Source: a bacterium HR16 (GTDB taxonomy: Bacteria; Armatimonadota; HRBIN16). Taken from it: a stretch of 57,084 nt of DNA. Positions 1 through 57,084 of the stretch are shown here, one piece after another (positions within the stretch are counted from its first letter, which is position 1; every line of letters starts with the position of its first letter). Below the pieces are notes generated by a model. That model searched no databases. It saw only the letters and a list, made by a program, of their open reading frames with translations, and was not told where the DNA came from. The stretch spans positions 1-57,084 of the forward strand of contig BEHS01000002.1 of NCBI GenBank assembly GCA_002898895.1, written 5' to 3'. A program made the translations under genes and the position numbers.

Positions 1-1097
1 TCCAGCGTGTCGATAATCTGCGCCTCTTCCAGCGGGCCCAGCGTGACGCTGGTCAATACCTGCGTCTGCCCGCGCGTGAACAGGGCGGAGCCGTGTACCC
101 TTGGTAGCAACCCGACCATGCAGCTGATAGGACGAATTTCGTCGTACTTTCGCCCGTCGGGGCGCACTTTGTAATCGAGGATGAGCCGGCGCACCTGCTC
201 CTTCACCACCTTGTCGGCGGCTTCGCGCAGGTCGGTCTCCTGCTCCGGGTACTCCGGTAGCAGTGCCTGCACAATCTCCTCCTTAAGCAGTTCAATGGCT
301 TCCTCCCGCGCCGACTTGTCGGGTTGCTGGATGGCCTGCAATACCTGCTCGGCGAACTGCTCACGCACGCGGGTGAGGATGTCCTCCGGTACGGTGTAGA
401 TGGGTACTTCTGCCTTGACCGTGCCCACTTTCGCCGCGAGCTCTTCCTGAATGGCGCAAATCGGCTTGATGTGTTCATGAGCGAGGTCCAGCGCTTCGAG
501 GATTTCCGCCTCGCTGATTTCGTTCGCGCCAGCCTCGACCATCACGATGTAGTCCTTTGTGCCCGCGACCACCAGGTCCAGGTCGCCGCTCTCCACCTGC
601 TCAAACGAGGGGTTGATGACGAACTCCCCGTTCACCTTGCCGATGCGCACCGCGCCGACGGGACCATTAAACGGGATGTTCGAAACGGTCAATGCGGCAG
701 ACGCACCGATGATGGAGAGCACATCGGGCAGGTGCTCGTTGTCCACCGACAGGGGCATCGCGATAACCTGCACCTCGTTGCGCATCCCGCTGGGGAACAG
801 CGGACGCAAAGGGCGGTCGATAAGGCGGGCGGTCAGCACCGCTTTGTCGCTGGGGCGTCCGCCCCGCTTGATGAACCCGCCCGGTATCTTGCCGACGGAA
901 TACTTGCGTTCCTCGTAGTCCACCACCAGCGGGAAGAAATCGATATCGGTGCGTGCTTCCCGGCTCATGGTGGCGGTGCAGAGTACGATGGTGTCGCCCG
1001 AACGCACAAGAACGGCACCGTTTGCTTGCTTGGCGACACGGCCGGTCTCAATCTGGATGAGTTGACCGGCGACTTCCACTTCGACGGTGTGTATCAT
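1..1097 (-). CDS. pnp: Polynucleotide phosphorylase (PNPase), N-terminal part. The C-terminus runs off the left edge of the window.
   Basis: Hand translation of the minus strand from ATG at 1097 gives MIHTVEVEVAGQLIQIETGRVAKQANGAVLVRSGDTIVLCTAT...DFFPLVVDYEERKYSVGKIPGGFIKRGGRPS..., a typical PNPase RNase-PH-like N-terminus. A GAGGAG RBS lies upstream. It sits directly downstream of rpsO, as in the conserved rpsO-pnp arrangement. It is absent from the ORF track because there is no stop in the window. Confidence 0.9.
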   Translation of the reverse strand, partial: MIHTVEVEVAGQLIQIETGRVAKQANGAVLVRSGDTIVLCTATMSREARTDIDFFPLVVDYEERKYSVGKIPGGFIKRGGRPSDKAVLTARLIDRPLRPLFPSGMRNEVQVIAMPLSVDNEHLPDVLSIIGASAALTVSNIPFNGPVGAVRIGKVNGEFVINPSFEQVESGDLDLVVAGTKDYIVMVEAGANEISEAEILEALDLAHEHIKPICAIQEELAAKVGTVKAEVPIYTVPEDILTRVREQFAEQVLQAIQQPDKSAREEAIELLKEEIVQALLPEYPEQETDLREAADKVVKEQVRRLILDYKVRPDGRKYDEIRPISCMVGLLPRVHGSALFTRGQTQVLTSVTLGPLEEAQIIDTL

Positions 1098-1152
1098 GGA
1101 TAGATGGAACTCCTCTTGGTTGAATCTTCATATCTGGCTACACAGGTAACCG

Positions 1153-1428
1153 CTACTGCTTGCTGCGGATGCCCAGTGAGTTGACCAGCGCGCGGTAGCG
1201 CTGAATATCCTGCCGAGCCAGATAGTCGAGCAATCTCTTGCGCTCACCAACCAGCATCATCAGCCCGCGCCGCGTGTGATAATCGTGCTTATGCTGGCGC
1301 AGATGCTCGGTAAGCAGGTTGATGCGCGCGGTCAGCAGAGCCACCTGCACTTCGGGCGAACCGGTGTCGCCCTCGAAGCGCCGGTATTTCTGGATAATCT
1401 CGGCTTTCTGCTCTTTGGTCAACGGCAT
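1153..1428 (-). CDS. rpsO: 30S ribosomal protein S15
   Basis: The 91-aa [59 protein letters not shown]... is a near-textbook S15 sequence. pnp lies downstream. Confidence 0.95.
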
Positions 1429-1568
1429 TCTCCGTGCTTTTCCCCCTTTCTGAGGTTGGGATTGTGGTGCGTCGCCTCGCTTTCACCGTCTCCGTGCCGT
1501 TCTACGGTTGTCCCCGGGGGGACAACGGCACAACGGCAGAAGGCGATGCATGGCGTGCGCACCATGAT

Positions 1569-1597
1569 AGTTTAGCATATACGCGGGCAGAAGTCAA
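1569..1597 (-). promoter_or_regulatory. Candidate sigma70-type promoter for rpsO-pnp
   Basis: On the minus strand: TTGACT (1597-1592), a 17-nt spacer, then TAAACT (1574-1569), about 140 nt upstream of the rpsO start. Confidence 0.4.
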
Positions 1598-1618
1598 TCG
1601 GCACGGGGGCGATGACAT

Positions 1619-1646
1619 GGAGGGTCACGCTCTGTGGTGACCCTCC
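1619..1646. repeat. Perfect 10-bp-stem hairpin (GGAGGGTCAC-N8-GTGACCCTCC). Probable terminator of the upstream minus-strand gene, and related to the GGAGGGTCGCGCTCCGTCGCGACC repeat class.
   Basis: The inverted repeat was read directly. It lies 25 nt downstream of the stop of the 1671-2585 ORF. Its sequence resembles the class-B units at 48796-48897. Confidence 0.5.
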
Positions 1647-1670
1647 GGTGCGATAATCGCATTCACCTCG

Positions 1671-2585
1671 CTACTTCCCGCCGCTTTTGGGTTTCGCCGG
1701 TTGAGCGGGTGCGCTCGGTTTAGTGGGTTCCTCCTTTTTCCTGGCGCGTTCCGCTGCCAGCTCCGCCGCACGCCGGCTTGCCTGTTCCACCAGGGGTTTC
1801 ACCTGTTGTCCGGGAATAACAAACACCCCGCCCGTGCCGGAACTGCCACCGCCCGAAAGCAGGCGCATAAACAGCGTAAAGCCCATCGTGTCGCCGCCTT
1901 CTTCTTTCACTTCCGGGGCGATGGTGGTTAGCACGCCGACGAGCTCGCCGTTCAGGGTGAATACCGGCAAACCCAGCTGGGAAATATCGCCCAGAAGCAT
2001 CCACGCACGACGCGGTTTGGCGATTTCGCCGCAAATCTGCCCCAGTGCGAAGTAGGGCGCATAGTCGTACCCTTTGGTCAGGCGCGAGACGGCGATGACC
2101 TGCTGTCCCAGCTTTGCATCCACCGCGCTGCCAAGGTCCACCGGCGTGAGTTGCCTGTCACCCAGCCCTTCCACCTTAACGAAAGCCAGGTCGAGCTTGG
2201 TATCGGTGGCGGCGAGGAAAGCGTCATACTCCTTGTCCTCGTTGCCGAAGGTGACCTTGATGGAGGTGGGGGTCATCTTGTAGTCCATGCCTGCGGGCAT
2301 GGACTCCCCGGCGAGCATCTCCATCATCCGCTTCGGGGAGAAAGGCGAGTTCGAAAGCATAATCAGTCCGTCAGGCGTTACCACCACGCCCTGCAGGCTT
2401 ATTTTGGACTCTTCATCCATACTCTCGCCGCCCATCTTCATGGTGGTCTTTATTACCACCTTCACGTTGGCGATGGAAGGAGCCACTTTCTCTACCACCG
2501 CCTGCACGCCCGCCGTTTCGTTCTGCGCAGTCGCGACGCAGAGTACCGTCAGGCTGATGAAAACAGCCCAGAGCCATTTGCTCAT
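1671..2585 (-). CDS. Secreted trypsin-fold (HtrA-like) protein without recognisable catalytic His/Ser motifs; probable pseudo-protease
   Basis: Signal peptide MSKWLWAVFISLTVLCVATAQ and an AGGAGG RBS. The Asp-strand motif LDLAFVKVEG is present. The family motif TNxHV is replaced by LSNSPF, and GNSGGP by SQLGLPVF...NGELVGV. The tail is Lys/Pro/Ala-rich. Confidence 0.55.
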   Translation of the reverse strand: MSKWLWAVFISLTVLCVATAQNETAGVQAVVEKVAPSIANVKVVIKTTMKMGGESMDEESKISLQGVVVTPDGLIMLSNSPFSPKRMMEMLAGESMPAGMDYKMTPTSIKVTFGNEDKEYDAFLAATDTKLDLAFVKVEGLGDRQLTPVDLGSAVDAKLGQQVIAVSRLTKGYDYAPYFALGQICGEIAKPRRAWMLLGDISQLGLPVFTLNGELVGVLTTIAPEVKEEGGDTMGFTLFMRLLSGGGSSGTGGVFVIPGQQVKPLVEQASRRAAELAAERARKKEEPTKPSAPAQPAKPKSGGK

Positions 2586-2672
2586 ATTTGCATTCCTCCT
2601 TTTATCATACCCTGAAAGGGTGGTTCCCTGTGCCCGAACGGCTTGGCGGAGCCTTGTCCTCCAGAGAGTTTG

Positions 2673-4724
2673 TTATGGCAGAAGCTTCGCCCAATCGGGT
2701 TCGATGAACACAAAATGGGTGCGTCCGCCGCGCCGCAGGAAGATACGCGTCACCTTCGGACGTTCTTTCACCACGCGCGCCATCACCTGCTCGAAGGCGT
2801 GGGTGTCCGCAACAGGTATACCGTTGATGCTCAGTATCAGGTCATCTGCGCGTAGACCGGCCAGGTTTGCCCAGCCGCCCATCGTACATTCTACCACCAG
2901 CACGCCGTTCTGGTTGCGCTCCCAGCGGTTTTCCATGCGGTCTAGTGGGGTGATGTCGCGCACCACGAACTCGAACTCCTTCTGGCGCACGCGTCTGGCG
3001 GTCTCGCCGGAGGCGGGGGTCTCCTCCAGTGTAACCGATACCTTCTGCGTTTTGCCGCCGCGCAGAATGGTCAGCTCCACCTGTTCCCCTACCGACATAT
3101 CCTCGATAATCCGGCGCAGCTCGTCGGCATCCTGCGGGCGGGAGGCTTCCAGTTCGGTATCGTTTATGGCGAGGATGATGTCACCGGTGCGCAGTCCCGC
3201 CTTGCCCGCCTCGGTCCAGGGGTAGACTTCGGTGATGCGGAAGCCACGAGCCTCTTCTACACCGACCGCTTTTGCCACCTCGGAGGTGACGACCTGCGTC
3301 TTGACCCCCAGCCAGGGCTTTGCCAGCTCACCGCCCATCGTGTCGGGAGGCGGCGTGCTCAGCTTCGCAACGGTAACCAGATGTTCCTCGCCGCGGCGGA
3401 AGTGCACAATCGCTTCTCCGCCGTTTTTCACCGCCGCTGCAATCGCTTTGCGCAGGGCAACCAGGTTGGGAGTGGCAACGCCGTTGACGGAGGTAATGAT
3501 GTCGTTTCGTTTCAAGTTCGGGCGCGCGCTATCGAACGGATAGCCCGGACGCACGCCTGTTACCAGCACTCCCTGTTGCGTGGCGAGTTTTCGCGCGACG
3601 ACCATGGCGCGAGTAATGTTTTGCGCGGTGATGCCTGCCTCCCGAAACTCCTCCTCATCGCCGCTGGAGCGTTCCCACTGCGCGGTCACCGCGCTCACCT
3701 TACGTTCCTTGCCCCCGCGCAACAGACGGATGGTCACCTTCTTGCCCACAGGCAGAGAGGCAATCCGCTGGTAGAAGAGGGGTATCTCCTCGAAAAAGCG
3801 GGCGTTCGTGGCTGCACCGTCGATAGACAGGATGATGTCACCGGGCTGGATGCCCGCTTTCTGCGCAGGCGAGCCGGGGAATACCGAGGAGACCAGCACG
3901 CCTGTTTTGCGTCCCAGCTTCTCTACCGGTAGAACCGTCAGCCCCAGCCATCCACGCTGGATACGCCCTGTCTTCAGCACCTGCTGTAACACCTGCCTGG
4001 CGAGGTTAGATGGGATAGCAAAACCCATACCGCTGCCCCCCAGCTCGTTAATGCCCACCACCTCGCCGTTAAGGCTTACCAGCGGTCCGCCGGAGTTGCC
4101 CGGAAGTATCAGCGCGTCGTGCTGAATCCAGCGGGTAAGTAAGCCGGTGCTTTCGCCCTCATCCAGCTCCATCTCTTCAATCTCGGTCTGCGTGAAGTCG
4201 GTAAAGACGCGCCGCGTGTTGGAGACAATGCCCAGCGTTGCCGACGAGGAGAGCATCAGCGGGTTGCCCATCGCCAGCACGTATTCGCCCACCTTCAGCG
4301 CATCCGAGTTGCCGAGGCTGGCGTAGGGGAAACGGCGTTTGGGGTCGGCGCGCAGTTTGAGGATGCTCAGGTCGGTCAGCGGGTCGTGCGCGACGACAGT
4401 GGCTTCCAGCGTTTCGCCGGTGGTCAGGGAGCAGGTGATACGAGTAGAATTGCCCGCTACGTGGTAGTTGGTGAGCACATGTCCCTGCGGTGTGACGATG
4501 ACGCCGCTTCCACCGGAGGGCGATCGCTGGGCGCGTCCTTCGCTGAAATAGCGTGTGACTGCCAGGATATTGACCACTGCCGGGTACACCTTGTCGCGGG
4601 CGCGCTCGATGTCGCGCCGTAAGGCATCGGGGTACGCTCGCTGGGCAGAGGCGAAAGGATGCAGGCAAACAAAGCAGACAGCCAGTATGAGCATTGTCGC
4701 TGCGCGGCAGGTGCTTACAGGCAT
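2673..4724 (-). CDS. htrA: HtrA/DegP-family periplasmic serine protease with four PDZ-like domains
   Basis: Triad motifs are TNYHVAGN, DLSILKL and GNSGGPLVSLNGEVVGIN. Four successive PDZ-like segments follow, recognisable by GSPAQKAGIQPGDIILSIDG, NLKRNDIITSVNG, AGKAGLRTGDIILAIND and LAGLRADDLILSING. There is a signal peptide and a GGGAGGG RBS. Confidence 0.9.
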   Translation of the reverse strand: MPVSTCRAATMLILAVCFVCLHPFASAQRAYPDALRRDIERARDKVYPAVVNILAVTRYFSEGRAQRSPSGGSGVIVTPQGHVLTNYHVAGNSTRITCSLTTGETLEATVVAHDPLTDLSILKLRADPKRRFPYASLGNSDALKVGEYVLAMGNPLMLSSSATLGIVSNTRRVFTDFTQTEIEEMELDEGESTGLLTRWIQHDALILPGNSGGPLVSLNGEVVGINELGGSGMGFAIPSNLARQVLQQVLKTGRIQRGWLGLTVLPVEKLGRKTGVLVSSVFPGSPAQKAGIQPGDIILSIDGAATNARFFEEIPLFYQRIASLPVGKKVTIRLLRGGKERKVSAVTAQWERSSGDEEEFREAGITAQNITRAMVVARKLATQQGVLVTGVRPGYPFDSARPNLKRNDIITSVNGVATPNLVALRKAIAAAVKNGGEAIVHFRRGEEHLVTVAKLSTPPPDTMGGELAKPWLGVKTQVVTSEVAKAVGVEEARGFRITEVYPWTEAGKAGLRTGDIILAINDTELEASRPQDADELRRIIEDMSVGEQVELTILRGGKTQKVSVTLEETPASGETARRVRQKEFEFVVRDITPLDRMENRWERNQNGVLVVECTMGGWANLAGLRADDLILSINGIPVADTHAFEQVMARVVKERPKVTRIFLRRGGRTHFVFIEPDWAKLLP

Positions 4725-4859
4725 TTACACCCTCCCTACTTCCAGAACTTTTTCGTGGATTATCTATTCACCTTCACTCTGCCTGTTTCCTGTGCTTGCG
4801 AAGGAATTCGCCCGGCACAGAGCTAAGCGTGAGAAAGAGTAGCAACGCAGGAGGTAGAG

Positions 4860-5912
4860 ATGGACTTCGATCTGTTGAAACGGCTTTGCGAGGCTCCGGG
4901 CATTCCGGGCAAGGAAGACCATATCCGCGAGGCGGTCAAAGAGGCGTTGGCTCCGCTGGTGGATAGCATCGAGGTAGACGTGATGGGCAACGTGGTGGGT
5001 GTGAAGCGGGGCAACGGCGCACGCAAGGTGATGCTGGCAGCGCATATCGACGAAATCGGCTTCATGGTGCGCCATATCGACGACAAGGGTTTTGTGCGTC
5101 TACAGCCACTGGGTGGTTTCGACGCACGTCAGCTGTTCGCTCAGCGCGTGCTGGTACATACGCGCAAGGGTGAGGTATTGCGTGGCGTGCTGGCGTACTC
5201 TACCAAGCCGGCGCACATGCTCACGCCCGAAGAGATGAACAAAGCACCGCAAATCGAAAGCTTCTTTGTGGACCTGGGCATGACCGCCGAACAGGTAAAA
5301 GAGAAGGTCTCTGTGGGCGATATGGTGACGATGGACCGCACCACCGAATCATGCGGAGACACCTTCTTCGGTAAGGCGATGGACGACCGCGTGGGCGTGT
5401 TCGTGATGATCGAAGCCATGCGCCTGTTGAAGGACAAGCGCACAGAGGTGGACATTTACGCCGTTGCCACCACGCAGGAGGAAGTCGGCTTGCGCGGAGC
5501 GACCACCGCTGCTTACGCCATAGAACCCGACATCGGCATCGCGCTGGATGTGACGCTGGCGAACGACTACCCCGGTCCCTCTGACACCGAAACGGTGACC
5601 AGGCTGGGGCAGGGGGTTGCCATCAAGATTATGGACGGCAGCCTGATATGTCATCCCAAACTGGTGGAACACTTCCGCGAGATCGCCGAGCGTGAGCAAA
5701 TCCCGCATCAGATGGAGATTCTGCCTCGTGGCGGCACCGACGCAGGCGCGTTGCAGCGAAGCCGCGCGGGTACGGTCAGTATCACTATCAGCGTACCCAC
5801 TCGTTATGTGCATACGGTGAACGAGATGGTGCACCGCAAGGACGTAGAAGCGGCGGCCACACTGGTAGCGCGCTATCTGGAGGAGGCGCATACCAGAGAC
5901 TACCGGTATTGA
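4860..5912 (+). CDS. M42-family metallo-aminopeptidase (FrvX/YsdC/CelM-like)
   Basis: 350 aa, MDFDLLKRLCEAPGIPGKEDHIREAVKE...AHIDEIGFMV...DDRVGV...TTQEEVGLRGA...; family-typical metal-ligand motifs. GGAGG RBS. Confidence 0.85.
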   Translation: MDFDLLKRLCEAPGIPGKEDHIREAVKEALAPLVDSIEVDVMGNVVGVKRGNGARKVMLAAHIDEIGFMVRHIDDKGFVRLQPLGGFDARQLFAQRVLVHTRKGEVLRGVLAYSTKPAHMLTPEEMNKAPQIESFFVDLGMTAEQVKEKVSVGDMVTMDRTTESCGDTFFGKAMDDRVGVFVMIEAMRLLKDKRTEVDIYAVATTQEEVGLRGATTAAYAIEPDIGIALDVTLANDYPGPSDTETVTRLGQGVAIKIMDGSLICHPKLVEHFREIAEREQIPHQMEILPRGGTDAGALQRSRAGTVSITISVPTRYVHTVNEMVHRKDVEAAATLVARYLEEAHTRDYRY

Positions 5913-5918
5913 GGATAA

Positions 5919-5944
5919 AGGGCGCGAGAACTATCTCGCGCCCT
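5919..5944. terminator. Bidirectional hairpin terminator between convergent genes
   Basis: AGGGCGCGAGA-ACTA-TCTCGCGCCCT, an 11-bp perfect stem placed between the stop at 5912 (+) and the stop at 5959 (-). Confidence 0.6.
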
Positions 5945-5958
5945 CTTGCGATTAGAGC

Positions 5959-7203
5959 CTACTTTCGCCGTGCGAGCGTGCGTCTGCGCATCGCGCCCGC
6001 CAGTCCCAACAGCCCCGTGCTGAAGAGAACCAGCGTTGACGCATCAGGCACAGGTGTGCCGGAAACGGAAAGGAACAGCCCTCGCTGTCCTGACCCGGGT
6101 CCGGCGAACTGCGCGATATACCCCGCAGGTACCCGCATCTGTAGAAAGTCGTTCGTTGTGTTCAGAGTGAACGGCACCTGCAGATCGAACCATTTCCCCG
6201 ACGAAGGTTCGTAGAAGAAGGGACGTAGAGTGGACTCAATGATGGGCATCCATTTGGGGTCTTTGACGTCGATCAGCTGCCCCTCGCCCTCCTGACCATC
6301 TTCATATGGGATGGTGATATCGAAGAAGACGTCGAAAAAGGAGCTGACCTGCGGCGTTTGCTCCGTGCTGATGTGTACCCCTTTCATCATGCGCTCCACA
6401 CCGGCTGGCACGTTCAGCGGGTCAGGCATAGAGTGGAACTCGGTGGCACTGAACACCAGCTCGTTGTCCGCAGTGAACAGGTTATCGGGGATGTCTATTT
6501 CCGCGTTCAAGGTGTGCGGAGTGAAGGGAAGCTCATCCGGGAAGCCCAGCACCTCCAGATGCGCGTCCTTGTTGGGACCAACAGGGGCTTGCGCTTTTCG
6601 AATGGGTGCGGTTGAAGACTTGTTCGCCTCATTCTTATCGTCCTGTGAGATGGTGGTCACATCGTCGTTTTTGGTGTCACCGCCCTGAGGGTCTTTGATT
6701 TTGCCCGTTTTGCTGCGAGTGCCTCCCTGATGTGTCAGACGCAGGGTGTGACTCAACTCATGCTTCATCGTGCTGACAGGGTTCTTCTTGTCGTCGTCGT
6801 TGAATCCCCATCCCTTCTCGAATTTCGGGTCAATCACCACCGAACGTTTCGTGACCTCGCGGTTTTTGTCGATGTTGTCAAAGGTGGTATGCGCGCCACC
6901 TCCGCCCGACTTACCTGTTTTGATTTCAATGTCGTGGTCACCAGCTGTACCCTCTACAAACTCCCAGCCGGTATCCGCTTTGACACCGTTCCAGTTGTCC
7001 ATCGCCTCCTTCACGATGTCCTTGAGCTTTTTCCCGCCGAACTCCTTGTCGGCATCGGCGGCGTTGACGTGCACCTTTAACTTGCGCTTCTTGTCCTTCC
7101 AGTCCCACGTGTCGTTGATGCCGGCGAAGGAGGGGAGGACGAAGGTGCAAACCACCGCCAGCATAGCGATGACGGACAGAATTGCGCGAACACGAGTTCC
7201 CAT
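5959..7203 (-). CDS. Secreted metzincin-like zinc metalloprotease with a C-terminal PEP-CTERM sorting signal
   Basis: N-terminal signal/TM segment. Zinc motif HELSHTLRLTH (HExxHxxxxxH). C-terminus VPDASTLVLFSTGLLGLAGAMRRRTLARRK (PEP-like motif, TM helix, Arg cluster). AAGGAGG RBS. Confidence 0.75.
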   Translation of the reverse strand: MGTRVRAILSVIAMLAVVCTFVLPSFAGINDTWDWKDKKRKLKVHVNAADADKEFGGKKLKDIVKEAMDNWNGVKADTGWEFVEGTAGDHDIEIKTGKSGGGGAHTTFDNIDKNREVTKRSVVIDPKFEKGWGFNDDDKKNPVSTMKHELSHTLRLTHQGGTRSKTGKIKDPQGGDTKNDDVTTISQDDKNEANKSSTAPIRKAQAPVGPNKDAHLEVLGFPDELPFTPHTLNAEIDIPDNLFTADNELVFSATEFHSMPDPLNVPAGVERMMKGVHISTEQTPQVSSFFDVFFDITIPYEDGQEGEGQLIDVKDPKWMPIIESTLRPFFYEPSSGKWFDLQVPFTLNTTNDFLQMRVPAGYIAQFAGPGSGQRGLFLSVSGTPVPDASTLVLFSTGLLGLAGAMRRRTLARRK

Positions 7204-7530
7204 TGCAAGGTCCTCCTTGAGAGATTTACTCTGTTGCGGGTACTCGGCTTGGGGTACACAGGGTCGCTAACGCTTCCACAGTGGGCAGTTTGCACCCTGA
7301 GCAAAGCACCAGTAGCAGAGGATGTTTTTCAGTACTTATATACTGCAAGAATCGTACCACTCACGCGATTTTTGTGGAAATTTCAACAAAATTTTATAAA
7401 ATCACTAATTGTGACGGTAATTTCCAGCAATCCGTCAACCCTTAACATTGTAATGGTAACGCAAGCGGATAGCAGTACTTGACCTCTGATTAATCTGGAT
7501 ATGCGTGTTCTGGACAAAGTGTGCTTCAAC

Positions 7531-7648
7531 CTGTTTTGTCATGCTGAGCGTCAGCGAAGCATCTCAGAGTAGCGATACAACGAGATTCTTCGCTCGCGCT
7601 CAGAATGACAGGGTTGGCGGAACCGTTCCGCTTAATATCCAGATAATC
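7531..7648. repeat. MITE-like palindromic intergenic element, copy A
   Basis: Inverted arms GTCATGCTGAGCG (7538-7550) and CGCTCAGAATGAC (7598-7610) with 1 mismatch. It shares its left end CTGTTT(T)GTC, the core GAAGCATCTC and the right end ATCCAGATAATC with the copy at 15001-15079. Confidence 0.5.
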
Positions 7649-7728
7649 ACGTGCGGTCGAGTAGTGGAGCGTCAAACATGCTTCCTGGCGTCTTAGCCAG
7701 CTGGAGGGAAAGGCTCAGCCGGAGAGAA

Positions 7729-8124
7729 TCATCTCGCGGCTTCGGCGGCTGCCTTTGCCAGCTTGTCTGCAATCTGGTTTTGCGAACGGGGAATGTGCCG
7801 TACGCTCGCGCTTTTGAACAGTCGCAGTAAAGCTCTGGCGCGCCTGTAGAGAGGCTGGAGGTGGGGAGAATGCACCCCGTACAGCCCGTTTATCTGGCGC
7901 GCCAGCAGCTCGCTGTCGGTGTATACCTCCACCGTGTCGGCGCCGAGCGCACGCGCTTCCTCCAACCCCCGTATCAGCGCGCGGTACTCGGCGACATTGT
8001 TGGTGGTTTCTCCGATGGGTTCGCCGATTTCCTTCACCGGCTCGCCTGCGTCGTTACACAGCACCACACCGATACCCGCCCTGCCCGGGTTGCCCCGTGA
8101 TGCGCCGTCAATGTATATCTTCAT
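7729..8124 (-). CDS. rnhA: Ribonuclease HI (type 1 RNase H)
   Basis: 131 aa, MKIYIDGASRGNPGRAGIGVVL...NNVAEYRALIRGLEEA...VYTDSELLARQ...; carries the DEDD-type RNase H motifs. Its start overlaps the upstream gene (ATGA). Confidence 0.8.
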   Translation of the reverse strand: MKIYIDGASRGNPGRAGIGVVLCNDAGEPVKEIGEPIGETTNNVAEYRALIRGLEEARALGADTVEVYTDSELLARQINGLYGVHSPHLQPLYRRARALLRLFKSASVRHIPRSQNQIADKLAKAAAEAAR

Positions 8125-8672
8125 AACCCCAGCTCATCCGCGATAGTGGACATGGCGTGAATCACGTTCTGCACATGCTCGTCAAACGGCACGCCGATTT
8201 CCTCTGCACCTTTCAGCAGCTCCTCACGGCTTACCGCACGGGCGAAGGCTTTATCCTTCATCTTCTTGCGCACCGCCGCCACGTCTACCTCTGCCAGCTT
8301 CTTATTCGGGCGTACCAGCGCCACCGCCGTGACGAATCCCGTGAGCTCGTCGCAGGCGTAGAGGGTATGCTCCATGCGCGTTTGGCGGGGAATGCCCGTG
8401 TGGTCGGCGTGCGCACCAACGGCACGAACCACCTCTTCAGGGTAGCCCTTTTGCCTCAATATCTCCATGCCCACAAAGGGGTGCTCTTCCAGCGAGGGGT
8501 GCTGGTCATAGTCCAGGTCGTGAAGCAATCCGGTGATGCCCCACAGCTCCTCGTCCTCGTTCCAAAGGCGGGCATAGTGGCGCATACATGCCTCTACCGC
8601 CAGCGCATGGCGGCGCAGGTTTTCAGATTGCGTGTATTCGCACAGCAAAGCCCATGCTTCCTCTCGGTTCAA
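8121..8672 (-). CDS. HD-domain phosphohydrolase
   Basis: 183 aa with RHALAVEACMRHYA...LLHDLDY (H...HD motif). TTG start with a GAGGAGG RBS. Confidence 0.75.
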   Translation of the reverse strand: MNREEAWALLCEYTQSENLRRHALAVEACMRHYARLWNEDEELWGITGLLHDLDYDQHPSLEEHPFVGMEILRQKGYPEEVVRAVGAHADHTGIPRQTRMEHTLYACDELTGFVTAVALVRPNKKLAEVDVAAVRKKMKDKAFARAVSREELLKGAEEIGVPFDEHVQNVIHAMSTIADELGL

Positions 8673-8714
8673 GGCATACCTCCTCAGTGTGTTTGCGTCT
8701 TTGCATGAGATGAC

Positions 8715-11700
8715 TCACTCGATACTCACCTCACCCCACTGCGCCCAATCCCAGCCGTAGTCGCCCAGCGAATCGGTGACCAGGCGCAGCAGCACCGTTT
8801 GCCCTGACCATTCGGCGAGGGAAACCTCGAACGGTATCCATCCCTCGCCCGGGTTTACCGTTTGGTTCCACACCTCTCTGCCGTTTACCTCCACGCTAAA
8901 ACGCACGCCGTTGGACTTGCTCTCCGCGCCGTCGCGGATTCCGGCGAAACCGCGCAGCGATGCTCTCTGCTCGGGCAACCTCGTCAGGAAAGCGAGAAAA
9001 GTCTTGCCGTTGGGCGGGGGATGGGCGAAGAACCCCTTTTTGCCTACCCCGCCGGATGTGCCCGTTGCCGTAATGCCGCGCAGGTAGTCAACCGGCTCAT
9101 GCATCGCCCCGTCCAGCTCGATACCCGTGCGAAACCTCACCTGCGTCAGGTCTGTCGGCAGAGTGATGGGCGCGGGCTCCGTGTAAAGCAGAACGAGCGT
9201 ACACGGTTCGGACAGCAACGGGAAACGGTAGAGGTTGGGGGCGACGGTCCGCCATTCCACATTCCTACCGTTGAGACACGCCCGAAGGAATGGCTGCGGA
9301 GAGTAGACCTCTACCTGTGCATCTTGTGTCTGCTGAACCACCACTCGCGGACGGCTCCAGTAACCCCAGTCGAAATCGGGGGAGGCGTTCGGTCCGGGGT
9401 GTGCCTCCAGGCGAAGGCGAACCCATTGCCCGCGAAGCGTGCTCAAGTCCAGTGTGATTTGCTCCGGTGTCTTCCCCTGGACGTGCCGGGTTGCCGAGAC
9501 AGAAGCGCTTTGCCCGAAGGCAGTGACGGTGAAGATTACGCCGTCGCTTCGGCTGGCGGCGTCGGGAGAGGTGAAGCCCAGCTCGCTACGGAACTCGCAC
9601 CGGCGGTCGGCGGGCAGGGGGAGTGTGTATTCCAGCCACACCTTGCCGCCTGCCCTGGCGCGCCAGGGAGGATGCATGAAGATGCCATCGCCGGAAGGGC
9701 GTGCTACTGCACCTGTCTCGTGCTCGGTGAGGTAGCCCGTAGCACGTTTGCCTGCCCCCCGCATGTCCGTCACGCAGTATCCCACATTCCCTCGCTCTTT
9801 CCACAGCTCTGCCACAACCACCTCACGCGGCACGATGGCAAAACGCGCCCACTCCCCTTCCTGCACTCCCGCTGAAGACACCATTGCCGATTCGGAAAGG
9901 GCGTGCAAGTGCAGGGCGTTCATCTTCGGCGGTTCCGGCACCCAGGGGTAACTACTTGTCGGATTCAGCCCCAGTATCTCCTTGCCGTTGTAAGCGAGCC
10001 AGCCGGGAATCGAACCGCTTACCTGCGCCTGCGTGACACCCTCGATGCGTCTGGCAACGGTGTTCCATCTTTTGCCAATTCGCATCTCGAGACACACCCC
10101 GCTCTTCTCCTGCCGATAACGGGCAAGGTGTCCACTCGCTGTACGGTAGAGAAAGAGGGTGTCCGCCTCCCACAGGGTGGGGGCGAACTCGGGAAGGGGA
10201 CGATTTGCCTGAAACCACCGCGCTTCGTTCCACAGCATCTGTGTTGTTGCGTCCGGTTGGGAGACCTGCTGCTGCGTTAGCCACGCGAAGGTAGGAATCA
10301 CACCCATTCGGTCGTAGGCGGCGCGCCACACTGCGTAGTACTGCCACATCTGCGGGTTGGTCATGCCCAGATAGCCGTAAATCCTCGTGTGGGGGGTAAG
10401 CAGAGCGGAGCTAATCGGGTGCGCCATGCGTACGCGGCTCATCTCCCATCTGGCGTCGGCGTGGTCGATGCCCCACACATGTCGCTGCGCAAAGCTCTCA
10501 TAGCGGAAGGAGATTTCGTTCAAGCCCTCACCGGAAAGGGCAACGTTGGGCAACGCCTCGCGCAGCTCGCGGTGCAGGGCGATATTGCCCTGCATGGCGT
10601 TCATGCCGTCTATCAGCCCATTGGCGTCGTTATAAATGCACAGGGTCTGGTCCAGATGAAGAGCATCGGGCTTCAATCGGCGACATAACTCCACCATACG
10701 CTGCACGAACAGCCTGCGCCATGCTTTCGCCGCGGGGTTGATGTAGGCGAACTTGATGGGCGGGTCTGCGCGTTGCCAGTGCCAGTACATCGGCTCCCCG
10801 CTGAAGGGGTCGCGGAAGTGGTACCGCTTCAGCTGCTCGTAATCGGGGTTTTCGGGGGTGCAGCCGAAGTAGTTCACGTGGAGCATGATGCGGAAGCCCA
10901 GCCGGCGCGCCTGTTCCATCCGCTCGGCAAATCCCTCGCGTGGGGTGTAGTCAGGGTAGTTGCGGTCGTAGCCGTCCTTGCGCCAGTCCGGCACATAGAG
11001 GAGCGTCTGGTGCGGGTTCAGTCGCCTCGCCAGAGCCTGCAGCTTGTCTGTATCGTCCAGGTTGTCGATAACGACCGTCTGAATGTCCCGCACCCACGCC
11101 GGTTGCTTTTTGCGCAGGGACACCAGTCCGAAAGCGTTTTCTGCCCACCGGCGGTACATCGCCACGCCGTTCAGCCAGCTGCCTGCGTACGGGCGGATGC
11201 GCCATCTTACGGATTCCGTCTGTTGAACCCTGTCAAAGGGAGCGGTGCACCACGTTTCAAAGCCTATCCAGAACTGCCCGTCGCGGTGCTGCACGAAGAG
11301 CCGTTTGAAACGCTGCGCATTGTCCTCGGCGTGGATGAGGAAGCCTCCGCGTTTGCCCTGTATCAGCAGGAATTGTGCTTCCCACGTCATCGGGTAGTCG
11401 AACTGCATCGGCTGGAGATCACTGTCCTCGCCGAAGCGCAAACCGCTGTATCCGGGCACAAGCAGATCCCAGTCGTCGGGCAAAGTGATACCCCATTGTA
11501 ACCCCACTAGCCCCGGGCGGGCGCACTCTGCCCGCTGAATCACCACTGCCTCGCCGTCCGGCAGGGCGTGCAAGCGGGTGGTCAGGGTGTGTGTAGCACC
11601 TTGCTCTCGCCATCGGAGGGTGGTTGCTACCTCCTGCCCCGCTACTTTTTGCTCCACCTGCGCGCGGTCGTTCCAGAGGTCTCCGCTTTGCCGATGGCGG

Positions 11701-11912
11701 ATGCCGGTTAACGGCGGTGCGTGCCTCACTGCAAACGCCTCGCCTGTCAATCGGTTGACCAGGCGGGTTATCACACCCTGCTGCATCTCCACCTGCATCC
11801 GTTTCGTGCGCAACGTGGGTTGTAGGTGCGAATCATCATTCGCCCCTGCGGTGGGGGCGTGCAGTACGGAAACCACTATCAACCAGAATATCGTCCAGCC
11901 ACACCTGTGCAT
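8715..11912 (-). CDS. Large secreted protein of unknown family. The central region is plausibly a TIM-barrel glycosidase-like domain, followed by two C-terminal NPCBM-like beta-sandwich repeats.
   Basis: Signal peptide MHRCGWTIFWLIVVSVLHAPTAGA. The central segment FRIMLHVNYFG...PDALHLDQT...ALSGEGLNE alternates strand and helix in a barrel-like pattern. Two C-terminal repeats end in DFDWGYWSRPRVVV and DYGWDWAQWGEVSIE. Confidence 0.6.
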   Translation of the reverse strand: MHRCGWTIFWLIVVSVLHAPTAGANDDSHLQPTLRTKRMQVEMQQGVITRLVNRLTGEAFAVRHAPPLTGIRHRQSGDLWNDRAQVEQKVAGQEVATTLRWREQGATHTLTTRLHALPDGEAVVIQRAECARPGLVGLQWGITLPDDWDLLVPGYSGLRFGEDSDLQPMQFDYPMTWEAQFLLIQGKRGGFLIHAEDNAQRFKRLFVQHRDGQFWIGFETWCTAPFDRVQQTESVRWRIRPYAGSWLNGVAMYRRWAENAFGLVSLRKKQPAWVRDIQTVVIDNLDDTDKLQALARRLNPHQTLLYVPDWRKDGYDRNYPDYTPREGFAERMEQARRLGFRIMLHVNYFGCTPENPDYEQLKRYHFRDPFSGEPMYWHWQRADPPIKFAYINPAAKAWRRLFVQRMVELCRRLKPDALHLDQTLCIYNDANGLIDGMNAMQGNIALHRELREALPNVALSGEGLNEISFRYESFAQRHVWGIDHADARWEMSRVRMAHPISSALLTPHTRIYGYLGMTNPQMWQYYAVWRAAYDRMGVIPTFAWLTQQQVSQPDATTQMLWNEARWFQANRPLPEFAPTLWEADTLFLYRTASGHLARYRQEKSGVCLEMRIGKRWNTVARRIEGVTQAQVSGSIPGWLAYNGKEILGLNPTSSYPWVPEPPKMNALHLHALSESAMVSSAGVQEGEWARFAIVPREVVVAELWKERGNVGYCVTDMRGAGKRATGYLTEHETGAVARPSGDGIFMHPPWRARAGGKVWLEYTLPLPADRRCEFRSELGFTSPDAASRSDGVIFTVTAFGQSASVSATRHVQGKTPEQITLDLSTLRGQWVRLRLEAHPGPNASPDFDWGYWSRPRVVVQQTQDAQVEVYSPQPFLRACLNGRNVEWRTVAPNLYRFPLLSEPCTLVLLYTEPAPITLPTDLTQVRFRTGIELDGAMHEPVDYLRGITATGTSGGVGKKGFFAHPPPNGKTFLAFLTRLPEQRASLRGFAGIRDGAESKSNGVRFSVEVNGREVWNQTVNPGEGWIPFEVSLAEWSGQTVLLRLVTDSLGDYGWDWAQWGEVSIE

Positions 11913-11938
11913 TGGCTACGCTCCTTTTGGGTGGAGAA

Positions 11939-11963
11939 CGGCTCGGCGGGAGCCTCGCTCTCC
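11939..11963. repeat. REP unit, class A (CGGCTCGGCGGGAGCCTCGCTCTCC)
   Basis: Matches the 25-mer that flanks the RAYT gene (2-3 mismatches). Intergenic, between divergent genes. Confidence 0.6.
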
Positions 11964-12084
11964 AGAACTCTTCTGCATGGGCAGGTTCTTTCCTGTTTGT
12001 CCGGCCTCCGAAATCTGCCGACAGGAGCTGCCGTGCATCGGCGCGAAATGAACTGAGAAAACATTATCGAAGGGAGTGCAACCG

Positions 12085-14868
12085 ATGAACTGGCAGGCGA
12101 AGTGGATATGGCATCCGGGCGAAGAGGCGCCGCGCAACTTCTTCTGGGCAGCACGAAAAAGCTTTGCCCTCCCCGCGCGCTTCGGGAAGGTTACCCTGAG
12201 TATTACCGCCGATTCCCGCTACTCGGTATGGGTCAACGGCAACTATATTGGGCACGGTCCCGTACGTGCGTTCCCACATCGCTGGCGGTATGATAGTTAC
12301 GATATCACCCCTCATGTCTGCTCTGGCGAGAACGTGGTAGCGGTGCTGGTACACCACTTTGGGCATTCCACCTTCCAGTATCTGGAGGCACGTGGTGGTC
12401 TGCTGGCGCAGGTGGAGTGCGATGGACAGGTGGTTGCTGCCACCGACCACACGTGGAGAGGTATCGAGCATCCCGCATACGAACGGCGAATGCCTCGCAT
12501 GGCGTGCCAGCAGGCATGGGCGGAGATGTACGATGCCCGTAAAGCACCTGCGCACTGGACTCTCGTCGGCTTCGACGACAGCGCATGGCAAAGCGCTGTC
12601 GTAGTCGGCGAGGTGGGGTGTGCGCCGTGGAAGGAGGTGCTTCCACGCGACATTCCCTTGCTCACGCAGGAGCCGATTCAGCCGGTACGCCTCATGCGGA
12701 TTCAGGCGGTGCGCCCGCCGAGACAGGTGTGGACGTTTGACCTCAAGCCCAACTTCCTGCCGGGCGACCTCACTGCCAACCCGCGCGGGTTCGTGGGGCT
12801 GGTGGCAACGGTGCTGGAGTGTTCCCGTCCGATACAGGTAAGCCTGCGCTCCATGTTCAACGGCTTCCGCGCGGTGCGCATCGACGGCACGGAGTATACG
12901 CCTCAGCAGGCGGCTGAGGGCATCGCACTCTCCTCAGGTGAGCACCTGCTGGTAGCGGATATCTCCGCCCGCTTCTATCACGAGTGGTTCTTCGGTTTCG
13001 TTTTTGACTACGACGAGGGCGAGATGCACCTGCGTTCCCCGCTTGGAGATGCTCAGGCTTATCCGTTCGTGAGTATCGGTCCGTTCCCCTCACAGGATGA
13101 TGCGGGATACCAGTCGGTGTGGCAAGCCACCTCGCTCAACCAGATTGCAAGCCATCCGGCGGTTCAACCCATCCGGTGGGAGCACACCGCCGCTGCGAAT
13201 GTGTTTGCGGATACGGTTCTCGCCAAACCGGTCTCTGCCGAGGCCAGGGTGGAGACGCCGGACGCCCTGCTCGCCGCCAACTCGAACGAGACGGTCATCC
13301 ATCCTGTGAGCGAAGGCGACGTGGAGCTGTTGATAGACTTCGGCAAGGAGCTGGTGGGTTTCTTCGAGATAGACCTGTGCGCTCCTGAGGGTACAGTAAT
13401 TGACCTGAACGCCTTCGAGTATATGGAAGACGGGCGCATTCAGTGGACGTATGGACTGCACAACACCTTCCGTTATATCGCGCGAGAGGGCTGGCAGAGC
13501 TGGCGTTCGGTGGTGCGGCGCGGTTTCCGCTACGCCACGCTCACCGTCCGTTTCCCGCAGGGGGCGAGGGAACCGGTACGCTTGCGCGGGCTGCGCTGTT
13601 ACCTGAACACCTACCCGTATGCGTATCAGGCGCAGTTCCACTGCAGTGATGCCCTGCTGAACGACATCTGGGAGATTTCGCGCCACACGGTGCGCCTGTG
13701 CAGTGAAGACACCTTCGTGGACTGCCCCTCGTATGAGCAGACTTTCTGGGTGGGAGACGCTCGCAACGAGAGCCTGTTCAGCTACACCGCTTTCGGAGAT
13801 GCGCGTCTGGCGCGGAGGTGTCTACTGCTGGCGGGCGAGTCGCTGTGGCGGTCGCCGCTGGTGGAGAGCCAGGTGCCCAGCGGCTGGGAAGATATTCTGA
13901 CCGCGTGGAGCCTGCTGTGGACGATTGCCTGCGAGGAGTACTACCGCTTCACCGGAGACCGCGCGTTTCTGGAAGAGGTGTATCCCGCTGTGCGCCAGCA
14001 GAATCAGAACATCCACGAGCGGTTCATCAACGGACAGGGGTTGCTGGAGATAGAAGCGTGGAATATGCTGGACTGGGCGCCGATGGACACTCCCCGAACG
14101 GGCGTGGTGGCGCACCAGAACATGTGGCTGGTGGAGGCGTGGCGACGCAGTGCAAAGATGGCGCGCATTCTGGGCAACGAGGCGGAGGCGGAGCTGTACT
14201 TGCGCTGGGCGGAGGAGCTGAAGCAGGCGATTAACGCGCATCTGTGGGACGAAGAGAAGCAGGCGTATATCGACTGCATCCATGCCGACGGTCGGCGCAG
14301 TACGGTTATCAGCCAGCAGACGCAGACGGTAGCCTACCTGTGCGACATCGTGCCCGACGAGAAGCGCGCGCTGTTCGAGCGGTACCTCACCGATGTGCCC
14401 GAAGGCTGGGTGCGAGTGGGTAGTCCCTTCATGATGGCGTTCACCATCGAGGCGCTGGAGAAGGCAGGCGATGTGGGGCGAATCCTGCAGCTGATACGTC
14501 GGTGGTGGGGCATGATGGTTGACGCGGGAGCCACATCCTGCTGGGAGACGTTCCCGGGCTATCTTGGTCAGGAGTGGCCCACACGCAGTCACTGCCACGC
14601 CTGGAGCGCGGCGCCGGCGTTCGCGTTGCCATCGTATGTTCTGGGGGTGCGCCCGCTGGAGCCCGGTTTCACGCGATTCGAGGTGCGTCCGTTCCTGGGC
14701 GACCTCGAGTGGGCGAAAGGAGTGGTGCCCACCCCGCACGGGGAGATAGTGGTATCCCTGCGCCGCGAGGGGGAAAGGATACGAGCACAGGTCATCGTGC
14801 CCCAGAATACGGTTGCGGTGATTGGTGGCAAGGAGTACGGCGCAGGGATGCACGAGATCACCATGTAG
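12085..14868 (+). CDS. GH78 alpha-L-rhamnosidase
   Basis: N-terminus MNWQAKWIWHPGEE; (alpha/alpha)6 catalytic-domain motifs FVDCPSYEQTFWVGDARNE and RSHCHAWSAAP. ATG 12085 sits 8 nt after GAAGGGAG; the track ORF starts at GTG 12076. Confidence 0.85.
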   Translation: MNWQAKWIWHPGEEAPRNFFWAARKSFALPARFGKVTLSITADSRYSVWVNGNYIGHGPVRAFPHRWRYDSYDITPHVCSGENVVAVLVHHFGHSTFQYLEARGGLLAQVECDGQVVAATDHTWRGIEHPAYERRMPRMACQQAWAEMYDARKAPAHWTLVGFDDSAWQSAVVVGEVGCAPWKEVLPRDIPLLTQEPIQPVRLMRIQAVRPPRQVWTFDLKPNFLPGDLTANPRGFVGLVATVLECSRPIQVSLRSMFNGFRAVRIDGTEYTPQQAAEGIALSSGEHLLVADISARFYHEWFFGFVFDYDEGEMHLRSPLGDAQAYPFVSIGPFPSQDDAGYQSVWQATSLNQIASHPAVQPIRWEHTAAANVFADTVLAKPVSAEARVETPDALLAANSNETVIHPVSEGDVELLIDFGKELVGFFEIDLCAPEGTVIDLNAFEYMEDGRIQWTYGLHNTFRYIAREGWQSWRSVVRRGFRYATLTVRFPQGAREPVRLRGLRCYLNTYPYAYQAQFHCSDALLNDIWEISRHTVRLCSEDTFVDCPSYEQTFWVGDARNESLFSYTAFGDARLARRCLLLAGESLWRSPLVESQVPSGWEDILTAWSLLWTIACEEYYRFTGDRAFLEEVYPAVRQQNQNIHERFINGQGLLEIEAWNMLDWAPMDTPRTGVVAHQNMWLVEAWRRSAKMARILGNEAEAELYLRWAEELKQAINAHLWDEEKQAYIDCIHADGRRSTVISQQTQTVAYLCDIVPDEKRALFERYLTDVPEGWVRVGSPFMMAFTIEALEKAGDVGRILQLIRRWWGMMVDAGATSCWETFPGYLGQEWPTRSHCHAWSAAPAFALPSYVLGVRPLEPGFTRFEVRPFLGDLEWAKGVVPTPHGEIVVSLRREGERIRAQVIVPQNTVAVIGGKEYGAGMHEITM

Positions 14869-14887
14869 CTATCACCTGACGAGCAGT

Positions 14888-14921
14888 GCCCCGGCAGAGC
14901 CGACATCCGGCTCACCGGGGC
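14888..14921 (+). terminator. Two-tier hairpin downstream of the rhamnosidase gene
   Basis: Outer stem GCCCCGG/CCGGGGC and inner stem GAGCCG/CGGCTC, 20 nt after the stop. There is no clear U-tract. Confidence 0.4.
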
Positions 14922-15000
14922 GTGACAAACCGGCGGGTGCAGAACGCAGGAATGCAGTGCTGCCCCATCGGGTGCGATACCATAACGGCGCTGCGCTTGG

Positions 15001-15079
15001 CTGTTTGTCGTTCCGAATCTCAGAGATGCTTCACTGCGTTACAGGAGCGCGAAACCTCCTTGCCTGCATCCAGATAATC
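15001..15079. repeat. MITE-like palindromic element, shorter/degenerate copy B
   Basis: CTGTTTGTCGTTCCGAATCTCAGAGATGCTTCAC...ATCCAGATAATC shares both ends and the core with copy A at 7531-7648. Confidence 0.45.
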
Positions 15080-15091
15080 GGTCCTGACGCT

Positions 15092-15334
15092 CTAAGAGAC
15101 GCGTCGCGGGTTGCGATTACGGGCGGGCTTGATAAAGCGAAAATGCGCAAGATAGACGGGCAATTCCCGCTCCGGGAATTGCTCGTAAAGCCAGTCAAGG
15201 AACTCAAGGCTGAAGGTTGGGTAGAGTTGCAGGCGTTCCTTGCTCACCGAATCCCGGGTCAGGATCTGCGCATTAGTGAAACCCGCATCTTTCGCTTCGC
15301 GGATCAGCCCTCTCTCCGAGAGGGCGCCCGCCAG
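15092..15334 (-). other. 80-codon in-frame continuation of the methyltransferase beyond the TGA (recoded C-terminus or decaying pseudogene tail)
   Basis: The same frame stays open to TAG 15094-15092. It encodes LAGALSERGLIREAKDAGFTNAQILTRDSVSKERLQLYPTFSLEFLDWLYEQFPERELPVYLAHFRFIKPA..., which resembles the normal C-terminal part of the family. Confidence 0.5.
15299..15331 (-). promoter_or_regulatory. Stem-loop immediately 3' of the in-frame UGA (bacterial SECIS candidate)
   Basis: In the mRNA: upper stem GCCCUCU (15325-15319) / AGAGGGC (15313-15307), apical loop CGGAG, and lower stem GCGG (15331-15328) / CCGC (15302-15299). The upper stem begins 9 nt after the UGA. Confidence 0.3.
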
Positions 15335-15919
15335 TCAGCCCGCGAAGGCGGCTTCGCTGTCGAGCACCGCGCGCGGCAGACGTCCGTTCACCACTGAATC
15401 GGCGAAGATCAGGCGTCCACCGGATTTCAACACGCGATAGAATTCGCGGAACACCTGCCCCTTTTCCGTCGAGAGGTTGATGACGCCGTTCGAGATGATC
15501 ACATCCACGCTTGCATCGTCGAGGGGGATTTGCTCCATTTTGCCTTCGCGGAACTCGACGTTGGTCATTCCGAGGATATGTTGATTCGCCCATGCCCGTG
15601 CGAGCATTTCCGGCGTCATGTCCAGCCCGATGGCGCGCCCCGTTGGTCCAACCTTTTTCGCCGCGATGAAGGTGTCAATGCCCGCGCCGCTACCGATGTC
15701 CAGCACAACTTCGCCGGGCTGCAAATCCGCGTAGCGGACCGGGTTGCCGAGCCCAAGTGCGTAGGCTGTGACCGATTCTGGCAACCACGCGATTTCGTCT
15801 GGGTTGTACAAGCTTTCCGCGACGCCTGTTCCTTGCGGGATGACGGCGCCATAGGATTCGCGCACGATGCGTGCTGCCTCGTCTGCGGAAAACCGAATGC
15901 TTTCAAACTCGTCGCTCAT
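15335..15919 (-). CDS. ArsM-like class I SAM-dependent methyltransferase, as delimited by the in-frame TGA at 15337-15335
   Basis: [35 protein letters not shown]...[30 protein letters not shown]...[10 protein letters not shown] is the arsenite-methyltransferase-type fold. ATG 15919 lies 7 nt after GGAG; the track start 15961 would overlap the upstream gene. Confidence 0.8.
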
Positions 15920-15957
15920 GGTGCATCTCCTTCTGTTGTCAGGCGCAAGACCTCCTC

Positions 15958-17370
15958 TCACGCCGGCTTGATGTTCTGGTTCATCCGGAAGAAGTTCGTC
16001 GGGTCGTACTTCTTCTTGAGCGCCACCAGCCGGTCGTAAGTCGTACCGTAGGCGAATGCGATACGGTCGGTCTCGTCTTGGGTGAGGAAATTGATGTACG
16101 CGCCGCTGCTGGCGAACGGCCGTGACTTGGCGAAAAATTCGCGCGCCCAGGCGATGCAGCGCTGATCCTCAGAAGCCGACTCCCAGCGACCATGCACGTT
16201 CAGCACGTAATTGGCGTCTCGGCTCGAGTATGCCGTCGCCTCGGGCGCTACGCGTCCCGCCTGGCCGCCGATCGTGCCGATGAAAATCTCGCACTGCGGC
16301 GACGGCAGCTTGCCGGCGTATTCGATGAGGGTGTCGATCGCGCCGTCGCCGAGCCGCGAGAAGTTGTGCGACTTCCAGTAGTTGCGCGCACCCGGCGTCA
16401 GGAGTGGATTGAAGGTTTGTTGCCAGGCGGTGTACGGCTGCACGCCGATGTGTTCGCCGAGCACCGTACCGAACCTGCGCAACGGCTCGATTAGCTTCTC
16501 GCCTTCGGTGGGTTGGCCCGCATAGAACAATATGAGTGCGACGATCTCTTTCCCGATGACGTTCTCGGGCAGGAAGGGCAGTGGAGGCGCCTTTCGCGCG
16601 ACCACCCAGACGTTGAGGTCGTCCGGCATCGTCTTGGTGAACCGGGCGAATTGCGTGAGCACGGACTTCGCTTGGTCGAACGGGAAGGCGATGAGCCCGC
16701 TCAGCACGTCCGGCCCTACAGGATGGAGTTGGAACTCGAATCTGGTCACGATACCGAAGTTCCCGCCGCCGCCACGCAGCCCCCAGAAGAGGTCGGCGTT
16801 TTCCGTTTCGCTGGCGTGTACCTTCCTGCCATCTGCCGTGACGACATCCGCCGAGAGCAGGTTGTCCACAGTCATGCCGTATTTCCGGCTCAGCCAGCCA
16901 AAGCCGCCACCGAGCGTCAGTCCGGCAACGCCCGTGGTCGAGTTGATGCCCAGCGGCGTGGCAAGCCCGTGTGCCTGCGTGGCCGCATCGACGTCGGCAA
17001 GGGTGCAGCCGGACTCGACGGACGCCCGGCGGGCGTTTGCGTCCACCTGGACGCCCTTCATCAGCGAGAGGTCGATCATCAGTCCATCATCGCAAACAGC
17101 GTTTCCCGCAATGTTGTGCCCGCCCCCTCGGATCGAGACCAGCAGGTTCTGCTCGCGCGCGAACTTGACGGCATGGATGACATCTTCTGATGACACACAA
17201 CGGGCGATTAGCGCGGGGCTGCGGTCGATCATGGCGTTCCAGACGGTTCGGGACTCCTCATAGCCGACGTCGCCAGGTAGGAGCACTGGTCCGCGGAGGC
17301 GCATCTTTAAACCGTCGAGGGTGTCCTGTTTCAGGTCGATCGCGCGACCTTCTGTCGTTTTCGCTTTCAT
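15958..17370 (-). CDS. FAD-linked oxidase of the VAO/BBE-like family
   Basis: 470 aa. FAD-binding PCMH motif VSIRGGGHNIAGN (His candidate for covalent flavin) and C-terminal BBE-type motif YINF...YDRLVALKKKYDPTNFFRMNQNIKP. Confidence 0.85.
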   Translation of the reverse strand: MKAKTTEGRAIDLKQDTLDGLKMRLRGPVLLPGDVGYEESRTVWNAMIDRSPALIARCVSSEDVIHAVKFAREQNLLVSIRGGGHNIAGNAVCDDGLMIDLSLMKGVQVDANARRASVESGCTLADVDAATQAHGLATPLGINSTTGVAGLTLGGGFGWLSRKYGMTVDNLLSADVVTADGRKVHASETENADLFWGLRGGGGNFGIVTRFEFQLHPVGPDVLSGLIAFPFDQAKSVLTQFARFTKTMPDDLNVWVVARKAPPLPFLPENVIGKEIVALILFYAGQPTEGEKLIEPLRRFGTVLGEHIGVQPYTAWQQTFNPLLTPGARNYWKSHNFSRLGDGAIDTLIEYAGKLPSPQCEIFIGTIGGQAGRVAPEATAYSSRDANYVLNVHGRWESASEDQRCIAWAREFFAKSRPFASSGAYINFLTQDETDRIAFAYGTTYDRLVALKKKYDPTNFFRMNQNIKPA

Positions 17371-17423
17371 AGCACGACCTCTCTTTGTTTTGGAGTTTGA
17401 AGAAACTCCCTAGACTAGCTAGT

Positions 17424-17452
17424 ATTCTACCATTCGTGAATTGAATTGTCAA
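17424..17452 (-). promoter_or_regulatory. Near-consensus sigma70 promoter for the oxidase-methyltransferase pair
   Basis: On the minus strand: TTGACA (17452-17447), a 17-nt spacer, then TAGAAT (17429-17424). This is followed by the 10-bp palindrome ACTAGCTAGT and the hairpin GGAGTTT-CTTC-AAACTCC before the RBS. Confidence 0.55.
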
Positions 17453-17677
17453 GCATTTTGCTTAACTATGCAGCAAAAATCTCTGCCTCCCTGCTTTAAC
17501 CTGTTACTGACGGAGGCGCTGGCAAGCGTACTCAGGCGAGGCAGGGGATATGTGGCTCTTTTGCCGAAATAGGTACGGCATAGCTGTCGGGCAGGAGCCT
17601 TGCTCTTCGGGAGAGGGGGATACAGTCGGCTCACCCGGGGATTCGCCTCTCAGGTGTGGCAGCGCGACAATCCTTCT

Positions 17678-17702
17678 GGAGGGCGAGGCTCCTGCCGAGC
17701 CG
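17678..17702 (+). repeat. REP unit, class A (left flank of RAYT)
   Basis: A 25-mer containing the hairpin GGCTC-CTGCC-GAGCC. An identical copy lies at 37178-37202. Confidence 0.7.
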
Positions 17703-17723
17703 ATTGAGAGGTGAAATGAAAAG

Positions 17724-18191
17724 GTGAGAAACCTGCCAGAAAGAAAACGTCCGGTTCATCGGGTGATTATCCTGCCCAATCGCCCAACTATCGTGTTCGT
17801 GACCGTCTGCACCCATAAACGTCTACGCTGTTTAGCCAGCGAACAGGCACATGCTCTGCTCAACGATGTCTGGCTAAAAGCAGACAGTTGGCAGGTTGGG
17901 CGATATGTGGTTATGCCTGACCATGTTCACCTGTTCGCAGCACCCACAGACCCCGATGTGGATTTAGAAAGGTGGGTCCGCTACTGGAAGTCGCTTTTTT
18001 CGCGTCCATATCAAAAGCAAATGCCAACTTTTCGTTGGCAGTCGGGATACTGGGACACAACGTTACGCTGGTTCGACAGTTACGACCAGAAATGGGAATA
18101 TGTGCGTTTGAATCCTGTGAGACACGGGTTGGTTCAAAACCCGCAGGATTGGCCCTATCAGGGCGAGTTGAATGTGCTGGCTTGGTTTTAA
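17724..18191 (+). CDS. REP-associated tyrosine transposase (RAYT; IS200/IS605 TnpA-like Y1 HUH enzyme)
   Basis: 155 aa. HUH motif VVMPDHVHLFAAP and catalytic Tyr region QKWEYVRLNPVRHGLVQNPQDWPY. No TnpB-type partner gene is present. Confidence 0.8.
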   Translation: MRNLPERKRPVHRVIILPNRPTIVFVTVCTHKRLRCLASEQAHALLNDVWLKADSWQVGRYVVMPDHVHLFAAPTDPDVDLERWVRYWKSLFSRPYQKQMPTFRWQSGYWDTTLRWFDSYDQKWEYVRLNPVRHGLVQNPQDWPYQGELNVLAWF

Positions 18192-18200
18192 ACAATATTT

Positions 18201-18225
18201 CGGCTCGGCGGGAGCCTCGCCCTCC
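18201..18225 (-). repeat. REP unit, class A (right flank of RAYT, inverted)
   Basis: CGGCTCGGCGGGAGCCTCGCCCTCC is the reverse complement of the left copy with 1 mismatch. Confidence 0.7.
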
Positions 18226-18270
18226 AGGTGGGAGATTGGGGTGTTTGGCTCGACGCCTGCCGGGTGAGGT

Positions 18271-21200
18271 ATGCTCAGGAGGTGTACTGTGAACTGTCTG
18301 GCTTGGGTGTTTATCATGATGGCTCTTTCAGTAACCGTATCTGCTGCCCCGACAATCGGTGTCCTGCGCGTCGAGGAACGGCAACCCGATGCGCTACAGC
18401 GTGCGATTCGTCAGGCGATACCGGAGGCGAAGGTTGTTCCGGTATCTGTAGAGCACTTCGCCAGCGGGCGCCTGCCGCAGGAAACGGCAATGCTGGTGGT
18501 TCCGGAGGCACATCGCCTGCCCGCTGTTATCGCCGAGCCGCTGCAGAAGTGGGTGCGCTCTCGAAAAGGGGTACTTTTCGTGAGCAACGAGCCGCCACTG
18601 GGCACATGGCTCTATCGCGCGGGCAAACGGTGGGTGGAGCGACAGGAAGCCCTGCACGCGCTCGCGTCCTGGCGTCCCCTGTGGCAGGAGCCTCCTGCCC
18701 CGCAAAGTGGATGGCGACGCAGCACCAACGCGCCCGAAATAGATACCTCGTGGTCGCTGGTGGACACCCCACACGGCAAAGGCTATCGTCTCCGCGTGCC
18801 CAGACTGACGAGCTGGTGCACTTACGACCTGCCCATCGAACAGCCCTTCCGCGAAGGCGAGACGCTGATGCGCTTCTGGGCGAAGGGCGATAAGAACACC
18901 CGCGCCCTCTCCATCGAGTGGCGCGAGCGCGACGGCTCGCGCTGGGTGGCAACCGTGCCTCTTTCCGAAGGGTGGAAGCAGGTTGCGCTGGAACCGGCGG
19001 ACTTCCGCTACTGGCCCGACAACCCGTCTAAAGGGCGTGGAGGTGCTGGCGACCGATTGAAACCGGAAAACGCTGTGGAGATCTCTATTGGGCTGGCGCA
19101 CAGCTTCGCCTCCTACCCGCCGAATACGCCTCTGGAAGCGGTCATCGCCGATGTGCAGATAGGCAAGACAGCCCAATCGCTGCCTACCCCGCCCAGGTTC
19201 GCGCTGGAAGGCATCGCTCCGTGGTATAAGTTCTATCAAGATGCGCAGGGACGCTGGTGCAGCGTGATGCGTCATCGTGGCGTGGGCATTGGTGGGGTGT
19301 CGCCCGGAAGGCGTATCGTCGTCCCTCTTGGCGAGCGGGCGTGCCTGTTCATAAGCGGTAAGGGGGAAACCGAAGGGAGCGCATGGGCGTGGCTTCCCAC
19401 CTTCGAGGCAAACGCTTCCCATCTCTCGGCGATTCTGCGCCCGATGCTGCGCGGTTGGCACCTGATGCGCGCAGGCACCACGCGGTTTGGCTTCTGGAAA
19501 GAGCAGAAGGTGCAATACGGCGCAGAGGTGGCGAATTGGCGAGACATACCTGTGACCCTGCGCCTCGTTGCCCGCCTTTCCTCAAAGGGCAAGCCAGAAG
19601 TGTCTCAGCAGATGTCGGTGCGCCTGCAGCCCGGCGAACGGCGTGGCGTTTCCTTCCCTGAGACCAACCTGCCAGAGGGCGAGTGGTATGTGCGGGTCAC
19701 TGCGATGGCAGCGGACGGCACGCACGACGAGCTGGAGCACTCCTTCCACGTCATCGACAAACCGGCGGCGATGCCCCTCATTCGCGTGCAGGATGGATAT
19801 TTCGTGCAGGGGGACAAACCGTTTTACGCGCACGGCATCAACTTCTGGCCGCTGTGGATAGCCGGTCAAGAGCCGGACGAATACTGGGGGCACTGGCTCG
19901 GTCCCGAACAGTACGACCCTGCGGAGGTGGAACGCGCCCTGCGCATCGCGAAGCAGGTGGGGTTTAACGTGCTGTCGATTCAGTACACGAGCCTCTCCCA
20001 CGCGTCGCAGCTGGTGGACTTTTTAGAACGAGCACGCCGTCACGGGATGACGGTGAACCTGTTCATCACCGCCGCGCATCCGTTTGGCTTCGATCCGCAG
20101 CTGTTACGCCAGCTGATAGAAGCGGCGCGCATCCCGCAGTGGGGTAACATCTTCGCGTACGACATCGCGTGGGAGCCGGCGTGGGGTACCCATGCCGAGC
20201 GCAAACGGTTTGACCCCGCATGGCGTGAATGGATTGTCGAGCAGTACGGCTCCATCGAGAACGCCGAACGCGACTGGGGCTACGCCTTGCCCCGTGAAGA
20301 GGGCGTACCTACTAACCCCACCGACGAGCAGATACTGAACGACGGCGAGTGGCGACGTATGGTAGCCGCTTACCGTCGCTTTCTGGACGACCACGTGAAC
20401 CGTGCCTACTGGCGTGTGGTGAAATTCATTCGCAGTCTGGACGGACGCCACCTCATCGGCGTACGCACGGGATACGGAGGAAACGGCAGTCCGTGGGCGG
20501 ATTATCGGATGCCGTACGACCTGCTGGCGGGTGCGCCGTTCCTGGATTTCGTCTCGCCGGAGGGGTATTCCCTTACCGAAAACTGGCAGAACTTCCGCGC
20601 CGGGGGCTTCATTACCGCCTACGCCCGCTGGGCAGGTAACGGCAAGCCCGTCTTCTGGGCGGAGTTCGGGGCGAGCATCTATCCCGACACCACCCCGGAA
20701 CGCATCGCCTACCAGCGCAGCGTGTACGAGTGGATGTACCGCATGGTGGAGGAATCGCGGGCGGACGGCAGCGCGGGCTGGTGGTTCCCGGGCGGCTACC
20801 GCACCACCGAGAACAGCGACTTCGGCATTATCCATCCCGACGGCACGCTCCGTCCGGCGGCGCGGGTGGCGCAGCAGTGGACAAATCGTCTGGCGCAGAT
20901 ACCTCTGCAAACCGATGACCGCGAGGTACACGTTATTACCTTTGACCGCGACCTGCATCCGCGAGGCTTCTCGCAGGTGTGGGCACGCCATCGCGACGAA
21001 TACCTGAAAGCGGTGGAGGCGGGTAAGCGAGTGGAGCTGCGCACGGAGGGTACAGGCACAACCAGCGAAAACGTGCCGCTGGTGGCGGTGGGCAACGTGC
21101 CCTGCAACGGCAGTAATCCACCAAAGTACCTGAACGCGCAAATCCTGCAGGTAGAGGCGATAGACGCGCAGGGCGGGGCAAGCGAGGTAGAATCCGAACA

Positions 21201-21465
21201 ACCCCTGCCGCCCGATACGCGCCTCCTGCGCGTGACGGTGATGAACACCGGCGAGGCAACGTGGGTTCCTGCCGGCAAACGGCGCGTGGAGCTGGCGACC
21301 TCATGGGGCGAGCGCAAGGTGGTGGAAAAGCCGGTCGCACGCTACGCGATAACGCTATTCGAGATTCCGTTCGTAGCGCATACCCAACCTGCGGCGATAC
21401 GCCTGCAGCTGGTAACCGAAGAGGGTAAAATCGTGCCCTTTGGCGAGCGACGCCTCTTGAAATAG
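18271..21465 (+). CDS. Large secreted protein with a clan GH-A (GH5-like) TIM-barrel glycosidase-like domain
   Basis: Signal peptide ...CLAWVFIMMALSVTVSAAP. An alternative GTG start at 18289 lies 7 nt after AGGAGG. Barrel motifs: KPFYAHGINFWP, VGFNVLSIQY, an acid/base-like strand NIFAYDIAWEP (WEP instead of NEP) and a nucleophile-like strand KPVFWAEFG. Confidence 0.65.
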   Translation: MLRRCTVNCLAWVFIMMALSVTVSAAPTIGVLRVEERQPDALQRAIRQAIPEAKVVPVSVEHFASGRLPQETAMLVVPEAHRLPAVIAEPLQKWVRSRKGVLFVSNEPPLGTWLYRAGKRWVERQEALHALASWRPLWQEPPAPQSGWRRSTNAPEIDTSWSLVDTPHGKGYRLRVPRLTSWCTYDLPIEQPFREGETLMRFWAKGDKNTRALSIEWRERDGSRWVATVPLSEGWKQVALEPADFRYWPDNPSKGRGGAGDRLKPENAVEISIGLAHSFASYPPNTPLEAVIADVQIGKTAQSLPTPPRFALEGIAPWYKFYQDAQGRWCSVMRHRGVGIGGVSPGRRIVVPLGERACLFISGKGETEGSAWAWLPTFEANASHLSAILRPMLRGWHLMRAGTTRFGFWKEQKVQYGAEVANWRDIPVTLRLVARLSSKGKPEVSQQMSVRLQPGERRGVSFPETNLPEGEWYVRVTAMAADGTHDELEHSFHVIDKPAAMPLIRVQDGYFVQGDKPFYAHGINFWPLWIAGQEPDEYWGHWLGPEQYDPAEVERALRIAKQVGFNVLSIQYTSLSHASQLVDFLERARRHGMTVNLFITAAHPFGFDPQLLRQLIEAARIPQWGNIFAYDIAWEPAWGTHAERKRFDPAWREWIVEQYGSIENAERDWGYALPREEGVPTNPTDEQILNDGEWRRMVAAYRRFLDDHVNRAYWRVVKFIRSLDGRHLIGVRTGYGGNGSPWADYRMPYDLLAGAPFLDFVSPEGYSLTENWQNFRAGGFITAYARWAGNGKPVFWAEFGASIYPDTTPERIAYQRSVYEWMYRMVEESRADGSAGWWFPGGYRTTENSDFGIIHPDGTLRPAARVAQQWTNRLAQIPLQTDDREVHVITFDRDLHPRGFSQVWARHRDEYLKAVEAGKRVELRTEGTGTTSENVPLVAVGNVPCNGSNPPKYLNAQILQVEAIDAQGGASEVESEQPLPPDTRLLRVTVMNTGEATWVPAGKRRVELATSWGERKVVEKPVARYAITLFEIPFVAHTQPAAIRLQLVTEEGKIVPFGERRLLK

Positions 21466-21485
21466 TATACAAAATATGATATAAT
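21457..21485 (+). promoter_or_regulatory. Consensus sigma70 promoter (TTGAAA-17-TATAAT)
   Basis: TTGAAA at 21457-21462, a 17-nt spacer, then TATAAT at 21480-21485. It overlaps the stop codon of the upstream gene and precedes the 21609 CDS by about 120 nt. Confidence 0.55.
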
Positions 21486-21608
21486 TCTTGTGCTATGACA
21501 CGTCGTCATGCCCTGGCACAAGCTTTCCTCTCCGGCTGTGGGGCGTCGCCGTGGTGGACGCCCCGCTGGGGAGGACTGTTCAGCTTCATTCAGGAGGGAG
21601 AAACGAAG

Positions 21609-22130
21609 ATGCCGTTCAACTTCAAACGCTATCTGATTAAGGTGCAGGGCGGACGCTATTACCTGCCCGTCGCCGCCCGACTGGTGTGGTTCCGTGAGGA
21701 GCATCCCAACTGGCGCGTCGAGACCGAGCCACTGGAAATCGACGCCGAGCGCGGTATCGCCATCTTCCGCGCACGTGTCATCGACGAGGACGGCAACGTA
21801 CTCGCCACCGGTACCAAGATGGAAACGCGCGAGGGCTTTGCGGACTTCATCGAGAAAGCCGAGACGGGAGCTATCGGTCGTGCACTGGCGGTAGCGGGTT
21901 TCGGCACGCAGTTCGCACCGGAGCTGTCGGAGGGCGGTGTGGTGCATCCGGTAGACACGCCCGTTACCGCTCTGCGCGAGCGCGAGGAGCCGCCACGCGA
22001 ATTGCGCTGTTCCGACTGCGGTGCGCCCATCACCGAGGGCGTGTACAAGCTCTCCGAGAACCGCTACGGTCGCCCGCTGTGCGCCAACTGCCAGAAGAAG
22101 CACACGCCGCTTGCCCAGCCGAGGGGGTAG
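21609..22130 (+). CDS. Hypothetical protein: Rad52/Sak-like single-strand-annealing-type N-domain plus a C-terminal CxxC...CxxC zinc ribbon
   Basis: ATG 21609 follows AGGAGGGAG. The sequence is MPFNFKRYLIKVQGGRYYLPVAARLVWFREEHPNW...ATGTKMETREGFADFIEKAETGAIGRALAVAGFGTQF, then CSDCGAPITEGVYKLSENRYGRPLCANCQ. The 37 codons upstream of 21609 (track start 21495) are Trp/Arg-rich and look untranslated. Confidence 0.5.
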   Translation: MPFNFKRYLIKVQGGRYYLPVAARLVWFREEHPNWRVETEPLEIDAERGIAIFRARVIDEDGNVLATGTKMETREGFADFIEKAETGAIGRALAVAGFGTQFAPELSEGGVVHPVDTPVTALREREEPPRELRCSDCGAPITEGVYKLSENRYGRPLCANCQKKHTPLAQPRG

Positions 22131-22145
22131 GGGGAAGGTGTCTTT

Positions 22146-22242
22146 ACGGCTAAAGCCGTTCCCTGTCGCATGAAGCCAGCCTGCACTGGCTGAGAACCCT
22201 GCGAAGGCAGGGTTTCGTTTGCAAGGGTGCGGCTTTAGCCGC
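22146..22242. repeat. Cluster of four short hairpins between convergent genes (repeat family C)
   Basis: ACGGCTAAAGCCGT; GCCAGCCTGCACTGGC; AACCCTGCGAAGGCAGGGTT; GCGGCTTTAGCCGC. The segment 22172-22207 recurs, inverted, at 48685-48722. Confidence 0.55.
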
Positions 22243-22252
22243 AAACGCCGGT

Positions 22253-23392
22253 TTATGCCAGCTGTTTCTTCAGCCACGCGAACGCGCTGGCTTGCATCTG
22301 CAGGTCAAACTTGTGTCCGCCCGGGTAGAACTCGCCCACATAGTTGTCCGGTGCGCCTGCGCGACGATAGTGAGACGCAATACGCTGATGCGCCGCACGC
22401 ATTCCCTCCTGCGTGAACAGACCATCATCGAGGTCGTACTGCACCATCAGCGGCGAGGGGGCACGGCACGCGGCAAGGTCGGACCAGTCACCATAACGCG
22501 CCCATCCCCAGGGTAGAACCATCCATGTGTGCGTCACCACGTTGTGGTCCAGCAGGTGCTCAAAGGTGCTCATCATGCCCACGATGACCGCCGCGCGGAT
22601 GCGGTCGCAGGTCGCCTGAAGCAGGGCGGAACGGCAACCTCCGCCCGATAGTCCCACACATCCTATCGCGTCCGCGCGCACGTCGCTACGGGAGGCGAGA
22701 TAGTTCGCCGCCACGCGGTCTTCATAGCTGACCACACCAGCCAGCGTCGTGCCCAGCAGGTGGCAGTACTTCTCGACAGTGTGTTCATGGAACGCCGAGA
22801 CACTGTTGAACAGGGAAATCTCGTCGGGTGTGCTCTCGTTTCTCCACCGCGAATGAATAGCAGTGCCAACGCTTCTGTCCCAATCGGGAATATCGCTTAG
22901 CGGGAACTTGCGACTGCCCCACAGGAACACATCGGGAACCAGCACCACGAAGCCCTCCTTCGCCAGCGCGTTGGCGAAGGCACGACCGCCGTAGTATGCC
23001 TCGCGGAAGGGGACCAGCACAGGAGGAGTATCCTCCGGGCCATCGGCGATTTTCTCTTTGCCGTAGTACTTGAAGCCGCCATGGTCGTGCAGAGCGATCA
23101 CACCGGGCAGAGGTTCCTTCGCGCCCTCGGGTTTCAACAGCCAGGCGTGCGTGCGAGGACCGTACCCTACCGACCACGATACCTCTTCGCCTTCCAGTCC
23201 GTCGCGCTTCCAGCGCCGCTCTACTCTGACCTCGTGCGGGCGTTCGTCCTCGAAATGAAAGCCCAGAATCTCCCGGATGCGCTGTTGCGTTTTCTTGCCC
23301 GGCGGGGCTGTCGGATACAGTTTATGTGCCCTCTTCGCGGCATCTACCCAATCGCTGTATACTCCCAGATGTTGATAGGTGCGTGACATCAT
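22253..23392 (-). CDS. Alpha/beta-hydrolase (dienelactone hydrolase / acetyl-xylan-esterase-like)
   Basis: Nucleophile elbow CVGLSGGG, upstream HDHGG segment and C-terminal GGHKF. Start assigned to ATGATG at 23392/23389, after GAGGAGAG; the track start is 23464. Confidence 0.7.
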   Translation of the reverse strand: MMSRTYQHLGVYSDWVDAAKRAHKLYPTAPPGKKTQQRIREILGFHFEDERPHEVRVERRWKRDGLEGEEVSWSVGYGPRTHAWLLKPEGAKEPLPGVIALHDHGGFKYYGKEKIADGPEDTPPVLVPFREAYYGGRAFANALAKEGFVVLVPDVFLWGSRKFPLSDIPDWDRSVGTAIHSRWRNESTPDEISLFNSVSAFHEHTVEKYCHLLGTTLAGVVSYEDRVAANYLASRSDVRADAIGCVGLSGGGCRSALLQATCDRIRAAVIVGMMSTFEHLLDHNVVTHTWMVLPWGWARYGDWSDLAACRAPSPLMVQYDLDDGLFTQEGMRAAHQRIASHYRRAGAPDNYVGEFYPGGHKFDLQMQASAFAWLKKQLA

Positions 23393-23625
23393 TGCTCTCC
23401 TCGTGGTCTGTAAACGTGTCCTTCGGAAGATAGTCCACTTGACACGGATGCAACGGATGGACACGGTTGAATTATCCGCGTTAATCCGTGTCCTCTGAGA
23501 ATTGTTTTCTGTTTCGGCTTGCTCTGAGGTTCTTCCTTCTCCGAGTGAAGGCAGAAGGAGCGCAGGGATAGCGGTTAGTAGTTGCGAACATACAGGTAAC
23601 GCACCTGTAGCGAGGGGGGAGAGCT

Positions 23626-24357
23626 GTGGGTTTTCTGAGCAGAGCCTTTACCCTGATTGAGCTTCTTGTCGTTATCGCCATTATTGCTATACTTGCGGCG
23701 ATACTGTTCCCAGTCTTCTCGCAGGCAAGGGAGAAGGCACGGCAGACATCTTGCCTTTCCAACATGCGCCAGCTGGGCATCGCCCTGAATATGTACATGG
23801 AGGATTCCGACGGCTTGAGCTTCTTCTTTGGACACAACCGCTGGCTCAGCCGATGCAGTCCCTCTACGCCTCTGGGCGCCACGCGCGAAAATCGCTGGTG
23901 GAACCAGATACTGCCTTATACCCGCATGGGCGGCGCGCTGCTGGTGTGTCCGTCGGACGGGGGAAGGGTGCCGCATGCGCTGGAGGACGGGCGGGATGGA
24001 CGACCGTTTGTGCCGCGCTCGTACGTGGCAAATCGTGCGGGGGAATGTTTGCCCGTTGCAGCGATAGAGAACCCTGCGGACATCGTGATTGTCACCGAGA
24101 AGGGCGACCCGTTTGACGACTCCTGGTTCGAGCCCCCCAAGAATCTGTATAACAAGGCGGGTTACAATCAGCCGGTACTGGCGATGACGCGCCATTCCGG
24201 TGGCTGTAACTGCATGTTCTTCGACGGTCATGCCAAATGGCTGAGCCGCGGTGCGTGGTTGTCAAACCCCTGCGGGGAGCCTTATTCGGGAGTAGAACTG
24301 ATTCGCCGTTACCCCATCCCGGGCGGCGACTTCTGGCATCCCAACTGCCCGCAATAG
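23626..24357 (+). CDS. Prepilin-type N-terminal cleavage/methylation protein with an H-X9-DG domain (pseudopilin-like)
   Basis: GTG start after GAGGGGGGA. Sequence: [50 protein letters not shown]...[17 protein letters not shown]. Confidence 0.85.
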
Positions 24358-24363
24358 AGAAAT

Positions 24364-24376
24364 TGTGGTATAATCT
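24364..24376 (+). promoter_or_regulatory. Extended -10 promoter element upstream of rpmE
   Basis: TGTGGTATAATCT, with TATAAT at 24369-24374. The identical 13-mer recurs upstream of hicB at 48180-48192. Confidence 0.4.
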
Positions 24377-24418
24377 CGCATTGGGCAGAGTGCCGATAAT
24401 CAGGGAGGGAGATTTCGG

Positions 24419-24622
24419 ATGAAGCAAGGCATCCATCCAGAATACAAAATCGCGACGGTGGCCTGCGCTTGCTGGAACACCTTCATCACGCGCTCGTTGA
24501 AAGAGGAGATTCACGTGGAAATCTGCTCGAAGTGCCATCCGTTCTTCACGGGCAAGCAGAAGATTGTGGACACCGGTGGGCGCGTGGAGCGGTTCCTGCG
24601 CAAGTACGGTCTGCAAGGGTAG
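24419..24622 (+). CDS. rpmE: 50S ribosomal protein L31 (zinc-binding type A)
   Basis: [26 protein letters not shown]...[27 protein letters not shown]. Confidence 0.95.
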
Positions 24623-24652
24623 TGTGGTCACCTCGCCCACAGGGAGGGCGCG

Positions 24653-25561
24653 ATGAAAGAAAATCTGCAATACGGCGGGCAGGCGGTCATCGAAGGGGTG
24701 ATGATGCGCAGCCCGCGATACTTCGCGGTGGCATGCCGCCACCCCAACGGCGAGATTGTGCTGAAGCTGGAGGACCTCGCCAACCTGTGGCTGGCGCGTT
24801 TGAAGTGGCTCAATCGCCCCTTCCTGCGGGGAACGCTGGCGCTGCTGGACGCAATGGCGCTGGGCATCCGTGCCTTGCGTTTTTCCGCCGATGTGCAGAT
24901 GGAAGAACAAACGCAAACCGTCCAGCAGAAACGCATTAACGACCTCGCCATCGGCTCCACCATGATTATCGGACTGCTTGTTGGGCTGGGGCTATTCGTT
25001 GCCCTGCCGACCACGCTTACGCAGCTGCTTCCCTGGAAGCATCCCGTTCTGCTCAATATGCTGGACGGCGTTATCCGCATCGCCCTTTTCATCGGCTACG
25101 TGCTGGCGGTGGGAAGCCTCAAGGAGATACGGCGCGTGTTCCAGTATCATGGCGCGGAGCACAAGGCGATTAACACCCTCGAAGCAGGGCTACCTCTGAC
25201 AATGGAGAACGCCAGACAGCAATCGCGCATTCATCCCCGCTGCGGCACCAGCTTCGTGATGGTGGTGCTGATACTGGCAATCTTCGTTTTCTCGCTCACC
25301 GGTCGTCCGCCGATATGGATACGCATTCCCCTGCACATCGCGCTGTTGCCTCTGGTGGCGGGCATCGCCTACGAAGCCATCAAGTTCGCGGGCAGACACA
25401 AAGATTCACGCTTCACGCGCTGGTTGCTCGCGCCCGGCTTGTGGAGCCAGCACATCACCACCCGCGAGCCAGAGGAGCCTCAGATAGAGGTCGCTCTGCG
25501 TGCCCTGCAGGCGGTGGTGGAGCAGGAACGGCGGGCGAACGAAGTGGTTTCGGTGGCGTAG
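24653..25561 (+). CDS. DUF1385 (YqhQ-like) membrane protein
   Basis: MKENLQYGGQAVIEGVMMRSPRYFAVACR...YHGAEHKAIN...HPRCGTSF. Its position after rpmE is the common context for this family. Confidence 0.75.
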   Translation: MKENLQYGGQAVIEGVMMRSPRYFAVACRHPNGEIVLKLEDLANLWLARLKWLNRPFLRGTLALLDAMALGIRALRFSADVQMEEQTQTVQQKRINDLAIGSTMIIGLLVGLGLFVALPTTLTQLLPWKHPVLLNMLDGVIRIALFIGYVLAVGSLKEIRRVFQYHGAEHKAINTLEAGLPLTMENARQQSRIHPRCGTSFVMVVLILAIFVFSLTGRPPIWIRIPLHIALLPLVAGIAYEAIKFAGRHKDSRFTRWLLAPGLWSQHITTREPEEPQIEVALRALQAVVEQERRANEVVSVA

Positions 25562-26087
25562 GCTCCTCTATCGTAACTACCCTGAACACATATACATCCA
25601 CCGCCTCTCCTTCGCGAATGCGTGCCTTCTGTCTCGCCAGGGTGAGCATCCGCCGCACCGTGCGCCCTTCATGTGGTAGCACCACCGCGCTGCGGTTACC
25701 GCTTCTGACGAGCACGCCGTGTTCGCGGGGGCGGATGCGAGCAGGCGAGGTGGGTTGAGGCGGACTAATGACAATGGTGAGGATGATTCTCACCCTATCT
25801 ATTTCATCCGCTCGCAGGGGAGGAAAGCGCGTGTCGCGGGTGAGTACTCCCCTCGCACTTGCCACAATCTCCTCTGCGATGTGGCGGTGTTGAGGCTCCA
25901 GCGTGCCCCAGCAGGCGCGCAGTTTACCGTTTTTCACCAGCGTCAGAAACACTCCGGCGCGGCGCGAAGTGAGCTCAGGTGGAACGTCGCGTGGCAGGCG
26001 GTATGTTTTACCTTGCACGGCTGCCTCCAGCGCGTTTCGGGCGATTGCTATCGCTTGTTTTGCATGAGGGAACGGCTCCACAGGCAA
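25455..26087 (-). CDS. AMMECR1-domain protein
   Basis: RRAGVFLTLVKNGKLRACWGTLEP (compare the family motif GvFVTl...LRGCIG). TTG start. The Pro/Ala-rich tail overlaps the convergent DUF1385 gene by 107 nt. Confidence 0.7.
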   Translation of the reverse strand: MPVEPFPHAKQAIAIARNALEAAVQGKTYRLPRDVPPELTSRRAGVFLTLVKNGKLRACWGTLEPQHRHIAEEIVASARGVLTRDTRFPPLRADEIDRVRIILTIVISPPQPTSPARIRPREHGVLVRSGNRSAVVLPHEGRTVRRMLTLARQKARIREGEAVDVYVFRVVTIEEPTPPKPLRSPAVPAPPPPAGHAERPLSEAPLARGW

Positions 26088-26219
26088 ACAACCTCTCTAC
26101 CCGATTAAGGCAGTTGCCCAGCAAGGGGCGTTGCCCAGCCAGTGCTGAACGCGCTCTGCGGTATAGGGCACGCCGAGCGTGAAGCCTTCGGGCCACGCCC
26201 TGTCCGATTGACGGCTAGA

Positions 26220-26248
26220 AGTGTATCGGTTCCCAAGCGGATTGTCAA
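26220..26248 (-). promoter_or_regulatory. Candidate sigma70 promoter for the AMMECR1 gene
   Basis: On the minus strand: TTGACA (26248-26243), a 17-nt spacer, then TACACT (26225-26220). The -35 element overlaps the GH13 stop codon. Confidence 0.45.
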
Positions 26249-28503
26249 GGAGATTTATCAGCGGTATCCGGCAGCAGTATCCAGCCCGTCATGGCGGGTA
26301 TCCCCAAGGATAGCCACCCACTGCGCTCCACAGCGACACGTTGAGGCGCAGTGCCCCCATCGGAGCGCAATGCCACACGCAAAACGCGCGCTGTCGTCGG
26401 CAACTTGAGCCGAACGGTGGCCGGCTTCTCGCCATTGTTAAGCACCACCAGCACCTGTTCTTTGCCCTGGCGACGCAGGTAGGCATACACGTTTTGCGAA
26501 TCGTCGGTCAACAGGGTGGTCCAGTCGCCGCGGCGCAGAGCGGTATGTTCTTTGCGCAGGCGAATCAGCGCGGTCACATACTCGCGCAACGCCTTACCCT
26601 CCGCAGGGGGATTCCAGTCCATAGGTCGGCGGTTGTCTGGGATGTTTCCGCCCTCCATACCCACCTCGTCGCCGTAGTAGATGGCGGGCGCGCCGGGCAG
26701 GGTCATCTGCAACAGAAAAGCCAGCCGCACTTTGCGCCAGTCTCCGCCACATAGAGTACGCAGGCGGTGGGTGTCGTGACTGCTGAGCATGTTGTACAGT
26801 CCATACGTGACCGCGCGAGGATAGGTCATCGCCAGCAGACGCAGGCGTTCGTCCAGCACAGAGGGCGGAATACGACGGAAAGCCACCCAGTCCAGCACAA
26901 TCCCACGCCAGGGGTAGTTCATCACCGCGTCGAACATGTCGCCGCGCAACCAGTGCGTGGCGTCGCCCCATATCTCGCCGATGATGACTGCATCGGGACG
27001 CACGCGCTTGACCTGCCGGCGGAACTCGCGCCAGAAGTGGTCGGGCACCTCGTTAGCGGTATCCAGGCGCCAACCGTCGAAGGGCACCCGCCGCATCCAG
27101 CGGGTCACCACGTCCAGCAGATAACGGCGCACCTCCGGGTTGTCGTGGTTCAGTTTCGGCACGTACGGGATGTTCCACCAGGCAGAGTAGGGTGGGGGAC
27201 TCTCGATTTTTACAGGGAAACGATGCACGGTAAACCAGTCGCGGTACGCTGACGCCTGTTGTTTCTCCAGCAAATCGCGGAAAGCGAAGAAATGTACGCC
27301 CACATGGTTGAACACGCCGTCCAGCACGAGACGCATTCCCCTCCGCTTGAGTTCACGACACAGGGTGATGAACGCCTCATCGCCTCCGAAATGAGGGTCT
27401 ACGCGGGTGTAGTCATCGGTGTCGTACTTATGGTGCGTGACGGAGGTGAAGATGGGTGTCAGGTAAAGCGCAGTCACGCCCAGTCGATGCAGATAATCCA
27501 CCTTCTGCACCACGCCCCACAGGTCGCCGCCGAAGAACTGGTCGGTACGTCCTGTCTCGTCCAGCGCCCTGTTGGGGTCGGGGTCGTTGGGGTCGGCGTT
27601 CAGGAAGCGGTCGGGCACAATCTGGTAGAAGATGGCGTCCGCCGTCCACGCGGGAACCTTCACCTCTGGCAGCCGTTCCGGCTGCAGGCGGAACCACTGC
27701 ACGGGTTTGGCATCGCTCGCTCCCTGTGGAGAAAGCCACACCTGTTTGCCTCCGTCCTGCACCGAAAACAGGTATCGCAACGGGCGTCGCGGAACGCTCA
27801 ACCGATAGTAGGCGAAGAGCGTATCCTGCGCAACACGCGGCAGTGGCTTCTTCACGAACCGCTTGCCGTCATAGAGGGTGACCTCGACACGCTGCACGTC
27901 GTTTCGCCGCGTGCGCAGGGTGATGACAGCATTCTGCCCGTCGGCGTGCAGATAGAACATTTCGCCCGGCTCGTGGCGCAGGGCAGAGAGGGTAATCACC
28001 CCATCCCCCACGCGCGCCGGCGGATTGACCCCTTTCGCCTCCACCACCAGCAGGGAGTTGATATTGCCCATGCCATCGTCCACGTTCTGCACTGCGTTAG
28101 GGTCGGTGCGCCAGTCGGTACCGTTGACCACAAACTTGTACTGGTACACACCGGGCATCAGGTGCAGGGTAAGCGTCCACGTCTTGCCGCCGTCGTCGCT
28201 ATGCATAGGGGTGCGCCCTATCTGCCAGTCGTTGAACGTGCCTGCGAGGTACACCACCTTCGCCGGTTCATCCAGCCGCAGACGGAAAGTAACGGGAACG
28301 CCCTCCTGCGCCTGTGTCGTGCCTGCGCAAAGCGTCCAGCAGAGGACGAGAAGGAGCGCGATGCAGCGGGTGAGGTAAAACCTAGCCCCCTGTCCCCCTT
28401 CCCTGCGAAGGAAGGGGGAATCGCTCCCCTCTCCCTGTGGGAGAGGGGTTAGGGGAGAGGTTGAACAAGAAGAAGAGGGGCTGGGAAGGAGATTACGATC
28501 CAC
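26245..28503 (-). CDS. GH13 alpha-amylase-family enzyme (neopullulanase/cyclomaltodextrinase-like) with an N-terminal CBM48-like module; start uncertain
   Basis: CBM48-like segment VYLAGTFNDWQIGRTPM...GVYQYKFVVNGTDWRTDPNA. GH13 regions: YLTPIF...HKYDTDDY, LVLDGVFNHV, DGWRLDTANEV, IIGEIWGD and LSSHDTHR. The only canonical in-frame starts upstream of the signal-peptide core are GTG 28503 and ATG 28632. Confidence 0.85.
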   Translation of the reverse strand: MDRNLLPSPSSSCSTSPLTPLPQGEGSDSPFLRREGGQGARFYLTRCIALLLVLCWTLCAGTTQAQEGVPVTFRLRLDEPAKVVYLAGTFNDWQIGRTPMHSDDGGKTWTLTLHLMPGVYQYKFVVNGTDWRTDPNAVQNVDDGMGNINSLLVVEAKGVNPPARVGDGVITLSALRHEPGEMFYLHADGQNAVITLRTRRNDVQRVEVTLYDGKRFVKKPLPRVAQDTLFAYYRLSVPRRPLRYLFSVQDGGKQVWLSPQGASDAKPVQWFRLQPERLPEVKVPAWTADAIFYQIVPDRFLNADPNDPDPNRALDETGRTDQFFGGDLWGVVQKVDYLHRLGVTALYLTPIFTSVTHHKYDTDDYTRVDPHFGGDEAFITLCRELKRRGMRLVLDGVFNHVGVHFFAFRDLLEKQQASAYRDWFTVHRFPVKIESPPPYSAWWNIPYVPKLNHDNPEVRRYLLDVVTRWMRRVPFDGWRLDTANEVPDHFWREFRRQVKRVRPDAVIIGEIWGDATHWLRGDMFDAVMNYPWRGIVLDWVAFRRIPPSVLDERLRLLAMTYPRAVTYGLYNMLSSHDTHRLRTLCGGDWRKVRLAFLLQMTLPGAPAIYYGDEVGMEGGNIPDNRRPMDWNPPAEGKALREYVTALIRLRKEHTALRRGDWTTLLTDDSQNVYAYLRRQGKEQVLVVLNNGEKPATVRLKLPTTARVLRVALRSDGGTAPQRVAVERSGWLSLGIPAMTGWILLPDTADKSP
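28394..28460. repeat. Tandem G/C-rich hairpin repeat (family D)
   Basis: CCCCCTTCC-CTGCGAA-GGAAGGGGG (28394-28418) and CCCCTCTCC-CTGTG-GGAGAGGGG (28426-28448), plus a partial third copy. Related hairpins lie at 37217-37266. Confidence 0.6.
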
Positions 28504-28519
28504 TTCCTGCACCCCTTCC

Positions 28520-29530
28520 TCAAGCCGACGCCCTCTCCACCAGATGGCAGGGCACAATATAGCGCCGCTGGGGTACCTCGCGTTCCTCAATCTGGCGAAC
28601 CAGTACCTCGGTTGCCATCTGGGCAAGGGCACGAATGTCTACCGCTACCGAGCTCAACGGCGGGTCTACGTACTGGCAGAACGGCGAGTCGTTAAAGCCG
28701 ATGACCGCCAGTTGCTGGGGGATACTCATGCCACGCTCCTTTGCGGCGCGCAGCGCACCGATTGCTACGAGGTCGTCCACCGCCACGACCGCTGTGGGTG
28801 GTGCAGGCTGACTGAGCAGGCGACTCATCGTGCGGTAGCCGTGCTCTTCGCCAAAATCGCCCCAGATAACCAGTTCGGGGGCATAGCACAACCCCGCTTC
28901 TTTCAACGCCTGCTGGTAGCCCGTATGACGGTCTTCACATACAAAAAGCCCGCGCGGTCCACCGATATAGGCGATTCGCTGATGCCCTTTGCGGATGAGG
29001 TATTCGGTTGCCATACGCCCTGCGCCGACGTTGTCGTTGTCCACCGAGTACACCGCATCGATGGGTTCGTAGCGACCGATGAGCACGAAGGGGAAGCCTT
29101 CCTCCAGCAGGCGAGGCATACGCTCGTCCTGTGTTTGCGGTTCCACCAGAATCAACCCATCCACACGGCGCGTGCGCAGCAGGTCTTCGTAGATAGCGCG
29201 TCGCGATTGCACCGCGCGTGCCGCATCCACGCACAGGTGGTACCCCGCTTTGCCCGCGAATTCAATAATGGCGGCAATGAGCGTGCTGAAAAAGGGGTCG
29301 CGGGCGAGCTGTTTGGGAGAGCGGTGTACCACCAGCCCCAGAATCCCCGTGCGTTGTGAGCGAAGAGATTGCGCCCGGGCATCGGGTACGTAGCCGTGCT
29401 TCTCGATTACTGCCAGCACGCGCTGGCGCAGCTCCTCGTTGACATGAGGGTCGCCGCGCAATACCCGCGAGACGGTCGCCTGCGACACTCGCGAGAGTTT
29501 GGCTATCTGGTTCTGTGTCAGTTCTGGCAT
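28520..29530 (-). CDS. LacI-family transcriptional regulator
   Basis: HTH segment MPELTQNQIAKLSRVSQATVSRVLRGDPHVNEELRQRVLAVIEKHGYVPDARAQSL, followed by a periplasmic-binding-fold domain. It is co-directional with the GH13 gene. Confidence 0.9.
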   Translation of the reverse strand: MPELTQNQIAKLSRVSQATVSRVLRGDPHVNEELRQRVLAVIEKHGYVPDARAQSLRSQRTGILGLVVHRSPKQLARDPFFSTLIAAIIEFAGKAGYHLCVDAARAVQSRRAIYEDLLRTRRVDGLILVEPQTQDERMPRLLEEGFPFVLIGRYEPIDAVYSVDNDNVGAGRMATEYLIRKGHQRIAYIGGPRGLFVCEDRHTGYQQALKEAGLCYAPELVIWGDFGEEHGYRTMSRLLSQPAPPTAVVAVDDLVAIGALRAAKERGMSIPQQLAVIGFNDSPFCQYVDPPLSSVAVDIRALAQMATEVLVRQIEEREVPQRRYIVPCHLVERASA

Positions 29531-29644
29531 GGCTTAGGAATGGAATACGTATTCTGGTAAACAGTATATCCGCGTTGGGCAGGGATGTCAAGATGTGGGT
29601 TCCTTTCAGTCGCGCGAAGGAGTATAATATGTGCGGTGATAACT

Positions 29645-29923
29645 ATGGCACGAGCTGTGGTGACAATAGACAACGAGGGGCGGATATGCCTGCCTCAGCC
29701 GCTACGAGACGCTCTGCGCTGGGAGGAGGGTACTCTTCTGAAAGCTGAAGTGTCAGATTCTGGACATTTACTTCTCCATCCAATAGAAGAGGAGCCTTTG
29801 CTAGTGGAAAAGGACGGGGTTCTGGTGGTGCGCAGTTCATCAAGTGCTGAAATTGAAAAAGATCTGGAAGCCCTCCGCTTACCCCCAGCCCTCACCATGA
29901 GCAGGGAGAAAGAGGTTCAATAA
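29645..29923 (+). CDS. AbrB/SpoVT-domain protein (antitoxin-like), solitary
   Basis: MARAVVTIDNEGRICLPQPLRDALRWEEGTLLKAEV... has the swapped-hairpin motif. No toxin ORF follows. Confidence 0.6.
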   Translation: MARAVVTIDNEGRICLPQPLRDALRWEEGTLLKAEVSDSGHLLLHPIEEEPLLVEKDGVLVVRSSSSAEIEKDLEALRLPPALTMSREKEVQ

Positions 29924-29958
29924 ACAACTGAACATTCACAGTCGGAGTGGGGTCAAGC

Positions 29959-31251
29959 ATGATCGAACGCTACACTCGCCCTGAAATGGCGAAAATCTGG
30001 GATATCGAGCACCGCACGCAGAAGTGGCTGGAGGTAGAGCTGGCGGTTTGCGACGGGCTGGCAGAGTACGGCTACATCCCTCGCGAAGCGGCGCAGACCA
30101 TCCGCGAACGTGCCCGCTTTGACCTCCAGCGCATGGCGGAGCTGGAGAAAGAAACGCGCCATGACGTGATGGCGTTTGTGCGCAACGTGGAGGAGAACGT
30201 TGGCGCTGAAGGGCGTTACGTGCATTACGGTATCACCTCATACGATGTGGTGGATACTGCACTGGCGCTGCTGCTGCGCGATTCGTGCGACCAGCTCATC
30301 GCCCGCAGCCATCGCCTTGCGCAGGTGATTGCCCGCCTCGCCCGCGAGCACAAGCACACGCCGATGATTGGGCGCACGCACGGCATCCACGCCGAGCCTA
30401 TCACCTTCGGCTTCAAGCTGGCAGGCTGGTACGACGAGATGCGGCGTAACCTGCAGAGGCTGGAGTTCGCGCGAGAGATGGTGAGTGTGGGTAAGGTATC
30501 GGGCGCGGTGGGCATCCATGCCAACGTGGACCCGCGCGTGGAAGAGTACGTATGTACCAGGCTGGGTTTAAAGCCTGCGCCTGCTTCCACGCAGATTATC
30601 TCGCGCGATGTGCACGCCACCTACCTCAGCACGCTGAGCATCCTCGCCGCCTCACTGGAGCGATTCGCCACCGAGCTGCGCAATCTTCAGCGCACGGAGA
30701 TTCTGGAGGTGCAGGAGTACTTCGCGCCCGGACAGACGGGTTCTTCCGCCATGCCCCACAAGCGCAACCCGTGGAACTGCGAGACGGTGTCAGGCCTGGC
30801 GCGGGTGGTACGCGGCTATCTTATCCCCGCTCTGGAGAACATCGCCACCTGGCACGAGCGTGACCTGTCCAACTCCAGCGTGGAACGCATTATCCTGCCC
30901 GACGCCAGCATCCTGGTGGACTGGATGCTGTGGAAGCTGACCGATATTCTGGAGCACCTCGCCGTCTTCCCGGAGAACATGAAGCGCAACCTGCAGAAGT
31001 TTGGCGGTCTGGTGTTCAGCGAACATGTGATGCTGGCGCTGGTAAGCAAGGGTCTGTCACGCGAGCAGGCGTATAAACTGGTACAGCGCAACGCGGCGAA
31101 GGCGTGGGAAGGGGCGGACTTCCAGCAGAGCCTGAAAGAGGACGAGGAGGTGCGTCGCGTGCTGAGCGAGGAGGAGATTGACCGCTGTTTTGACCTGCAG
31201 CATCACCTGCGCCACCTGGACGTGACCTTCCTGAGGTTGGGGCTGGAATAG
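29959..31251 (+). CDS. purB: Adenylosuccinate lyase
   Basis: MIERYTRPEMAKIWDIEHRTQKWLEVELAV...SSAMPHKRNP. ATG 29959 follows GGAGTGGGG. Confidence 0.92.
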   Translation: MIERYTRPEMAKIWDIEHRTQKWLEVELAVCDGLAEYGYIPREAAQTIRERARFDLQRMAELEKETRHDVMAFVRNVEENVGAEGRYVHYGITSYDVVDTALALLLRDSCDQLIARSHRLAQVIARLAREHKHTPMIGRTHGIHAEPITFGFKLAGWYDEMRRNLQRLEFAREMVSVGKVSGAVGIHANVDPRVEEYVCTRLGLKPAPASTQIISRDVHATYLSTLSILAASLERFATELRNLQRTEILEVQEYFAPGQTGSSAMPHKRNPWNCETVSGLARVVRGYLIPALENIATWHERDLSNSSVERIILPDASILVDWMLWKLTDILEHLAVFPENMKRNLQKFGGLVFSEHVMLALVSKGLSREQAYKLVQRNAAKAWEGADFQQSLKEDEEVRRVLSEEEIDRCFDLQHHLRHLDVTFLRLGLE

Positions 31252-31273
31252 GACGAGGGGGGCGTTTGTGTTG

Positions 31274-31975
31274 CTACCCGGTAAGCAGAGGGTCGGCAAT
31301 CCCTGCTCTCTCAAACGCCTTTGCTCTTAGCTGGCACGCGGCGCATTGTCCGCAAGGCGGGTACTGCCCCTGGTAGCAGGTGTGCGTATACTTCAACAGC
31401 GGAAGAACGTCCATGTGCTGCGCCAGACGTATCACCGTCGCTTTTGCCTCTACGGCATCGCCCTCTCCCTGAAGTAGGGTGTGGTAGGGGAAATGAAACT
31501 GTAAGGGATACTCGTCCAGAGCCAGCTGCAGGGCTCGCTCCATGCTTTGCAGGAACTGCTGGCGGCAGTCGGGATAGCCGAAGTTATCCCCAGGGTGCAT
31601 CCCGCCGACGATGTGTCGCAGCGAAAGGGAGTAGGCTAATCCCGCCGCCAGCGACAGCAGAATCGCGTTCCGCGCAGGCACGAACGACACAGGCAGTCCG
31701 CGTTCTCGTGCATGCTCTCCCTCTGCCAGACGTTGCGACCACTCGTGCCCCTTCAGCAAGCCGCTTGCCATGCCGTGAGGAAGGACAACACTTGCCTGAT
31801 GCCACTCCATGCCCAGCAAGTCGGCTATCTTCCGGGCACAGGACAGCTCGCGCTCGTTGTGTATGCTGCCGTAGTCTACCGACAGGGCATGATAGGGCGG
31901 AGGCAACGTGCGCTTCGCCCAGGCCGCAGCAACTGCACTATCCATGCCACCGCTGAGAAGTACCAGTGTGCCCAT
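31274..31975 (-). CDS. queC: 7-cyano-7-deazaguanine synthase
   Basis: MGTLVLLSGGMDSAVAAAW... (PP-loop SGGxDS) and C-terminal zinc motif CYQGQYPPCGQCAACQLR. Confidence 0.88.
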   Translation of the reverse strand: MGTLVLLSGGMDSAVAAAWAKRTLPPPYHALSVDYGSIHNERELSCARKIADLLGMEWHQASVVLPHGMASGLLKGHEWSQRLAEGEHARERGLPVSFVPARNAILLSLAAGLAYSLSLRHIVGGMHPGDNFGYPDCRQQFLQSMERALQLALDEYPLQFHFPYHTLLQGEGDAVEAKATVIRLAQHMDVLPLLKYTHTCYQGQYPPCGQCAACQLRAKAFERAGIADPLLTG

Positions 31976-32095
31976 TGGTCAGGCGTCACCTCTTTGGGGA
32001 GATTCTGTTTCATTGTACCACGGAGCCGCATCTCCTCGCAGGAGCTTTCAACCACCGCCACGAACCTCGACATCTACAAAGGAGGGGAACGGAGG

Positions 32096-34591
32096 ATGCT
32101 CGCCATGCTTTGCCTTGTCGCTGTACTGGGAACGGTTCAGCAACCTGTGGAGATTCAGCTCGCCAGTGGGGGGAAGAGCGATTACGCCATCGTGATAGCG
32201 CAAAACGCCTCACCGTCGCAGAGGCGCGCCGCGGAAGAACTACAGCGGTTCTTACAGCAGATGACCGATGCCCAACTGCCCATCGTAACCGATGACCCCG
32301 CATCGCTGTCGCAGGTACGCAAAGCCATTGCGCTGGGCGATAACCGCCTCCTGCGCGAGAGCGGTGTACCGGTGGACTGGAAGGCTCTGGGGGACGAAGG
32401 GTTCGCTATCATCCCACAACCGCCACACCTGTTTATTGTCGGCAGCCCCAAACGTGGCACGATGTATGGTGTGTACAGCTTCCTGGAGGACGGCCTCGGC
32501 TGTCGGTGGTACTCGTCGAAGGTCAGCTTCGTCCCGCGAAAGCGTAACCTGACGATTAAAATCTCTCCACGCACGGAGGTACCCGCCTTCGAATACCGTG
32601 AACCCTACTTCACCGACGCCTGGGATAAGGACTGGGCAGCGCGCAACCGTGTGAACGGTACGTTTCCCCGTCTGGATGAGAGCACGGGCGGTAAGGTCTC
32701 CTACGGACCCTTCGTACACACCTTCTACGCGCTGGTACCGCCTGACCAGTACGCCAAAGACCACCCTGAGTACTACTCGCTGGTAAAGGGCGTGCGCGAC
32801 ACACAACGCGGGCAGCTGTGCCTTACCAATCCCGACGTGCTGCGCATTGCCACCGAGACGGTCAAACGCTGGATACGCGAGATGCCGCAGGCGACCATCT
32901 TCTCCGTTTCCCAAAACGACTGGACCAACCCCTGCGAGTGTGAGAACTGCCGCCGTGTGGTAGAGGAGGAAGGCTCACAGTCTGGTCCGATATTGCGCTT
33001 TGTGAACGCGCTGGCGGAGGAGATCGAGAAAGAGTATCCCGACAAGCTGATAGACACTCTTGCCTACTGGTACACAGAAGACCCCCCGAAATACGTGCGT
33101 CCGAGGCGCAATGTGCGGGTGCGTTTGGCTCCCATCGGCGCGTGCTTTGCCCATCCGTTCGGCACCTGCCAGCAGAACATGAAACAGTTCCAGAACCTGC
33201 AGGCATGGGCGCGTATTACCGACCAGCTGTATATCTGGCACTACACCACCAATTTCGCGCACTACCTGATGCCCTTTCCCAACTTCGACGAGCTGGAGCG
33301 GAGCCTCGCCATCTATCGCGACAACGGGGTGAAGGGTGTGTTTTATCAGGGCAACTACTCGCCGGGCGGAGGTGGCGAGTTCAACGAATTGCGGGCGTGG
33401 GTGCTGGCTAAACTGATGTGGAACCCCGACAGGCACTTCTGGACGCTGGTAGACGATTTCCTGCAAGGTTACTACGGCAAGGCGGCGCCATATATCCGTC
33501 GTTACATCGACCTGATACATCAACCCGTGCGCGAAGGCAAAACCGACTCGGAAGACCGTCGGGCGCACGTACACATCTTTGACCCGCCAACCGCCCCCTA
33601 CCTGCGTCCCGAACTGCTGGAACAGGCGCAGAAGCTGTTCGACTCGGCGGAGAAAGCGGTGCGCAACGAACCGGAAGTATTGGCTCGCGTGCAGCACGCC
33701 CGCCTGTGGGTAGAATACGCCCAGCTGGCACAGCGAATCGGCAAGTGGCAGGTAGTGGGAGACCAGTACGTTGTGGGGCGCGACCCCGAAACCCTGCGTC
33801 TGCGCGATACCGTGCTGGAGAAAATCCGGCGATTCGGCATCACCAACGTAGAAGAGTGGAGTCCTGTTCAAAAGTTCATCGACCGCATCTCTGCTCAGGA
33901 CAAACAATCCTACCCCGTGGTGACATTGCAGAACGGTGCACTGCGCGTGGACATTGTGCCTGCGCTGGGTGGGCGCATCGTGCGCATCCTGCCTGCAGGT
34001 AAGGGGCGCAACATCCTGACCGACGCTGGCAGCACCCCCGAAGCCCCTGCCGATGGAGGCTATGAGGAATACGCTACCCGCGAGTACCGCAGCATCGGCT
34101 GGCGCGATGTGTTTACGGTCAAAATGGCTTCACCGACACAGGTGTTGCTGGAACTGAAGCTGCCGAGCGGGTTAGAGATACTGCGCACGGTGAGCCTGAT
34201 AGGTGACAGTGCCATGCTGGTAGTGGAAAGCACCTATCGCAATAGCGGGCAGTCTCCGCTCAAGGTCAGCCCGCGTAGCCATCCCGAGTTTGCCTGCGGT
34301 GAAGGGGCGCGCTATACGTGGCGTAGCGTGGCTGGCGCCAGAGGCGAGCAGGTGGTGGCAGATTTCGGATATATGGAGCTCAGGCAGGAGAACCTGCCGG
34401 ACGGCGAGGTAGTTCTGCAGACGCGCGGGATGCCCACGCTGCGTCTGCGCTTTCCCCGCGAGGAGGTAGAGCAGGTGTACCTGAACTGGCATGCGCCTGC
34501 CCACCGCGCCAACATCGAACTGTTCCTGCCGGAAAAGGAGCTGAAGCCGGGAGAGAGTGTGAGACTGCGATGGGAGATGGTCGTGCAGTAG
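32096..34591 (+). CDS. DUF4838-family secreted protein (glycosidase-like)
   Basis: ATG 32096 follows AAAGGAGGGG, with signal peptide MLAMLCLVAVLGTV. Family-typical segments: QLCLTNPDVLRIATETVKRWI...FSVSQNDWTNPCECENC...LIDTLAYWYT. The track ORF start at 31712 overlaps queC and is rejected. Confidence 0.75.
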   Translation: MLAMLCLVAVLGTVQQPVEIQLASGGKSDYAIVIAQNASPSQRRAAEELQRFLQQMTDAQLPIVTDDPASLSQVRKAIALGDNRLLRESGVPVDWKALGDEGFAIIPQPPHLFIVGSPKRGTMYGVYSFLEDGLGCRWYSSKVSFVPRKRNLTIKISPRTEVPAFEYREPYFTDAWDKDWAARNRVNGTFPRLDESTGGKVSYGPFVHTFYALVPPDQYAKDHPEYYSLVKGVRDTQRGQLCLTNPDVLRIATETVKRWIREMPQATIFSVSQNDWTNPCECENCRRVVEEEGSQSGPILRFVNALAEEIEKEYPDKLIDTLAYWYTEDPPKYVRPRRNVRVRLAPIGACFAHPFGTCQQNMKQFQNLQAWARITDQLYIWHYTTNFAHYLMPFPNFDELERSLAIYRDNGVKGVFYQGNYSPGGGGEFNELRAWVLAKLMWNPDRHFWTLVDDFLQGYYGKAAPYIRRYIDLIHQPVREGKTDSEDRRAHVHIFDPPTAPYLRPELLEQAQKLFDSAEKAVRNEPEVLARVQHARLWVEYAQLAQRIGKWQVVGDQYVVGRDPETLRLRDTVLEKIRRFGITNVEEWSPVQKFIDRISAQDKQSYPVVTLQNGALRVDIVPALGGRIVRILPAGKGRNILTDAGSTPEAPADGGYEEYATREYRSIGWRDVFTVKMASPTQVLLELKLPSGLEILRTVSLIGDSAMLVVESTYRNSGQSPLKVSPRSHPEFACGEGARYTWRSVAGARGEQVVADFGYMELRQENLPDGEVVLQTRGMPTLRLRFPREEVEQVYLNWHAPAHRANIELFLPEKELKPGESVRLRWEMVVQ

Positions 34592-34625
34592 TGATGAAGA
34601 ACCCGTAGCTCTTTACGCAAGTCTT

Positions 34626-34859
34626 CTATTCCCACGAGGCGCGTTCTTCCTCCAGCCACGTATCAGGATTGTTCCAGATGTCTGCGTAAAGCCCTCGTAG
34701 GGCCTCGGTGTAGTTTCTCGGGCGGGGGCGAAGTACCAGTGTGTCCCCACGCAGGTAGAATATTACCTCATCGTGAGGATGGATGCCCAGAGCATCGCGA
34801 ACGCTTTTGGGAATAACGACCTGTCCTTTAGCACCTACTCGCGAACGTGCAACTTCCAT
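34626..34859 (-). CDS. AbrB/MazE-type DNA-binding protein (antitoxin-like), solitary
   Basis: MEVARSRVGAKGQVVIPKSVRDALGIHPHDEVIFYLRGDTLVLRP. ATG 34859 is preceded by GGGAGGTAAAG. Confidence 0.6.
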   Translation of the reverse strand: MEVARSRVGAKGQVVIPKSVRDALGIHPHDEVIFYLRGDTLVLRPRPRNYTEALRGLYADIWNNPDTWLEEERASWE

Positions 34860-34926
34860 CTTTACCTCCCTTGTACTCCTGCAGTAACTTATTGTAGCAG
34901 AAGCAGGCGAAGTTCTCAACTATTGC

Positions 34927-34955
34927 TTGACAGTTCTCGTTTTTCGTATTACTAT
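34927..34955 (+). promoter_or_regulatory. Candidate sigma70 promoter (TTGACA-17-TACTAT)
   Basis: TTGACA at 34927-34932, a 17-nt spacer, then TACTAT at 34950-34955, about 40 nt upstream of ATG 34994. Confidence 0.5.
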
Positions 34956-34993
34956 GCTGTTGCCTGCATTTCATGTACAAGGGGGTGCAAGCC

Positions 34994-35458
34994 ATGCCCG
35001 CGCGCAAATTGAAAGAGTTCCTCGATAGCCACGGCGTGAAGTACGTGACCATCACCCACTCGCGTGCCTATACCTCCCAAGAGGTCGCCGCCTCCGCGCA
35101 CATCCGGGGTAAGGAGTTCGCCAAGACGGTGATGGTGAAGCTGGACGGCAAGATGGCGATGGCGGTGTTACCCGCAACCCGCAGGGTAGACCTGGACGCG
35201 CTGAAGCAAGCCTCAGGCGCACAACGCGCCGAACTCGCCACCGAGCAAGAGTTTCAGTACATGTTTCCCGAATGCGAGACGGGCGCGATGCCTCCCTTCG
35301 GCAACCTGTACGGGATGGATGTGTATGCCGACGCCAGCCTCTCGGAAGACGAGGAGATCGCCTTCAACGCCGGTTCGCATATCGAGGTCATTCGAATGGC
35401 TTACAAGGACTTCGAACGGCTGGTACAACCGAAGATAGCAAACATCGCCAGGGTGTAA
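34994..35458 (+). CDS. YbaK/EbsC-type aminoacyl-tRNA deacylase-domain protein
   Basis: MPARKLKEFLDSHGVKYVTITHSRAYTSQEVAASAHIRGKEFAKTVMVKLDGKMAMAVLPA...GAMPPFGNLYG. Confidence 0.6.
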   Translation: MPARKLKEFLDSHGVKYVTITHSRAYTSQEVAASAHIRGKEFAKTVMVKLDGKMAMAVLPATRRVDLDALKQASGAQRAELATEQEFQYMFPECETGAMPPFGNLYGMDVYADASLSEDEEIAFNAGSHIEVIRMAYKDFERLVQPKIANIARV

Positions 35459-35491
35459 TCATGGGGTAAGACCCCACACGTGCGGCTACCT

Positions 35492-35539
35492 GGAGGGCGA
35501 GGCTTAGAGGTGTTCGGCTCATCGGAAGGTTCGCCCTCC
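35492..35539. repeat. REP-derived hairpin between convergent genes
   Basis: GGAGGGCGAGGCT...AGGTTCGCCCTCC. The arms match the class A REP ends, and it probably works as a bidirectional terminator. Confidence 0.5.
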
Positions 35540-35553
35540 AGGTTGCCGATTGG

Positions 35554-36270
35554 TCAGCGGAGCAAACTCTCCTCCAGCGCGATGGCGCGTGGGTGAAGGA
35601 TGTTGTTTTCCTTGTGAATGTGCAGGTGCAGGTCCTTCTCCAGAGCCTCCAGAGCTTCCAGCATCGTGCGAGTGGTAGGACAGGCATCCTCGGCGGGCGT
35701 GTAGTTGTTGGTAAGGCGACGCAGGTCGTCCAGTGCCTGCGCTGCGTTATCATGCTCGTACTCCATCATGCGGATGGGGTTCGCTACCGTGCCGAAGTGG
35801 AACCGTAGCGGAGCGTTCGCCTGCTCCATCTGCATAATGGCAGGGAAAAGCACGTGTTCTTCCTTCTGCATGTGCAGTTGCAGTTCGAAGCGCAGGTTCT
35901 CGTAGACCTCGCGCACCTCATCCCATTCGGGGTGGCGTTCGCGGTGGGCATCCGCCACTTTCCGCGTCAGCTCGCTGAGGCGAGGTAGTTCACGCCGCAG
36001 GTACTCATGGTGTGTCGCCACGATATGCTCGCACAGCTCGGTCAGCGTGGCTTGCGACCAGTTGCGTTCCTCGGGATCAGGGGTCTGCTCGGCGTCCAGC
36101 AACGCGCGTACTACCTCATCTACCTGCAGTTGCTTCTCTTCACACGCCTGTTGCAGGCTCTTTTTGCCTCCACAGCAGTAGTCGATGCCGATTTGTTCAA
36201 ACACACGTGCGCGACTGGGGCGCTCGATAACCAGTTGTGCTACGGTTGCAGTGGTGTCAATTGTGCTCAT
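35554..36270 (-). CDS. ric: Iron-sulfur cluster repair di-iron protein (RIC/YtfE/ScdA family)
   Basis: MSTIDTTATVAQLVIERPSRARVFEQIGIDYCCGGKKSL (ScdA_N) followed by two hemerythrin-like HH...E...H segments. ATG 36270 follows AAGGAGGGA. Confidence 0.85.
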   Translation of the reverse strand: MSTIDTTATVAQLVIERPSRARVFEQIGIDYCCGGKKSLQQACEEKQLQVDEVVRALLDAEQTPDPEERNWSQATLTELCEHIVATHHEYLRRELPRLSELTRKVADAHRERHPEWDEVREVYENLRFELQLHMQKEEHVLFPAIMQMEQANAPLRFHFGTVANPIRMMEYEHDNAAQALDDLRRLTNNYTPAEDACPTTRTMLEALEALEKDLHLHIHKENNILHPRAIALEESLLR

Positions 36271-36284
36271 GTTCGTTTCCCTCC

Positions 36285-36620
36285 TTACGGTTGTCCCTTC
36301 TGTTGTTTGAGGAGTACCAGCAGCATCACCACCGGCGTTTTCGCCACCACGCTGTGGGGCAGGTTGGGAGCCATGTAGACCCATGTGCCGGCGGTGGCGA
36401 CGCGCTGGTCTGTTCCAAGCGTCAGGTCTGCCTCGCCCTGCACGAAATGAAGTAAGGCGGGCATAGATGCGGTATGCTCGGAGAGGTCTTGCCCTTTATC
36501 GAAACCGAAGAGCACCACCTTCACGTGTTCATCCTGATACAGCGTGCGGCTCAGGATGCCGTCGCGCGGGATCTCCACCTGTTGTGCCAGGTCGGTGAGA
36601 AACAGGTAAGAGCCGTTCAT
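36285..36620 (-). CDS. Cupin-domain protein
   Basis: 111 aa, ...VVLFGFDKGQDLSEHTASMPALLHFVQGEADLTLG...GTWVYMAPNLPHSV. It is the first gene of the pair with ric. Confidence 0.7.
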   Translation of the reverse strand: MNGSYLFLTDLAQQVEIPRDGILSRTLYQDEHVKVVLFGFDKGQDLSEHTASMPALLHFVQGEADLTLGTDQRVATAGTWVYMAPNLPHSVVAKTPVVMLLVLLKQQKGQP

Positions 36621-36640
36621 TGTTTGCCTTCCTTATATAT

Positions 36641-36666
36641 CAGGATAAGAATATATTCTTATCCTG
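36641..36666. promoter_or_regulatory. Perfect 26-bp palindrome; candidate Rrf2-family operator
   Basis: CAGGATAAGAATAT|ATTCTTATCCTG lies in the 112-bp divergent region between the cupin-ric pair and the Rrf2 gene. Confidence 0.55.
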
Positions 36667-36667
36667 T

Positions 36668-36705
36668 TTGACTTTATTATACCGCTGTGATAAAATAGAT
36701 GTCAA
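36668..36705. promoter_or_regulatory. Overlapping face-to-face divergent promoters
   Basis: Plus strand: TTGACT 36668-36673, 17-nt spacer, TAAAAT 36691-36696 (Rrf2 gene). Minus strand: TTGACA 36705-36700, 18-nt spacer, TATAAT 36681-36676 (cupin-ric). Confidence 0.5.
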
Positions 36706-36732
36706 GGTCTGTAATGGTGAGGAGAAGAAAGA

Positions 36733-37155
36733 ATGATTTCGCAAACAGCAGAGTATGCCCTCAGAGCGATGGTTTATCTGGCGCAGTACCCGGAGCAGGC
36801 GCACACCAACCAGCAGATTGCGCGGGTGACTCGGGTGCCAACGGGCTATTTGGCGAAAGTGCTGCAGAACCTGAGCCGGGCTGGCTTGATCACCTCGCGC
36901 CGAGGGCTGGGCGGGGGATTTGCACTGGCAAAGCCTGCAAACGAGATTACCATCTATGAGGTGGTTCAGGCGGTAGACCCCATTCCGCGTATCACTACAT
37001 GTCCGCTGAAGCTAAAAGCGCACAAGGACAAATTATGCCCGTTGCACCAACGGCTGGACAATGCGTGGGAACAGGTGGAGCAGTCTTTTCGCAGCACTAC
37101 CCTCAGCGATATTATCGACGAAGCGGGCGAGGAGGGCGTGCTGTGCGAGGAGTAG
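36733..37155 (+). CDS. Rrf2-family transcriptional regulator (NsrR/IscR-like, three Cys)
   Basis: MISQTAEYALRAMVYLAQYPEQAHTNQQIARVTRVPTGYLAKVLQNLSRAGLITSRRGLGGGFALAK, with the cluster-ligand spacing C-x13-C in ..TTCPLKLKAHKDKLCPLH... Confidence 0.85.
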   Translation: MISQTAEYALRAMVYLAQYPEQAHTNQQIARVTRVPTGYLAKVLQNLSRAGLITSRRGLGGGFALAKPANEITIYEVVQAVDPIPRITTCPLKLKAHKDKLCPLHQRLDNAWEQVEQSFRSTTLSDIIDEAGEEGVLCEE

Positions 37156-37177
37156 GGTAGAATCTGCGCCATCCGGT

Positions 37178-37202
37178 GGAGGGCGAGGCTCCTGCCGAGC
37201 CG
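37178..37202 (+). repeat. REP unit, class A
   Basis: Identical to the 25-mer at 17678-17702. Confidence 0.7.
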
Positions 37203-37216
37203 TTAGCCCCCCTGTC

Positions 37217-37304
37217 GTCCCCCCGCAAGCAGGGGGACATGACGCTCCTCCCCGCGTGCGGGGAGGTTGGGTGGGGCGAATCGACTCACCGTCGGGTTCG
37301 CCCC
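37217..37304. repeat. Three consecutive G/C-rich hairpins (family D-like) between convergent genes
   Basis: GTCCCCC-N8-GGGGGAC (37217-37238), CCTCCCC-GCGTGC-GGGGAGG (37247-37266) and GGGGCGAA-N16-TTCGCCCC (37273-37304). Confidence 0.5.
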
Positions 37305-37317
37305 TCGGGTCAACAGG

Positions 37318-38544
37318 CTAGTTGATGCTGCTTACCAGCGTGAAGATGGGTGTCATCACGGAGATAGCGATGAAGCCGACCACCACGCCCAGGAAGATGA
37401 TGAGCATCGGCTCAATCATCGAGGTCAACCCCTTGACGGTGGCGTCCACCTCTTTCTCGTAGAAGTCGGAGACCTTCACCAGCATATCGCTGAGGCGACC
37501 GGTCTCCTCGCCCACGTCGATCATGTGGGTGACCATCGTCGGGAACAGACCGCTGGCGCCCAGTGGCGTGCTGAGCTTTTGTCCCTCGCGCACGCTGTTG
37601 CGTGCAGCATCTATTGCATGTGCCAGCACGCTGTTGCCCGCCGTTTCCGCCACGATTTCCAGCGAGCGCATCATCGACACGCCGCTGGCGATAAGCACTC
37701 CGAAGGTGCGGGCAAAGCGCGAGATACTCATCTTCAGCACAAGGTCGCCGATGATGGGCAGACGAAGCTTCACCAGGTCAATCTGGTATCGCCCTTTGGG
37801 GTTCTTGCCGTACTGCTTGAGGAACACCAGCGCACCAACCACCAGCGCAGGCGGTACATACCAGTAAGCCACCGCATAGTCGCTGAGGCTGAACAGAAAC
37901 TGAGTGGCGGCAGGCATCTTCACGTTCATGCTGGCAAAAATCTCCTTGAAGCGAGGCAGCACGAACGTAAGCAGGGCGAACAGCATCACCATCGAGAAAA
38001 TCAGCACCAGCACAGGGTACATCATCGCCGATTTAATCTTCTGGCGGATTTCCAGCTCTTTCTCCAGGAACTGCGCCAGGCGGTCCAGTATCTGGTCCAG
38101 GATACCGCCCACCTCCGCCGCGCGCACCATATTGACGTACAGCTTGGAGAACACCTGTGGATGTTTGCTGAGCGCATCGGCGAGGGACATACCCCCCTTG
38201 ACATCCTGTCGCACCGCCCCGATGACCTCACGCAGCGCAGGGTTTTTGGTTTGCGTCTCCAGCGCATCGAGGCTCTTCAGAATGGGAATGCCTGCGTCGA
38301 TCATCGTGGCGAACTGCCGGCTGAACATCACCAGTTCCAGCAGTTTCACCTTTTTGGAGCGGTTCAGCTCCTTCAGTGCAGCCAGGCTGAACCCTCTGCG
38401 CCCGGGCTGAACGCTAAGCACATGGTAGTGCTGTTCGTGCAACCATGCCAGCACCAGCCGCTCGTCATCGGCTTCCATGACTCCGCGCAGGGTGCGCCCG
38501 GATGGGTCTACGGCGTTATATACAAACTGTGGCATAATACTCAC
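37318..38544 (-). CDS. pilC: Type IV pilus platform protein (GspF/PilC family)
   Basis: 408 aa with two T2SSF repeats and three TM segments: MSIMPQFVYNAVDPSGRTLRGVMEADDE... Confidence 0.88.
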   Translation of the reverse strand: MSIMPQFVYNAVDPSGRTLRGVMEADDERLVLAWLHEQHYHVLSVQPGRRGFSLAALKELNRSKKVKLLELVMFSRQFATMIDAGIPILKSLDALETQTKNPALREVIGAVRQDVKGGMSLADALSKHPQVFSKLYVNMVRAAEVGGILDQILDRLAQFLEKELEIRQKIKSAMMYPVLVLIFSMVMLFALLTFVLPRFKEIFASMNVKMPAATQFLFSLSDYAVAYWYVPPALVVGALVFLKQYGKNPKGRYQIDLVKLRLPIIGDLVLKMSISRFARTFGVLIASGVSMMRSLEIVAETAGNSVLAHAIDAARNSVREGQKLSTPLGASGLFPTMVTHMIDVGEETGRLSDMLVKVSDFYEKEVDATVKGLTSMIEPMLIIFLGVVVGFIAISVMTPIFTLVSSIN

Positions 38545-38553
38545 TCCCCTCGT

Positions 38554-39777
38554 TTATCGCGTTTGCACGAACCGCATGAAGTTCTCGCGATCGATGCAGC
38601 GCAGTACCGCTTCCTCAAACGAAACCAGCCCGTTCAGGTGCAGGTCCGCCAGTGCGCGGTCCATCGTTTGCATCCCCTGCTGGGCGCTGGTTTCCATGAT
38701 GGAGTAAATCTGGTGTACCTTACCTTCCCGAATCAGGTTGCGGATAGCGGAGGTAGCAATCATAATCTCTACCGCCGCCACTCGTCCGCCCCCCAGCATA
38801 GGCAACAGTTGCTGGGCAATCACCGACTCCAGCGTGTTCGCCAGCTGGATGCGGATTTGCTCTTGCTGTTCTGGCGGGAACACGTCCACCACACGGTCAA
38901 TCGTCTGCGGGGCGTTGCGCGTGTGCAGGGTGGCGAACACCAGGTGTCCGGTTTCCGCCAGGGTAAGTGCGGCGCGGATGGTCTCCAGGTCGCGCATTTC
39001 GCCCACCAGAATCACATCGGGGTCTTCACGCAGCACCGCGCGCAGTGCGTTGTGGAACGAGTCGGTATCTGTGCCCAGCTCGCGCTGGTTTACCATGCTG
39101 TTTTTATGGGTATGCAAGTACTCGATAGGGTCTTCGATAGTCATGATATGGCAATTGCGCTCGGTATTGATGACATCGATCATTGATGCGATAGTAGTAG
39201 ACTTACCGGAACCGGTAGGGCCTGTTACCAGAATCAACCCGCTGTGGCGTCGGGTCAGCTCGCGCAGGATAGCCGGCAGGCGCAGTTGCTCCAGAGAGGG
39301 GATCGACGAGGGGATAGCGCGCATAGCGCATCCCACCGAGCCGCGCTGTCGGTACACGTTGAAGCGGAACCTGCCGACATCCTTCACGCCGTACGAGAAG
39401 TCCAGCTCCTTTGTTTTCTCGAACTTCTGTATCTGCTCGCCGGTCAGAATATCATACACCAGCCTCTGGATATCGCGTGGGCTCAGGGGTTCAAAAGGCA
39501 ACGGGTAGAGTCGTCCATCTACGCGCACCATCGGTGGTAGCGACGCCGACAGATGCAGGTCGGATGCACCTTTCTCCACCGTCATGCGCAGCAAATCGTC
39601 GATGTGCATATCATCGATGGAGAGCGTCTCTCCATCGGATGTGCGGCGTTCCGCTGTAGCGGTGGCGACCGCTACGGCGCCCTGAAGATGCCCGGCAGGA
39701 TTGTCTTCATCCAGAGGCACCAGTTCTTCCATGTCATCGCGTCGGTCTATCTGTTGCTGCAGGTAGCTCTGCTCCAT
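38554..39777 (-). CDS. pilT: Twitching-motility retraction ATPase (PilT family) with a ~55-aa N-terminal extension
   Basis: ASDLHLSASLPPMVRVDG, Walker A GPTGSGKSTT, Asp box, Walker B ILVGEMRD and His box [17 protein letters not shown] before ATG 39777. Confidence 0.88.
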   Translation of the reverse strand: MEQSYLQQQIDRRDDMEELVPLDEDNPAGHLQGAVAVATATAERRTSDGETLSIDDMHIDDLLRMTVEKGASDLHLSASLPPMVRVDGRLYPLPFEPLSPRDIQRLVYDILTGEQIQKFEKTKELDFSYGVKDVGRFRFNVYRQRGSVGCAMRAIPSSIPSLEQLRLPAILRELTRRHSGLILVTGPTGSGKSTTIASMIDVINTERNCHIMTIEDPIEYLHTHKNSMVNQRELGTDTDSFHNALRAVLREDPDVILVGEMRDLETIRAALTLAETGHLVFATLHTRNAPQTIDRVVDVFPPEQQEQIRIQLANTLESVIAQQLLPMLGGGRVAAVEIMIATSAIRNLIREGKVHQIYSIMETSAQQGMQTMDRALADLHLNGLVSFEEAVLRCIDRENFMRFVQTR

Positions 39778-39793
39778 GCGAATCTCCTCCTTG

Positions 39794-40669
39794 TCAGGCT
39801 GCCATGCTGTGAAGCCCTGCGCTCCGCTCCACCTCTACGCGGCATCCCTCTATCAGCGTTTCGATCTGCTCGGGTGTGATGTTCAATACTTTCATGGCAT
39901 CCTCGTTAATGAGGTTGTGCCAGTGCTCAGCGTCTGCACCTGTTTCCAGTGCATTGGATATATCGCTGGCGATGGCGACCACGGCAACCAGATTTGGCGC
40001 CGCAGAGGCGGCGGGGATGTAATGGTGATAGCCGATTGCTTCGCCCAGCACGGTGGGCAGATTCCAGTGGATGGCAAGCGCCAGCCCGACGTCGGCGTGG
40101 TTGAAACCGAGAATCTGTTCCTCCGCCTCATGGTGGCGGATACCCAGCCGCTCCGCCGTCTGCACCACCTGTATCATCGCTTGAGGATAGTATTGCTCAA
40201 GCACCGTTTTGCCGATGTCGTGCAGCAAGCCCGCGGCGAAAGCCTCATCGGGAACCACATCGGCTGCGTAGGCGCATACCAGGCGCGTGAGCAAGGAGGT
40301 GTCTACCGAGTGTTTCCAGATGCGCCTCTTCAGCAGGCTCTGGCTATCGGACTTGCCGATGAACATGTTGTAGCAGGACGCGGTCATGGCGATGTTACGC
40401 ACCGTGCGGAAGCCCAGGAACATCACCGCCTCACGCAGTGAGCTCACCCGCCTGGGCAACCCGTAGTAGGAAGAGTTTGCCAGTGTCAGCACCTTGCTGG
40501 TTAGCCCCTGGTCCTGCCCAATCACGTCTTCCAGTTCCTGCGTGGTCGCGCGAGTGTTGCTGGTCATATCCAGCACTTTCATGACCACTTGCGGTAGCAT
40601 GGCGATTTCGCCGATGTTTTGCACCACTTCTTGGGGCGACTTGGGAAACACCCCGATATGTGAACTCAT
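39794..40669 (-). CDS. HDOD-domain signalling protein
   Basis: LPQVVMKVLDMTSNTRATTQELEDVIGQDQGLTSKVLTLANSSYYGLPRRVSSLREAVMFLGF...GLLHDIGK. Confidence 0.8.
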   Translation of the reverse strand: MSSHIGVFPKSPQEVVQNIGEIAMLPQVVMKVLDMTSNTRATTQELEDVIGQDQGLTSKVLTLANSSYYGLPRRVSSLREAVMFLGFRTVRNIAMTASCYNMFIGKSDSQSLLKRRIWKHSVDTSLLTRLVCAYAADVVPDEAFAAGLLHDIGKTVLEQYYPQAMIQVVQTAERLGIRHHEAEEQILGFNHADVGLALAIHWNLPTVLGEAIGYHHYIPAASAAPNLVAVVAIASDISNALETGADAEHWHNLINEDAMKVLNITPEQIETLIEGCRVEVERSAGLHSMAA

Positions 40670-40698
40670 CTGTCTACCTCCGATGCGTCTTGTTTGGT

Positions 40699-42423
40699 TT
40701 AGCCCGAGTAGATAACGCGCAATGATTCCTCCAGAGTGGTGATGCCCAGCAGGATTTTCTGCATGGCATCCTCGCGCAGGGTGCGCATTCCCGCCTCGAT
40801 AGCTGCTTCCCGGATAGCGTATGAAGATGCCCGAGCCAGAATAAGCTCGCGCACTTTGTCGGTAACGGGCATCAGCTCGTAGATGCCGGTACGCCCTTTA
40901 TAGCCTGTGCCTTTACACGCCTCGCAGCCGCGCCCACGATAGAAAGTCACGTTGGAATGCCCTTCGAGGTTCATTCCCAACCGTTGCATGGCGTCGCGCG
41001 GCGGCGTGTACGGTTCCTTGCACTTCGAGCATATCGTGCGTAGCAGGCGTTGAGCCAGCACGCCGACCAGCGAGGAGGCTATCAGGAACGGCTCCACGCC
41101 CATGTCCAGCAACCGCGCCACAGCGCCCGGTGCATCGTTCGTGTGCAAGGTGGACAGCACCAGGTGCCCCGTCAACGCGGCTTCAATGGCGATGATGGCG
41201 GTCTCCGCATCGCGAATCTCGCCTACCATGATGATGTCCGGGTCCTGGCGCAGCATCGCACGCAACCCCGCGGCGAAGGTCATGCCCGCTCTGGGGTTGA
41301 CGTTTACCTGCGTTAAGCCCGGCAGTTCGTATTCCACCGGGTCCTCGATTGTCAAGATATTCTTCTCGCCCGAATTGAGCTTAGAAAGAACCGAGTACAG
41401 CGTTGTTGACTTACCCGAACCCGTCGGTCCCGTCACCAGAATTATTCCATAAGTGCGGGTAATCATCGCCTCAAACATTTCGAGCGTGTAGGGCAACATG
41501 CCGAGTTTGTGAAAGTCCACGGTGATACTGCTGCGGTCTAACACGCGCATGACCACCTTCTCACCATGTACAGAGGGCAGGGTAGAGACACGGAAGTCAT
41601 AAGCTTTGCCGTCGATCACCGCTGAGATGCGGTTGTCCTGTGGCACGCGCTTCTCTGCAATGTCCATATCCGCCATGATTTTGAATCGGCTGATGAGCGA
41701 AGCCTGCACCCGCTTGGGCAGCACCATCGCGTCCTGCATAATGCCGTCGATGCGGTAGCGCACCTTCACAAACTCTTTGGACGGTTCGATGTGGATATCG
41801 CTTGCCTTGTCCTGAATCGCTTTGGTGATAATCAGGTTCGCCAACCGCACAACAGGTGCGTCCTCGCTGAGCTCGCGCAACTGCTCTACGCTGAGATTCT
41901 CCTCGTCCTCTGCGCGCGAGGGACTCTGCACGTCGATGTGTGCGGCGTCTATTTCGCGTACCACCTGGCTCAACACATCGGTCACCGCCGTCTCCTGGCG
42001 GTAGGCAGTGTTGAGCGCGTTGAGCACATCTTCCTCGGTGGCGATGACCGGCTCGACGTCCTTGCCGGTGATGAGACGTATCTCGTCGATGGCGAAGATG
42101 TCCAGAGGATTGACCATCGCCACCGTCAATCGCCCGTTGTTGAGGTTAACGGGCACCGCTTTGAACCGGCGGGCGATGTCCTGTGCCAGCAGTTTCACCG
42201 CTTCGGGCTCTGGTGGCTGTTGCGTCAGGTCCACGTACGCAACGCCCCAGTGTTCGCCCATGCACCGAACGCGATCGCGCTCGGTAATCAACCCCATATC
42301 CACCAGCAACTCGCCGATGTTTTCGTGCGATTGCAGCTGTTTCTGCTTTTCAATCGCCATCGCGAGTTGCTCGCGGGTGATAAGCCCTGCCTGTACAAAT
42401 ATCTCTCCCGTTGTAGACGCCAT
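40699..42423 (-). CDS. pilB: Type IV pilus assembly ATPase (PilB/GspE family)
   Basis: N-terminal T2SSE_N domain, Walker A GPTGSGKSTT, and tetracysteine CSKC...CEAC. Confidence 0.9.
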   Translation of the reverse strand: MASTTGEIFVQAGLITREQLAMAIEKQKQLQSHENIGELLVDMGLITERDRVRCMGEHWGVAYVDLTQQPPEPEAVKLLAQDIARRFKAVPVNLNNGRLTVAMVNPLDIFAIDEIRLITGKDVEPVIATEEDVLNALNTAYRQETAVTDVLSQVVREIDAAHIDVQSPSRAEDEENLSVEQLRELSEDAPVVRLANLIITKAIQDKASDIHIEPSKEFVKVRYRIDGIMQDAMVLPKRVQASLISRFKIMADMDIAEKRVPQDNRISAVIDGKAYDFRVSTLPSVHGEKVVMRVLDRSSITVDFHKLGMLPYTLEMFEAMITRTYGIILVTGPTGSGKSTTLYSVLSKLNSGEKNILTIEDPVEYELPGLTQVNVNPRAGMTFAAGLRAMLRQDPDIIMVGEIRDAETAIIAIEAALTGHLVLSTLHTNDAPGAVARLLDMGVEPFLIASSLVGVLAQRLLRTICSKCKEPYTPPRDAMQRLGMNLEGHSNVTFYRGRGCEACKGTGYKGRTGIYELMPVTDKVRELILARASSYAIREAAIEAGMRTLREDAMQKILLGITTLEESLRVIYSG

Positions 42424-42543
42424 GGCTGGTGCGTGCTCCTCGGCGAGCGATACCGCTCGTTCCTTTCATACAGAACGCGCGGAGGGCGAGTGCGATGTAG
42501 GGGCATCGCGGCTCACCCTCCTCATCACACGGATGCCTCCACT

Positions 42544-44847
42544 CTATTCTTTCCACAGAGTGGCGGTCAGGAACACCATAATCTCCGAGTTGCTGCGTTT
42601 GGTGTTGGTCTGCTTGAACAGGTAGCCCAGTATCGGCAGGTCTCCCAACAGGGGCACTTTCTGCACCAGCTTCAGGTCGCGCTGGGAGATGAGACCGCCG
42701 ATGACCAGCGTTTCCCCACTGCGCAGGCGCACCGCACTGTCGGCAAACCGACGAGATACCTGCGGAATCTCGCCCCCAACAGGCGTCTTCAGGAAACCGG
42801 TGATAAGGCTCACTTCGGGGTGAATCTGCAAGGTGATGTCGCCCTCGGGATTGGTCTTGGCAACCACGTTGAGCTGAATGCCCACGTTTACCTTGCCGGT
42901 GGTAACGCTGACGCCGTTCTGTGTGGACTGCACGCTTTCGATGTAGCGTACCTCGTCGCCGATGAATATCTGCGCCTGTTTGGCGTTGAGCACCAGCAGT
43001 TTCGGGTTCGCCAGCAAGCGCGCTTTGTTATCTTTGAACAGGGCATCCAGCTTCGCACCGATGCCCATAGCGTCTCGGGTCAACCGTCCGAAAACGATGG
43101 TGCCGAAGTTGCCCCGGTCCGGCGGATTCGGGGTATCGAGGGTGAAGTTGGCTTTGGTGCCGCTGAAGTCCCACAGCACGCCCAGCGTGTTATCCACGTC
43201 GGTGCTTACCTCTACCACCTTTGCCTCGATCAGCACCTGAGGTGGAGCGATATCGATGCGAGCCAGAGCCTCTTTCGCACGCTCTACCGCCGCGCGCGGT
43301 CCCGTCAGGATGAGGGTGTTCACCCGTTCATCTATCGACGCATCACCGTTGCCGCCGCCCTGCTGCTGGTTCCCTGCTTGCTGACCGCTGCCGGAGCTTC
43401 CACTGCTTTGTAACGCCAGGTCTACACCCTTCTCGCCGACTGTCCTGCCCGCCGAATCACCCAGCGGAGCGGGAGCAAGCAAGTTAAAGCCCGGGCGCGG
43501 ACCCAGAATGATGGTGACTTCCGGCACCAGCTCCGACACGATGGTGCGCAGGTCGGTGGGGGAGGCGTGTTTCACCGTGTAGGTGTCCACCACCACATCC
43601 TGCTGGGATTGTCCGAGGGTGCTGTCCACCGTCTCGATGAGTTCGGTAGCGGCGCGCACTTCGGCTTCGGTTCCCGATACCAGCGCAACCTTGGTACCGG
43701 CTCCCTTGGCAGGTTGCGCGCTGGTTAAGTTCCACGAAATCTGCACACCCGGCGCCTGTTCCTGAATCACCTTGCCGAGGCTGTTGGGGTCGGCGTAGCG
43801 ATAGGCGACAATCTGCGTGACACGCGCCTGCGGCGCAGAGGTTTGCGTGCCGCTGAGCAAGCTTTGCAGTCCCTGCGGGGTAGCCACCACGTAGGTGTTG
43901 CCCAGCTTGGTGTAACGATAGCCGCTGAGGCGGGTTATCAGGTCCAGAGCCTCTTCCACCCCCACTCCTGCCAGGCTTACGGTGACCGTGCCCTTTACCT
44001 CCGGGCTGGTGACGATGTTGGTCTGTGTTTGCAGAGAAAGCGCCTTGAGCACATCGGCGATTTCCGCCCCTACGAAGTCCACCGTCACACGCGGAGCGGG
44101 GCGTGGCGGGGCAGCTGCGATACGGGTCTCCGCGGCGGGTTTCTGCGGAAGTACCGGCTTGGTTTCCGGCAGCTGTGCCACCTGCACGCCCTCTGCGGGA
44201 GGCTGTGCCGGCTTCTCCTCGGGTTTCTCCACCTGAGCGGGAGCGGATGGTTCTTCTTTCGCCGGTGGCTGTGATTCGGGCTTTGTTGCGGCAGGGCTGG
44301 TCTGCTCTGCAGGCTTTTCCTCCTCAATAGGTGTCGCTCGGCTTAGCCTGGGTGTGGGACGCTCCTGTGCCGGGGTGGTCTGCTGAGTGGACACCGCGGG
44401 TTGTGCGGGCATGTCGCTCTGTGCAGGGGCAGTTTCCGGCGAATATCCTGTTTTCCATACGGTCAGTATCAACGTCTGTCCATCGTCCTGCCTGGTCAGT
44501 TGCGCCGGTCGCTTTTCGCTGGTGGCTATCCAGATGCGTGTGATAGGTGGGCGAGCCTTATACCACCCATAGCGTGCCCAGAGGATGCCACCGCTGCGCA
44601 CTCTCTGGATTTTCGCCTTGCCTATCAGACCGGCAGGCACGTCCACGTACACCCAGCCGCGCCTGCCGTAGAAATGCAGGTTCGGCGTGGTAACAGGAGC
44701 GCTAAGACGCATCACCACCTGGAAAGTGGCGTCAGTCTGGTTGAACTGTATCTGCACGCTTTTGCTGCTGGGCGCGCCCTGTGCGATGATGGATGCTCCC
44801 AGCACGAGCAGCAGTGCTGTAAACAGAAGGGAATATCTACTTCGCAT
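42544..44847 (-). CDS. pilQ: Type IV pilus secretin with an AMIN domain and a long Pro/Ala/Glu/Gln-rich linker
   Basis: Signal peptide; AMIN-like N-terminus; secretin core LLANPKLLVLNAKQAQIFIGDEVRY...VPLLGDLPILGYLFK. Confidence 0.88.
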   Translation of the reverse strand: MRSRYSLLFTALLLVLGASIIAQGAPSSKSVQIQFNQTDATFQVVMRLSAPVTTPNLHFYGRRGWVYVDVPAGLIGKAKIQRVRSGGILWARYGWYKARPPITRIWIATSEKRPAQLTRQDDGQTLILTVWKTGYSPETAPAQSDMPAQPAVSTQQTTPAQERPTPRLSRATPIEEEKPAEQTSPAATKPESQPPAKEEPSAPAQVEKPEEKPAQPPAEGVQVAQLPETKPVLPQKPAAETRIAAAPPRPAPRVTVDFVGAEIADVLKALSLQTQTNIVTSPEVKGTVTVSLAGVGVEEALDLITRLSGYRYTKLGNTYVVATPQGLQSLLSGTQTSAPQARVTQIVAYRYADPNSLGKVIQEQAPGVQISWNLTSAQPAKGAGTKVALVSGTEAEVRAATELIETVDSTLGQSQQDVVVDTYTVKHASPTDLRTIVSELVPEVTIILGPRPGFNLLAPAPLGDSAGRTVGEKGVDLALQSSGSSGSGQQAGNQQQGGGNGDASIDERVNTLILTGPRAAVERAKEALARIDIAPPQVLIEAKVVEVSTDVDNTLGVLWDFSGTKANFTLDTPNPPDRGNFGTIVFGRLTRDAMGIGAKLDALFKDNKARLLANPKLLVLNAKQAQIFIGDEVRYIESVQSTQNGVSVTTGKVNVGIQLNVVAKTNPEGDITLQIHPEVSLITGFLKTPVGGEIPQVSRRFADSAVRLRSGETLVIGGLISQRDLKLVQKVPLLGDLPILGYLFKQTNTKRSNSEIMVFLTATLWKE

Positions 44848-45463
44848 TCGGATTACCTCCCGGACGCAAGGTCACTATTTTGCCGTCTTTTTCGAGAACG
44901 ATTCCTTCGCGCAACACCGTACGCAACACATAGCCGCCTTCCAGCTGACTGCCCGGCTGTGCGATGCGCTGGCTGCCATTCTCCTGGCGCAGTATCGCCA
45001 CCGGATACTCGCCCACCACCACGCCGGTTACCGAAATGCTCGGTTCCGATTCGGGCTGAGGTGCAGGCACGGGCTGAGTGTTTACAGATGGGCTTGCGTT
45101 GCCCGATCCTGCCGACACAGCACCGACCGGCATCGGTGGTAATGCGCTGATGTTTGGTGCCGACGCCATTCGTGGAGGCGCAGGGCGCGCGGTCTGTGCC
45201 TGTGACCGCTTCAGGTTATCGAACTGCGGCGGTATCACAAAGGGGTCGCGCGCCGGTTCGGACGAACTGAGCCAGGGCGGCGCGGTTGTCTGTTGCTCCG
45301 CCTCTTTTGCCGATTGAGCGGAGGCGGTCGTTGCCGAGCTCTTAGTGCTGGCGCCGGTGGAACCGGCGAAGAACATCTGGTAGACTGCATAGCCGATGGC
45401 TGCCAGGAACAGAACGCCCAGCACGGTAACCTGCTGTAACTGCTTGCGGTCAAGTGTTTTCAT
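44837..45463 (-). CDS. PilP-like pilus assembly protein (single TM, Pro/Ala/Ser-rich linker, C-terminal beta domain)
   Basis: Lies between pilO and pilQ with overlapping stops and starts. The C-terminus VTGVVVGEYPVAILRQENGSQRIAQPGSQLEGGYVLRTVLREGIVLEKDGK is PilP/GspC-like. Confidence 0.5.
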   Translation of the reverse strand: MKTLDRKQLQQVTVLGVLFLAAIGYAVYQMFFAGSTGASTKSSATTASAQSAKEAEQQTTAPPWLSSSEPARDPFVIPPQFDNLKRSQAQTARPAPPRMASAPNISALPPMPVGAVSAGSGNASPSVNTQPVPAPQPESEPSISVTGVVVGEYPVAILRQENGSQRIAQPGSQLEGGYVLRTVLREGIVLEKDGKIVTLRPGGNPNAK

Positions 45464-46098
45464 GGCTGCGCACCTCCTTCCGAGGTACGGAAGATGAAAG
45501 CACTCAGCGTGAACTGAGCCTCTACCTCAAAGGGGTCTGTCGGGTCCTTGCGCTGACGCGGTCGAAACTGCACACGCTCCACCGCCAGAATCTTGGGGAA
45601 GCGGGTCAGCCCTTCTGTAAAACGCATGACGTTCCAGAACTGCCCCCGCACGGAAACGTCGATAACCTGTTTCTCGTAAGGCTCGGCAGGCTTCTTCTTC
45701 TCGCTCCGTTTCTGTTCACCATCTTCCTGTTGAGCCTTTTGAGCGGGTTGCTCATTAGCGGGGCGCACCGACAGCACCGTTAGCTGGTACGACTTCGCGC
45801 TGGACTCGAGCTGCTTCAGCAGGGTGGGGATGTATGCGCGTTCGCTGACCGACATCTCCAGGTGTTGCAGCTTTTGCGAGATATTTTGATACTGTTGCTG
45901 GGTCTGCTCGAGCCGTTGGGCGATAGTTCTGCCCTCTTCCACCTGCTTTTCCGCAGCCAGCACCCGACTTTGCAGGGCGATGTAGCCGGTATATTGCCAG
46001 TACACGATGCCCGCCCCCAGCAGTAATACCACAACGCAGATGGTTATTAGACCACGCAGAACCGCAGTACCGTCTGAGTTACGAGCTGCCAGTTTCAT
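45460..46098 (-). CDS. pilO: Pilus assembly protein PilO
   Basis: Single TM, coiled coil, then a ferredoxin-like domain. Assignment rests on gene order and size. Confidence 0.7.
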   Translation of the reverse strand: MKLAARNSDGTAVLRGLITICVVVLLLGAGIVYWQYTGYIALQSRVLAAEKQVEEGRTIAQRLEQTQQQYQNISQKLQHLEMSVSERAYIPTLLKQLESSAKSYQLTVLSVRPANEQPAQKAQQEDGEQKRSEKKKPAEPYEKQVIDVSVRGQFWNVMRFTEGLTRFPKILAVERVQFRPRQRKDPTDPFEVEAQFTLSAFIFRTSEGGAQP

Positions 46099-46684
46099 CC
46101 TTGCCCTCCTCTCCTTCGGGCGTCTGCATCCGTGCCGCCACCTCGAAGTCCACCGTCTCGAAGTTGTTGTAGCTGCGCTGCTGAGTGAAGTGCAGGTCGA
46201 CCTTCTCGAAGGTGGGGATGGTGTTCAGACGGAGCATCATCTCCCCAACCTGCTGTTGGGTAAGGGTAGAGCCGGTAAGGGTTATCAGCGTGGTCTGTCC
46301 CTTCTTTTCGCTGTCCTGTACCTGCGAGCTGCTGATACCCGTCAGCCACACATCGGCGGGCAGGCAGCGGGCGATGCCGTTGATGGTCGCGTACCAGCGC
46401 TGGGTGTGTTGTTGTGCCTCGGTGAGAGTGCGCAGTCTTGGCATCAGCGCCTGAGTATCGCGCTCGGTTTTGGCTATCAGGTCCAGGGTGGGCTGTAGCC
46501 GTTTAATCTCCCGTTGTGCACGCTCCAGGCGTGTCTGCAGGGACATCGTTCCCACCCCCAGAAACGAGAAGATGCCTGCCAGCACCGATACTTCTGCAAG
46601 TAGAACGGTCAACAGTCGTTTGCGATTGCGAATCAGGCGCGCCTGCTGTTCTCTGCGCTCCGATATCATATTGATGAGTGGCAT
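46079..46684 (-). CDS. pilN: Pilus assembly protein PilN
   Basis: MPLINMISERREQQARLIRNRKRLLTVLLAEVSVLAGIF..., the typical PilN N-terminus plus a TM segment. Confidence 0.75.
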   Translation of the reverse strand: MPLINMISERREQQARLIRNRKRLLTVLLAEVSVLAGIFSFLGVGTMSLQTRLERAQREIKRLQPTLDLIAKTERDTQALMPRLRTLTEAQQHTQRWYATINGIARCLPADVWLTGISSSQVQDSEKKGQTTLITLTGSTLTQQQVGEMMLRLNTIPTFEKVDLHFTQQRSYNNFETVDFEVAARMQTPEGEEGKDETGSS

Positions 46685-46709
46685 AGCGGTACCTCCTCTC
46701 CCCGTGCGG

Positions 46710-47927
46710 TTATGCAGCCTGACGTTGTCGCTCCGCGAAAGCCTCTCGCACTGCCAGCCCTACTGCAATACCCAGCACAGGGGTAAACATCTGCAGTGCT
46801 TCGGCGGAGATATGCGCGGTGTCGAAATCGGGGTTGTTGAACGGGTCGCCTGGCTCGACCTCCAGGCCCAGCCGCGCTGAAGCATACTCCGCAAAACCGC
46901 CGAGTTGAGAGCTGCCCCCGGTGATAACGAGACTGCTAACCTGCCCTTGGGGACTGCCCTCTGGAAACTGTGATTGATAGTAGTGCAGTGAACGGCGGAC
47001 CTCGCGCAGCAGTTCGTCTGTCTGTGCCTGCAACGCCCGCAACACCGCCTCTTCCTGCTCGTTACTTACGTGCTCCTGAGCGCTCTCTTCATCGCCGGCG
47101 GACGCGCGCGAGCGAGTGCTACGCCGTTTCAACAACTGTCGGAAATCTACCGTTCTCTTGAAACGCTCTGCCTCTGCCCAGCTGCAGCGCAGCACATTTT
47201 GTGTGGTCTGGGTAAAGGCATCACCCGCGATGGGAATGTTGCGCGTCAGGAAAAATCCGTCTCCAGATGCAATGTACAGGTTGGTATATGACGCGCCGAT
47301 GTCTATGATGGCTGCGGGATGTCCTTCCAGCTTTGCGATCGCCACCTTGTTGATTTCGAACAGGGCGCGATACAGCGCGAAAGCTTCTACCTCGATTGCC
47401 AGCGCCTCCAGACCTGCCAGCTCCATGGTGCGAATCTGCGCATCTACCATCTCACGCGGTGCTACTACCAGCAGTACCTGCATCTGCTTCTCCGCGTTCT
47501 CTTCCTGTTCGCCCTCTGCAGGAACATGCTCCATATCGCCGAGGATTTCAAAACCGACGTAGCTGTCCTCGATAGAGGTGGAAACATATTTGCTTGCTTC
47601 ATACCGAATCGTTTTGCGCAGCATCGCTTCGGTCATTTTGGGCAGGGTGACCTGTCGGACAATGACCGACGCACCGGCGATAGCGGTAATGGCGGCAGAG
47701 GCACGGAAAGCGTTTTCGCGCAGAAGCCGTTTAATAGCCTCTGCTACCTCTTGCGGCTGCACGATAACGCCGTCACGGATGGCATCGGCTGGAGTAGGGC
47801 ACTGCGCGATTTGCAAAAGCCTCCATCCGGTGCGGGTAGGTTCCACCTGCACCGCCTTGATTGCGTAACTGCCCAGGTCCAGCCCGATGACGCTCTGTTT
47901 GTTGAAAACTCCCTTCCAACGAGCCAT
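46710..47927 (-). CDS. pilM: Pilus assembly ATPase-fold protein PilM
   Basis: SVIGLDLGSYAIKAVQVE...IDIGASYTNL...ITGGSSQLGG (actin-like fold), with an acidic/basic insert at RRSTRSRASAGDEESAQEHVSNEQEE. Confidence 0.85.
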   Translation of the reverse strand: MARWKGVFNKQSVIGLDLGSYAIKAVQVEPTRTGWRLLQIAQCPTPADAIRDGVIVQPQEVAEAIKRLLRENAFRASAAITAIAGASVIVRQVTLPKMTEAMLRKTIRYEASKYVSTSIEDSYVGFEILGDMEHVPAEGEQEENAEKQMQVLLVVAPREMVDAQIRTMELAGLEALAIEVEAFALYRALFEINKVAIAKLEGHPAAIIDIGASYTNLYIASGDGFFLTRNIPIAGDAFTQTTQNVLRCSWAEAERFKRTVDFRQLLKRRSTRSRASAGDEESAQEHVSNEQEEAVLRALQAQTDELLREVRRSLHYYQSQFPEGSPQGQVSSLVITGGSSQLGGFAEYASARLGLEVEPGDPFNNPDFDTAHISAEALQMFTPVLGIAVGLAVREAFAERQRQAA

Positions 47928-48179
47928 TGGCTGCCACCTCTTCTACCCCGGGCAACGCCCCGGGTGCGTGTGAGGAATCCTTCCACACTTGGACGGGTGG
48001 ACAGGACGACCCTCATGCTGAATTATCGTGAAACTGGTAAAAAAACTGGAGAGCAGAGGAGAATATTGCATGATATTGCGGTATTGGTGGGGTGTCAGGC
48101 GTTTATCTCAGCATCGTCACTCTGGATGGCGAACCTCCGGGTAAGCCGGTTTAGCCCTTCAGACGCTTGTCTTGGACGC

Positions 48180-48192
48180 TGTGGTATAATCT
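48180..48192 (+). promoter_or_regulatory. Extended -10 promoter element upstream of hicB
   Basis: TGTGGTATAATCT, with TATAAT at 48185-48190, ending 17 nt before ATG 48210. Confidence 0.4.
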
Positions 48193-48209
48193 TCACGGGT
48201 GAATCTCCT

Positions 48210-48452
48210 ATGTTAACACGATACATTCAAAAAGCGATGGAACAGGCTCATTACGAACTATTGCCAGAAGATAAGCTGTACTACGGCGAGATTCCGGGCT
48301 TCGATGGAGTTTGGGCGACGGGAACAACGTTAGAGGCATGTCGTAATGAGCTGCAGGAAGTACTGGAGGAATGGATTCTGCTAAGGGTTGCTCGCCACCT
48401 GCCTCTTCCTTTTGTGGGAGACATTCGTTTACAGTTGTCTGAGGTCAGTTAA
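48210..48452 (+). CDS. hicB: HicB-family antitoxin (short, UPF0150-like domain only)
   Basis: MLTRYIQKAMEQAHYELLPEDKLYYGEIPGFDGVWATGTTLEACRNELQEVLEEWILL.... The stop overlaps the next ATG (TAATG). Confidence 0.7.
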   Translation: MLTRYIQKAMEQAHYELLPEDKLYYGEIPGFDGVWATGTTLEACRNELQEVLEEWILLRVARHLPLPFVGDIRLQLSEVS

Positions 48453-48666
48453 TGCCGCGTTTCGATGCCACCAGCCGAAATGACCTGATCCACTACTTGC
48501 GCCGATTGGGGTTCGACGGACCGTTTTCAGGCGGCAAACACCAGTTCATGCAACGGGGCGGGCGTACGGTGCGTTTACCCAATCCAAAGGTGACATCAGC
48601 GCAGGTCTGCTTTCTCGAATACTGAAGCAAGCAGGTATCACCCGGCAAGAGTGGGAAGAGTTATAG
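48452..48666 (+). pseudogene. hicA: HicA-family toxin gene interrupted by a frameshift
   Basis: From ATG 48452: MPRFDATSRNDLIHYLRRLGFDGPFSGGKHQFMQRGGRTVRLPNP, then out-of-family residues and TGA at 48625. Shifting one nucleotide after PNP restores KGDISAGLLSRILKQAGITRQEWEEL, with a stop at 48666. Confidence 0.6.
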
Positions 48667-48684
48667 GGATTGCTCCTTCGTCCA

Positions 48685-48722
48685 CCTTCGCAGGGTTACT
48701 GTAGCCAGCGCAGGCTGGCTTC
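48685..48722. repeat. Family C repeat copy (inverted relative to 22172-22207)
   Basis: The reverse complement GAAGCCAGCCTGCGCTGGCTACAGTAACCCTGCGAAGG aligns with GAAGCCAGCCTGCACTGGCTGAGAACCCTGCGAAGG. Confidence 0.55.
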
Positions 48723-48757
48723 GTTTGTAGGGGAACGGCTAGACACCATATCCAACT

Positions 48758-48933
48758 CGGCTCGGACGGAGCCTCGCCCTCCACGCAATTGGATTGGAGG
48801 GTCGCGCTCCGTCGCGACCACCACATTCAGGATGCGACAGAGCGCATTCCTCCAAGCAAACACCAGTCCCACTGGAGGGTCGCACTCCGTCGCCACCGAA
48901 AACCTAACCGGCTCAGGCGGAGCCGCGCCCTCC
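48758..48933. repeat. Composite REP cluster (BIME-like): A(-) B(+) B(-) B(+) A(-)
   Basis: Class A units at 48758-48782 and 48909-48933. Class B units (GGAGGGTCGCGCTCCGTCGCGACC and variants, hairpin GTCGCG/CGCGAC) at 48796-48819, 48830-48853 (inverted) and 48874-48897. Confidence 0.65.
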
Positions 48934-48946
48934 AGTGCTGGATTCG

Positions 48947-49765
48947 CTAGCTCATCACGCGCATATCGATCACCGCCGTTAAGCCCACGCCGTTTACACG
49001 ACGCAGCTTCAGCGGGTTGAGGTCGTCGGTGGGGATGAGGATCTTCACGCGGAACATGCCGTTGGAGAAGAGGTCCTCATACTGCCACACGCCGGCCACC
49101 TTGTTCACATCGGCAGAAGCTCCCGAAATTTGTGCCCCGCCGATGTAGGCGTTTTCGCCCAGCGTCGCCATTGGGATAACCTTCGTGAACTCCTCGGCGT
49201 TCTTGCGCAGGCTCAGCTTGTTAATCAGCTCGTTCAGCTGGTTGCCTGCGTTCTTGACCGCGACCGCCACCGCCGCGGCAGCGATGACCTCCTTGCCCCC
49301 CAGCCCCTTCGGGTGGGTGACCTTGAAGCCGCCCTCTAACGCCACGTCAATCAGCGCGGAGATACCCACCTTCTCCACGCGGCGCAAGCCAGTCAGGCTG
49401 TCACTGGGAACCAGTACCTTGATGCGGAACCGGTCCAGCGACTCCTCAAGCTGAAACACCGCCTGCACCTTGTTCACCGCCGCTTTCGGACCCATCACCT
49501 GTGCCGCGCCGACATAGCCCTTGTCGCCAATGCTGAGTATCGGCACCACCTTCGTCGCCTGGTTCACCGGCACGTTGTGGCGGATGGTGATTTCGTTGAT
49601 GAACTTATCCAGCGCTTTAGCGTTCTGCTTGACCAGGTAGCCAATACCCACCAGCTTCAGTCCGCCTCGCAGGATCTTGCCCAGGTCCTGTGCGCTGCTC
49701 CACTCCGACAGGTTGACGGTCAGTAAGAAGACCATCGCTGTCACGAGTACCAGTACGCGTTTCAT
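48947..49765 (-). CDS. Secreted protein of unknown function built from two tandem ~115-aa repeats
   Basis: Signal peptide MKRVLVLVTAMVFLLTVNLSEWSSAQ. Repeat motifs align as TKVVPILSIGDKGYVGAAQV..VNKV..FRIKVLVPSD..LRRVEKVGISALIDV versus TKVIPMATLGENAYIGGAQI..VNKV..FRVKILIPTD..LRRVNGVGLTAVIDM. Confidence 0.7.
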   Translation of the reverse strand: MKRVLVLVTAMVFLLTVNLSEWSSAQDLGKILRGGLKLVGIGYLVKQNAKALDKFINEITIRHNVPVNQATKVVPILSIGDKGYVGAAQVMGPKAAVNKVQAVFQLEESLDRFRIKVLVPSDSLTGLRRVEKVGISALIDVALEGGFKVTHPKGLGGKEVIAAAAVAVAVKNAGNQLNELINKLSLRKNAEEFTKVIPMATLGENAYIGGAQISGASADVNKVAGVWQYEDLFSNGMFRVKILIPTDDLNPLKLRRVNGVGLTAVIDMRVMS

Positions 49766-49779
49766 CGGGACACCTCCTG

Positions 49780-50655
49780 TCAGGTGCGGTTCGTCAGTGC
49801 CTGTTTGACCAGCGCCGGTATCTCATAGAGCGCATCTGCAACCGGCACGCCTGCCGAACGCAGGGCATCCACTTTCGCCTGTGGAGTGCCGGTGCGCCCC
49901 GAGATAATCGCTCCCGCGTGCCCCATACGCTTACCCGGTGGTGCGGTGCGTCCGGAGATAAAGCCGATGACCGGCTTGCGCATCGTGCGGATGTACTCCG
50001 CCGCAATCTCCTCATCCGAGCCACCGATTTCACCCACCAGCACCACCGCCTGCGTGTCCGGGTCCTCTTCGAACAGCGGAAGCAGGTCCACAAACGTGCT
50101 ACCAAGCACCGGGTCACCGCCTATTCCTATACAGGTAGACTGTCCCAGTCCTGCTTTAGTTAGCAGGTCTACGATTTCGTAGGTGAGCGTGCCACTGCGT
50201 GAGATAAGCCCAACCGGCCCGGGCGTGAAGATGTTGCCCGGCATAATGCCGATTTTGCACTGCCCGGCGGTCATCATGCCCGGACAGTTGGGACCGATGA
50301 GGCGCACTCCCTTCTGACGAACAAGAGCCACCGTTTTGACCATGTCCTGCACAGGGATGCCTTCGGTAATACACACGATGAGGCGAATACCGGCATCCGC
50401 TGCCTCTAATACCGCGTCTGCCGCGAAGGGGGCTGGCACAAAAATCACGGAGGCATCTGCACCCGTTGCCGACACTGCCTGTTTCACCGTGTCGAACACG
50501 GGCACGCCCAGCACCTCCTGCCCCCCCTTGCCCGGGGTTACTCCTGCTACAACCTGCGTGCCGTAGTCCAGCATCTGCCGGGTGTGGAACTCACCTTCGC
50601 GTCCGGTGATGCCCTGCACCAGCACGCGCGTGTTTTTGTCAATCAGCACTGCCAT
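49780..50655 (-). CDS. sucD: Succinyl-CoA synthetase alpha subunit
   Basis: [45 protein letters not shown]...MGHAGAI. Confidence 0.95.
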
Positions 50656-51803
50656 CAGCGCGTCACCTCCACGATTTTGCGTGCCGCCTCCTGCATCGTC
50701 ACCGCCGGGATCAGCCCCGTGCCCTGCAGCAGCGCCAGCCCCTCTTCGGCTCGTGTGCCTGCTAGCCGGATGACAATGGGCACTTGCACCTGCAGGCTGT
50801 GGATGCCCTCCAGGATGCCCTTCGCCACCTCGTCGCCGCGCGTGATACCGCCAAACACGTTGAACAGCACACCCTTTACGTTGGGATCCATCAGCACAAT
50901 CTCCAGCGCATTGCGCACCAGGTCTGCCTTCGCACCGCCGCCGATGTCCAAGAAGTTAGCAGGCTTACCCCCGGCGCGGCTTACCTCATCTAACGTGCTC
51001 ATCACCAGTCCCGCGCCGTTGCCGATGATACCGATGTCGCCGCCCAGCCGCACGTACTGGATGCCTCGCCGGTGCGCTTCGGCTTCAATGGGGTCTTCCT
51101 CGCTTTCCTCTTTGTACTCGCCGAACTCGGGATGCCGGAAGAGGGCGTTGTCGTCGATGTTCAGTTTCGCGTCGGCGGCAAGGCACTGTCCGTCGGTGGT
51201 CAGCACGAAGGGGTTAATCTCCGCCAGCGAGGCGTCACTGCCCACGTACGCTTTGTACAGCGCAAGCAGGAACCTTGTGGCGGTGGATACAGCCTCTCGT
51301 GCGATGCCCGCATCGTATAGCGCCTGCCGCGCCTGATAGGGCATCAGTCCCTGCCAGGGTTCCACCCACACCTTCACGATGGCGTCGGGATGCTCTTCCG
51401 CGACCTGCTCGATGTCCATCCCGCCCATCGCGCTCACCATCACCACATCACGTTGCCTGGCGCGGTCTAAGGTGATGCCCAGATAGTACTCCTGCGCGAT
51501 AGAGATGGCTTCTTCCACCAGCACTTTGTGCACCGGCACGCCCTGAGGCGCCTGTGGAGTAACCAGGCGTGAGCCGATGAGGGCGCGGGCATGTTGCTCC
51601 GCCTGCTCCGGCGTGTCTGCCAGACGGATGCCGCCCGCTTTGCCTCGCCCTCCCGCGTGTACCTGCGCCTTAACGACCACGCGCCCGCCCAGCTCCTGCG
51701 CGATTGCTCGCGCTTCCTCGGGAGTAGAAGCCACGCGCCCACGCGGAACCGCTACACCGTAGCGCGCCAGCACCTCTTTCGCCTGATATTCATGGATTTT
51801 CAA
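50655..51803 (-). CDS. sucC: Succinyl-CoA synthetase beta subunit
   Basis: (L)[21 protein letters not shown].... The TTG start at 51803 lies 8 nt after GGAGGG; the track ATG at 51860 adds a non-family extension. Confidence 0.93.
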
Positions 51804-51945
51804 ACCGGTTGCCCTCCTCGTGCTAAGTATCTGTGCAAGTTTCCACTGCAGCGCGGGCATCTATCCTACACACCTGCCGCACTCCGCAGTAGTAATTTAC
51901 TCCCGTAAAGAGGTTCTCCTGCCGGGAACAAACGAGGAGAAGGCG

Positions 51946-52785
51946 TTATCCCTTCTTCTTTGCCACCCAGAGGGTATACAGCTCCCTTCTGGATATGCCA
52001 CTGCGCTTTGCCGCTTCCTTCAGTGCCTCCTTCTCGGTCATGCCTTGCGCCATCAGCTCTGCAACCGTCTGTAGCGGGTCTTCTGCGGGAGGCATCGGTT
52101 CCTCCTGCCGGGGGAGCAGAACCAGTGTGAACTCGCCGCGAGGAGGCACCTGCTCGAAGTGTGCCAGCCATTCGGTGACCTTTGCCGAACGCGCCTCCTC
52201 GAACTGCTTGGTCAGCTCGCGGGCGATGAACAGCTCGCGGTCGCCCAGCACTTCCAGCACATCCTTCAGCAGGTCGCGCAGGCGATGGGGCGCCTCGAAC
52301 CACACCACTGCCCTGTGCTCACCCGCCAGCGAGTGCAGGTACACACGTCGCTCCTTCGCCTTACGTGGGGGGAAGCCGTCGAACACAAACCGTCCTTCAG
52401 GCAGACCCGCGAGGCTCACCGCCGCCGTCACTGCGGATGCGCCGGGCACACACACCACCGGGTACCCTTCCTCACGCGCGCGGCGAATCAATACACTGCC
52501 CGGGTCGCTGAGCGTGGGCGTGCCCGCATCGGTTACCAGCGCGATGCTCTCGCCCGCGTGCAATCGCTGTAGCAGTTGCTCGATTTTGGCAGGAGGCGAG
52601 TATTCATGCAGGCTGGTGAGCGGTGTGTGGATGTCGTAATGGCTCAGCAGTTTTCGCGTCACGCGGGTGTCCTCCGCTGCGATGAGGTTCACTCCCCGCA
52701 GAACGCGCAAAGCACGCAGAGTAATGTCCTCCAGGTTGCCGATAGGCGTTGCCACCACGTACAGCACGCCTGCGGTGTCTACCAC
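51946..52785 (-). CDS. rsmI: 16S rRNA (cytidine1402-2'-O)-methyltransferase
   Basis: LYVVATPIGNLEDITLRALRVLRGVNLIAAEDTRVTRKLL.... Confidence 0.88.
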   Translation of the reverse strand: MVDTAGVLYVVATPIGNLEDITLRALRVLRGVNLIAAEDTRVTRKLLSHYDIHTPLTSLHEYSPPAKIEQLLQRLHAGESIALVTDAGTPTLSDPGSVLIRRAREEGYPVVCVPGASAVTAAVSLAGLPEGRFVFDGFPPRKAKERRVYLHSLAGEHRAVVWFEAPHRLRDLLKDVLEVLGDRELFIARELTKQFEEARSAKVTEWLAHFEQVPPRGEFTLVLLPRQEEPMPPAEDPLQTVAELMAQGMTEKEALKEAAKRSGISRRELYTLWVAKKKG

Positions 52786-54812
52786 GGCGTCATCACCTTC
52801 ACCGCGAAGCGGGTCTGCGTGCTGGAGGCGTTTGGGTCGCCGAAGATGAGGAAGATGTCTGTGCCTCGGCGCACTTGCTGGCGGTAGGTGAGATAGAAGG
52901 TGTTCATCTGCTCGAAGCCCCCGAATCGGCTCCCCCTGCCGATGTAGCGTCCGCCGATACTGCGTTCGGCGTCGATGTCGTAGTTCAGCGTGACAATCAG
53001 CTGGTGCAGATTGCGGTCAGGGGTGACGGGGTCGTGGTAGAGAATCTGGCTCCGTTCGTACTCCATCTTCAGACGCAACCGGCTGGTGAAGGGAATGCCC
53101 TGTGAGAACCGCCAGAAGAGGCTGTCTCCACCTGCCTCCTTGCCGAACGATACCATCACCCCGCCGGAATTGTACAGCTTGCGGTAGTTCCATGACGTGC
53201 TGGCCTCCAGAATGCGGTCGCGGTAGGGTGGGCGGTGATACAGCTGCCCAAATACCGAGAGAGCGATGTCGTTGCGTAGCACGGCGGAACCCCATACACC
53301 GACGGCTTCGTCAAATACTCCCCCGTCCAGCTTCCATCGTTGGAGAACAGATATACTGGCGCTTAGCTCCTGGAGTGGACGGTTCTGCCAGTGGTTTTCG
53401 TAGATGACAGCTGTATTGTAACCTCGAATGCCCACTTCTGGCGCGTAGCCCAGCGTGGGGTTAAAGGCACGAGAAATCTGTTGTATCTGCCCGCCGAAGC
53501 TGATGCGCCCATCCCCCCGGTACCGCCAGAAGCTGAGAGCCATCTTCTCGCCGACGGGCATGTTCTGTCCCGAGGTGCGGAAGTAGAGCGCGGCGATGAT
53601 GGCGTATCCGTCCGGAAAAGCGGGCGAGGCAACTGCGCCCGCACCAAATGCGGTGGCGTGGACGCCGGGGCGGTCGTCGCGCACGATTTGCACCTCCGTG
53701 CGGGAGCGGTCGGTTATCTGGTAGCCCAGTCTTCCAACAACCGCCTTCTGGTTGCCGCCTGTGGTGGCAAGCGCGCCGTAGCTCCACCTGCCCAGCGCAC
53801 CGAAGGATTTCAACGCGGCATCTACCATCTGCAGGTTCCCGCTGTAAAAGAGCGTGGTATCGGGGAAGAAGGCGTCTCCCTCGATGAAGAAAGGACGTGT
53901 CTCCGGCACGATACGCGGCACGTAGCTGAAGGAGACGCTGTCCACCTCGCGCGCAATGTTTTTGAAGTCGGGATTGAGCGTCAGCAGGGTAGCAATCCCT
54001 CCACGCGAGGTGAGTTTCACATCCAGTCCACTGCGCCACTCAGCGTTTCCTGAGGTACTATCCAGCTGGATGTAGGGCAGGATAACAGGGGCAGGCACCG
54101 CTTCGGGTAACTGCAGACCCTTCCAGCGAGCTCGTTTGAGCGGGTCGTACGCCGTGCCTGTGTTGGGGTAGTAGTAAGTGGTTCCCAGTCGCGGCACGAA
54201 CCGGAGCAGCACCACCCCAAAAGTTTGTTGTCCCTGCGGAATGCGCAGCATCCGAAACGGGATGAACATCTCCGCGCTCCAGCCGCGCTCATGGCGCACC
54301 GCTGCCGCCTTCCAGTCTCCCCGCCACTGTACGTTGCTGACGCTGCCTCCGGGGATTTCATCATACTGCGTGCCGCGTGCGTTGACACGGAAGATATAGG
54401 GGGCTACGTCCAGTCCGGTAGGCTCGATAGCCAGCTCCACGTAGTCGTCCTTAGAGAGGTCGGCGTTTCGGCGAACCTCCTGCGCCTGAATCTTTTCCGG
54501 CTCCGGGTCATAGCAATCGAACGCGGCGTAAATGCCGTCAGAGGTGTAGGCAAGGAAGACGGTGGTGGGCAGGTCTGCCTCGCGCTGTTCTTTCAGATAC
54601 CAGAAGGGGGCGATTCGGGCTGCACCGTCCCATTCCCCGGGGGAGAGAACGCCGTCGATGGTAGGTGGACGCGACAGCTGCTGTGCCGGTATAACGGCGA
54701 CGCCGGGTTCAGTGTCCTTTCCACCCGCTGCCGCCAGCCCGACGAGGAACAGTACCCCCTTGAGAATGAGCAGACAATTCCAGAGTAATGCTTTCTTGCG
54801 AACCGGGTTCAC
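52779..54812 (-). CDS. Putative outer-membrane beta-barrel protein with an N-terminal CBM9-like domain (DUF5916-like)
   Basis: Signal/TM segment; PPTIDGVLSPGEWDGAARI (CBM9-like); a long run of alternating beta-strand pattern; ends in ...FAVKVMTPW with an aromatic terminus. Confidence 0.6.
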   Translation of the reverse strand: MNPVRKKALLWNCLLILKGVLFLVGLAAAGGKDTEPGVAVIPAQQLSRPPTIDGVLSPGEWDGAARIAPFWYLKEQREADLPTTVFLAYTSDGIYAAFDCYDPEPEKIQAQEVRRNADLSKDDYVELAIEPTGLDVAPYIFRVNARGTQYDEIPGGSVSNVQWRGDWKAAAVRHERGWSAEMFIPFRMLRIPQGQQTFGVVLLRFVPRLGTTYYYPNTGTAYDPLKRARWKGLQLPEAVPAPVILPYIQLDSTSGNAEWRSGLDVKLTSRGGIATLLTLNPDFKNIAREVDSVSFSYVPRIVPETRPFFIEGDAFFPDTTLFYSGNLQMVDAALKSFGALGRWSYGALATTGGNQKAVVGRLGYQITDRSRTEVQIVRDDRPGVHATAFGAGAVASPAFPDGYAIIAALYFRTSGQNMPVGEKMALSFWRYRGDGRISFGGQIQQISRAFNPTLGYAPEVGIRGYNTAVIYENHWQNRPLQELSASISVLQRWKLDGGVFDEAVGVWGSAVLRNDIALSVFGQLYHRPPYRDRILEASTSWNYRKLYNSGGVMVSFGKEAGGDSLFWRFSQGIPFTSRLRLKMEYERSQILYHDPVTPDRNLHQLIVTLNYDIDAERSIGGRYIGRGSRFGGFEQMNTFYLTYRQQVRRGTDIFLIFGDPNASSTQTRFAVKVMTPW

Positions 54813-54878
54813 CTGTATCTGAACCTCTCAATTGCTTTACAGCTCTGCAAGGTATCATACAATACTACAGCATCGTTG

Positions 54879-56120
54879 TCAACAGCTCTTTGACGGTATC
54901 CGGCGTGCGCTCCACGTGCCCAGAGCCACCATCACCGCGGTGGTGATAAACGCCGCCGGGTAGCCAGCCCAGCTCACAATAAGCCCGCCGATGAAAGGTG
55001 CGGTGGCAGCAGGCAGGTTCATGAAGTTCTGCAGGGCGATATATGTGGGGCGCTCGGCAGGCGGCGCGATAGAGAGAATGGTGTTGGTGAAGGCGGTCCA
55101 CAGGCTCCACGCCAGCGCGCCCAGACAGCCAAATACCAGTACGAACCCCCACGCAACCGGCATGACCAGAGCGGCCAGAGGCGGAACCAGCGCGAGCGAC
55201 ACTACCGCTTGCAGAGCACGCACCGCGCCGAAGCGGTCTGCCATCCATCCCCAGAGCGGCCCGGTAATTACGGCGCCGACCGTTTGCGCGGTGAGGTAAA
55301 TCGCCACATACGATTCGGGCAAGCCGAACCGCTCTCGGGCATACAGCACATAGAAACTGGATGCGACACCCCCACCTGCCAGCAGAAACTGTGTGGTGAG
55401 CACCCAGCGCAAAGCGGGGTCATCGCGCCAGAGGGCAGGGATGCGGCGAAGGTGCTCCCAGAAGGTGCGATCCGGGTCCTCCTGCGGAGGGGTATCCGGT
55501 TCGTGTATCAACAACAGCATGAGGAGCGAGAGAAGCAGCCCTGTCGCCATCAGCAAGAGAAGCAGGGCGTAGTTCCGGGGGAACTCCAGCGAGCGCAGGC
55601 TCAGCACCTTGCTGACCAGCACCGGCGCAACCAGCGCAGCCAGTGAGGAAACGGTCTGCATCGCTCCGAAGAACCGTCCGCGTATCGTCTCCGGCACCGA
55701 CTTGCCGATAATCTCCGTCCACGGCACGATGCTGAATCCGTCGGTGAAGATGAACAGCAGGCTGAAGAAGACGAACGCCCACAAAGCCAGCGCATAGTTT
55801 TTCCCATAGAACCATACCAGCAGAAACAGCAGGAACATGGGCAACCTGCCGATAAGGCAGGCGGTGACAAGGAACGGTTTCACTCGCCTTTTGCCGTGCA
55901 CGCGGTGGGCGACGTATGGCTGAGGTGCGAACAGTACCAGCAATCGCAGCCCGCTAATCAATCCGATCAGTTTGGGCGAGGCTCCCAGCTCGCGCAGGAA
56001 TTGTGGCATGACGGTAGTGGGGTCAAAACACGAGAACCCCACCATGAAGAACGCCACATCGCCGATGATGGCGATGATGTTCCGCCGTACAACCGATGGG
56101 GCAGCAGCAAGGTGGCTCAT
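54879..56120 (-). CDS. MFS transporter
   Basis: 413 aa with about 12 predicted hydrophobic segments and an Arg/Lys-rich loop motif HGKRRVKPF after TM2. Confidence 0.75.
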   Translation of the reverse strand: MSHLAAAPSVVRRNIIAIIGDVAFFMVGFSCFDPTTVMPQFLRELGASPKLIGLISGLRLLVLFAPQPYVAHRVHGKRRVKPFLVTACLIGRLPMFLLFLLVWFYGKNYALALWAFVFFSLLFIFTDGFSIVPWTEIIGKSVPETIRGRFFGAMQTVSSLAALVAPVLVSKVLSLRSLEFPRNYALLLLLMATGLLLSLLMLLLIHEPDTPPQEDPDRTFWEHLRRIPALWRDDPALRWVLTTQFLLAGGGVASSFYVLYARERFGLPESYVAIYLTAQTVGAVITGPLWGWMADRFGAVRALQAVVSLALVPPLAALVMPVAWGFVLVFGCLGALAWSLWTAFTNTILSIAPPAERPTYIALQNFMNLPAATAPFIGGLIVSWAGYPAAFITTAVMVALGTWSARRIPSKSC

Positions 56121-56722
56121 TCAGCGGCTTTTTGCAACTCCTCCAGCAGCGGCAATGTGCGTGAAGCGAGCAACACCTCCTGCGTGAAGAATTCGCTCAG
56201 TTCGCGTTTACTCACCTTGTCCACGTCCGGGCGGCGCGCGGCGCGCATCTGCTCTCGTGCCCAGTTCTGGATGGTCTGCTTCTGCGTGTCGGAAAGAATG
56301 CCGTCCAGCTTTGCCCAGAGGGTGCGCACCACCTGGTCCACCGTCTTGATGCGCAATTGCACGGCGGCGTTGTCTGCTTCCCGCAGCTTCTTGCGCAGTT
56401 CGTCAGAGGGGGTCTTGCCCTTCAGCGCTTCGTTCCTCGCTGCCAGTATCTCCTCGCGCATCTGCAGCAGAGCCTGTGCGTTGCGTTCCTCCATACGCAT
56501 CAGGTCGGCTTGCGCTTGCTCCAGCAGAGGCTTGATTTTGCCTATCTGCTCCTTGTTCAGCTTGAGCGGGGTCAACACCAGCAGCAGGTCGATATCCGCC
56601 AGCGCAGTGAGCACCTCGTTTGCCTTCTGCACCGACTCCGGTACCTTCGGTGTCTGCGCCCACGCCATCGGCACCAGATATAGCGCCAGCAGGAGAGATA
56701 CCGTGATGCTGTTGCCCTTCAT
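56117..56722 (-). CDS. Secreted all-helical protein of unknown function
   Basis: Signal peptide MKGNSITVSLLLALYLVPMAWAQ, followed by charged heptad-like helices. Its start and stop overlap both neighbouring genes. Confidence 0.6.
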   Translation of the reverse strand: MKGNSITVSLLLALYLVPMAWAQTPKVPESVQKANEVLTALADIDLLLVLTPLKLNKEQIGKIKPLLEQAQADLMRMEERNAQALLQMREEILAARNEALKGKTPSDELRKKLREADNAAVQLRIKTVDQVVRTLWAKLDGILSDTQKQTIQNWAREQMRAARRPDVDKVSKRELSEFFTQEVLLASRTLPLLEELQKAAE

Positions 56723-57084
56723 TTCTGCGCCTCCAGAGAGCGAATCGCCTCGATGACCTCTTCGACGTGGCCGTCCACTTTCACTTTGGGGAAGACGCGA
56801 CGGACGATTCCGTTCTCGTCAATGAGGAAGGTGGTGCGTTCGATGCCCATATATGTTCTGCCGTATTGCTGCTTCTCCTTCCACACGCCGTACAGGGTGG
56901 CGACCTGAGCTCCTTCGTCCGCCAGCAGGGGAAAACTCAGCCCGTATTTCTGCGCGAACCTCTGGTGCGAAGCAACGCTATCCGGGCTGATGCCCAGCAC
57001 CACCACGCCCATGCTCTGCAATACCCCTAAATTATCGCGGAACGAGCAGGCTTCCTTTGTGCAGCCGGGCGTATCGTCTTTTGG
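56719..57084 (-). CDS. bcp: Thiol peroxidase Bcp (peroxiredoxin); the N-terminus runs off the right edge
   Basis: Hand translation from the window edge: PKDDTPGCTKEACSFRDNLGVLQSMGVVVLGISPDSVASHQRFAQKYGLSFPLLADE.... The peroxidatic Cys lies in the motif TPGCT. Confidence 0.85.
   Translation of the reverse strand, partial: PKDDTPGCTKEACSFRDNLGVLQSMGVVVLGISPDSVASHQRFAQKYGLSFPLLADEGAQVATLYGVWKEKQQYGRTYMGIERTTFLIDENGIVRRVFPKVKVDGHVEEVIEAIRSLEAQK

Follow-up and report, generated by a model that had tools for sequence, protein, structure and literature searches.

Four cysteines (44, 72, 174 and 224) are indispensable to canonical arsenite methyltransferases, which use them to bind As(III) and in a disulfide cascade, and in the CmArsM cycle Cys224 is the only residue to hold DMAs(III) (PMC6138428). 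Among experimentally verified selenoproteins, Zhang et al. 2026 (PMC13188914 Table 1) list an ArsM with a UxxG motif, citing Fomenko et al. 2007 Science. ArsM-like enzymes with selenocysteine (Sec) at the UxxG site and a bacterial SECIS (bSECIS) within the ORF are therefore already known, and the gene described here is less new in kind than the original prediction for this DNA had assumed. The present result refines and extends what is known, without overturning any of it.

The NCBIfam models for ArsM-type selenoproteins, namely NF047649 (methyltransferase/UXPK-star double selenoprotein), NF041536 (ArsM/DUF2284) and NF041537 (ArsM/AhpD), reportedly originate from Haft and Tolstoy 2025. An ArsM-like domain and a Sec in UxxG are common to these proteins and to the one examined here. 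However, they include 2-3 Sec together with either an additional domain or U-x-P-K-stop at the C-terminus, whereas the gene described below has a single TGA and its product a single domain.

The gene and its relationship to ArsM

The gene was found in contig BEHS01000002.1 of bacterium HR16, and the whole 57,084 nt stretch that was analysed is referred to as the window. The features of the gene are as follows.

15926 to 15933, minus strand: Shine-Dalgarno-like GAAGGAGA, with GGAG 7 nt 5' of the ATG, read directly from the sequence
15092 to 15919, minus strand: complete predicted selenoprotein gene, 275 codons (194 + Sec + 80) and a TAG stop, for an ArsM-like class I SAM-dependent methyltransferase
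15740 to 15757, minus strand: LGLGNP, residues 55-60, with Leu at the Cys72 site of canonical ArsM
15677 to 15709, minus strand: SAM-binding motif, residues 71-81, in a protein matching Methyltransf_31/11/25; D74, G76, G78, G80 and D82 are invariant
15473 to 15493, minus strand: SNGVINL, residues 143-149, with Gly at the As-binding Cys174 site of canonical ArsM
15335 to 15337, minus strand: TGA predicted to be read as Sec, residue 195, motif U-L-A-G, homologous to CmArsM Cys224
15095 to 15334, minus strand: coding tail after the UGA, 80 codons, LAGALSERGLIREAK...YPxF..FLDWL..HFRFxKP, identified by in-frame conservation and pN/pS

The ATG at 15919-15917 opens an ORF of 194 codons that runs into the in-frame TGA (15337-15335). 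Past it, as the original prediction had read, the frame remains open for 80 more codons (LAGALSERGLIREAKDAGF...YLAHFRFIKPARNRNPRRVS) as far as the TAG at 15094-15092, and the protein would end in ...FIKPARNRNPRRVS (also given as ...KPARNRNPRRVS). Public annotation, including that of NCBI, lists a 194 aa product and calls it a truncated methyltransferase. The tail is missed by gene callers and is often overlaid with a spurious antisense ORF. If the UGA is decoded and the 80 codons beyond it are translated, the annotated product is without the final third of the protein. In our assessment, 15919-15092 is very probably one intact gene for a selenoprotein of 275 residues, a Cys-free methyltransferase from a sister clade of ArsM, with the UGA recoded via a bSECIS.

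In alignments to the structures 5evj and 4fr0/4fs8, the TGA falls on the Cys of GECL[AG]GAL, which is CmArsM Cys224, SNGVINL aligns with SNCVINL (Cys174) and LGLGNP with GCGNP (Cys72). The class I SAM-dependent methyltransferase fold and the SAM motifs are shared with CmArsM and AS3MT (PDB 4FS8, 4FR0, 5EVJ), and ...SN-x-VINLS... and ...G-[C/U]-L-[AG]-G-A-L... align residue for residue, so that the homology of the active site is directly supported. These alignments bear out two earlier proposals, that the stop codon occupies the Cys column of the family and that the tail resembles the normal C-terminus of arsenite methyltransferase-type enzymes (LAGAL aligned to CLAGAL of ArsM). The roughly 120 residue C-terminal domain of the eukaryotic enzymes is absent.

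The original prediction also held that the enzyme would carry a single Sec, the other cysteines of the family being absent, and here the finding is stronger than the claim. The window protein contains no Cys at all (Leu stands in for Cys72 and Gly for Cys174, and an N-terminal Cys is absent), and of the positions used by canonical CmArsM and AS3MT it retains only 224, as Sec. The Gly is general in the clade, with [ST]NG[VA] found in 119 of the 120 closest clusters. The known arsenite methyltransferase selenoprotein of the NF008823 type (WP_011987699.1), which was compared by its description, belongs to the same methyltransferase superfamily, also has one Sec in U-x-x-G in the column of CmArsM Cys224/AS3MT Cys206, and likewise has its SECIS immediately downstream, in the ORF. 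However, the window clade is without the other three conserved cysteines, and the window protein falls under the NF008823 cut-off and outside ars contexts.

With Cys substituted for Sec, the best family match of the window protein was NF008823, arsenite methyltransferase (E = 4e-73, 246 bits; cut-off 263 bits). Other members of the clade scored 193-248 bits and canonical ArsM controls 321-329 bits. Scores for NF047649 (171 bits), NF041536 (166 bits) and NF041537 (187 bits) were all below the cut-offs (460, 575 and 510 bits, respectively), and the Cys-free clade misses every NCBIfam cut-off. Pfam returned Methyltransf_31/11/25, and the structure-sequence matches were 5evj (E = 9e-31) and 4fr0 (E = 2e-23). 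A structure predicted for the related protein P0001 on a shallow alignment had a mean pLDDT of 61, falling below 50 in the tail, too poor for inspection of the active site. A second methyltransferase in locus L013 that clustered with the family was an unrelated Methyltransf_11 protein and was rejected.

Conservation of the in-frame TGA and of the frame beyond it

TGA occupies the identical column at 18 of 18 related genome loci, which represent at least five phyla (56-94 % amino acid identity) and come from Thermoflexus, other Chloroflexota, Calditrichaceae, a 'Deltaproteobacteria' MAG, Armatimonadota and Bacillota. In all 18, a conserved in-frame tail of 71-85 codons follows, and the homologues thus continue in frame past the TGA rather than terminating there. 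The TGA is also present in loci L029 and L030. Among the 120 nearest protein clusters, 118 contain proteins that stop at this column (...AAFAG), and the sole 'full-length' match, P0001, is a gene call in which a real TGA was translated as Trp. Cys occupies the column in canonical ArsMs and in three proteins from within the clade, P0126, P0146 and P0196 (...AAWAG-C-[LIV][SA]G), that have the same SNGV and LGVG[ND] background. The TGA column is a Sec/Cys pair, with the Cys forms in distant relatives.

Over 66 pairs, the median pN/pS is 0.19 for the tail (69 codons) and 0.16 for the upstream body. Synonymous sites are saturated (pS ~0.67), and no frameshifts or decay were seen in the tail of the relatives. 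Purifying selection acts equally on the tail and on the body.

One window alone cannot separate recoding from a fresh nonsense mutation (e.g. TGC to TGA) in a very recent pseudogene whose downstream frame is still undecayed, and gene callers and NCBI do annotate a 194 aa product. However, a TGA shared by all 18 loci in several phyla and by 118 of the 120 closest clusters, followed by a tail that still has a pN/pS of 0.19 at saturated pS and no frameshifts, effectively refutes the pseudogene reading, to which we attach almost no probability. Nor is a sequencing or assembly error that conceals a true TGC or TGT at all probable. Such errors are a general possibility in metagenome assemblies and nothing more, and the TGA is present in all the other lineages and in four assemblies obtained independently from separate samples (ENA ERZ511473, ERZ511475 and ERZ27245786; JGI 3300022554), which contain a near-identical strain with 8-10 of 828 nt different from the window gene. 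By the sequence comparisons, there is hardly any doubt that the in-frame TGA is a true Sec codon with its own recoding hairpin, and not the sign of a broken gene.

The hairpin downstream of the UGA

The candidate recoding element is a single hairpin.

15307 to 15325, minus strand: bSECIS core hairpin, 5' arm GCCCUCU (15325-15319), loop CGGAG (15318-15314), 3' arm AGAGGGC (15313-15307)

The hairpin begins 9 nt after the UGA and its apical loop 16 nt after it. The stem is 7 bp, and the loop (C-GG-A-G) is invariant at GG. It agrees in all four respects with the bSECIS model of Zhang and Gladyshev 2005, as the constraints are quoted in PMC13188914 (5 nt loop N1-G-G-N-N2, 7 bp stem, 16 nt spacing and MFE), and the spacing is at the lower limit of the 16-37 nt range. 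Like the E. coli fdhF-type SECIS and the bSECIS consensus, it lies directly 3' of the UGA within the ORF and has a small apical loop with G-G at the first positions. Unlike the E. coli elements, with which it shares no sequence similarity, it has no conserved lower stem. A 46 nt stretch gave a fold energy of -23.4 kcal/mol (z = -2.06 relative to shuffles), only a modest margin for the window hairpin alone.

Across relatives, the stem is paired in 93 % of cells and was recovered by RNAalifold. Four of the seven stem pairs have changed on both sides (GC/CG, CG/UA/GC and UA/GC swaps), giving a covariation score of 0.406, which compares with at most 0.114 for slid controls and was matched by 0 of 500 shuffles. 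The compensatory changes are confined to a handful of clades, where they amount to about 2-3 independent events, and are located inside coding sequence, so that co-variation at the protein level and constraint on the RNA are not fully separable. Downstream of the TGA in the distant Sec form L029 is a 7 bp hairpin of different sequence, which has an AGGU loop.

The stem-loop put forward in the original prediction stands as far as the hairpin at 15325-15307, its spacing and its G-containing loop are concerned, but the 4 bp lower stem (15331-15328/15302-15299), paired in just 57 % of cells across relatives, was dropped as a conserved element. In the SECIS search that it had proposed, Rfam returned no SECIS or other RNA family for the whole window at the gathering threshold, and no SECIS for 15250-15400 at permissive E-values, with chance matches only in both cases; bacterial SECIS are poorly covered in Rfam, and the hairpin conforms to the bSECIS model throughout. 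Of Sec recoding and a very recent pseudogene, the two readings offered originally, the first is favoured by the cross-phylum TGA, the selected tail, the Sec/Cys pair, the bSECIS fit and the compensatory changes.

No tRNA-Sec was detected by ARAGORN in the 57 kb window or in the 18 related loci, and SelA, SelB and SelD were not detected by Pfam searches of the 20 largest window ORFs or by motif regexes applied to the window and the fetched related-locus DNA. Locus L005 is a MAG that carries the methyltransferase gene and is assigned to A. thermophila. A. thermophila UNI-1 is reported to encode SelB, without annotated Sec-containing dehydrogenases (PMC4959059).

That the DNA of the window and of the flanks of the related loci yielded no Sec machinery, and that P0001 was given Trp at the codon by one pipeline, would suit a UGA that is bypassed without Sec, through near-cognate Trp or Cys readthrough stimulated by the hairpin or through lineage-specific reassignment, or one that is not bypassed, with a 194 aa enzyme and a re-initiated 80 aa tail. 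These options are together improbable. As a true stop, TGA is used more than any other in the window (11 of 28 genes) and also ends the tails of many homologues, and it is therefore not reassigned. In the Cys forms, the column holds Cys and in no case Trp. Two polypeptides are contradicted by conservation that begins with the first codon after the TGA (LAGAL versus CLAGAL of ArsM) and by the lack of a conserved start codon or RBS, and the GG loop and spacing of the hairpin are specific to SelB-type SECIS. There is also the precedent of Sec in the Cys224 column of the ArsM family. When the window was scanned naively for other TGA-split ORFs, the yield was only the noise level expected for 60 % GC DNA.

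We infer that Sec is inserted in bacterium HR16, with the UGA at 15337-15335 decoded as Sec instead of stop. The hairpin would act as a bacterial SECIS and bring the complex of SelB, GTP and Sec-tRNA(Sec) to the ribosome, and translation would then proceed across the last 80 codons.

Gene neighbourhood and possible function

Two further features lie upstream of the methyltransferase gene.

15958 to 17370, minus strand: FAD-binding/BBE-type oxidase gene (Pfam FAD_binding_4 and BBE), 38 nt from the methyltransferase start
17424 to 17452, minus strand: promoter-like TTGACA-17-TAGAAT with TG, 11/12, a consensus match only, ahead of the oxidase-methyltransferase pair

The oxidase and methyltransferase genes are probably co-transcribed, and the oxidase recurs as a neighbour of the methyltransferase in seven lineages (neighbour clustering; Pfam in L006 and L012). 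The neighbourhood is variable, and in relatives it includes OsmC-like peroxidases, SARP/BTAD regulators, SnoaL and ECF sigma/zinc anti-sigma pairs. None of arsR, arsC, acr3 or arsB adjoins the gene in the neighbourhoods inspected.

The protein is a class I SAM-dependent methyltransferase of a sister clade to ArsM/AS3MT, in which the lone selenolate may hold or activate a soft single-ligand substrate beside the SAM methyl group. Candidate substrates are chalcogen or metalloid species, or a thiol-type compound, and the classical three-thiol As(III) site and disulfide cascade would not be used. The FAD/BBE oxidase partner and the OsmC-like, SARP-type and ECF sigma/zinc anti-sigma neighbours in relatives suggest a role in stress or detoxification chemistry, rather than in ars-operon arsenic resistance. 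As a tentative proposal, which we hold to be possible but on balance doubtful, the clade may be a distinct and phylogenetically widespread class of Cys-free SAM methyltransferases that do not act on arsenite and that use the single Sec to bind or activate a one-ligand soft substrate (Se, Te or S species or DMAs(III)) in oxidative/electrophile-stress modules made up of the FAD/BBE oxidase, OsmC and ECF sigma with zinc anti-sigma.

Alternatively, the selenoprotein could be genuine and yet an ordinary arsenite methyltransferase, with the missing thiol ligands supplied by glutathione, another small thiol or a partner protein. NF008823 is the best family match at 246 bits, the Sec is in the As-binding Cys224 column, and a late methylation step is conceivable given that DMAs(III) is held on Cys224 alone (PMC6138428). 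However, three of the four canonical cysteines are missing, the score is below the cut-off of 263 bits that canonical ArsMs exceed (321-329 bits), and arsR, arsC, acr3 and arsB were not seen in the inspected neighbourhoods. We consider an ordinary arsenite methyltransferase unlikely.

Whatever its substrate, the Cys-free clade is a branch of the arsenite methyltransferase family that occurs widely, is routinely mis-annotated and has kept only one reactive residue. It is invisible at present because every pipeline truncates the protein at the UGA. Annotation that is cut short affects >100 protein clusters in several phyla, so that the family clearly warrants a selenoprotein model of its own. 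A methyltransferase that retains the Cys224 equivalent alone, mostly as Sec, is a natural experiment isolating the contribution of that residue and suggests that the substrate is not inorganic As(III). For Chloroflexota and Armatimonadota, the gene represents an additional predicted selenoprotein.

An apparent strain polymorphism involving an IS200-like gene was discarded, as the assemblies all have the same intergenic distance and differ in gene calling alone.

Reading frame and conservation of the in-frame TGA

The minus-strand frame begins at the following position.

15919-15917 (-), start codon ATG, with GAAGGAGA 7 nt upstream

It runs for 194 codons to the TGA at 15337-15335 (-), after which 80 more codons are open as far as a TAG at 15094-15092 (-). 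The ORF, TGA, tail and cysteine columns of the original prediction were all found. When searched with Cys written for the TGA, the 275-residue readthrough product is a class I SAM methyltransferase (Methyltransf_31, 1e-31), and its top NCBIfam model is the arsenite methyltransferase NF008823 (246 bits versus a curated cutoff of 263). The TGA is, with high probability, read as selenocysteine (Sec), a reading put forward in the original prediction and now supported by conservation of the TGA, a constrained tail, a Sec/Cys pair and a downstream hairpin.

A search of 5.8 billion proteins recovered about 120 clusters (62-99 % identity), nearly all of 192-198 aa. The C-terminus is ...AAFAG at the TGA column in 118 of the 120, and SNG[VA] replaces SNCV in 119. 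The sole 'full-length' match, cluster P0001, has W at this column. However, its DNA contains TGA at the W column and a second TGA that is the true stop, so the gene call was made with a TGA=Trp code. This entry (L030 130-1047, a JGI call of 305 aa) reads both TGAs as Trp and gains a nonsense C-terminal extension, the code apparently having been applied to the short L030 contig. In HR16, TGA is the commonest genuine stop among well-supported window genes (11/28), which shows that its meaning has not been reassigned.

Scanning one genome per species yielded 18 related loci (56-94 % amino-acid identity) in Thermoflexus, other Chloroflexota (Anaerolineales, Dehalococcoidia), Calditrichaceae, a 'Deltaproteobacteria' MAG, Armatimonadota and Bacillota. 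All 18 have TGA at the homologous column, followed by 71-85 in-frame codons that share the pattern LAGAL...AGF...RLxLYPLF..FLDWLF...PIY..HF..KP. Among 12 sequences with synonymous divergence of about 0.67, median pN/pS was 0.19 in 69 post-TGA codons versus 0.16 in 150 pre-TGA codons, indicating that constraint on the protein is as strong in the tail as in the body. A very recent pseudogene, the alternative offered originally, is rejected on the basis of the TGA in 18/18 loci and this constraint. Assembly error is excluded, as the TGA is kept in all four independent assemblies of a near-identical strain, which differs at 8-10 of 828 positions.

One locus from a Chloroflexi MAG (L017, ~10000-10575) has only 92 codons open upstream of the TGA, with upstream pN raised to 0.43, suggesting a frameshift in the N-terminal half that is either an assembly error or a real pseudogene. 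Its TGA, hairpin and tail are all intact.

In public annotations, the clade appears as a 'methyltransferase domain-containing protein' in truncated form, and the tail is frequently covered by a spurious antisense ORF. Such ORFs of 146-191 aa lie opposite the tail at window 14822-15397 (+), at L021 10523-10963 (-) and at equivalent positions in L022-L024, and are reported as genes by callers in several assemblies; most likely they are spurious calls filling the space left by truncation at the UGA.

Sec/Cys alternation, the hairpin and decoding

Alternation of UGA and Cys at one position among homologues is the classical mark of a true selenoprotein. In an exhaustive search of a protein library clustered at 50 % identity, further clusters ending at the TGA column were found (P0125, P0130, P0142, P0253, P0256 and P0260), while P0126, P0146 and P0196 are full length with Cys at this column (...AAWAG-C-[LIV][SA]G...), a Cys-poor background (LGVG[ND], SNGV) and the YPLF tail motif. 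In the same alignment, canonical ArsMs have LGCGNP, SNCVINL, G-C-[IV]-x-G-A and N-terminal Cys pairs. The homologue alignment originally proposed as a check thus gave UGA in most, and Cys in these three clusters and the canonical ArsMs.

We aligned 19 sequences from the Gly codon preceding the TGA through 45 nt downstream. The hairpin at 15325-15307 (-) has 93 % of its cells paired and an essentially invariant apical loop, C-G-G-A-G, and RNAalifold also recovered the stem. Both sides change at four of the seven pairs (CUCU/AGAG to CUUG/CAAG or CUGG/C[UC]GG), and the covariation score is 0.406 versus ≤0.114 in slid controls (reached by 0/500 shuffles), the compensatory changes being confined to a few clades and the element lying inside coding sequence. 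The 4-bp lower stem originally described is 57 % paired across relatives and is not a conserved feature. L029, a distant Sec form, has a 7-bp hairpin of other sequence (ACCGAAC-AGGU-GUUCGGU) starting 15 nt after the TGA.

The published bacterial SECIS model, as quoted in a 2026 review (Zhang et al., PMC13188914), has a stem of 4-16 bp carrying a 3-9 nt loop N1-G-[G/U]-N-N2, at a distance of 16-37 nt from the UGA, with MFE ≤ -7.5 kcal/mol. The proposed SECIS search was borne out for this published pattern, every constraint of which the window hairpin satisfies (spacing 16 nt, MFE -23.4 kcal/mol, z = -2.06), but no Rfam model matched the hairpin when the whole window and the hairpin region were scanned.

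We infer that Sec is physically inserted at the TGA. No tRNA-Sec, selA, selB or selD was found in the 57-kb window or the flanks of related loci. L005, a locus carrying the selenoprotein gene, is in a MAG assigned to Anaerolinea thermophila, and strain UNI-1 of this species is reported to encode a Sec-specific elongation factor and no annotated Sec-containing dehydrogenase (PMC4959059), which mildly supports Sec decoding.

Relationship to the ArsM family

In alignments to solved ArsM structures (5evj, 4fr0/4fs8), the TGA corresponds to the Cys of G-E-C-L-[AG]-G-A-L, Cys224 of the canonical enzyme CmArsM, SNGVINL aligns with SNCVINL (Cys174) and LGLGNP with GCGNP (Cys72). Every As(III) SAM methyltransferase carries four conserved cysteines, each required for As(III) methylation; the metalloid site comprises Cys174 and Cys224, and DMAs(III) is bound by Cys224 alone (PMC6138428). 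The original observation that the other family cysteines are missing, leaving a single Sec, holds: the window protein has no Cys at all, and only the Cys224 column is filled, by Sec. Conserved Cys are also absent in most of its relatives.

All clade members tested, Sec and Cys forms, score 193-248 bits against NF008823 versus 321-329 for canonical four-Cys ArsMs. Clade scores are far from the cutoffs of NF047649, NF041536 and NF041537, the three NCBIfam models for ArsM-type selenoproteins. Unlike those families, the window gene contains a single TGA and a single domain and lacks a UXPK-stop. Judged by its sequence, the gene resembles an ArsM-type selenoenzyme that would combine a SAM methyl donor with a selenolate at a metalloid-ligand position. 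However, the missing cysteines, the sub-cutoff scores and a context that is not arsenical place this ArsM-like selenoenzyme outside the AsMT family proper.

In the 2026 review of prokaryotic selenoproteomes, the experimentally verified families include an arsenite methyltransferase (NF008823) with one Sec in a UxxG motif (Fomenko et al. 2007), and three multi-Sec families of the ArsM type are also listed (Haft & Tolstoy 2025). As the window U-L-A-G is the UxxG motif, an ArsM-type Sec enzyme is of a kind already known. What appears to be new is a large multi-phylum clade without the other three catalytic cysteines; members of this Cys-lost clade mostly have the Sec form, score below the cutoff of each curated model and are annotated publicly as a truncated methyltransferase. 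This exact clade may have been described earlier. These findings amount to a solid correction of the annotation and describe a single-Sec active site that is biochemically suggestive; they establish no new principle.

Gene neighbourhood and other window features

The selenoprotein gene lies 38 nt downstream of a FAD-binding/BBE oxidase gene, and ahead of the two genes is a strong promoter-like site. This oxidase family adjoins the selenoprotein gene in seven lineages; at least eight neighbourhoods contain OsmC-like proteins and about nine contain BTAD-AAA-TPR regulators. Two distant members, P0126 (Cys form) and P0256 (Sec form), lie directly behind an ECF sigma/zf-HC2 anti-sigma pair. Most likely, the single selenolate would bind or activate a one-ligand soft substrate beside SAM, and the methyltransferase would act within a stress or detoxification module.

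In both distant contexts the methyltransferase gene overlaps the stop of the zf-HC2 anti-sigma gene. An OsmC gene comes next in the P0126 context, and on the P0256 contig gene calling makes the post-TGA tail an ORF of its own (72 aa), beginning at the next codon. In three metagenomic loci, L025 (10844-13042), L026 (10844-13042) and L028 (10979-13234), the selenoprotein gene is directly followed by an uncharacterised protein of ~730-750 aa with no Pfam match, which, should the three be homologous, is a possible additional conserved partner.

An IS200-like Y1 transposase gene (possibly RAYT-like; 17724-18191, +) separates the oxidase-methyltransferase pair from the gene for a 1064-aa protein without a Pfam match. 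Its spacing is equal in all near-identical-strain assemblies, although just one of them has it as a gene call. A type IV pilus/type II secretion-like cluster (38554-47927, -) includes small ORFs and the following genes.

38554-39777 and 40699-42423 (-), two T2SSE ATPases
42544-44847 (-), secretin
46710-47927 (-), PilM

Four large ORFs have no Pfam match at E ≤ 1e-5, namely 18271-21465 (+, 1064 aa), 52779-54812 (-, 677 aa), 5959-7203 (-, 414 aa) and 22253-23464 (-, 403 aa).

Follow-up and report, generated by a model that had tools for sequence, protein, structure and literature searches.

The locus around positions 17724-18191 of the window (the whole stretch of 57,084 nucleotides analysed here) is best interpreted as a 'REPtron', in which a class 2 HUH/Y1 single-stranded DNA nuclease-transposase (RAYT, also called TnpA-REP) is encoded between inverted copies of its cognate REPs. 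We place the probability of this reading at about 0.85. In the conserved REP hairpin, a GGAG foot is followed by a stem of 7 bp (GGCGAGG/CCGAGCC) that contains a tandem G·A mismatch and is closed by a CTCCNN loop; related copies are scattered through the window. The relevant features are as follows.

1618-1642, + strand: dispersed REP of type B' (GGTCACG stem), between convergent genes
11939-11964, - strand: dispersed REP of type A1 with foot GGAGAG, in a divergent intergenic region
14857-18246, no strand assigned: 3.39-kb segment comprising a 208-aa ORF, a BBE-type FAD oxidase gene and, at its right edge, the REP-RAYT-REP unit
17584-17654, - strand: two decayed REPs 5' of the intact upstream REP, one A1-like (17584-17609; a weak assignment with 8/26 mismatches) and one A2-like (17627-17654; weakly assigned, by eye, against other A2 copies)
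17677-17702, + strand: upstream REP of type A1, with a T-GGAG foot, the stem GGCGAGG/CCGAGCC with its tandem G·A mismatch and the loop CTCCTG
17724-18191, + strand: RAYT (TnpA-REP) gene, 155 aa, GTG start, with the HUH motif DHVH, WQ and the Y-motif YVRLNP
18201-18226, - strand: downstream REP of type A1, inverted, 26 nt, with one mismatch, in the loop
35490-35541, no strand assigned: REP doublet with an internal deletion (truncated A1, +, 35490-35504; A2, -, 35515-35541), between convergent genes
37177-37308, + strand: REPIN-like doublet (intact A1, +, 37177-37202; decayed A2, -, 37282-37308)
48123-48148, + strand: decayed A2-type REP, with 7/26 mismatches to A1
48758-48934, no strand assigned: cluster of five REPs in alternating orientation, with A1 (-, 48758-48783) and an A variant (-, 48909-48934) at the ends and B (+, 48795-48819), C-like (-, 48830-48853) and B (+, 48873-48897) copies inside

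The repeat GGAGGGCGAGGCTCCTGCCGAGCCG lies at 17678-17702 (+) and its reverse complement, with one mismatch, at 18201-18225, leaving gaps of 21 nt and 9 nt to the ORF. An earlier note on this DNA had described this bracket of inverted 25-mers; all of its coordinates were verified, and the inverted match proved to be even longer, reaching 28 nt (17676-17703 versus 18200-18227, 96%). The feet of both bracket REPs point outward from the gene. The decayed copies upstream of the RAYT (17584-17609 and 17627-17654) had been overlooked, as had the second and third REP types at 1618-1642, 48795-48819, 48830-48853 and 48873-48897.

The ORF contains MPDHVHLF and WEYVRLNPVRHGLV, as expected from the earlier description of a 155-aa protein with an HUH motif and a catalytic tyrosine helix. 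DHVH (residues 66-69) and YVRLNP (residues 126-131) correspond to the HUH and Y-x3-NP motifs that define class 2 TnpA-Y1 proteins (PMC6006769). Across 30 homologues, H67, H69, W105, W110, D111, R115, Y126, N130 and P131 were invariant and Q106 nearly so. The protein scored 92.4 bits against the NCBIfam model NF047646 (REP_Tyr_transpos; cut-off 80), 31.9 bits against Pfam Y1_Tnp (cut-off 23) and 30.1 bits, below the cut-off of 55, against NF033573 (IS200). A profile search of PDB sequences matched E. coli TnpA-REP (4ER8) at E = 1.5e-13 versus 0.03 for ISDra2 TnpA, and 4ER8_A was also the top Foldseek match of the predicted fold (AF2 model, pLDDT 91.4), with a TM score of 0.71 versus ~0.54 for IS200, IS608 and ISDra2 TnpA. 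On sequence and predicted fold, the gene is a member of the RAYT family rather than an IS200 tnpA, which agrees with the earlier note; the annotation is itself routine, REP-associated tyrosine transposase being the name that a current pipeline would already give. The claimed lack of a TnpB partner and of IS-like ends was likewise borne out for the window, with neither a tnpB nor a further RAYT copy found within the 57-kb window and with flanking hairpins that are inverted.

The REPs are 24-26 nt long, the 7-bp stem always opens with GG and closes with CC, and the loop is pyrimidine-rich; in the window type, the stem is laid out as GGC-GA-GG / CC-GA-GCC. Among 95 distinct related REPs, this register was 94% paired, with 174 two-sided changes versus 48 in shuffles, although the 94% is partly circular because the counted sequences were chosen by a hairpin criterion in the same register. 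The diversity of the stems and their enrichment near the gene are free of this circularity. The hairpin GGCTC-N5-GAGCC, highlighted in the earlier note, is indeed present in the copies, but its register pairs in 47.8% of cells in the same 95 REPs, which is the shuffle level. It was therefore rejected as the conserved structure, and it represents the minimum-energy fold of the complementary strand only; the corresponding DNA fold of the foot-bearing strand gives the 7-bp register, whereas that of the complementary strand does not.

Canonical (textbook) REPs are defined by a 5' GT[AG]G foot. The foot here is GGAG, and no GTAG or GTGG version was found in any RAYT flank read. In 228 copies from other genomes, the base preceding the searched 24-mer was G in 92% and the next base out was C or T in 84%. 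These copies and the direct reading of the flanks constitute the independent evidence for the foot, whereas its constancy over the 297 hairpins described below is not independent because the detector itself required GGAGG. The difference between GGAG and GT[AG]G is one of sequence specificity, not of architecture; the E. coli protein contacts the foot directly, so recognition of GGAG may differ in detail. Pairing between the GGAG foot and the complementary loop CTCC, as a mimic of a guide and its target, was also considered, and was dropped as a general feature because the loops of many relatives differ (CGCTGT, GTGTC, CTTCTG).

GGAG-footed hairpins are tightly and specifically associated with the RAYT clade. 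At 83 RAYT loci, a strict detector found 297 of them in 61 kb of flanks, compared with 2.0 in shuffles; 80 of the 83 loci had at least one, and 70 had one on each side. Their density fell from 4.8 per kb adjoining the RAYT gene to 0.08 per kb at distances above 600 nt. The stem changes are compensatory, with 73 distinct stems among which 178 copies were fully Watson-Crick and 80 carried a tandem G·A at stem positions 4-5 or 5-6. Neighbouring REPs near the RAYTs were in opposite orientation in 126 pairs and in the same orientation in 21.

Close RAYT relatives have the REP stem type in common. The window RAYT grouped with the RAYTs flanked by exact type A REPs, to the exclusion of the type B/C paralogue, in 122 of 200 bootstrap replicates. 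Because the RAYT tree is poorly resolved, co-diversification of enzyme and stem is no more than suggestive; with weak bootstraps on its deep branches, a resolved phylogeny tying stem type to enzyme clade was not retained. In the assembly GCA_025061855.1, a second RAYT type (P0110) is flanked by GGTCACG and GGACGCG REPs, the former being the stem of the window REP at 1618-1642, and another stretch from the same assembly (L213) encodes a PilB that is 95% identical to the window PilB. A second RAYT elsewhere in the genome is the most likely partner of window types B and C (GGTCGCG, GGTCACG and GGATGCG stems).

At least 11 related REPs occur at seven sites in the window, every one intergenic, and at least nine of them lie at six sites besides the RAYT bracket. 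All 11 fall within the 11.5% of the sequence outside a greedy ORF model, mostly 3' of genes or between convergent genes. Five matches at ≤3 mismatches were found, compared with 0.00 in 100 dinucleotide-preserving shuffles. The further sites listed for the 25-mer were also recovered, namely 11939-11963 (-, two mismatches), 37178-37202 (+, identical), 48758-48782 (-, two mismatches), 48909-48933 (-, a looser match) and the decayed doublet at 35490-35541. This doublet and that at 37177-37308 each comprise two inverted REPs and a spacer, as in a REPIN; the spacer of the latter is 79 nt long and carries its own hairpin at 37248-37265.

The dispersed copies differ in presence and absence between related genomes. 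The REP at 11939 is retained at the orthologous site in one relative (L235). At sites 37151-37299 and 48053-48949, no REPs were found in relatives with ~81-83% nucleotide identity, and the intergenic gap holding the five-REP cluster is 895 nt in the window versus 66 nt in another relative (L212). The 3.39-kb segment is missing from the same site in two relatives (87% and ~81% nucleotide identity), where L235 has a gap of ~25 nt and L236 has a REP doublet of ~140 nt. This doublet can be aligned from end to end, including the spacer, with 37177-37308 of the window, which is a non-orthologous locus, and the differing sites of the two copies suggest that the doublet moved as a unit. The same site can thereby be compared among related genomes in an empty, a REPIN-filled and a RAYT-filled state.

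The exact 24-mer was found in genome bins labelled as ~10 phyla, mainly Planctomycetota, the phylum assignments being the labels of the bins, and is extremely conserved between phyla. It also flanks a RAYT labelled Isosphaeraceae and is present in 16 IMG/VR contigs; close variants flank RAYTs labelled Planctomycetota and Deltaproteobacteria. RAYTs with the same REP are 50-62% identical to that of the window. No RAYT was detected in 120 repeat-bearing loci from other genomes (832 kb in total), which fits the dispersal of repeats independently of the gene that the earlier note had envisaged; these loci are consequently unable to link the REP to an enzyme. A large, undescribed superfamily of GGAG-footed REP/RAYT systems might dominate Planctomycetota and Armatimonadota and reach bins labelled as ~10 phyla, a proposal to which we give slightly less than even odds. 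With similarly tentative standing, a single master REP with the G·A stem may have been kept at 24/24 within this superfamily while the enzymes diverged to 50-62% identity.

These distributions also bear on the possibility that the REP-RAYT-REP unit, alone or with its neighbours, is a recently arrived, horizontally moving cassette rather than a long-resident domesticated gene. An arriving cassette that seeds a new REP population would explain one 24-mer in many phyla. The repeats beside RAYTs with Isosphaeraceae, Planctomycetota and Deltaproteobacteria labels and the occurrence of the 24-mer in IMG/VR contigs also favour this possibility. The absence of the segment ending with the unit from two relatives, one of which has a REP doublet there, and the composition of the RAYT gene (GC 50.9%, GC3 0.545) relative to neighbouring host genes (GC3 0.74-0.80) point in the same direction and qualify the term "domesticated" used in the earlier note. 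However, the segment's absence is equally explicable as deletion, and loss of a REPtron is on record for E. coli strains (PMC3733652). Across 63 loci, RAYT GC tracks host GC (r = 0.78) with a deficit of only 4 points, which points to long residence, and the adjacent BBE gene has a host-like GC3 of 0.80. Moreover, the 50-62% identity among RAYTs with a common REP implies that any transfers are old, and no RAYT homologue at E ≤ 1e-10 was found among 72,556 plasmids. A recent cassette is rather unlikely, although it is the most serious of the alternatives.

It is very improbable that the repeats are kept by host selection for a regulatory or structural purpose (as terminators, mRNA stabilisers or protein binding sites) and lie next to the transposase gene only by coincidence. 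Their position mostly 3' of genes or between convergent genes, their extreme conservation between phyla and the credit given to such roles for REPs of other bacteria (PMC3733652) would suit this idea. Nevertheless, the hairpins are 62 times denser adjoining RAYT genes than 600 nt away at 83 independent loci, stem type is common within groups of related RAYTs, the copies take either orientation and form inverted doublets, REP sites are not conserved between related genomes, and no Rfam family matched anywhere in the window. A secondary host role is compatible with the REPtron explanation. Least probable, and largely refuted, is an ordinary autonomous tnpA-only insertion sequence of the IS200 family with the repeats as its ends: the Y1_Tnp score, the hairpin-forming repeats close to the gene on both sides and the absence of the unit from the same site in relatives accord with it, but the IS200 equivalog model fails, the motif is Y-x3-NP (class 2) and not Y-x3-Q (class 1; PMC6006769), the flanking hairpins are inverted rather than direct, the repeats far outnumber the single gene copy in 57 kb and also occur without it, and the predicted fold is nearer to 4ER8 than to any IS200 or IS608 TnpA.

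In the REPtron reading, the RAYT would most likely work like E. coli TnpA-REP and IS608 TnpA, binding the foot and hairpin on one strand when this is single-stranded, for example at a replication fork, and then cutting and rejoining DNA beside the hairpin. Such reactions could copy or move REPINs (A1 (+), spacer, A2 (-)) into intergenic DNA, while the RAYT gene itself would remain single-copy. We propose that the master REP sequence would be held constant because only copies recognised by the enzyme propagate. The binding, cleavage, strand choice and actual mobilisation by the window RAYT are all presumed from these better-known relatives.

The best match by both sequence and fold is E. coli TnpA-REP (RayT/YafM; 4ER8; Quentin subclass 2.2, Bertels Group 2). 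The two systems have in common the HUH motif, the single catalytic tyrosine, Y-x3-NP, and WQ and R near the foot-binding region, as well as a gene between inverted REPs and intergenic REPs as singles, doublets and clusters, with doublet sub-types (Y/Z2 in E. coli, A1/A2 in the window). In contrast, the proteins are only ~25% identical, the window host belongs to Armatimonadota, the foot is GGAG instead of GTAG, and the stem is short (7 bp, tandem G·A) instead of long and bulged. The foot-contacting E100-H101 of the E. coli protein corresponds to D-T in the window and to D followed by T, R, K, V or Y in relatives.

By key motifs, the best though not exact fit is TnpA-REP subclass 2.7 (Quentin et al. 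2018, PMC6006769; e.g., Desulfobacca acetoxidans and Desulfomonile tiedjei), with [ND]HVH, WQ and YI[LR][NQ]NP versus DHVH, WQ and YVR(N/L)NP in the window clade, where V replaces I and the [NQ] position is L in the window and N in most relatives. The REPs are built alike, with a 4-nt foot, a 7-9 bp stem and a (C)TCC-type loop (example, GTAGGACCGACCTCCAGGTCGGTCC), although the foot of subclass 2.7 is GT[AG]G, and its 36 proteins are mainly cyanobacterial with a median of 213 aa versus ~155 in the window clade (PMC6006769). Class 3 TnpA-Y1 of Quentin et al. (Planctomycetes and Acidobacteria; CnGA foot) was rejected, its motifs NHVH and YV..EQ not fitting.

The REPIN-RAYT systems of Pseudomonas and Neisseria (Bertels and Rainey; Groups 2 and 3) resemble the window in several ways: their REPs form inverted doublets around a conserved spacer, each REP family has one RAYT while a genome may hold several RAYT/REP pairs, and the intergenic insertions differ between relatives. 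Those systems are described as inherited vertically within genera, with REPINs that differ between lineages, whereas here one 24-mer spans bins with many phylum labels and the nearest relatives examined lack synteny at the RAYT locus. IS200/IS605 TnpA proteins (IS608, ISDra2) share the HUH/Y1 fold and the reading of a hairpin and an adjacent short guide on one strand; they differ in Y-x3-Q, a dimeric enzyme, direct subterminal hairpins, multiple copies and, often, a tnpB, and the window unit departs from them in motif, model score, copy number in 57 kb and hairpin orientation.

The earlier note had suspected a host other than Proteobacteria, and Armatimonadota agrees with this, but the lineage alone is no surprise because RAYT/REP systems outside Proteobacteria have been described before. 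Reports exist of tagged REPs in eight phyla, including Planctomycetes and Verrucomicrobia (PMC3733652), and of subclasses of TnpA-REP in Cyanobacteria, Bacteroidetes and other groups (PMC6006769). We found no paper linking REPs with Armatimonadota, Chthonomonas, Gemmata or Planctomycetota, and none on the repeat motif on either strand, the R. baltica and O. terrae REPs in the figures of PMC3733652 lying outside the comparison. The kind of system is known; the GGAG foot appears to be undescribed, although those figures may hold an earlier description.

When REPs are defined by the GT[AG]G foot, as in the textbook definition and the search tools that follow it, the entire GGAG class is overlooked; this class is plentiful in Planctomycetota, Armatimonadota and other little-studied phyla. 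If the superfamily is real, the pairing of REP and RAYT may have a much greater age and range than a view centred on Proteobacteria suggests; alternatively, REP-RAYT-REP cassettes may pass between phyla, each arrival founding the same repeat population anew. The replacement of GTAG by GGAG together with the change of E100-H101 to D-T/R would then be a natural experiment on guide reading by HUH/Y1 enzymes, and the comparative set of 73 compensating stems with a fixed foot and a fixed loop bears on DNA recognition by RAYTs. On a practical level, the GGAG repeats are a probable cause of assembly breaks and of spurious N-terminal extensions (EGEAPAEP) in called genes.

The RAYT (REP-associated tyrosine transposase) gene and both repeats bracketing it lie exactly where the earlier note had placed them, and the inverted bracket (17676-17703 versus 18200-18227) extends to 28 nt with 96% complementarity.

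Features of the window discussed here
14857-18246: segment between the rhamnosidase and 1064-aa genes, holding a 208-aa ORF, a BBE-type oxidase and, at its right edge, REP-RAYT-REP
15335-15961 (-): 208-aa ORF, in the part missing from the relatives L235 and L236
15958-17370 (-): BBE-type FAD oxidase, in the same missing part
17724-18191 (+): RAYT ORF, GTG start, 155 aa
35490-35541: collapsed A1/A2 doublet
37177-37308: doublet in which a 79-nt, hairpin-containing spacer separates A1 (+) from a decayed A2 (-)
48758-48934: five REPs of three types in alternating orientation
48795, 48873 and, as a variant, 1618: second REP type, TGGAGGGTCGCGCTCCGTCGCGACC, from the repeat search
48830: third REP type, from the repeat search

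In Pfam the protein gave no more than a modest match, to Y1_Tnp (31.9 bits). In NCBIfam it scored 92.4 bits against the REP-associated tyrosine transposase equivalog (cut-off 80) and only 30.1 bits against the IS200 equivalog (cut-off 55), which tells the two possibilities apart. A profile of 30 homologues matched the E. coli TnpA-REP structure 4ER8 at E=1.5e-13, compared with 0.03 for ISDra2 TnpA. Chain 4ER8_A was likewise the best fold match to the predicted AlphaFold model (pLDDT 91.4; TM 0.71, rmsd 2.9 Å), followed by IS200-type transposases at a TM of about 0.54. The protein carries the motifs DHVH, WQ and YVRLNP; Y-x3-NP marks class 2 (TnpA-REP), and subclass 2.7 fitted these motifs best (Quentin et al. 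2018; PMC6006769). The window encodes one RAYT and no tnpB, and no homologue at E<=1e-10 was found among 72,556 plasmids. The earlier reading stands: this Armatimonadota genome carries a genuine RAYT together with the cognate REP/REPIN population. By family and architecture, the locus belongs to an already known kind of system.

Matches to the 25-mer at <=3 mismatches numbered five in the window and 0.00 in 100 dinucleotide-preserving shuffles. Repeat comparison identified the less exact matches at 35490-35541 and 48909-48934 as true relatives of the bracketing repeat; the second and third types were absent from the earlier list. All types share the head TGGAGGG. A greedy ORF model leaves 11.5% of the window uncovered, and 11/11 REPs lie in this remainder, outside ORFs. 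A separate 35-nt imperfect inverted repeat occurs at 22143-22245 (TTTACGGCTAAAGCCGTTCCCTGTCGCATGAAGCC ... GGTTTCGTTTGCAAGGGTGCGGCTTTAGCCGCAAA), with a third copy at 48703-48740, directly left of the 48.7-kb REP cluster. Because this copy contains GTAGGGGAACGGCT, the repeat may represent a separate hairpin family with a GTAG-like foot.

RAYT relatives were collected with their flanks (80 metagenome loci, two from long contigs, four with taxon labels), and a strict detector found at least one GGAG-footed hairpin at 80/83 loci and one on each side at 70/83. The 61.3 kb of flanks held 297 hairpins against 2.0 expected from shuffles (maximum 6), and density fell from 4.84 per kb beside the gene to 0.078 per kb beyond 600 nt. 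Near RAYTs, adjacent REPs were mostly opposed (126 opposite, 21 same orientation). Sub-types often alternated, as do the Y/Z2 REPs of E. coli BIMEs; A1 (GGCGAGG/CCGAGCC) pairs with A2 (GGCGAAC/GTGAGCC) in the window, and further examples are the loci L129 and L057. The common design, as read directly from the flanks, is a GGAG foot, a 7-bp stem always opening GG and closing CC, and a pyrimidine-rich loop of 5-6 nt, most commonly CTCCGT. Among 73 distinct stems, 178 copies were fully Watson-Crick, whereas tandem G·A occurred at positions 4-5 in 48 copies and at positions 5-6 in 32, with co-varying neighbouring pairs (GG/CC, GC/GC, GT/AC, GA/TC, AC/GT, AG/CT).

When 95 distinct REPs were aligned, pairing in the 7-bp register reached 94%, a figure that is partly circular since a hairpin rule in the same register had been used to select these REPs; two-sided changes numbered 174 against 48 in shuffles. 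Stem diversity and enrichment near the RAYT gene are free of this circularity. The hairpin proposed earlier, GGCTC/GAGCC, did not hold up, being 47.8% paired across the same REPs, which is the shuffle level. Thermodynamic folding agreed independently: the foot-bearing strand of the window REP folds as GGC..GGC....GCC..GCC, which matches the 7-bp register and leaves GA/GA as a 2x2 internal loop, and the rejected hairpin arises from the complementary strand only. This predicted asymmetry suggests, by comparison with IS200/IS605, a substrate role for the foot-bearing strand.

A 5' GT[AG]G foot is the defining feature of canonical REPs (PMC2817692, table; PMC6006769), and Di Nocera et al. sorted REPs into GTAG- and CGTC-tagged super-families (PMC3733652). 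The degenerate feet given in the text of the latter paper are GYAG, GYRG, GTRG, GTMG and GTGG, and GGAG is not among them. Subclass 2.7 REPs (Quentin et al., supplement) share the build of the window REPs but have a GTAG foot instead of GGAG. The REP motif string had no match in the literature text searched. The WQ and R in the foot-contact region of E. coli TnpA-REP are kept in the window RAYT, whereas E100-H101 is replaced by D-T, a change that might underlie the GGAG preference. Features unreported in the literature searched are the GGAG foot, a stem with a G·A mismatch and one REP near-identical across many phyla; these are differences in sequence specificity and distribution, not in mechanism. 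The system is of value for REPIN-RAYT biology and HUH enzyme specialists, and ordinary otherwise.

A one-genome-per-species scan with the 24-mer, in which any base was allowed at one position of the foot and two of the loop, returned at least 120 stretches, and no RAYT gene was encoded in the 832 kb of the 120 listed. Over 228 copies in these stretches, the conserved unit was Y-G-GGAGGGCGAGGCTCC-Y-GCCGAGCC-G, and the sequence on either side was random. By record titles, the 120 exact type-A stretches listed comprised 93 Planctomycetota from all major orders, about 9 Armatimonadota, 4 other PVC (Verrucomicrobia, Kiritimatiellae, Victivallales), 3 Proteobacteria, 2 Acidobacteriota, 1 each of Nitrospirales, Ignavibacteria, Binatia and Thermodesulfobacteriota, and 5 unlabelled. 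Single MAG matches may be binning errors; the main phylum pattern is robust. Taxon-labelled RAYTs confirmed the REP/RAYT pairing, with exact type A flanks in Isosphaeraceae, close variants in Planctomycetota and 'Deltaproteobacteria', and other stems in Fimbriimonadia. The exact 24-mer also occurs in 16 IMG/VR contigs classed as viral, one of which (L222) has two inverted doublets. Gene calls for the RAYT homologues P0007 and P0015 begin inside the upstream REP, giving false N-terminal extensions, (V/L)EGEAPAEP; translated REPs of the GGAG-footed family probably contaminate many predicted Planctomycetota and Armatimonadota proteins.

The window RAYT was 50-62% identical to type-A-flanked RAYTs (mean 55.0%) and on average 51.2% to others; the RAYT tree was poorly resolved. 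Over 63 loci, RAYT GC tracked host GC (r = 0.78) with a 4-point deficit, and lay below its surroundings at 56/63 (Wilcoxon p = 1e-10); this tracking argues for long residence in general. The window RAYT has a GC of 50.9%, a 9-point deficit, and a GC3 of 0.545 against 0.74-0.80 in host genes. Together with the absence of the segment from relatives, this deficit means that the arrival may have been more recent here.

A protein that takes its name from an Armatimonadota MAG shares 97% identity with the window PilB, and hot-spring MAGs (SKYG40 and others) are among the nearest assemblies. Assembly GCA_025061855.1, whose contig L213 encodes a PilB 95% identical to that of the window, also encodes a RAYT (P0110) 53% identical to the window RAYT. 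P0110 is flanked by GGTCACG and GGACGCG REPs, which in the window are types B' and C. Most simply read, a second RAYT elsewhere in the window's genome would serve those types. Several RAYTs per genome, each with its REP type, are the rule described for Pseudomonas and Stenotrophomonas (PMC6006769). REPs of types A, B and C likewise occur together at the SKYG40 and SKYG83 loci.

In relatives at about 81-83% nucleotide identity, the REP-bearing gap 37151-37299 is replaced by 29 nt and that at 48053-48949 by 66 nt, both without REPs; the REP at 11939 is retained at the orthologous place in L235 (87% identity). The most informative site, the interval between the rhamnosidase and 1064-aa genes, measures 3.39 kb in the window, about 25 nt in L235 and, in L236, ~140 nt forming an A1-spacer-A2 doublet. 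The L236 doublet aligns full-length with window 37177-37308, a different locus, so doublet and spacer behave as a unit placed differently among related genomes. The spacer is conserved between genomes (window 37203-37265; L236 3890-3950) and holds two G/C-rich hairpins, CCCCCCTG...CAGGGGG and CTCCCCGCGTGCGGGGAG. With a host-like oxidase GC3 of 0.80, the indel 14857-17370 is not simply a foreign island.

The 677-aa ORF at 52779-54812 (-) matched no Pfam family at E<=1e-5. The 1064-aa protein (18271-21465, +) also had no match in Pfam; about 14 Armatimonadota-type contigs encode conserved versions (67-100% identity), always adjoining a rhamnosidase and a DUF6259/NPCBM protein. PF02449 (Glyco_hydro_42) is present in distant homologues at about 38% identity, which makes the 1064-aa protein a probable glycoside hydrolase, as yet uncharacterised.
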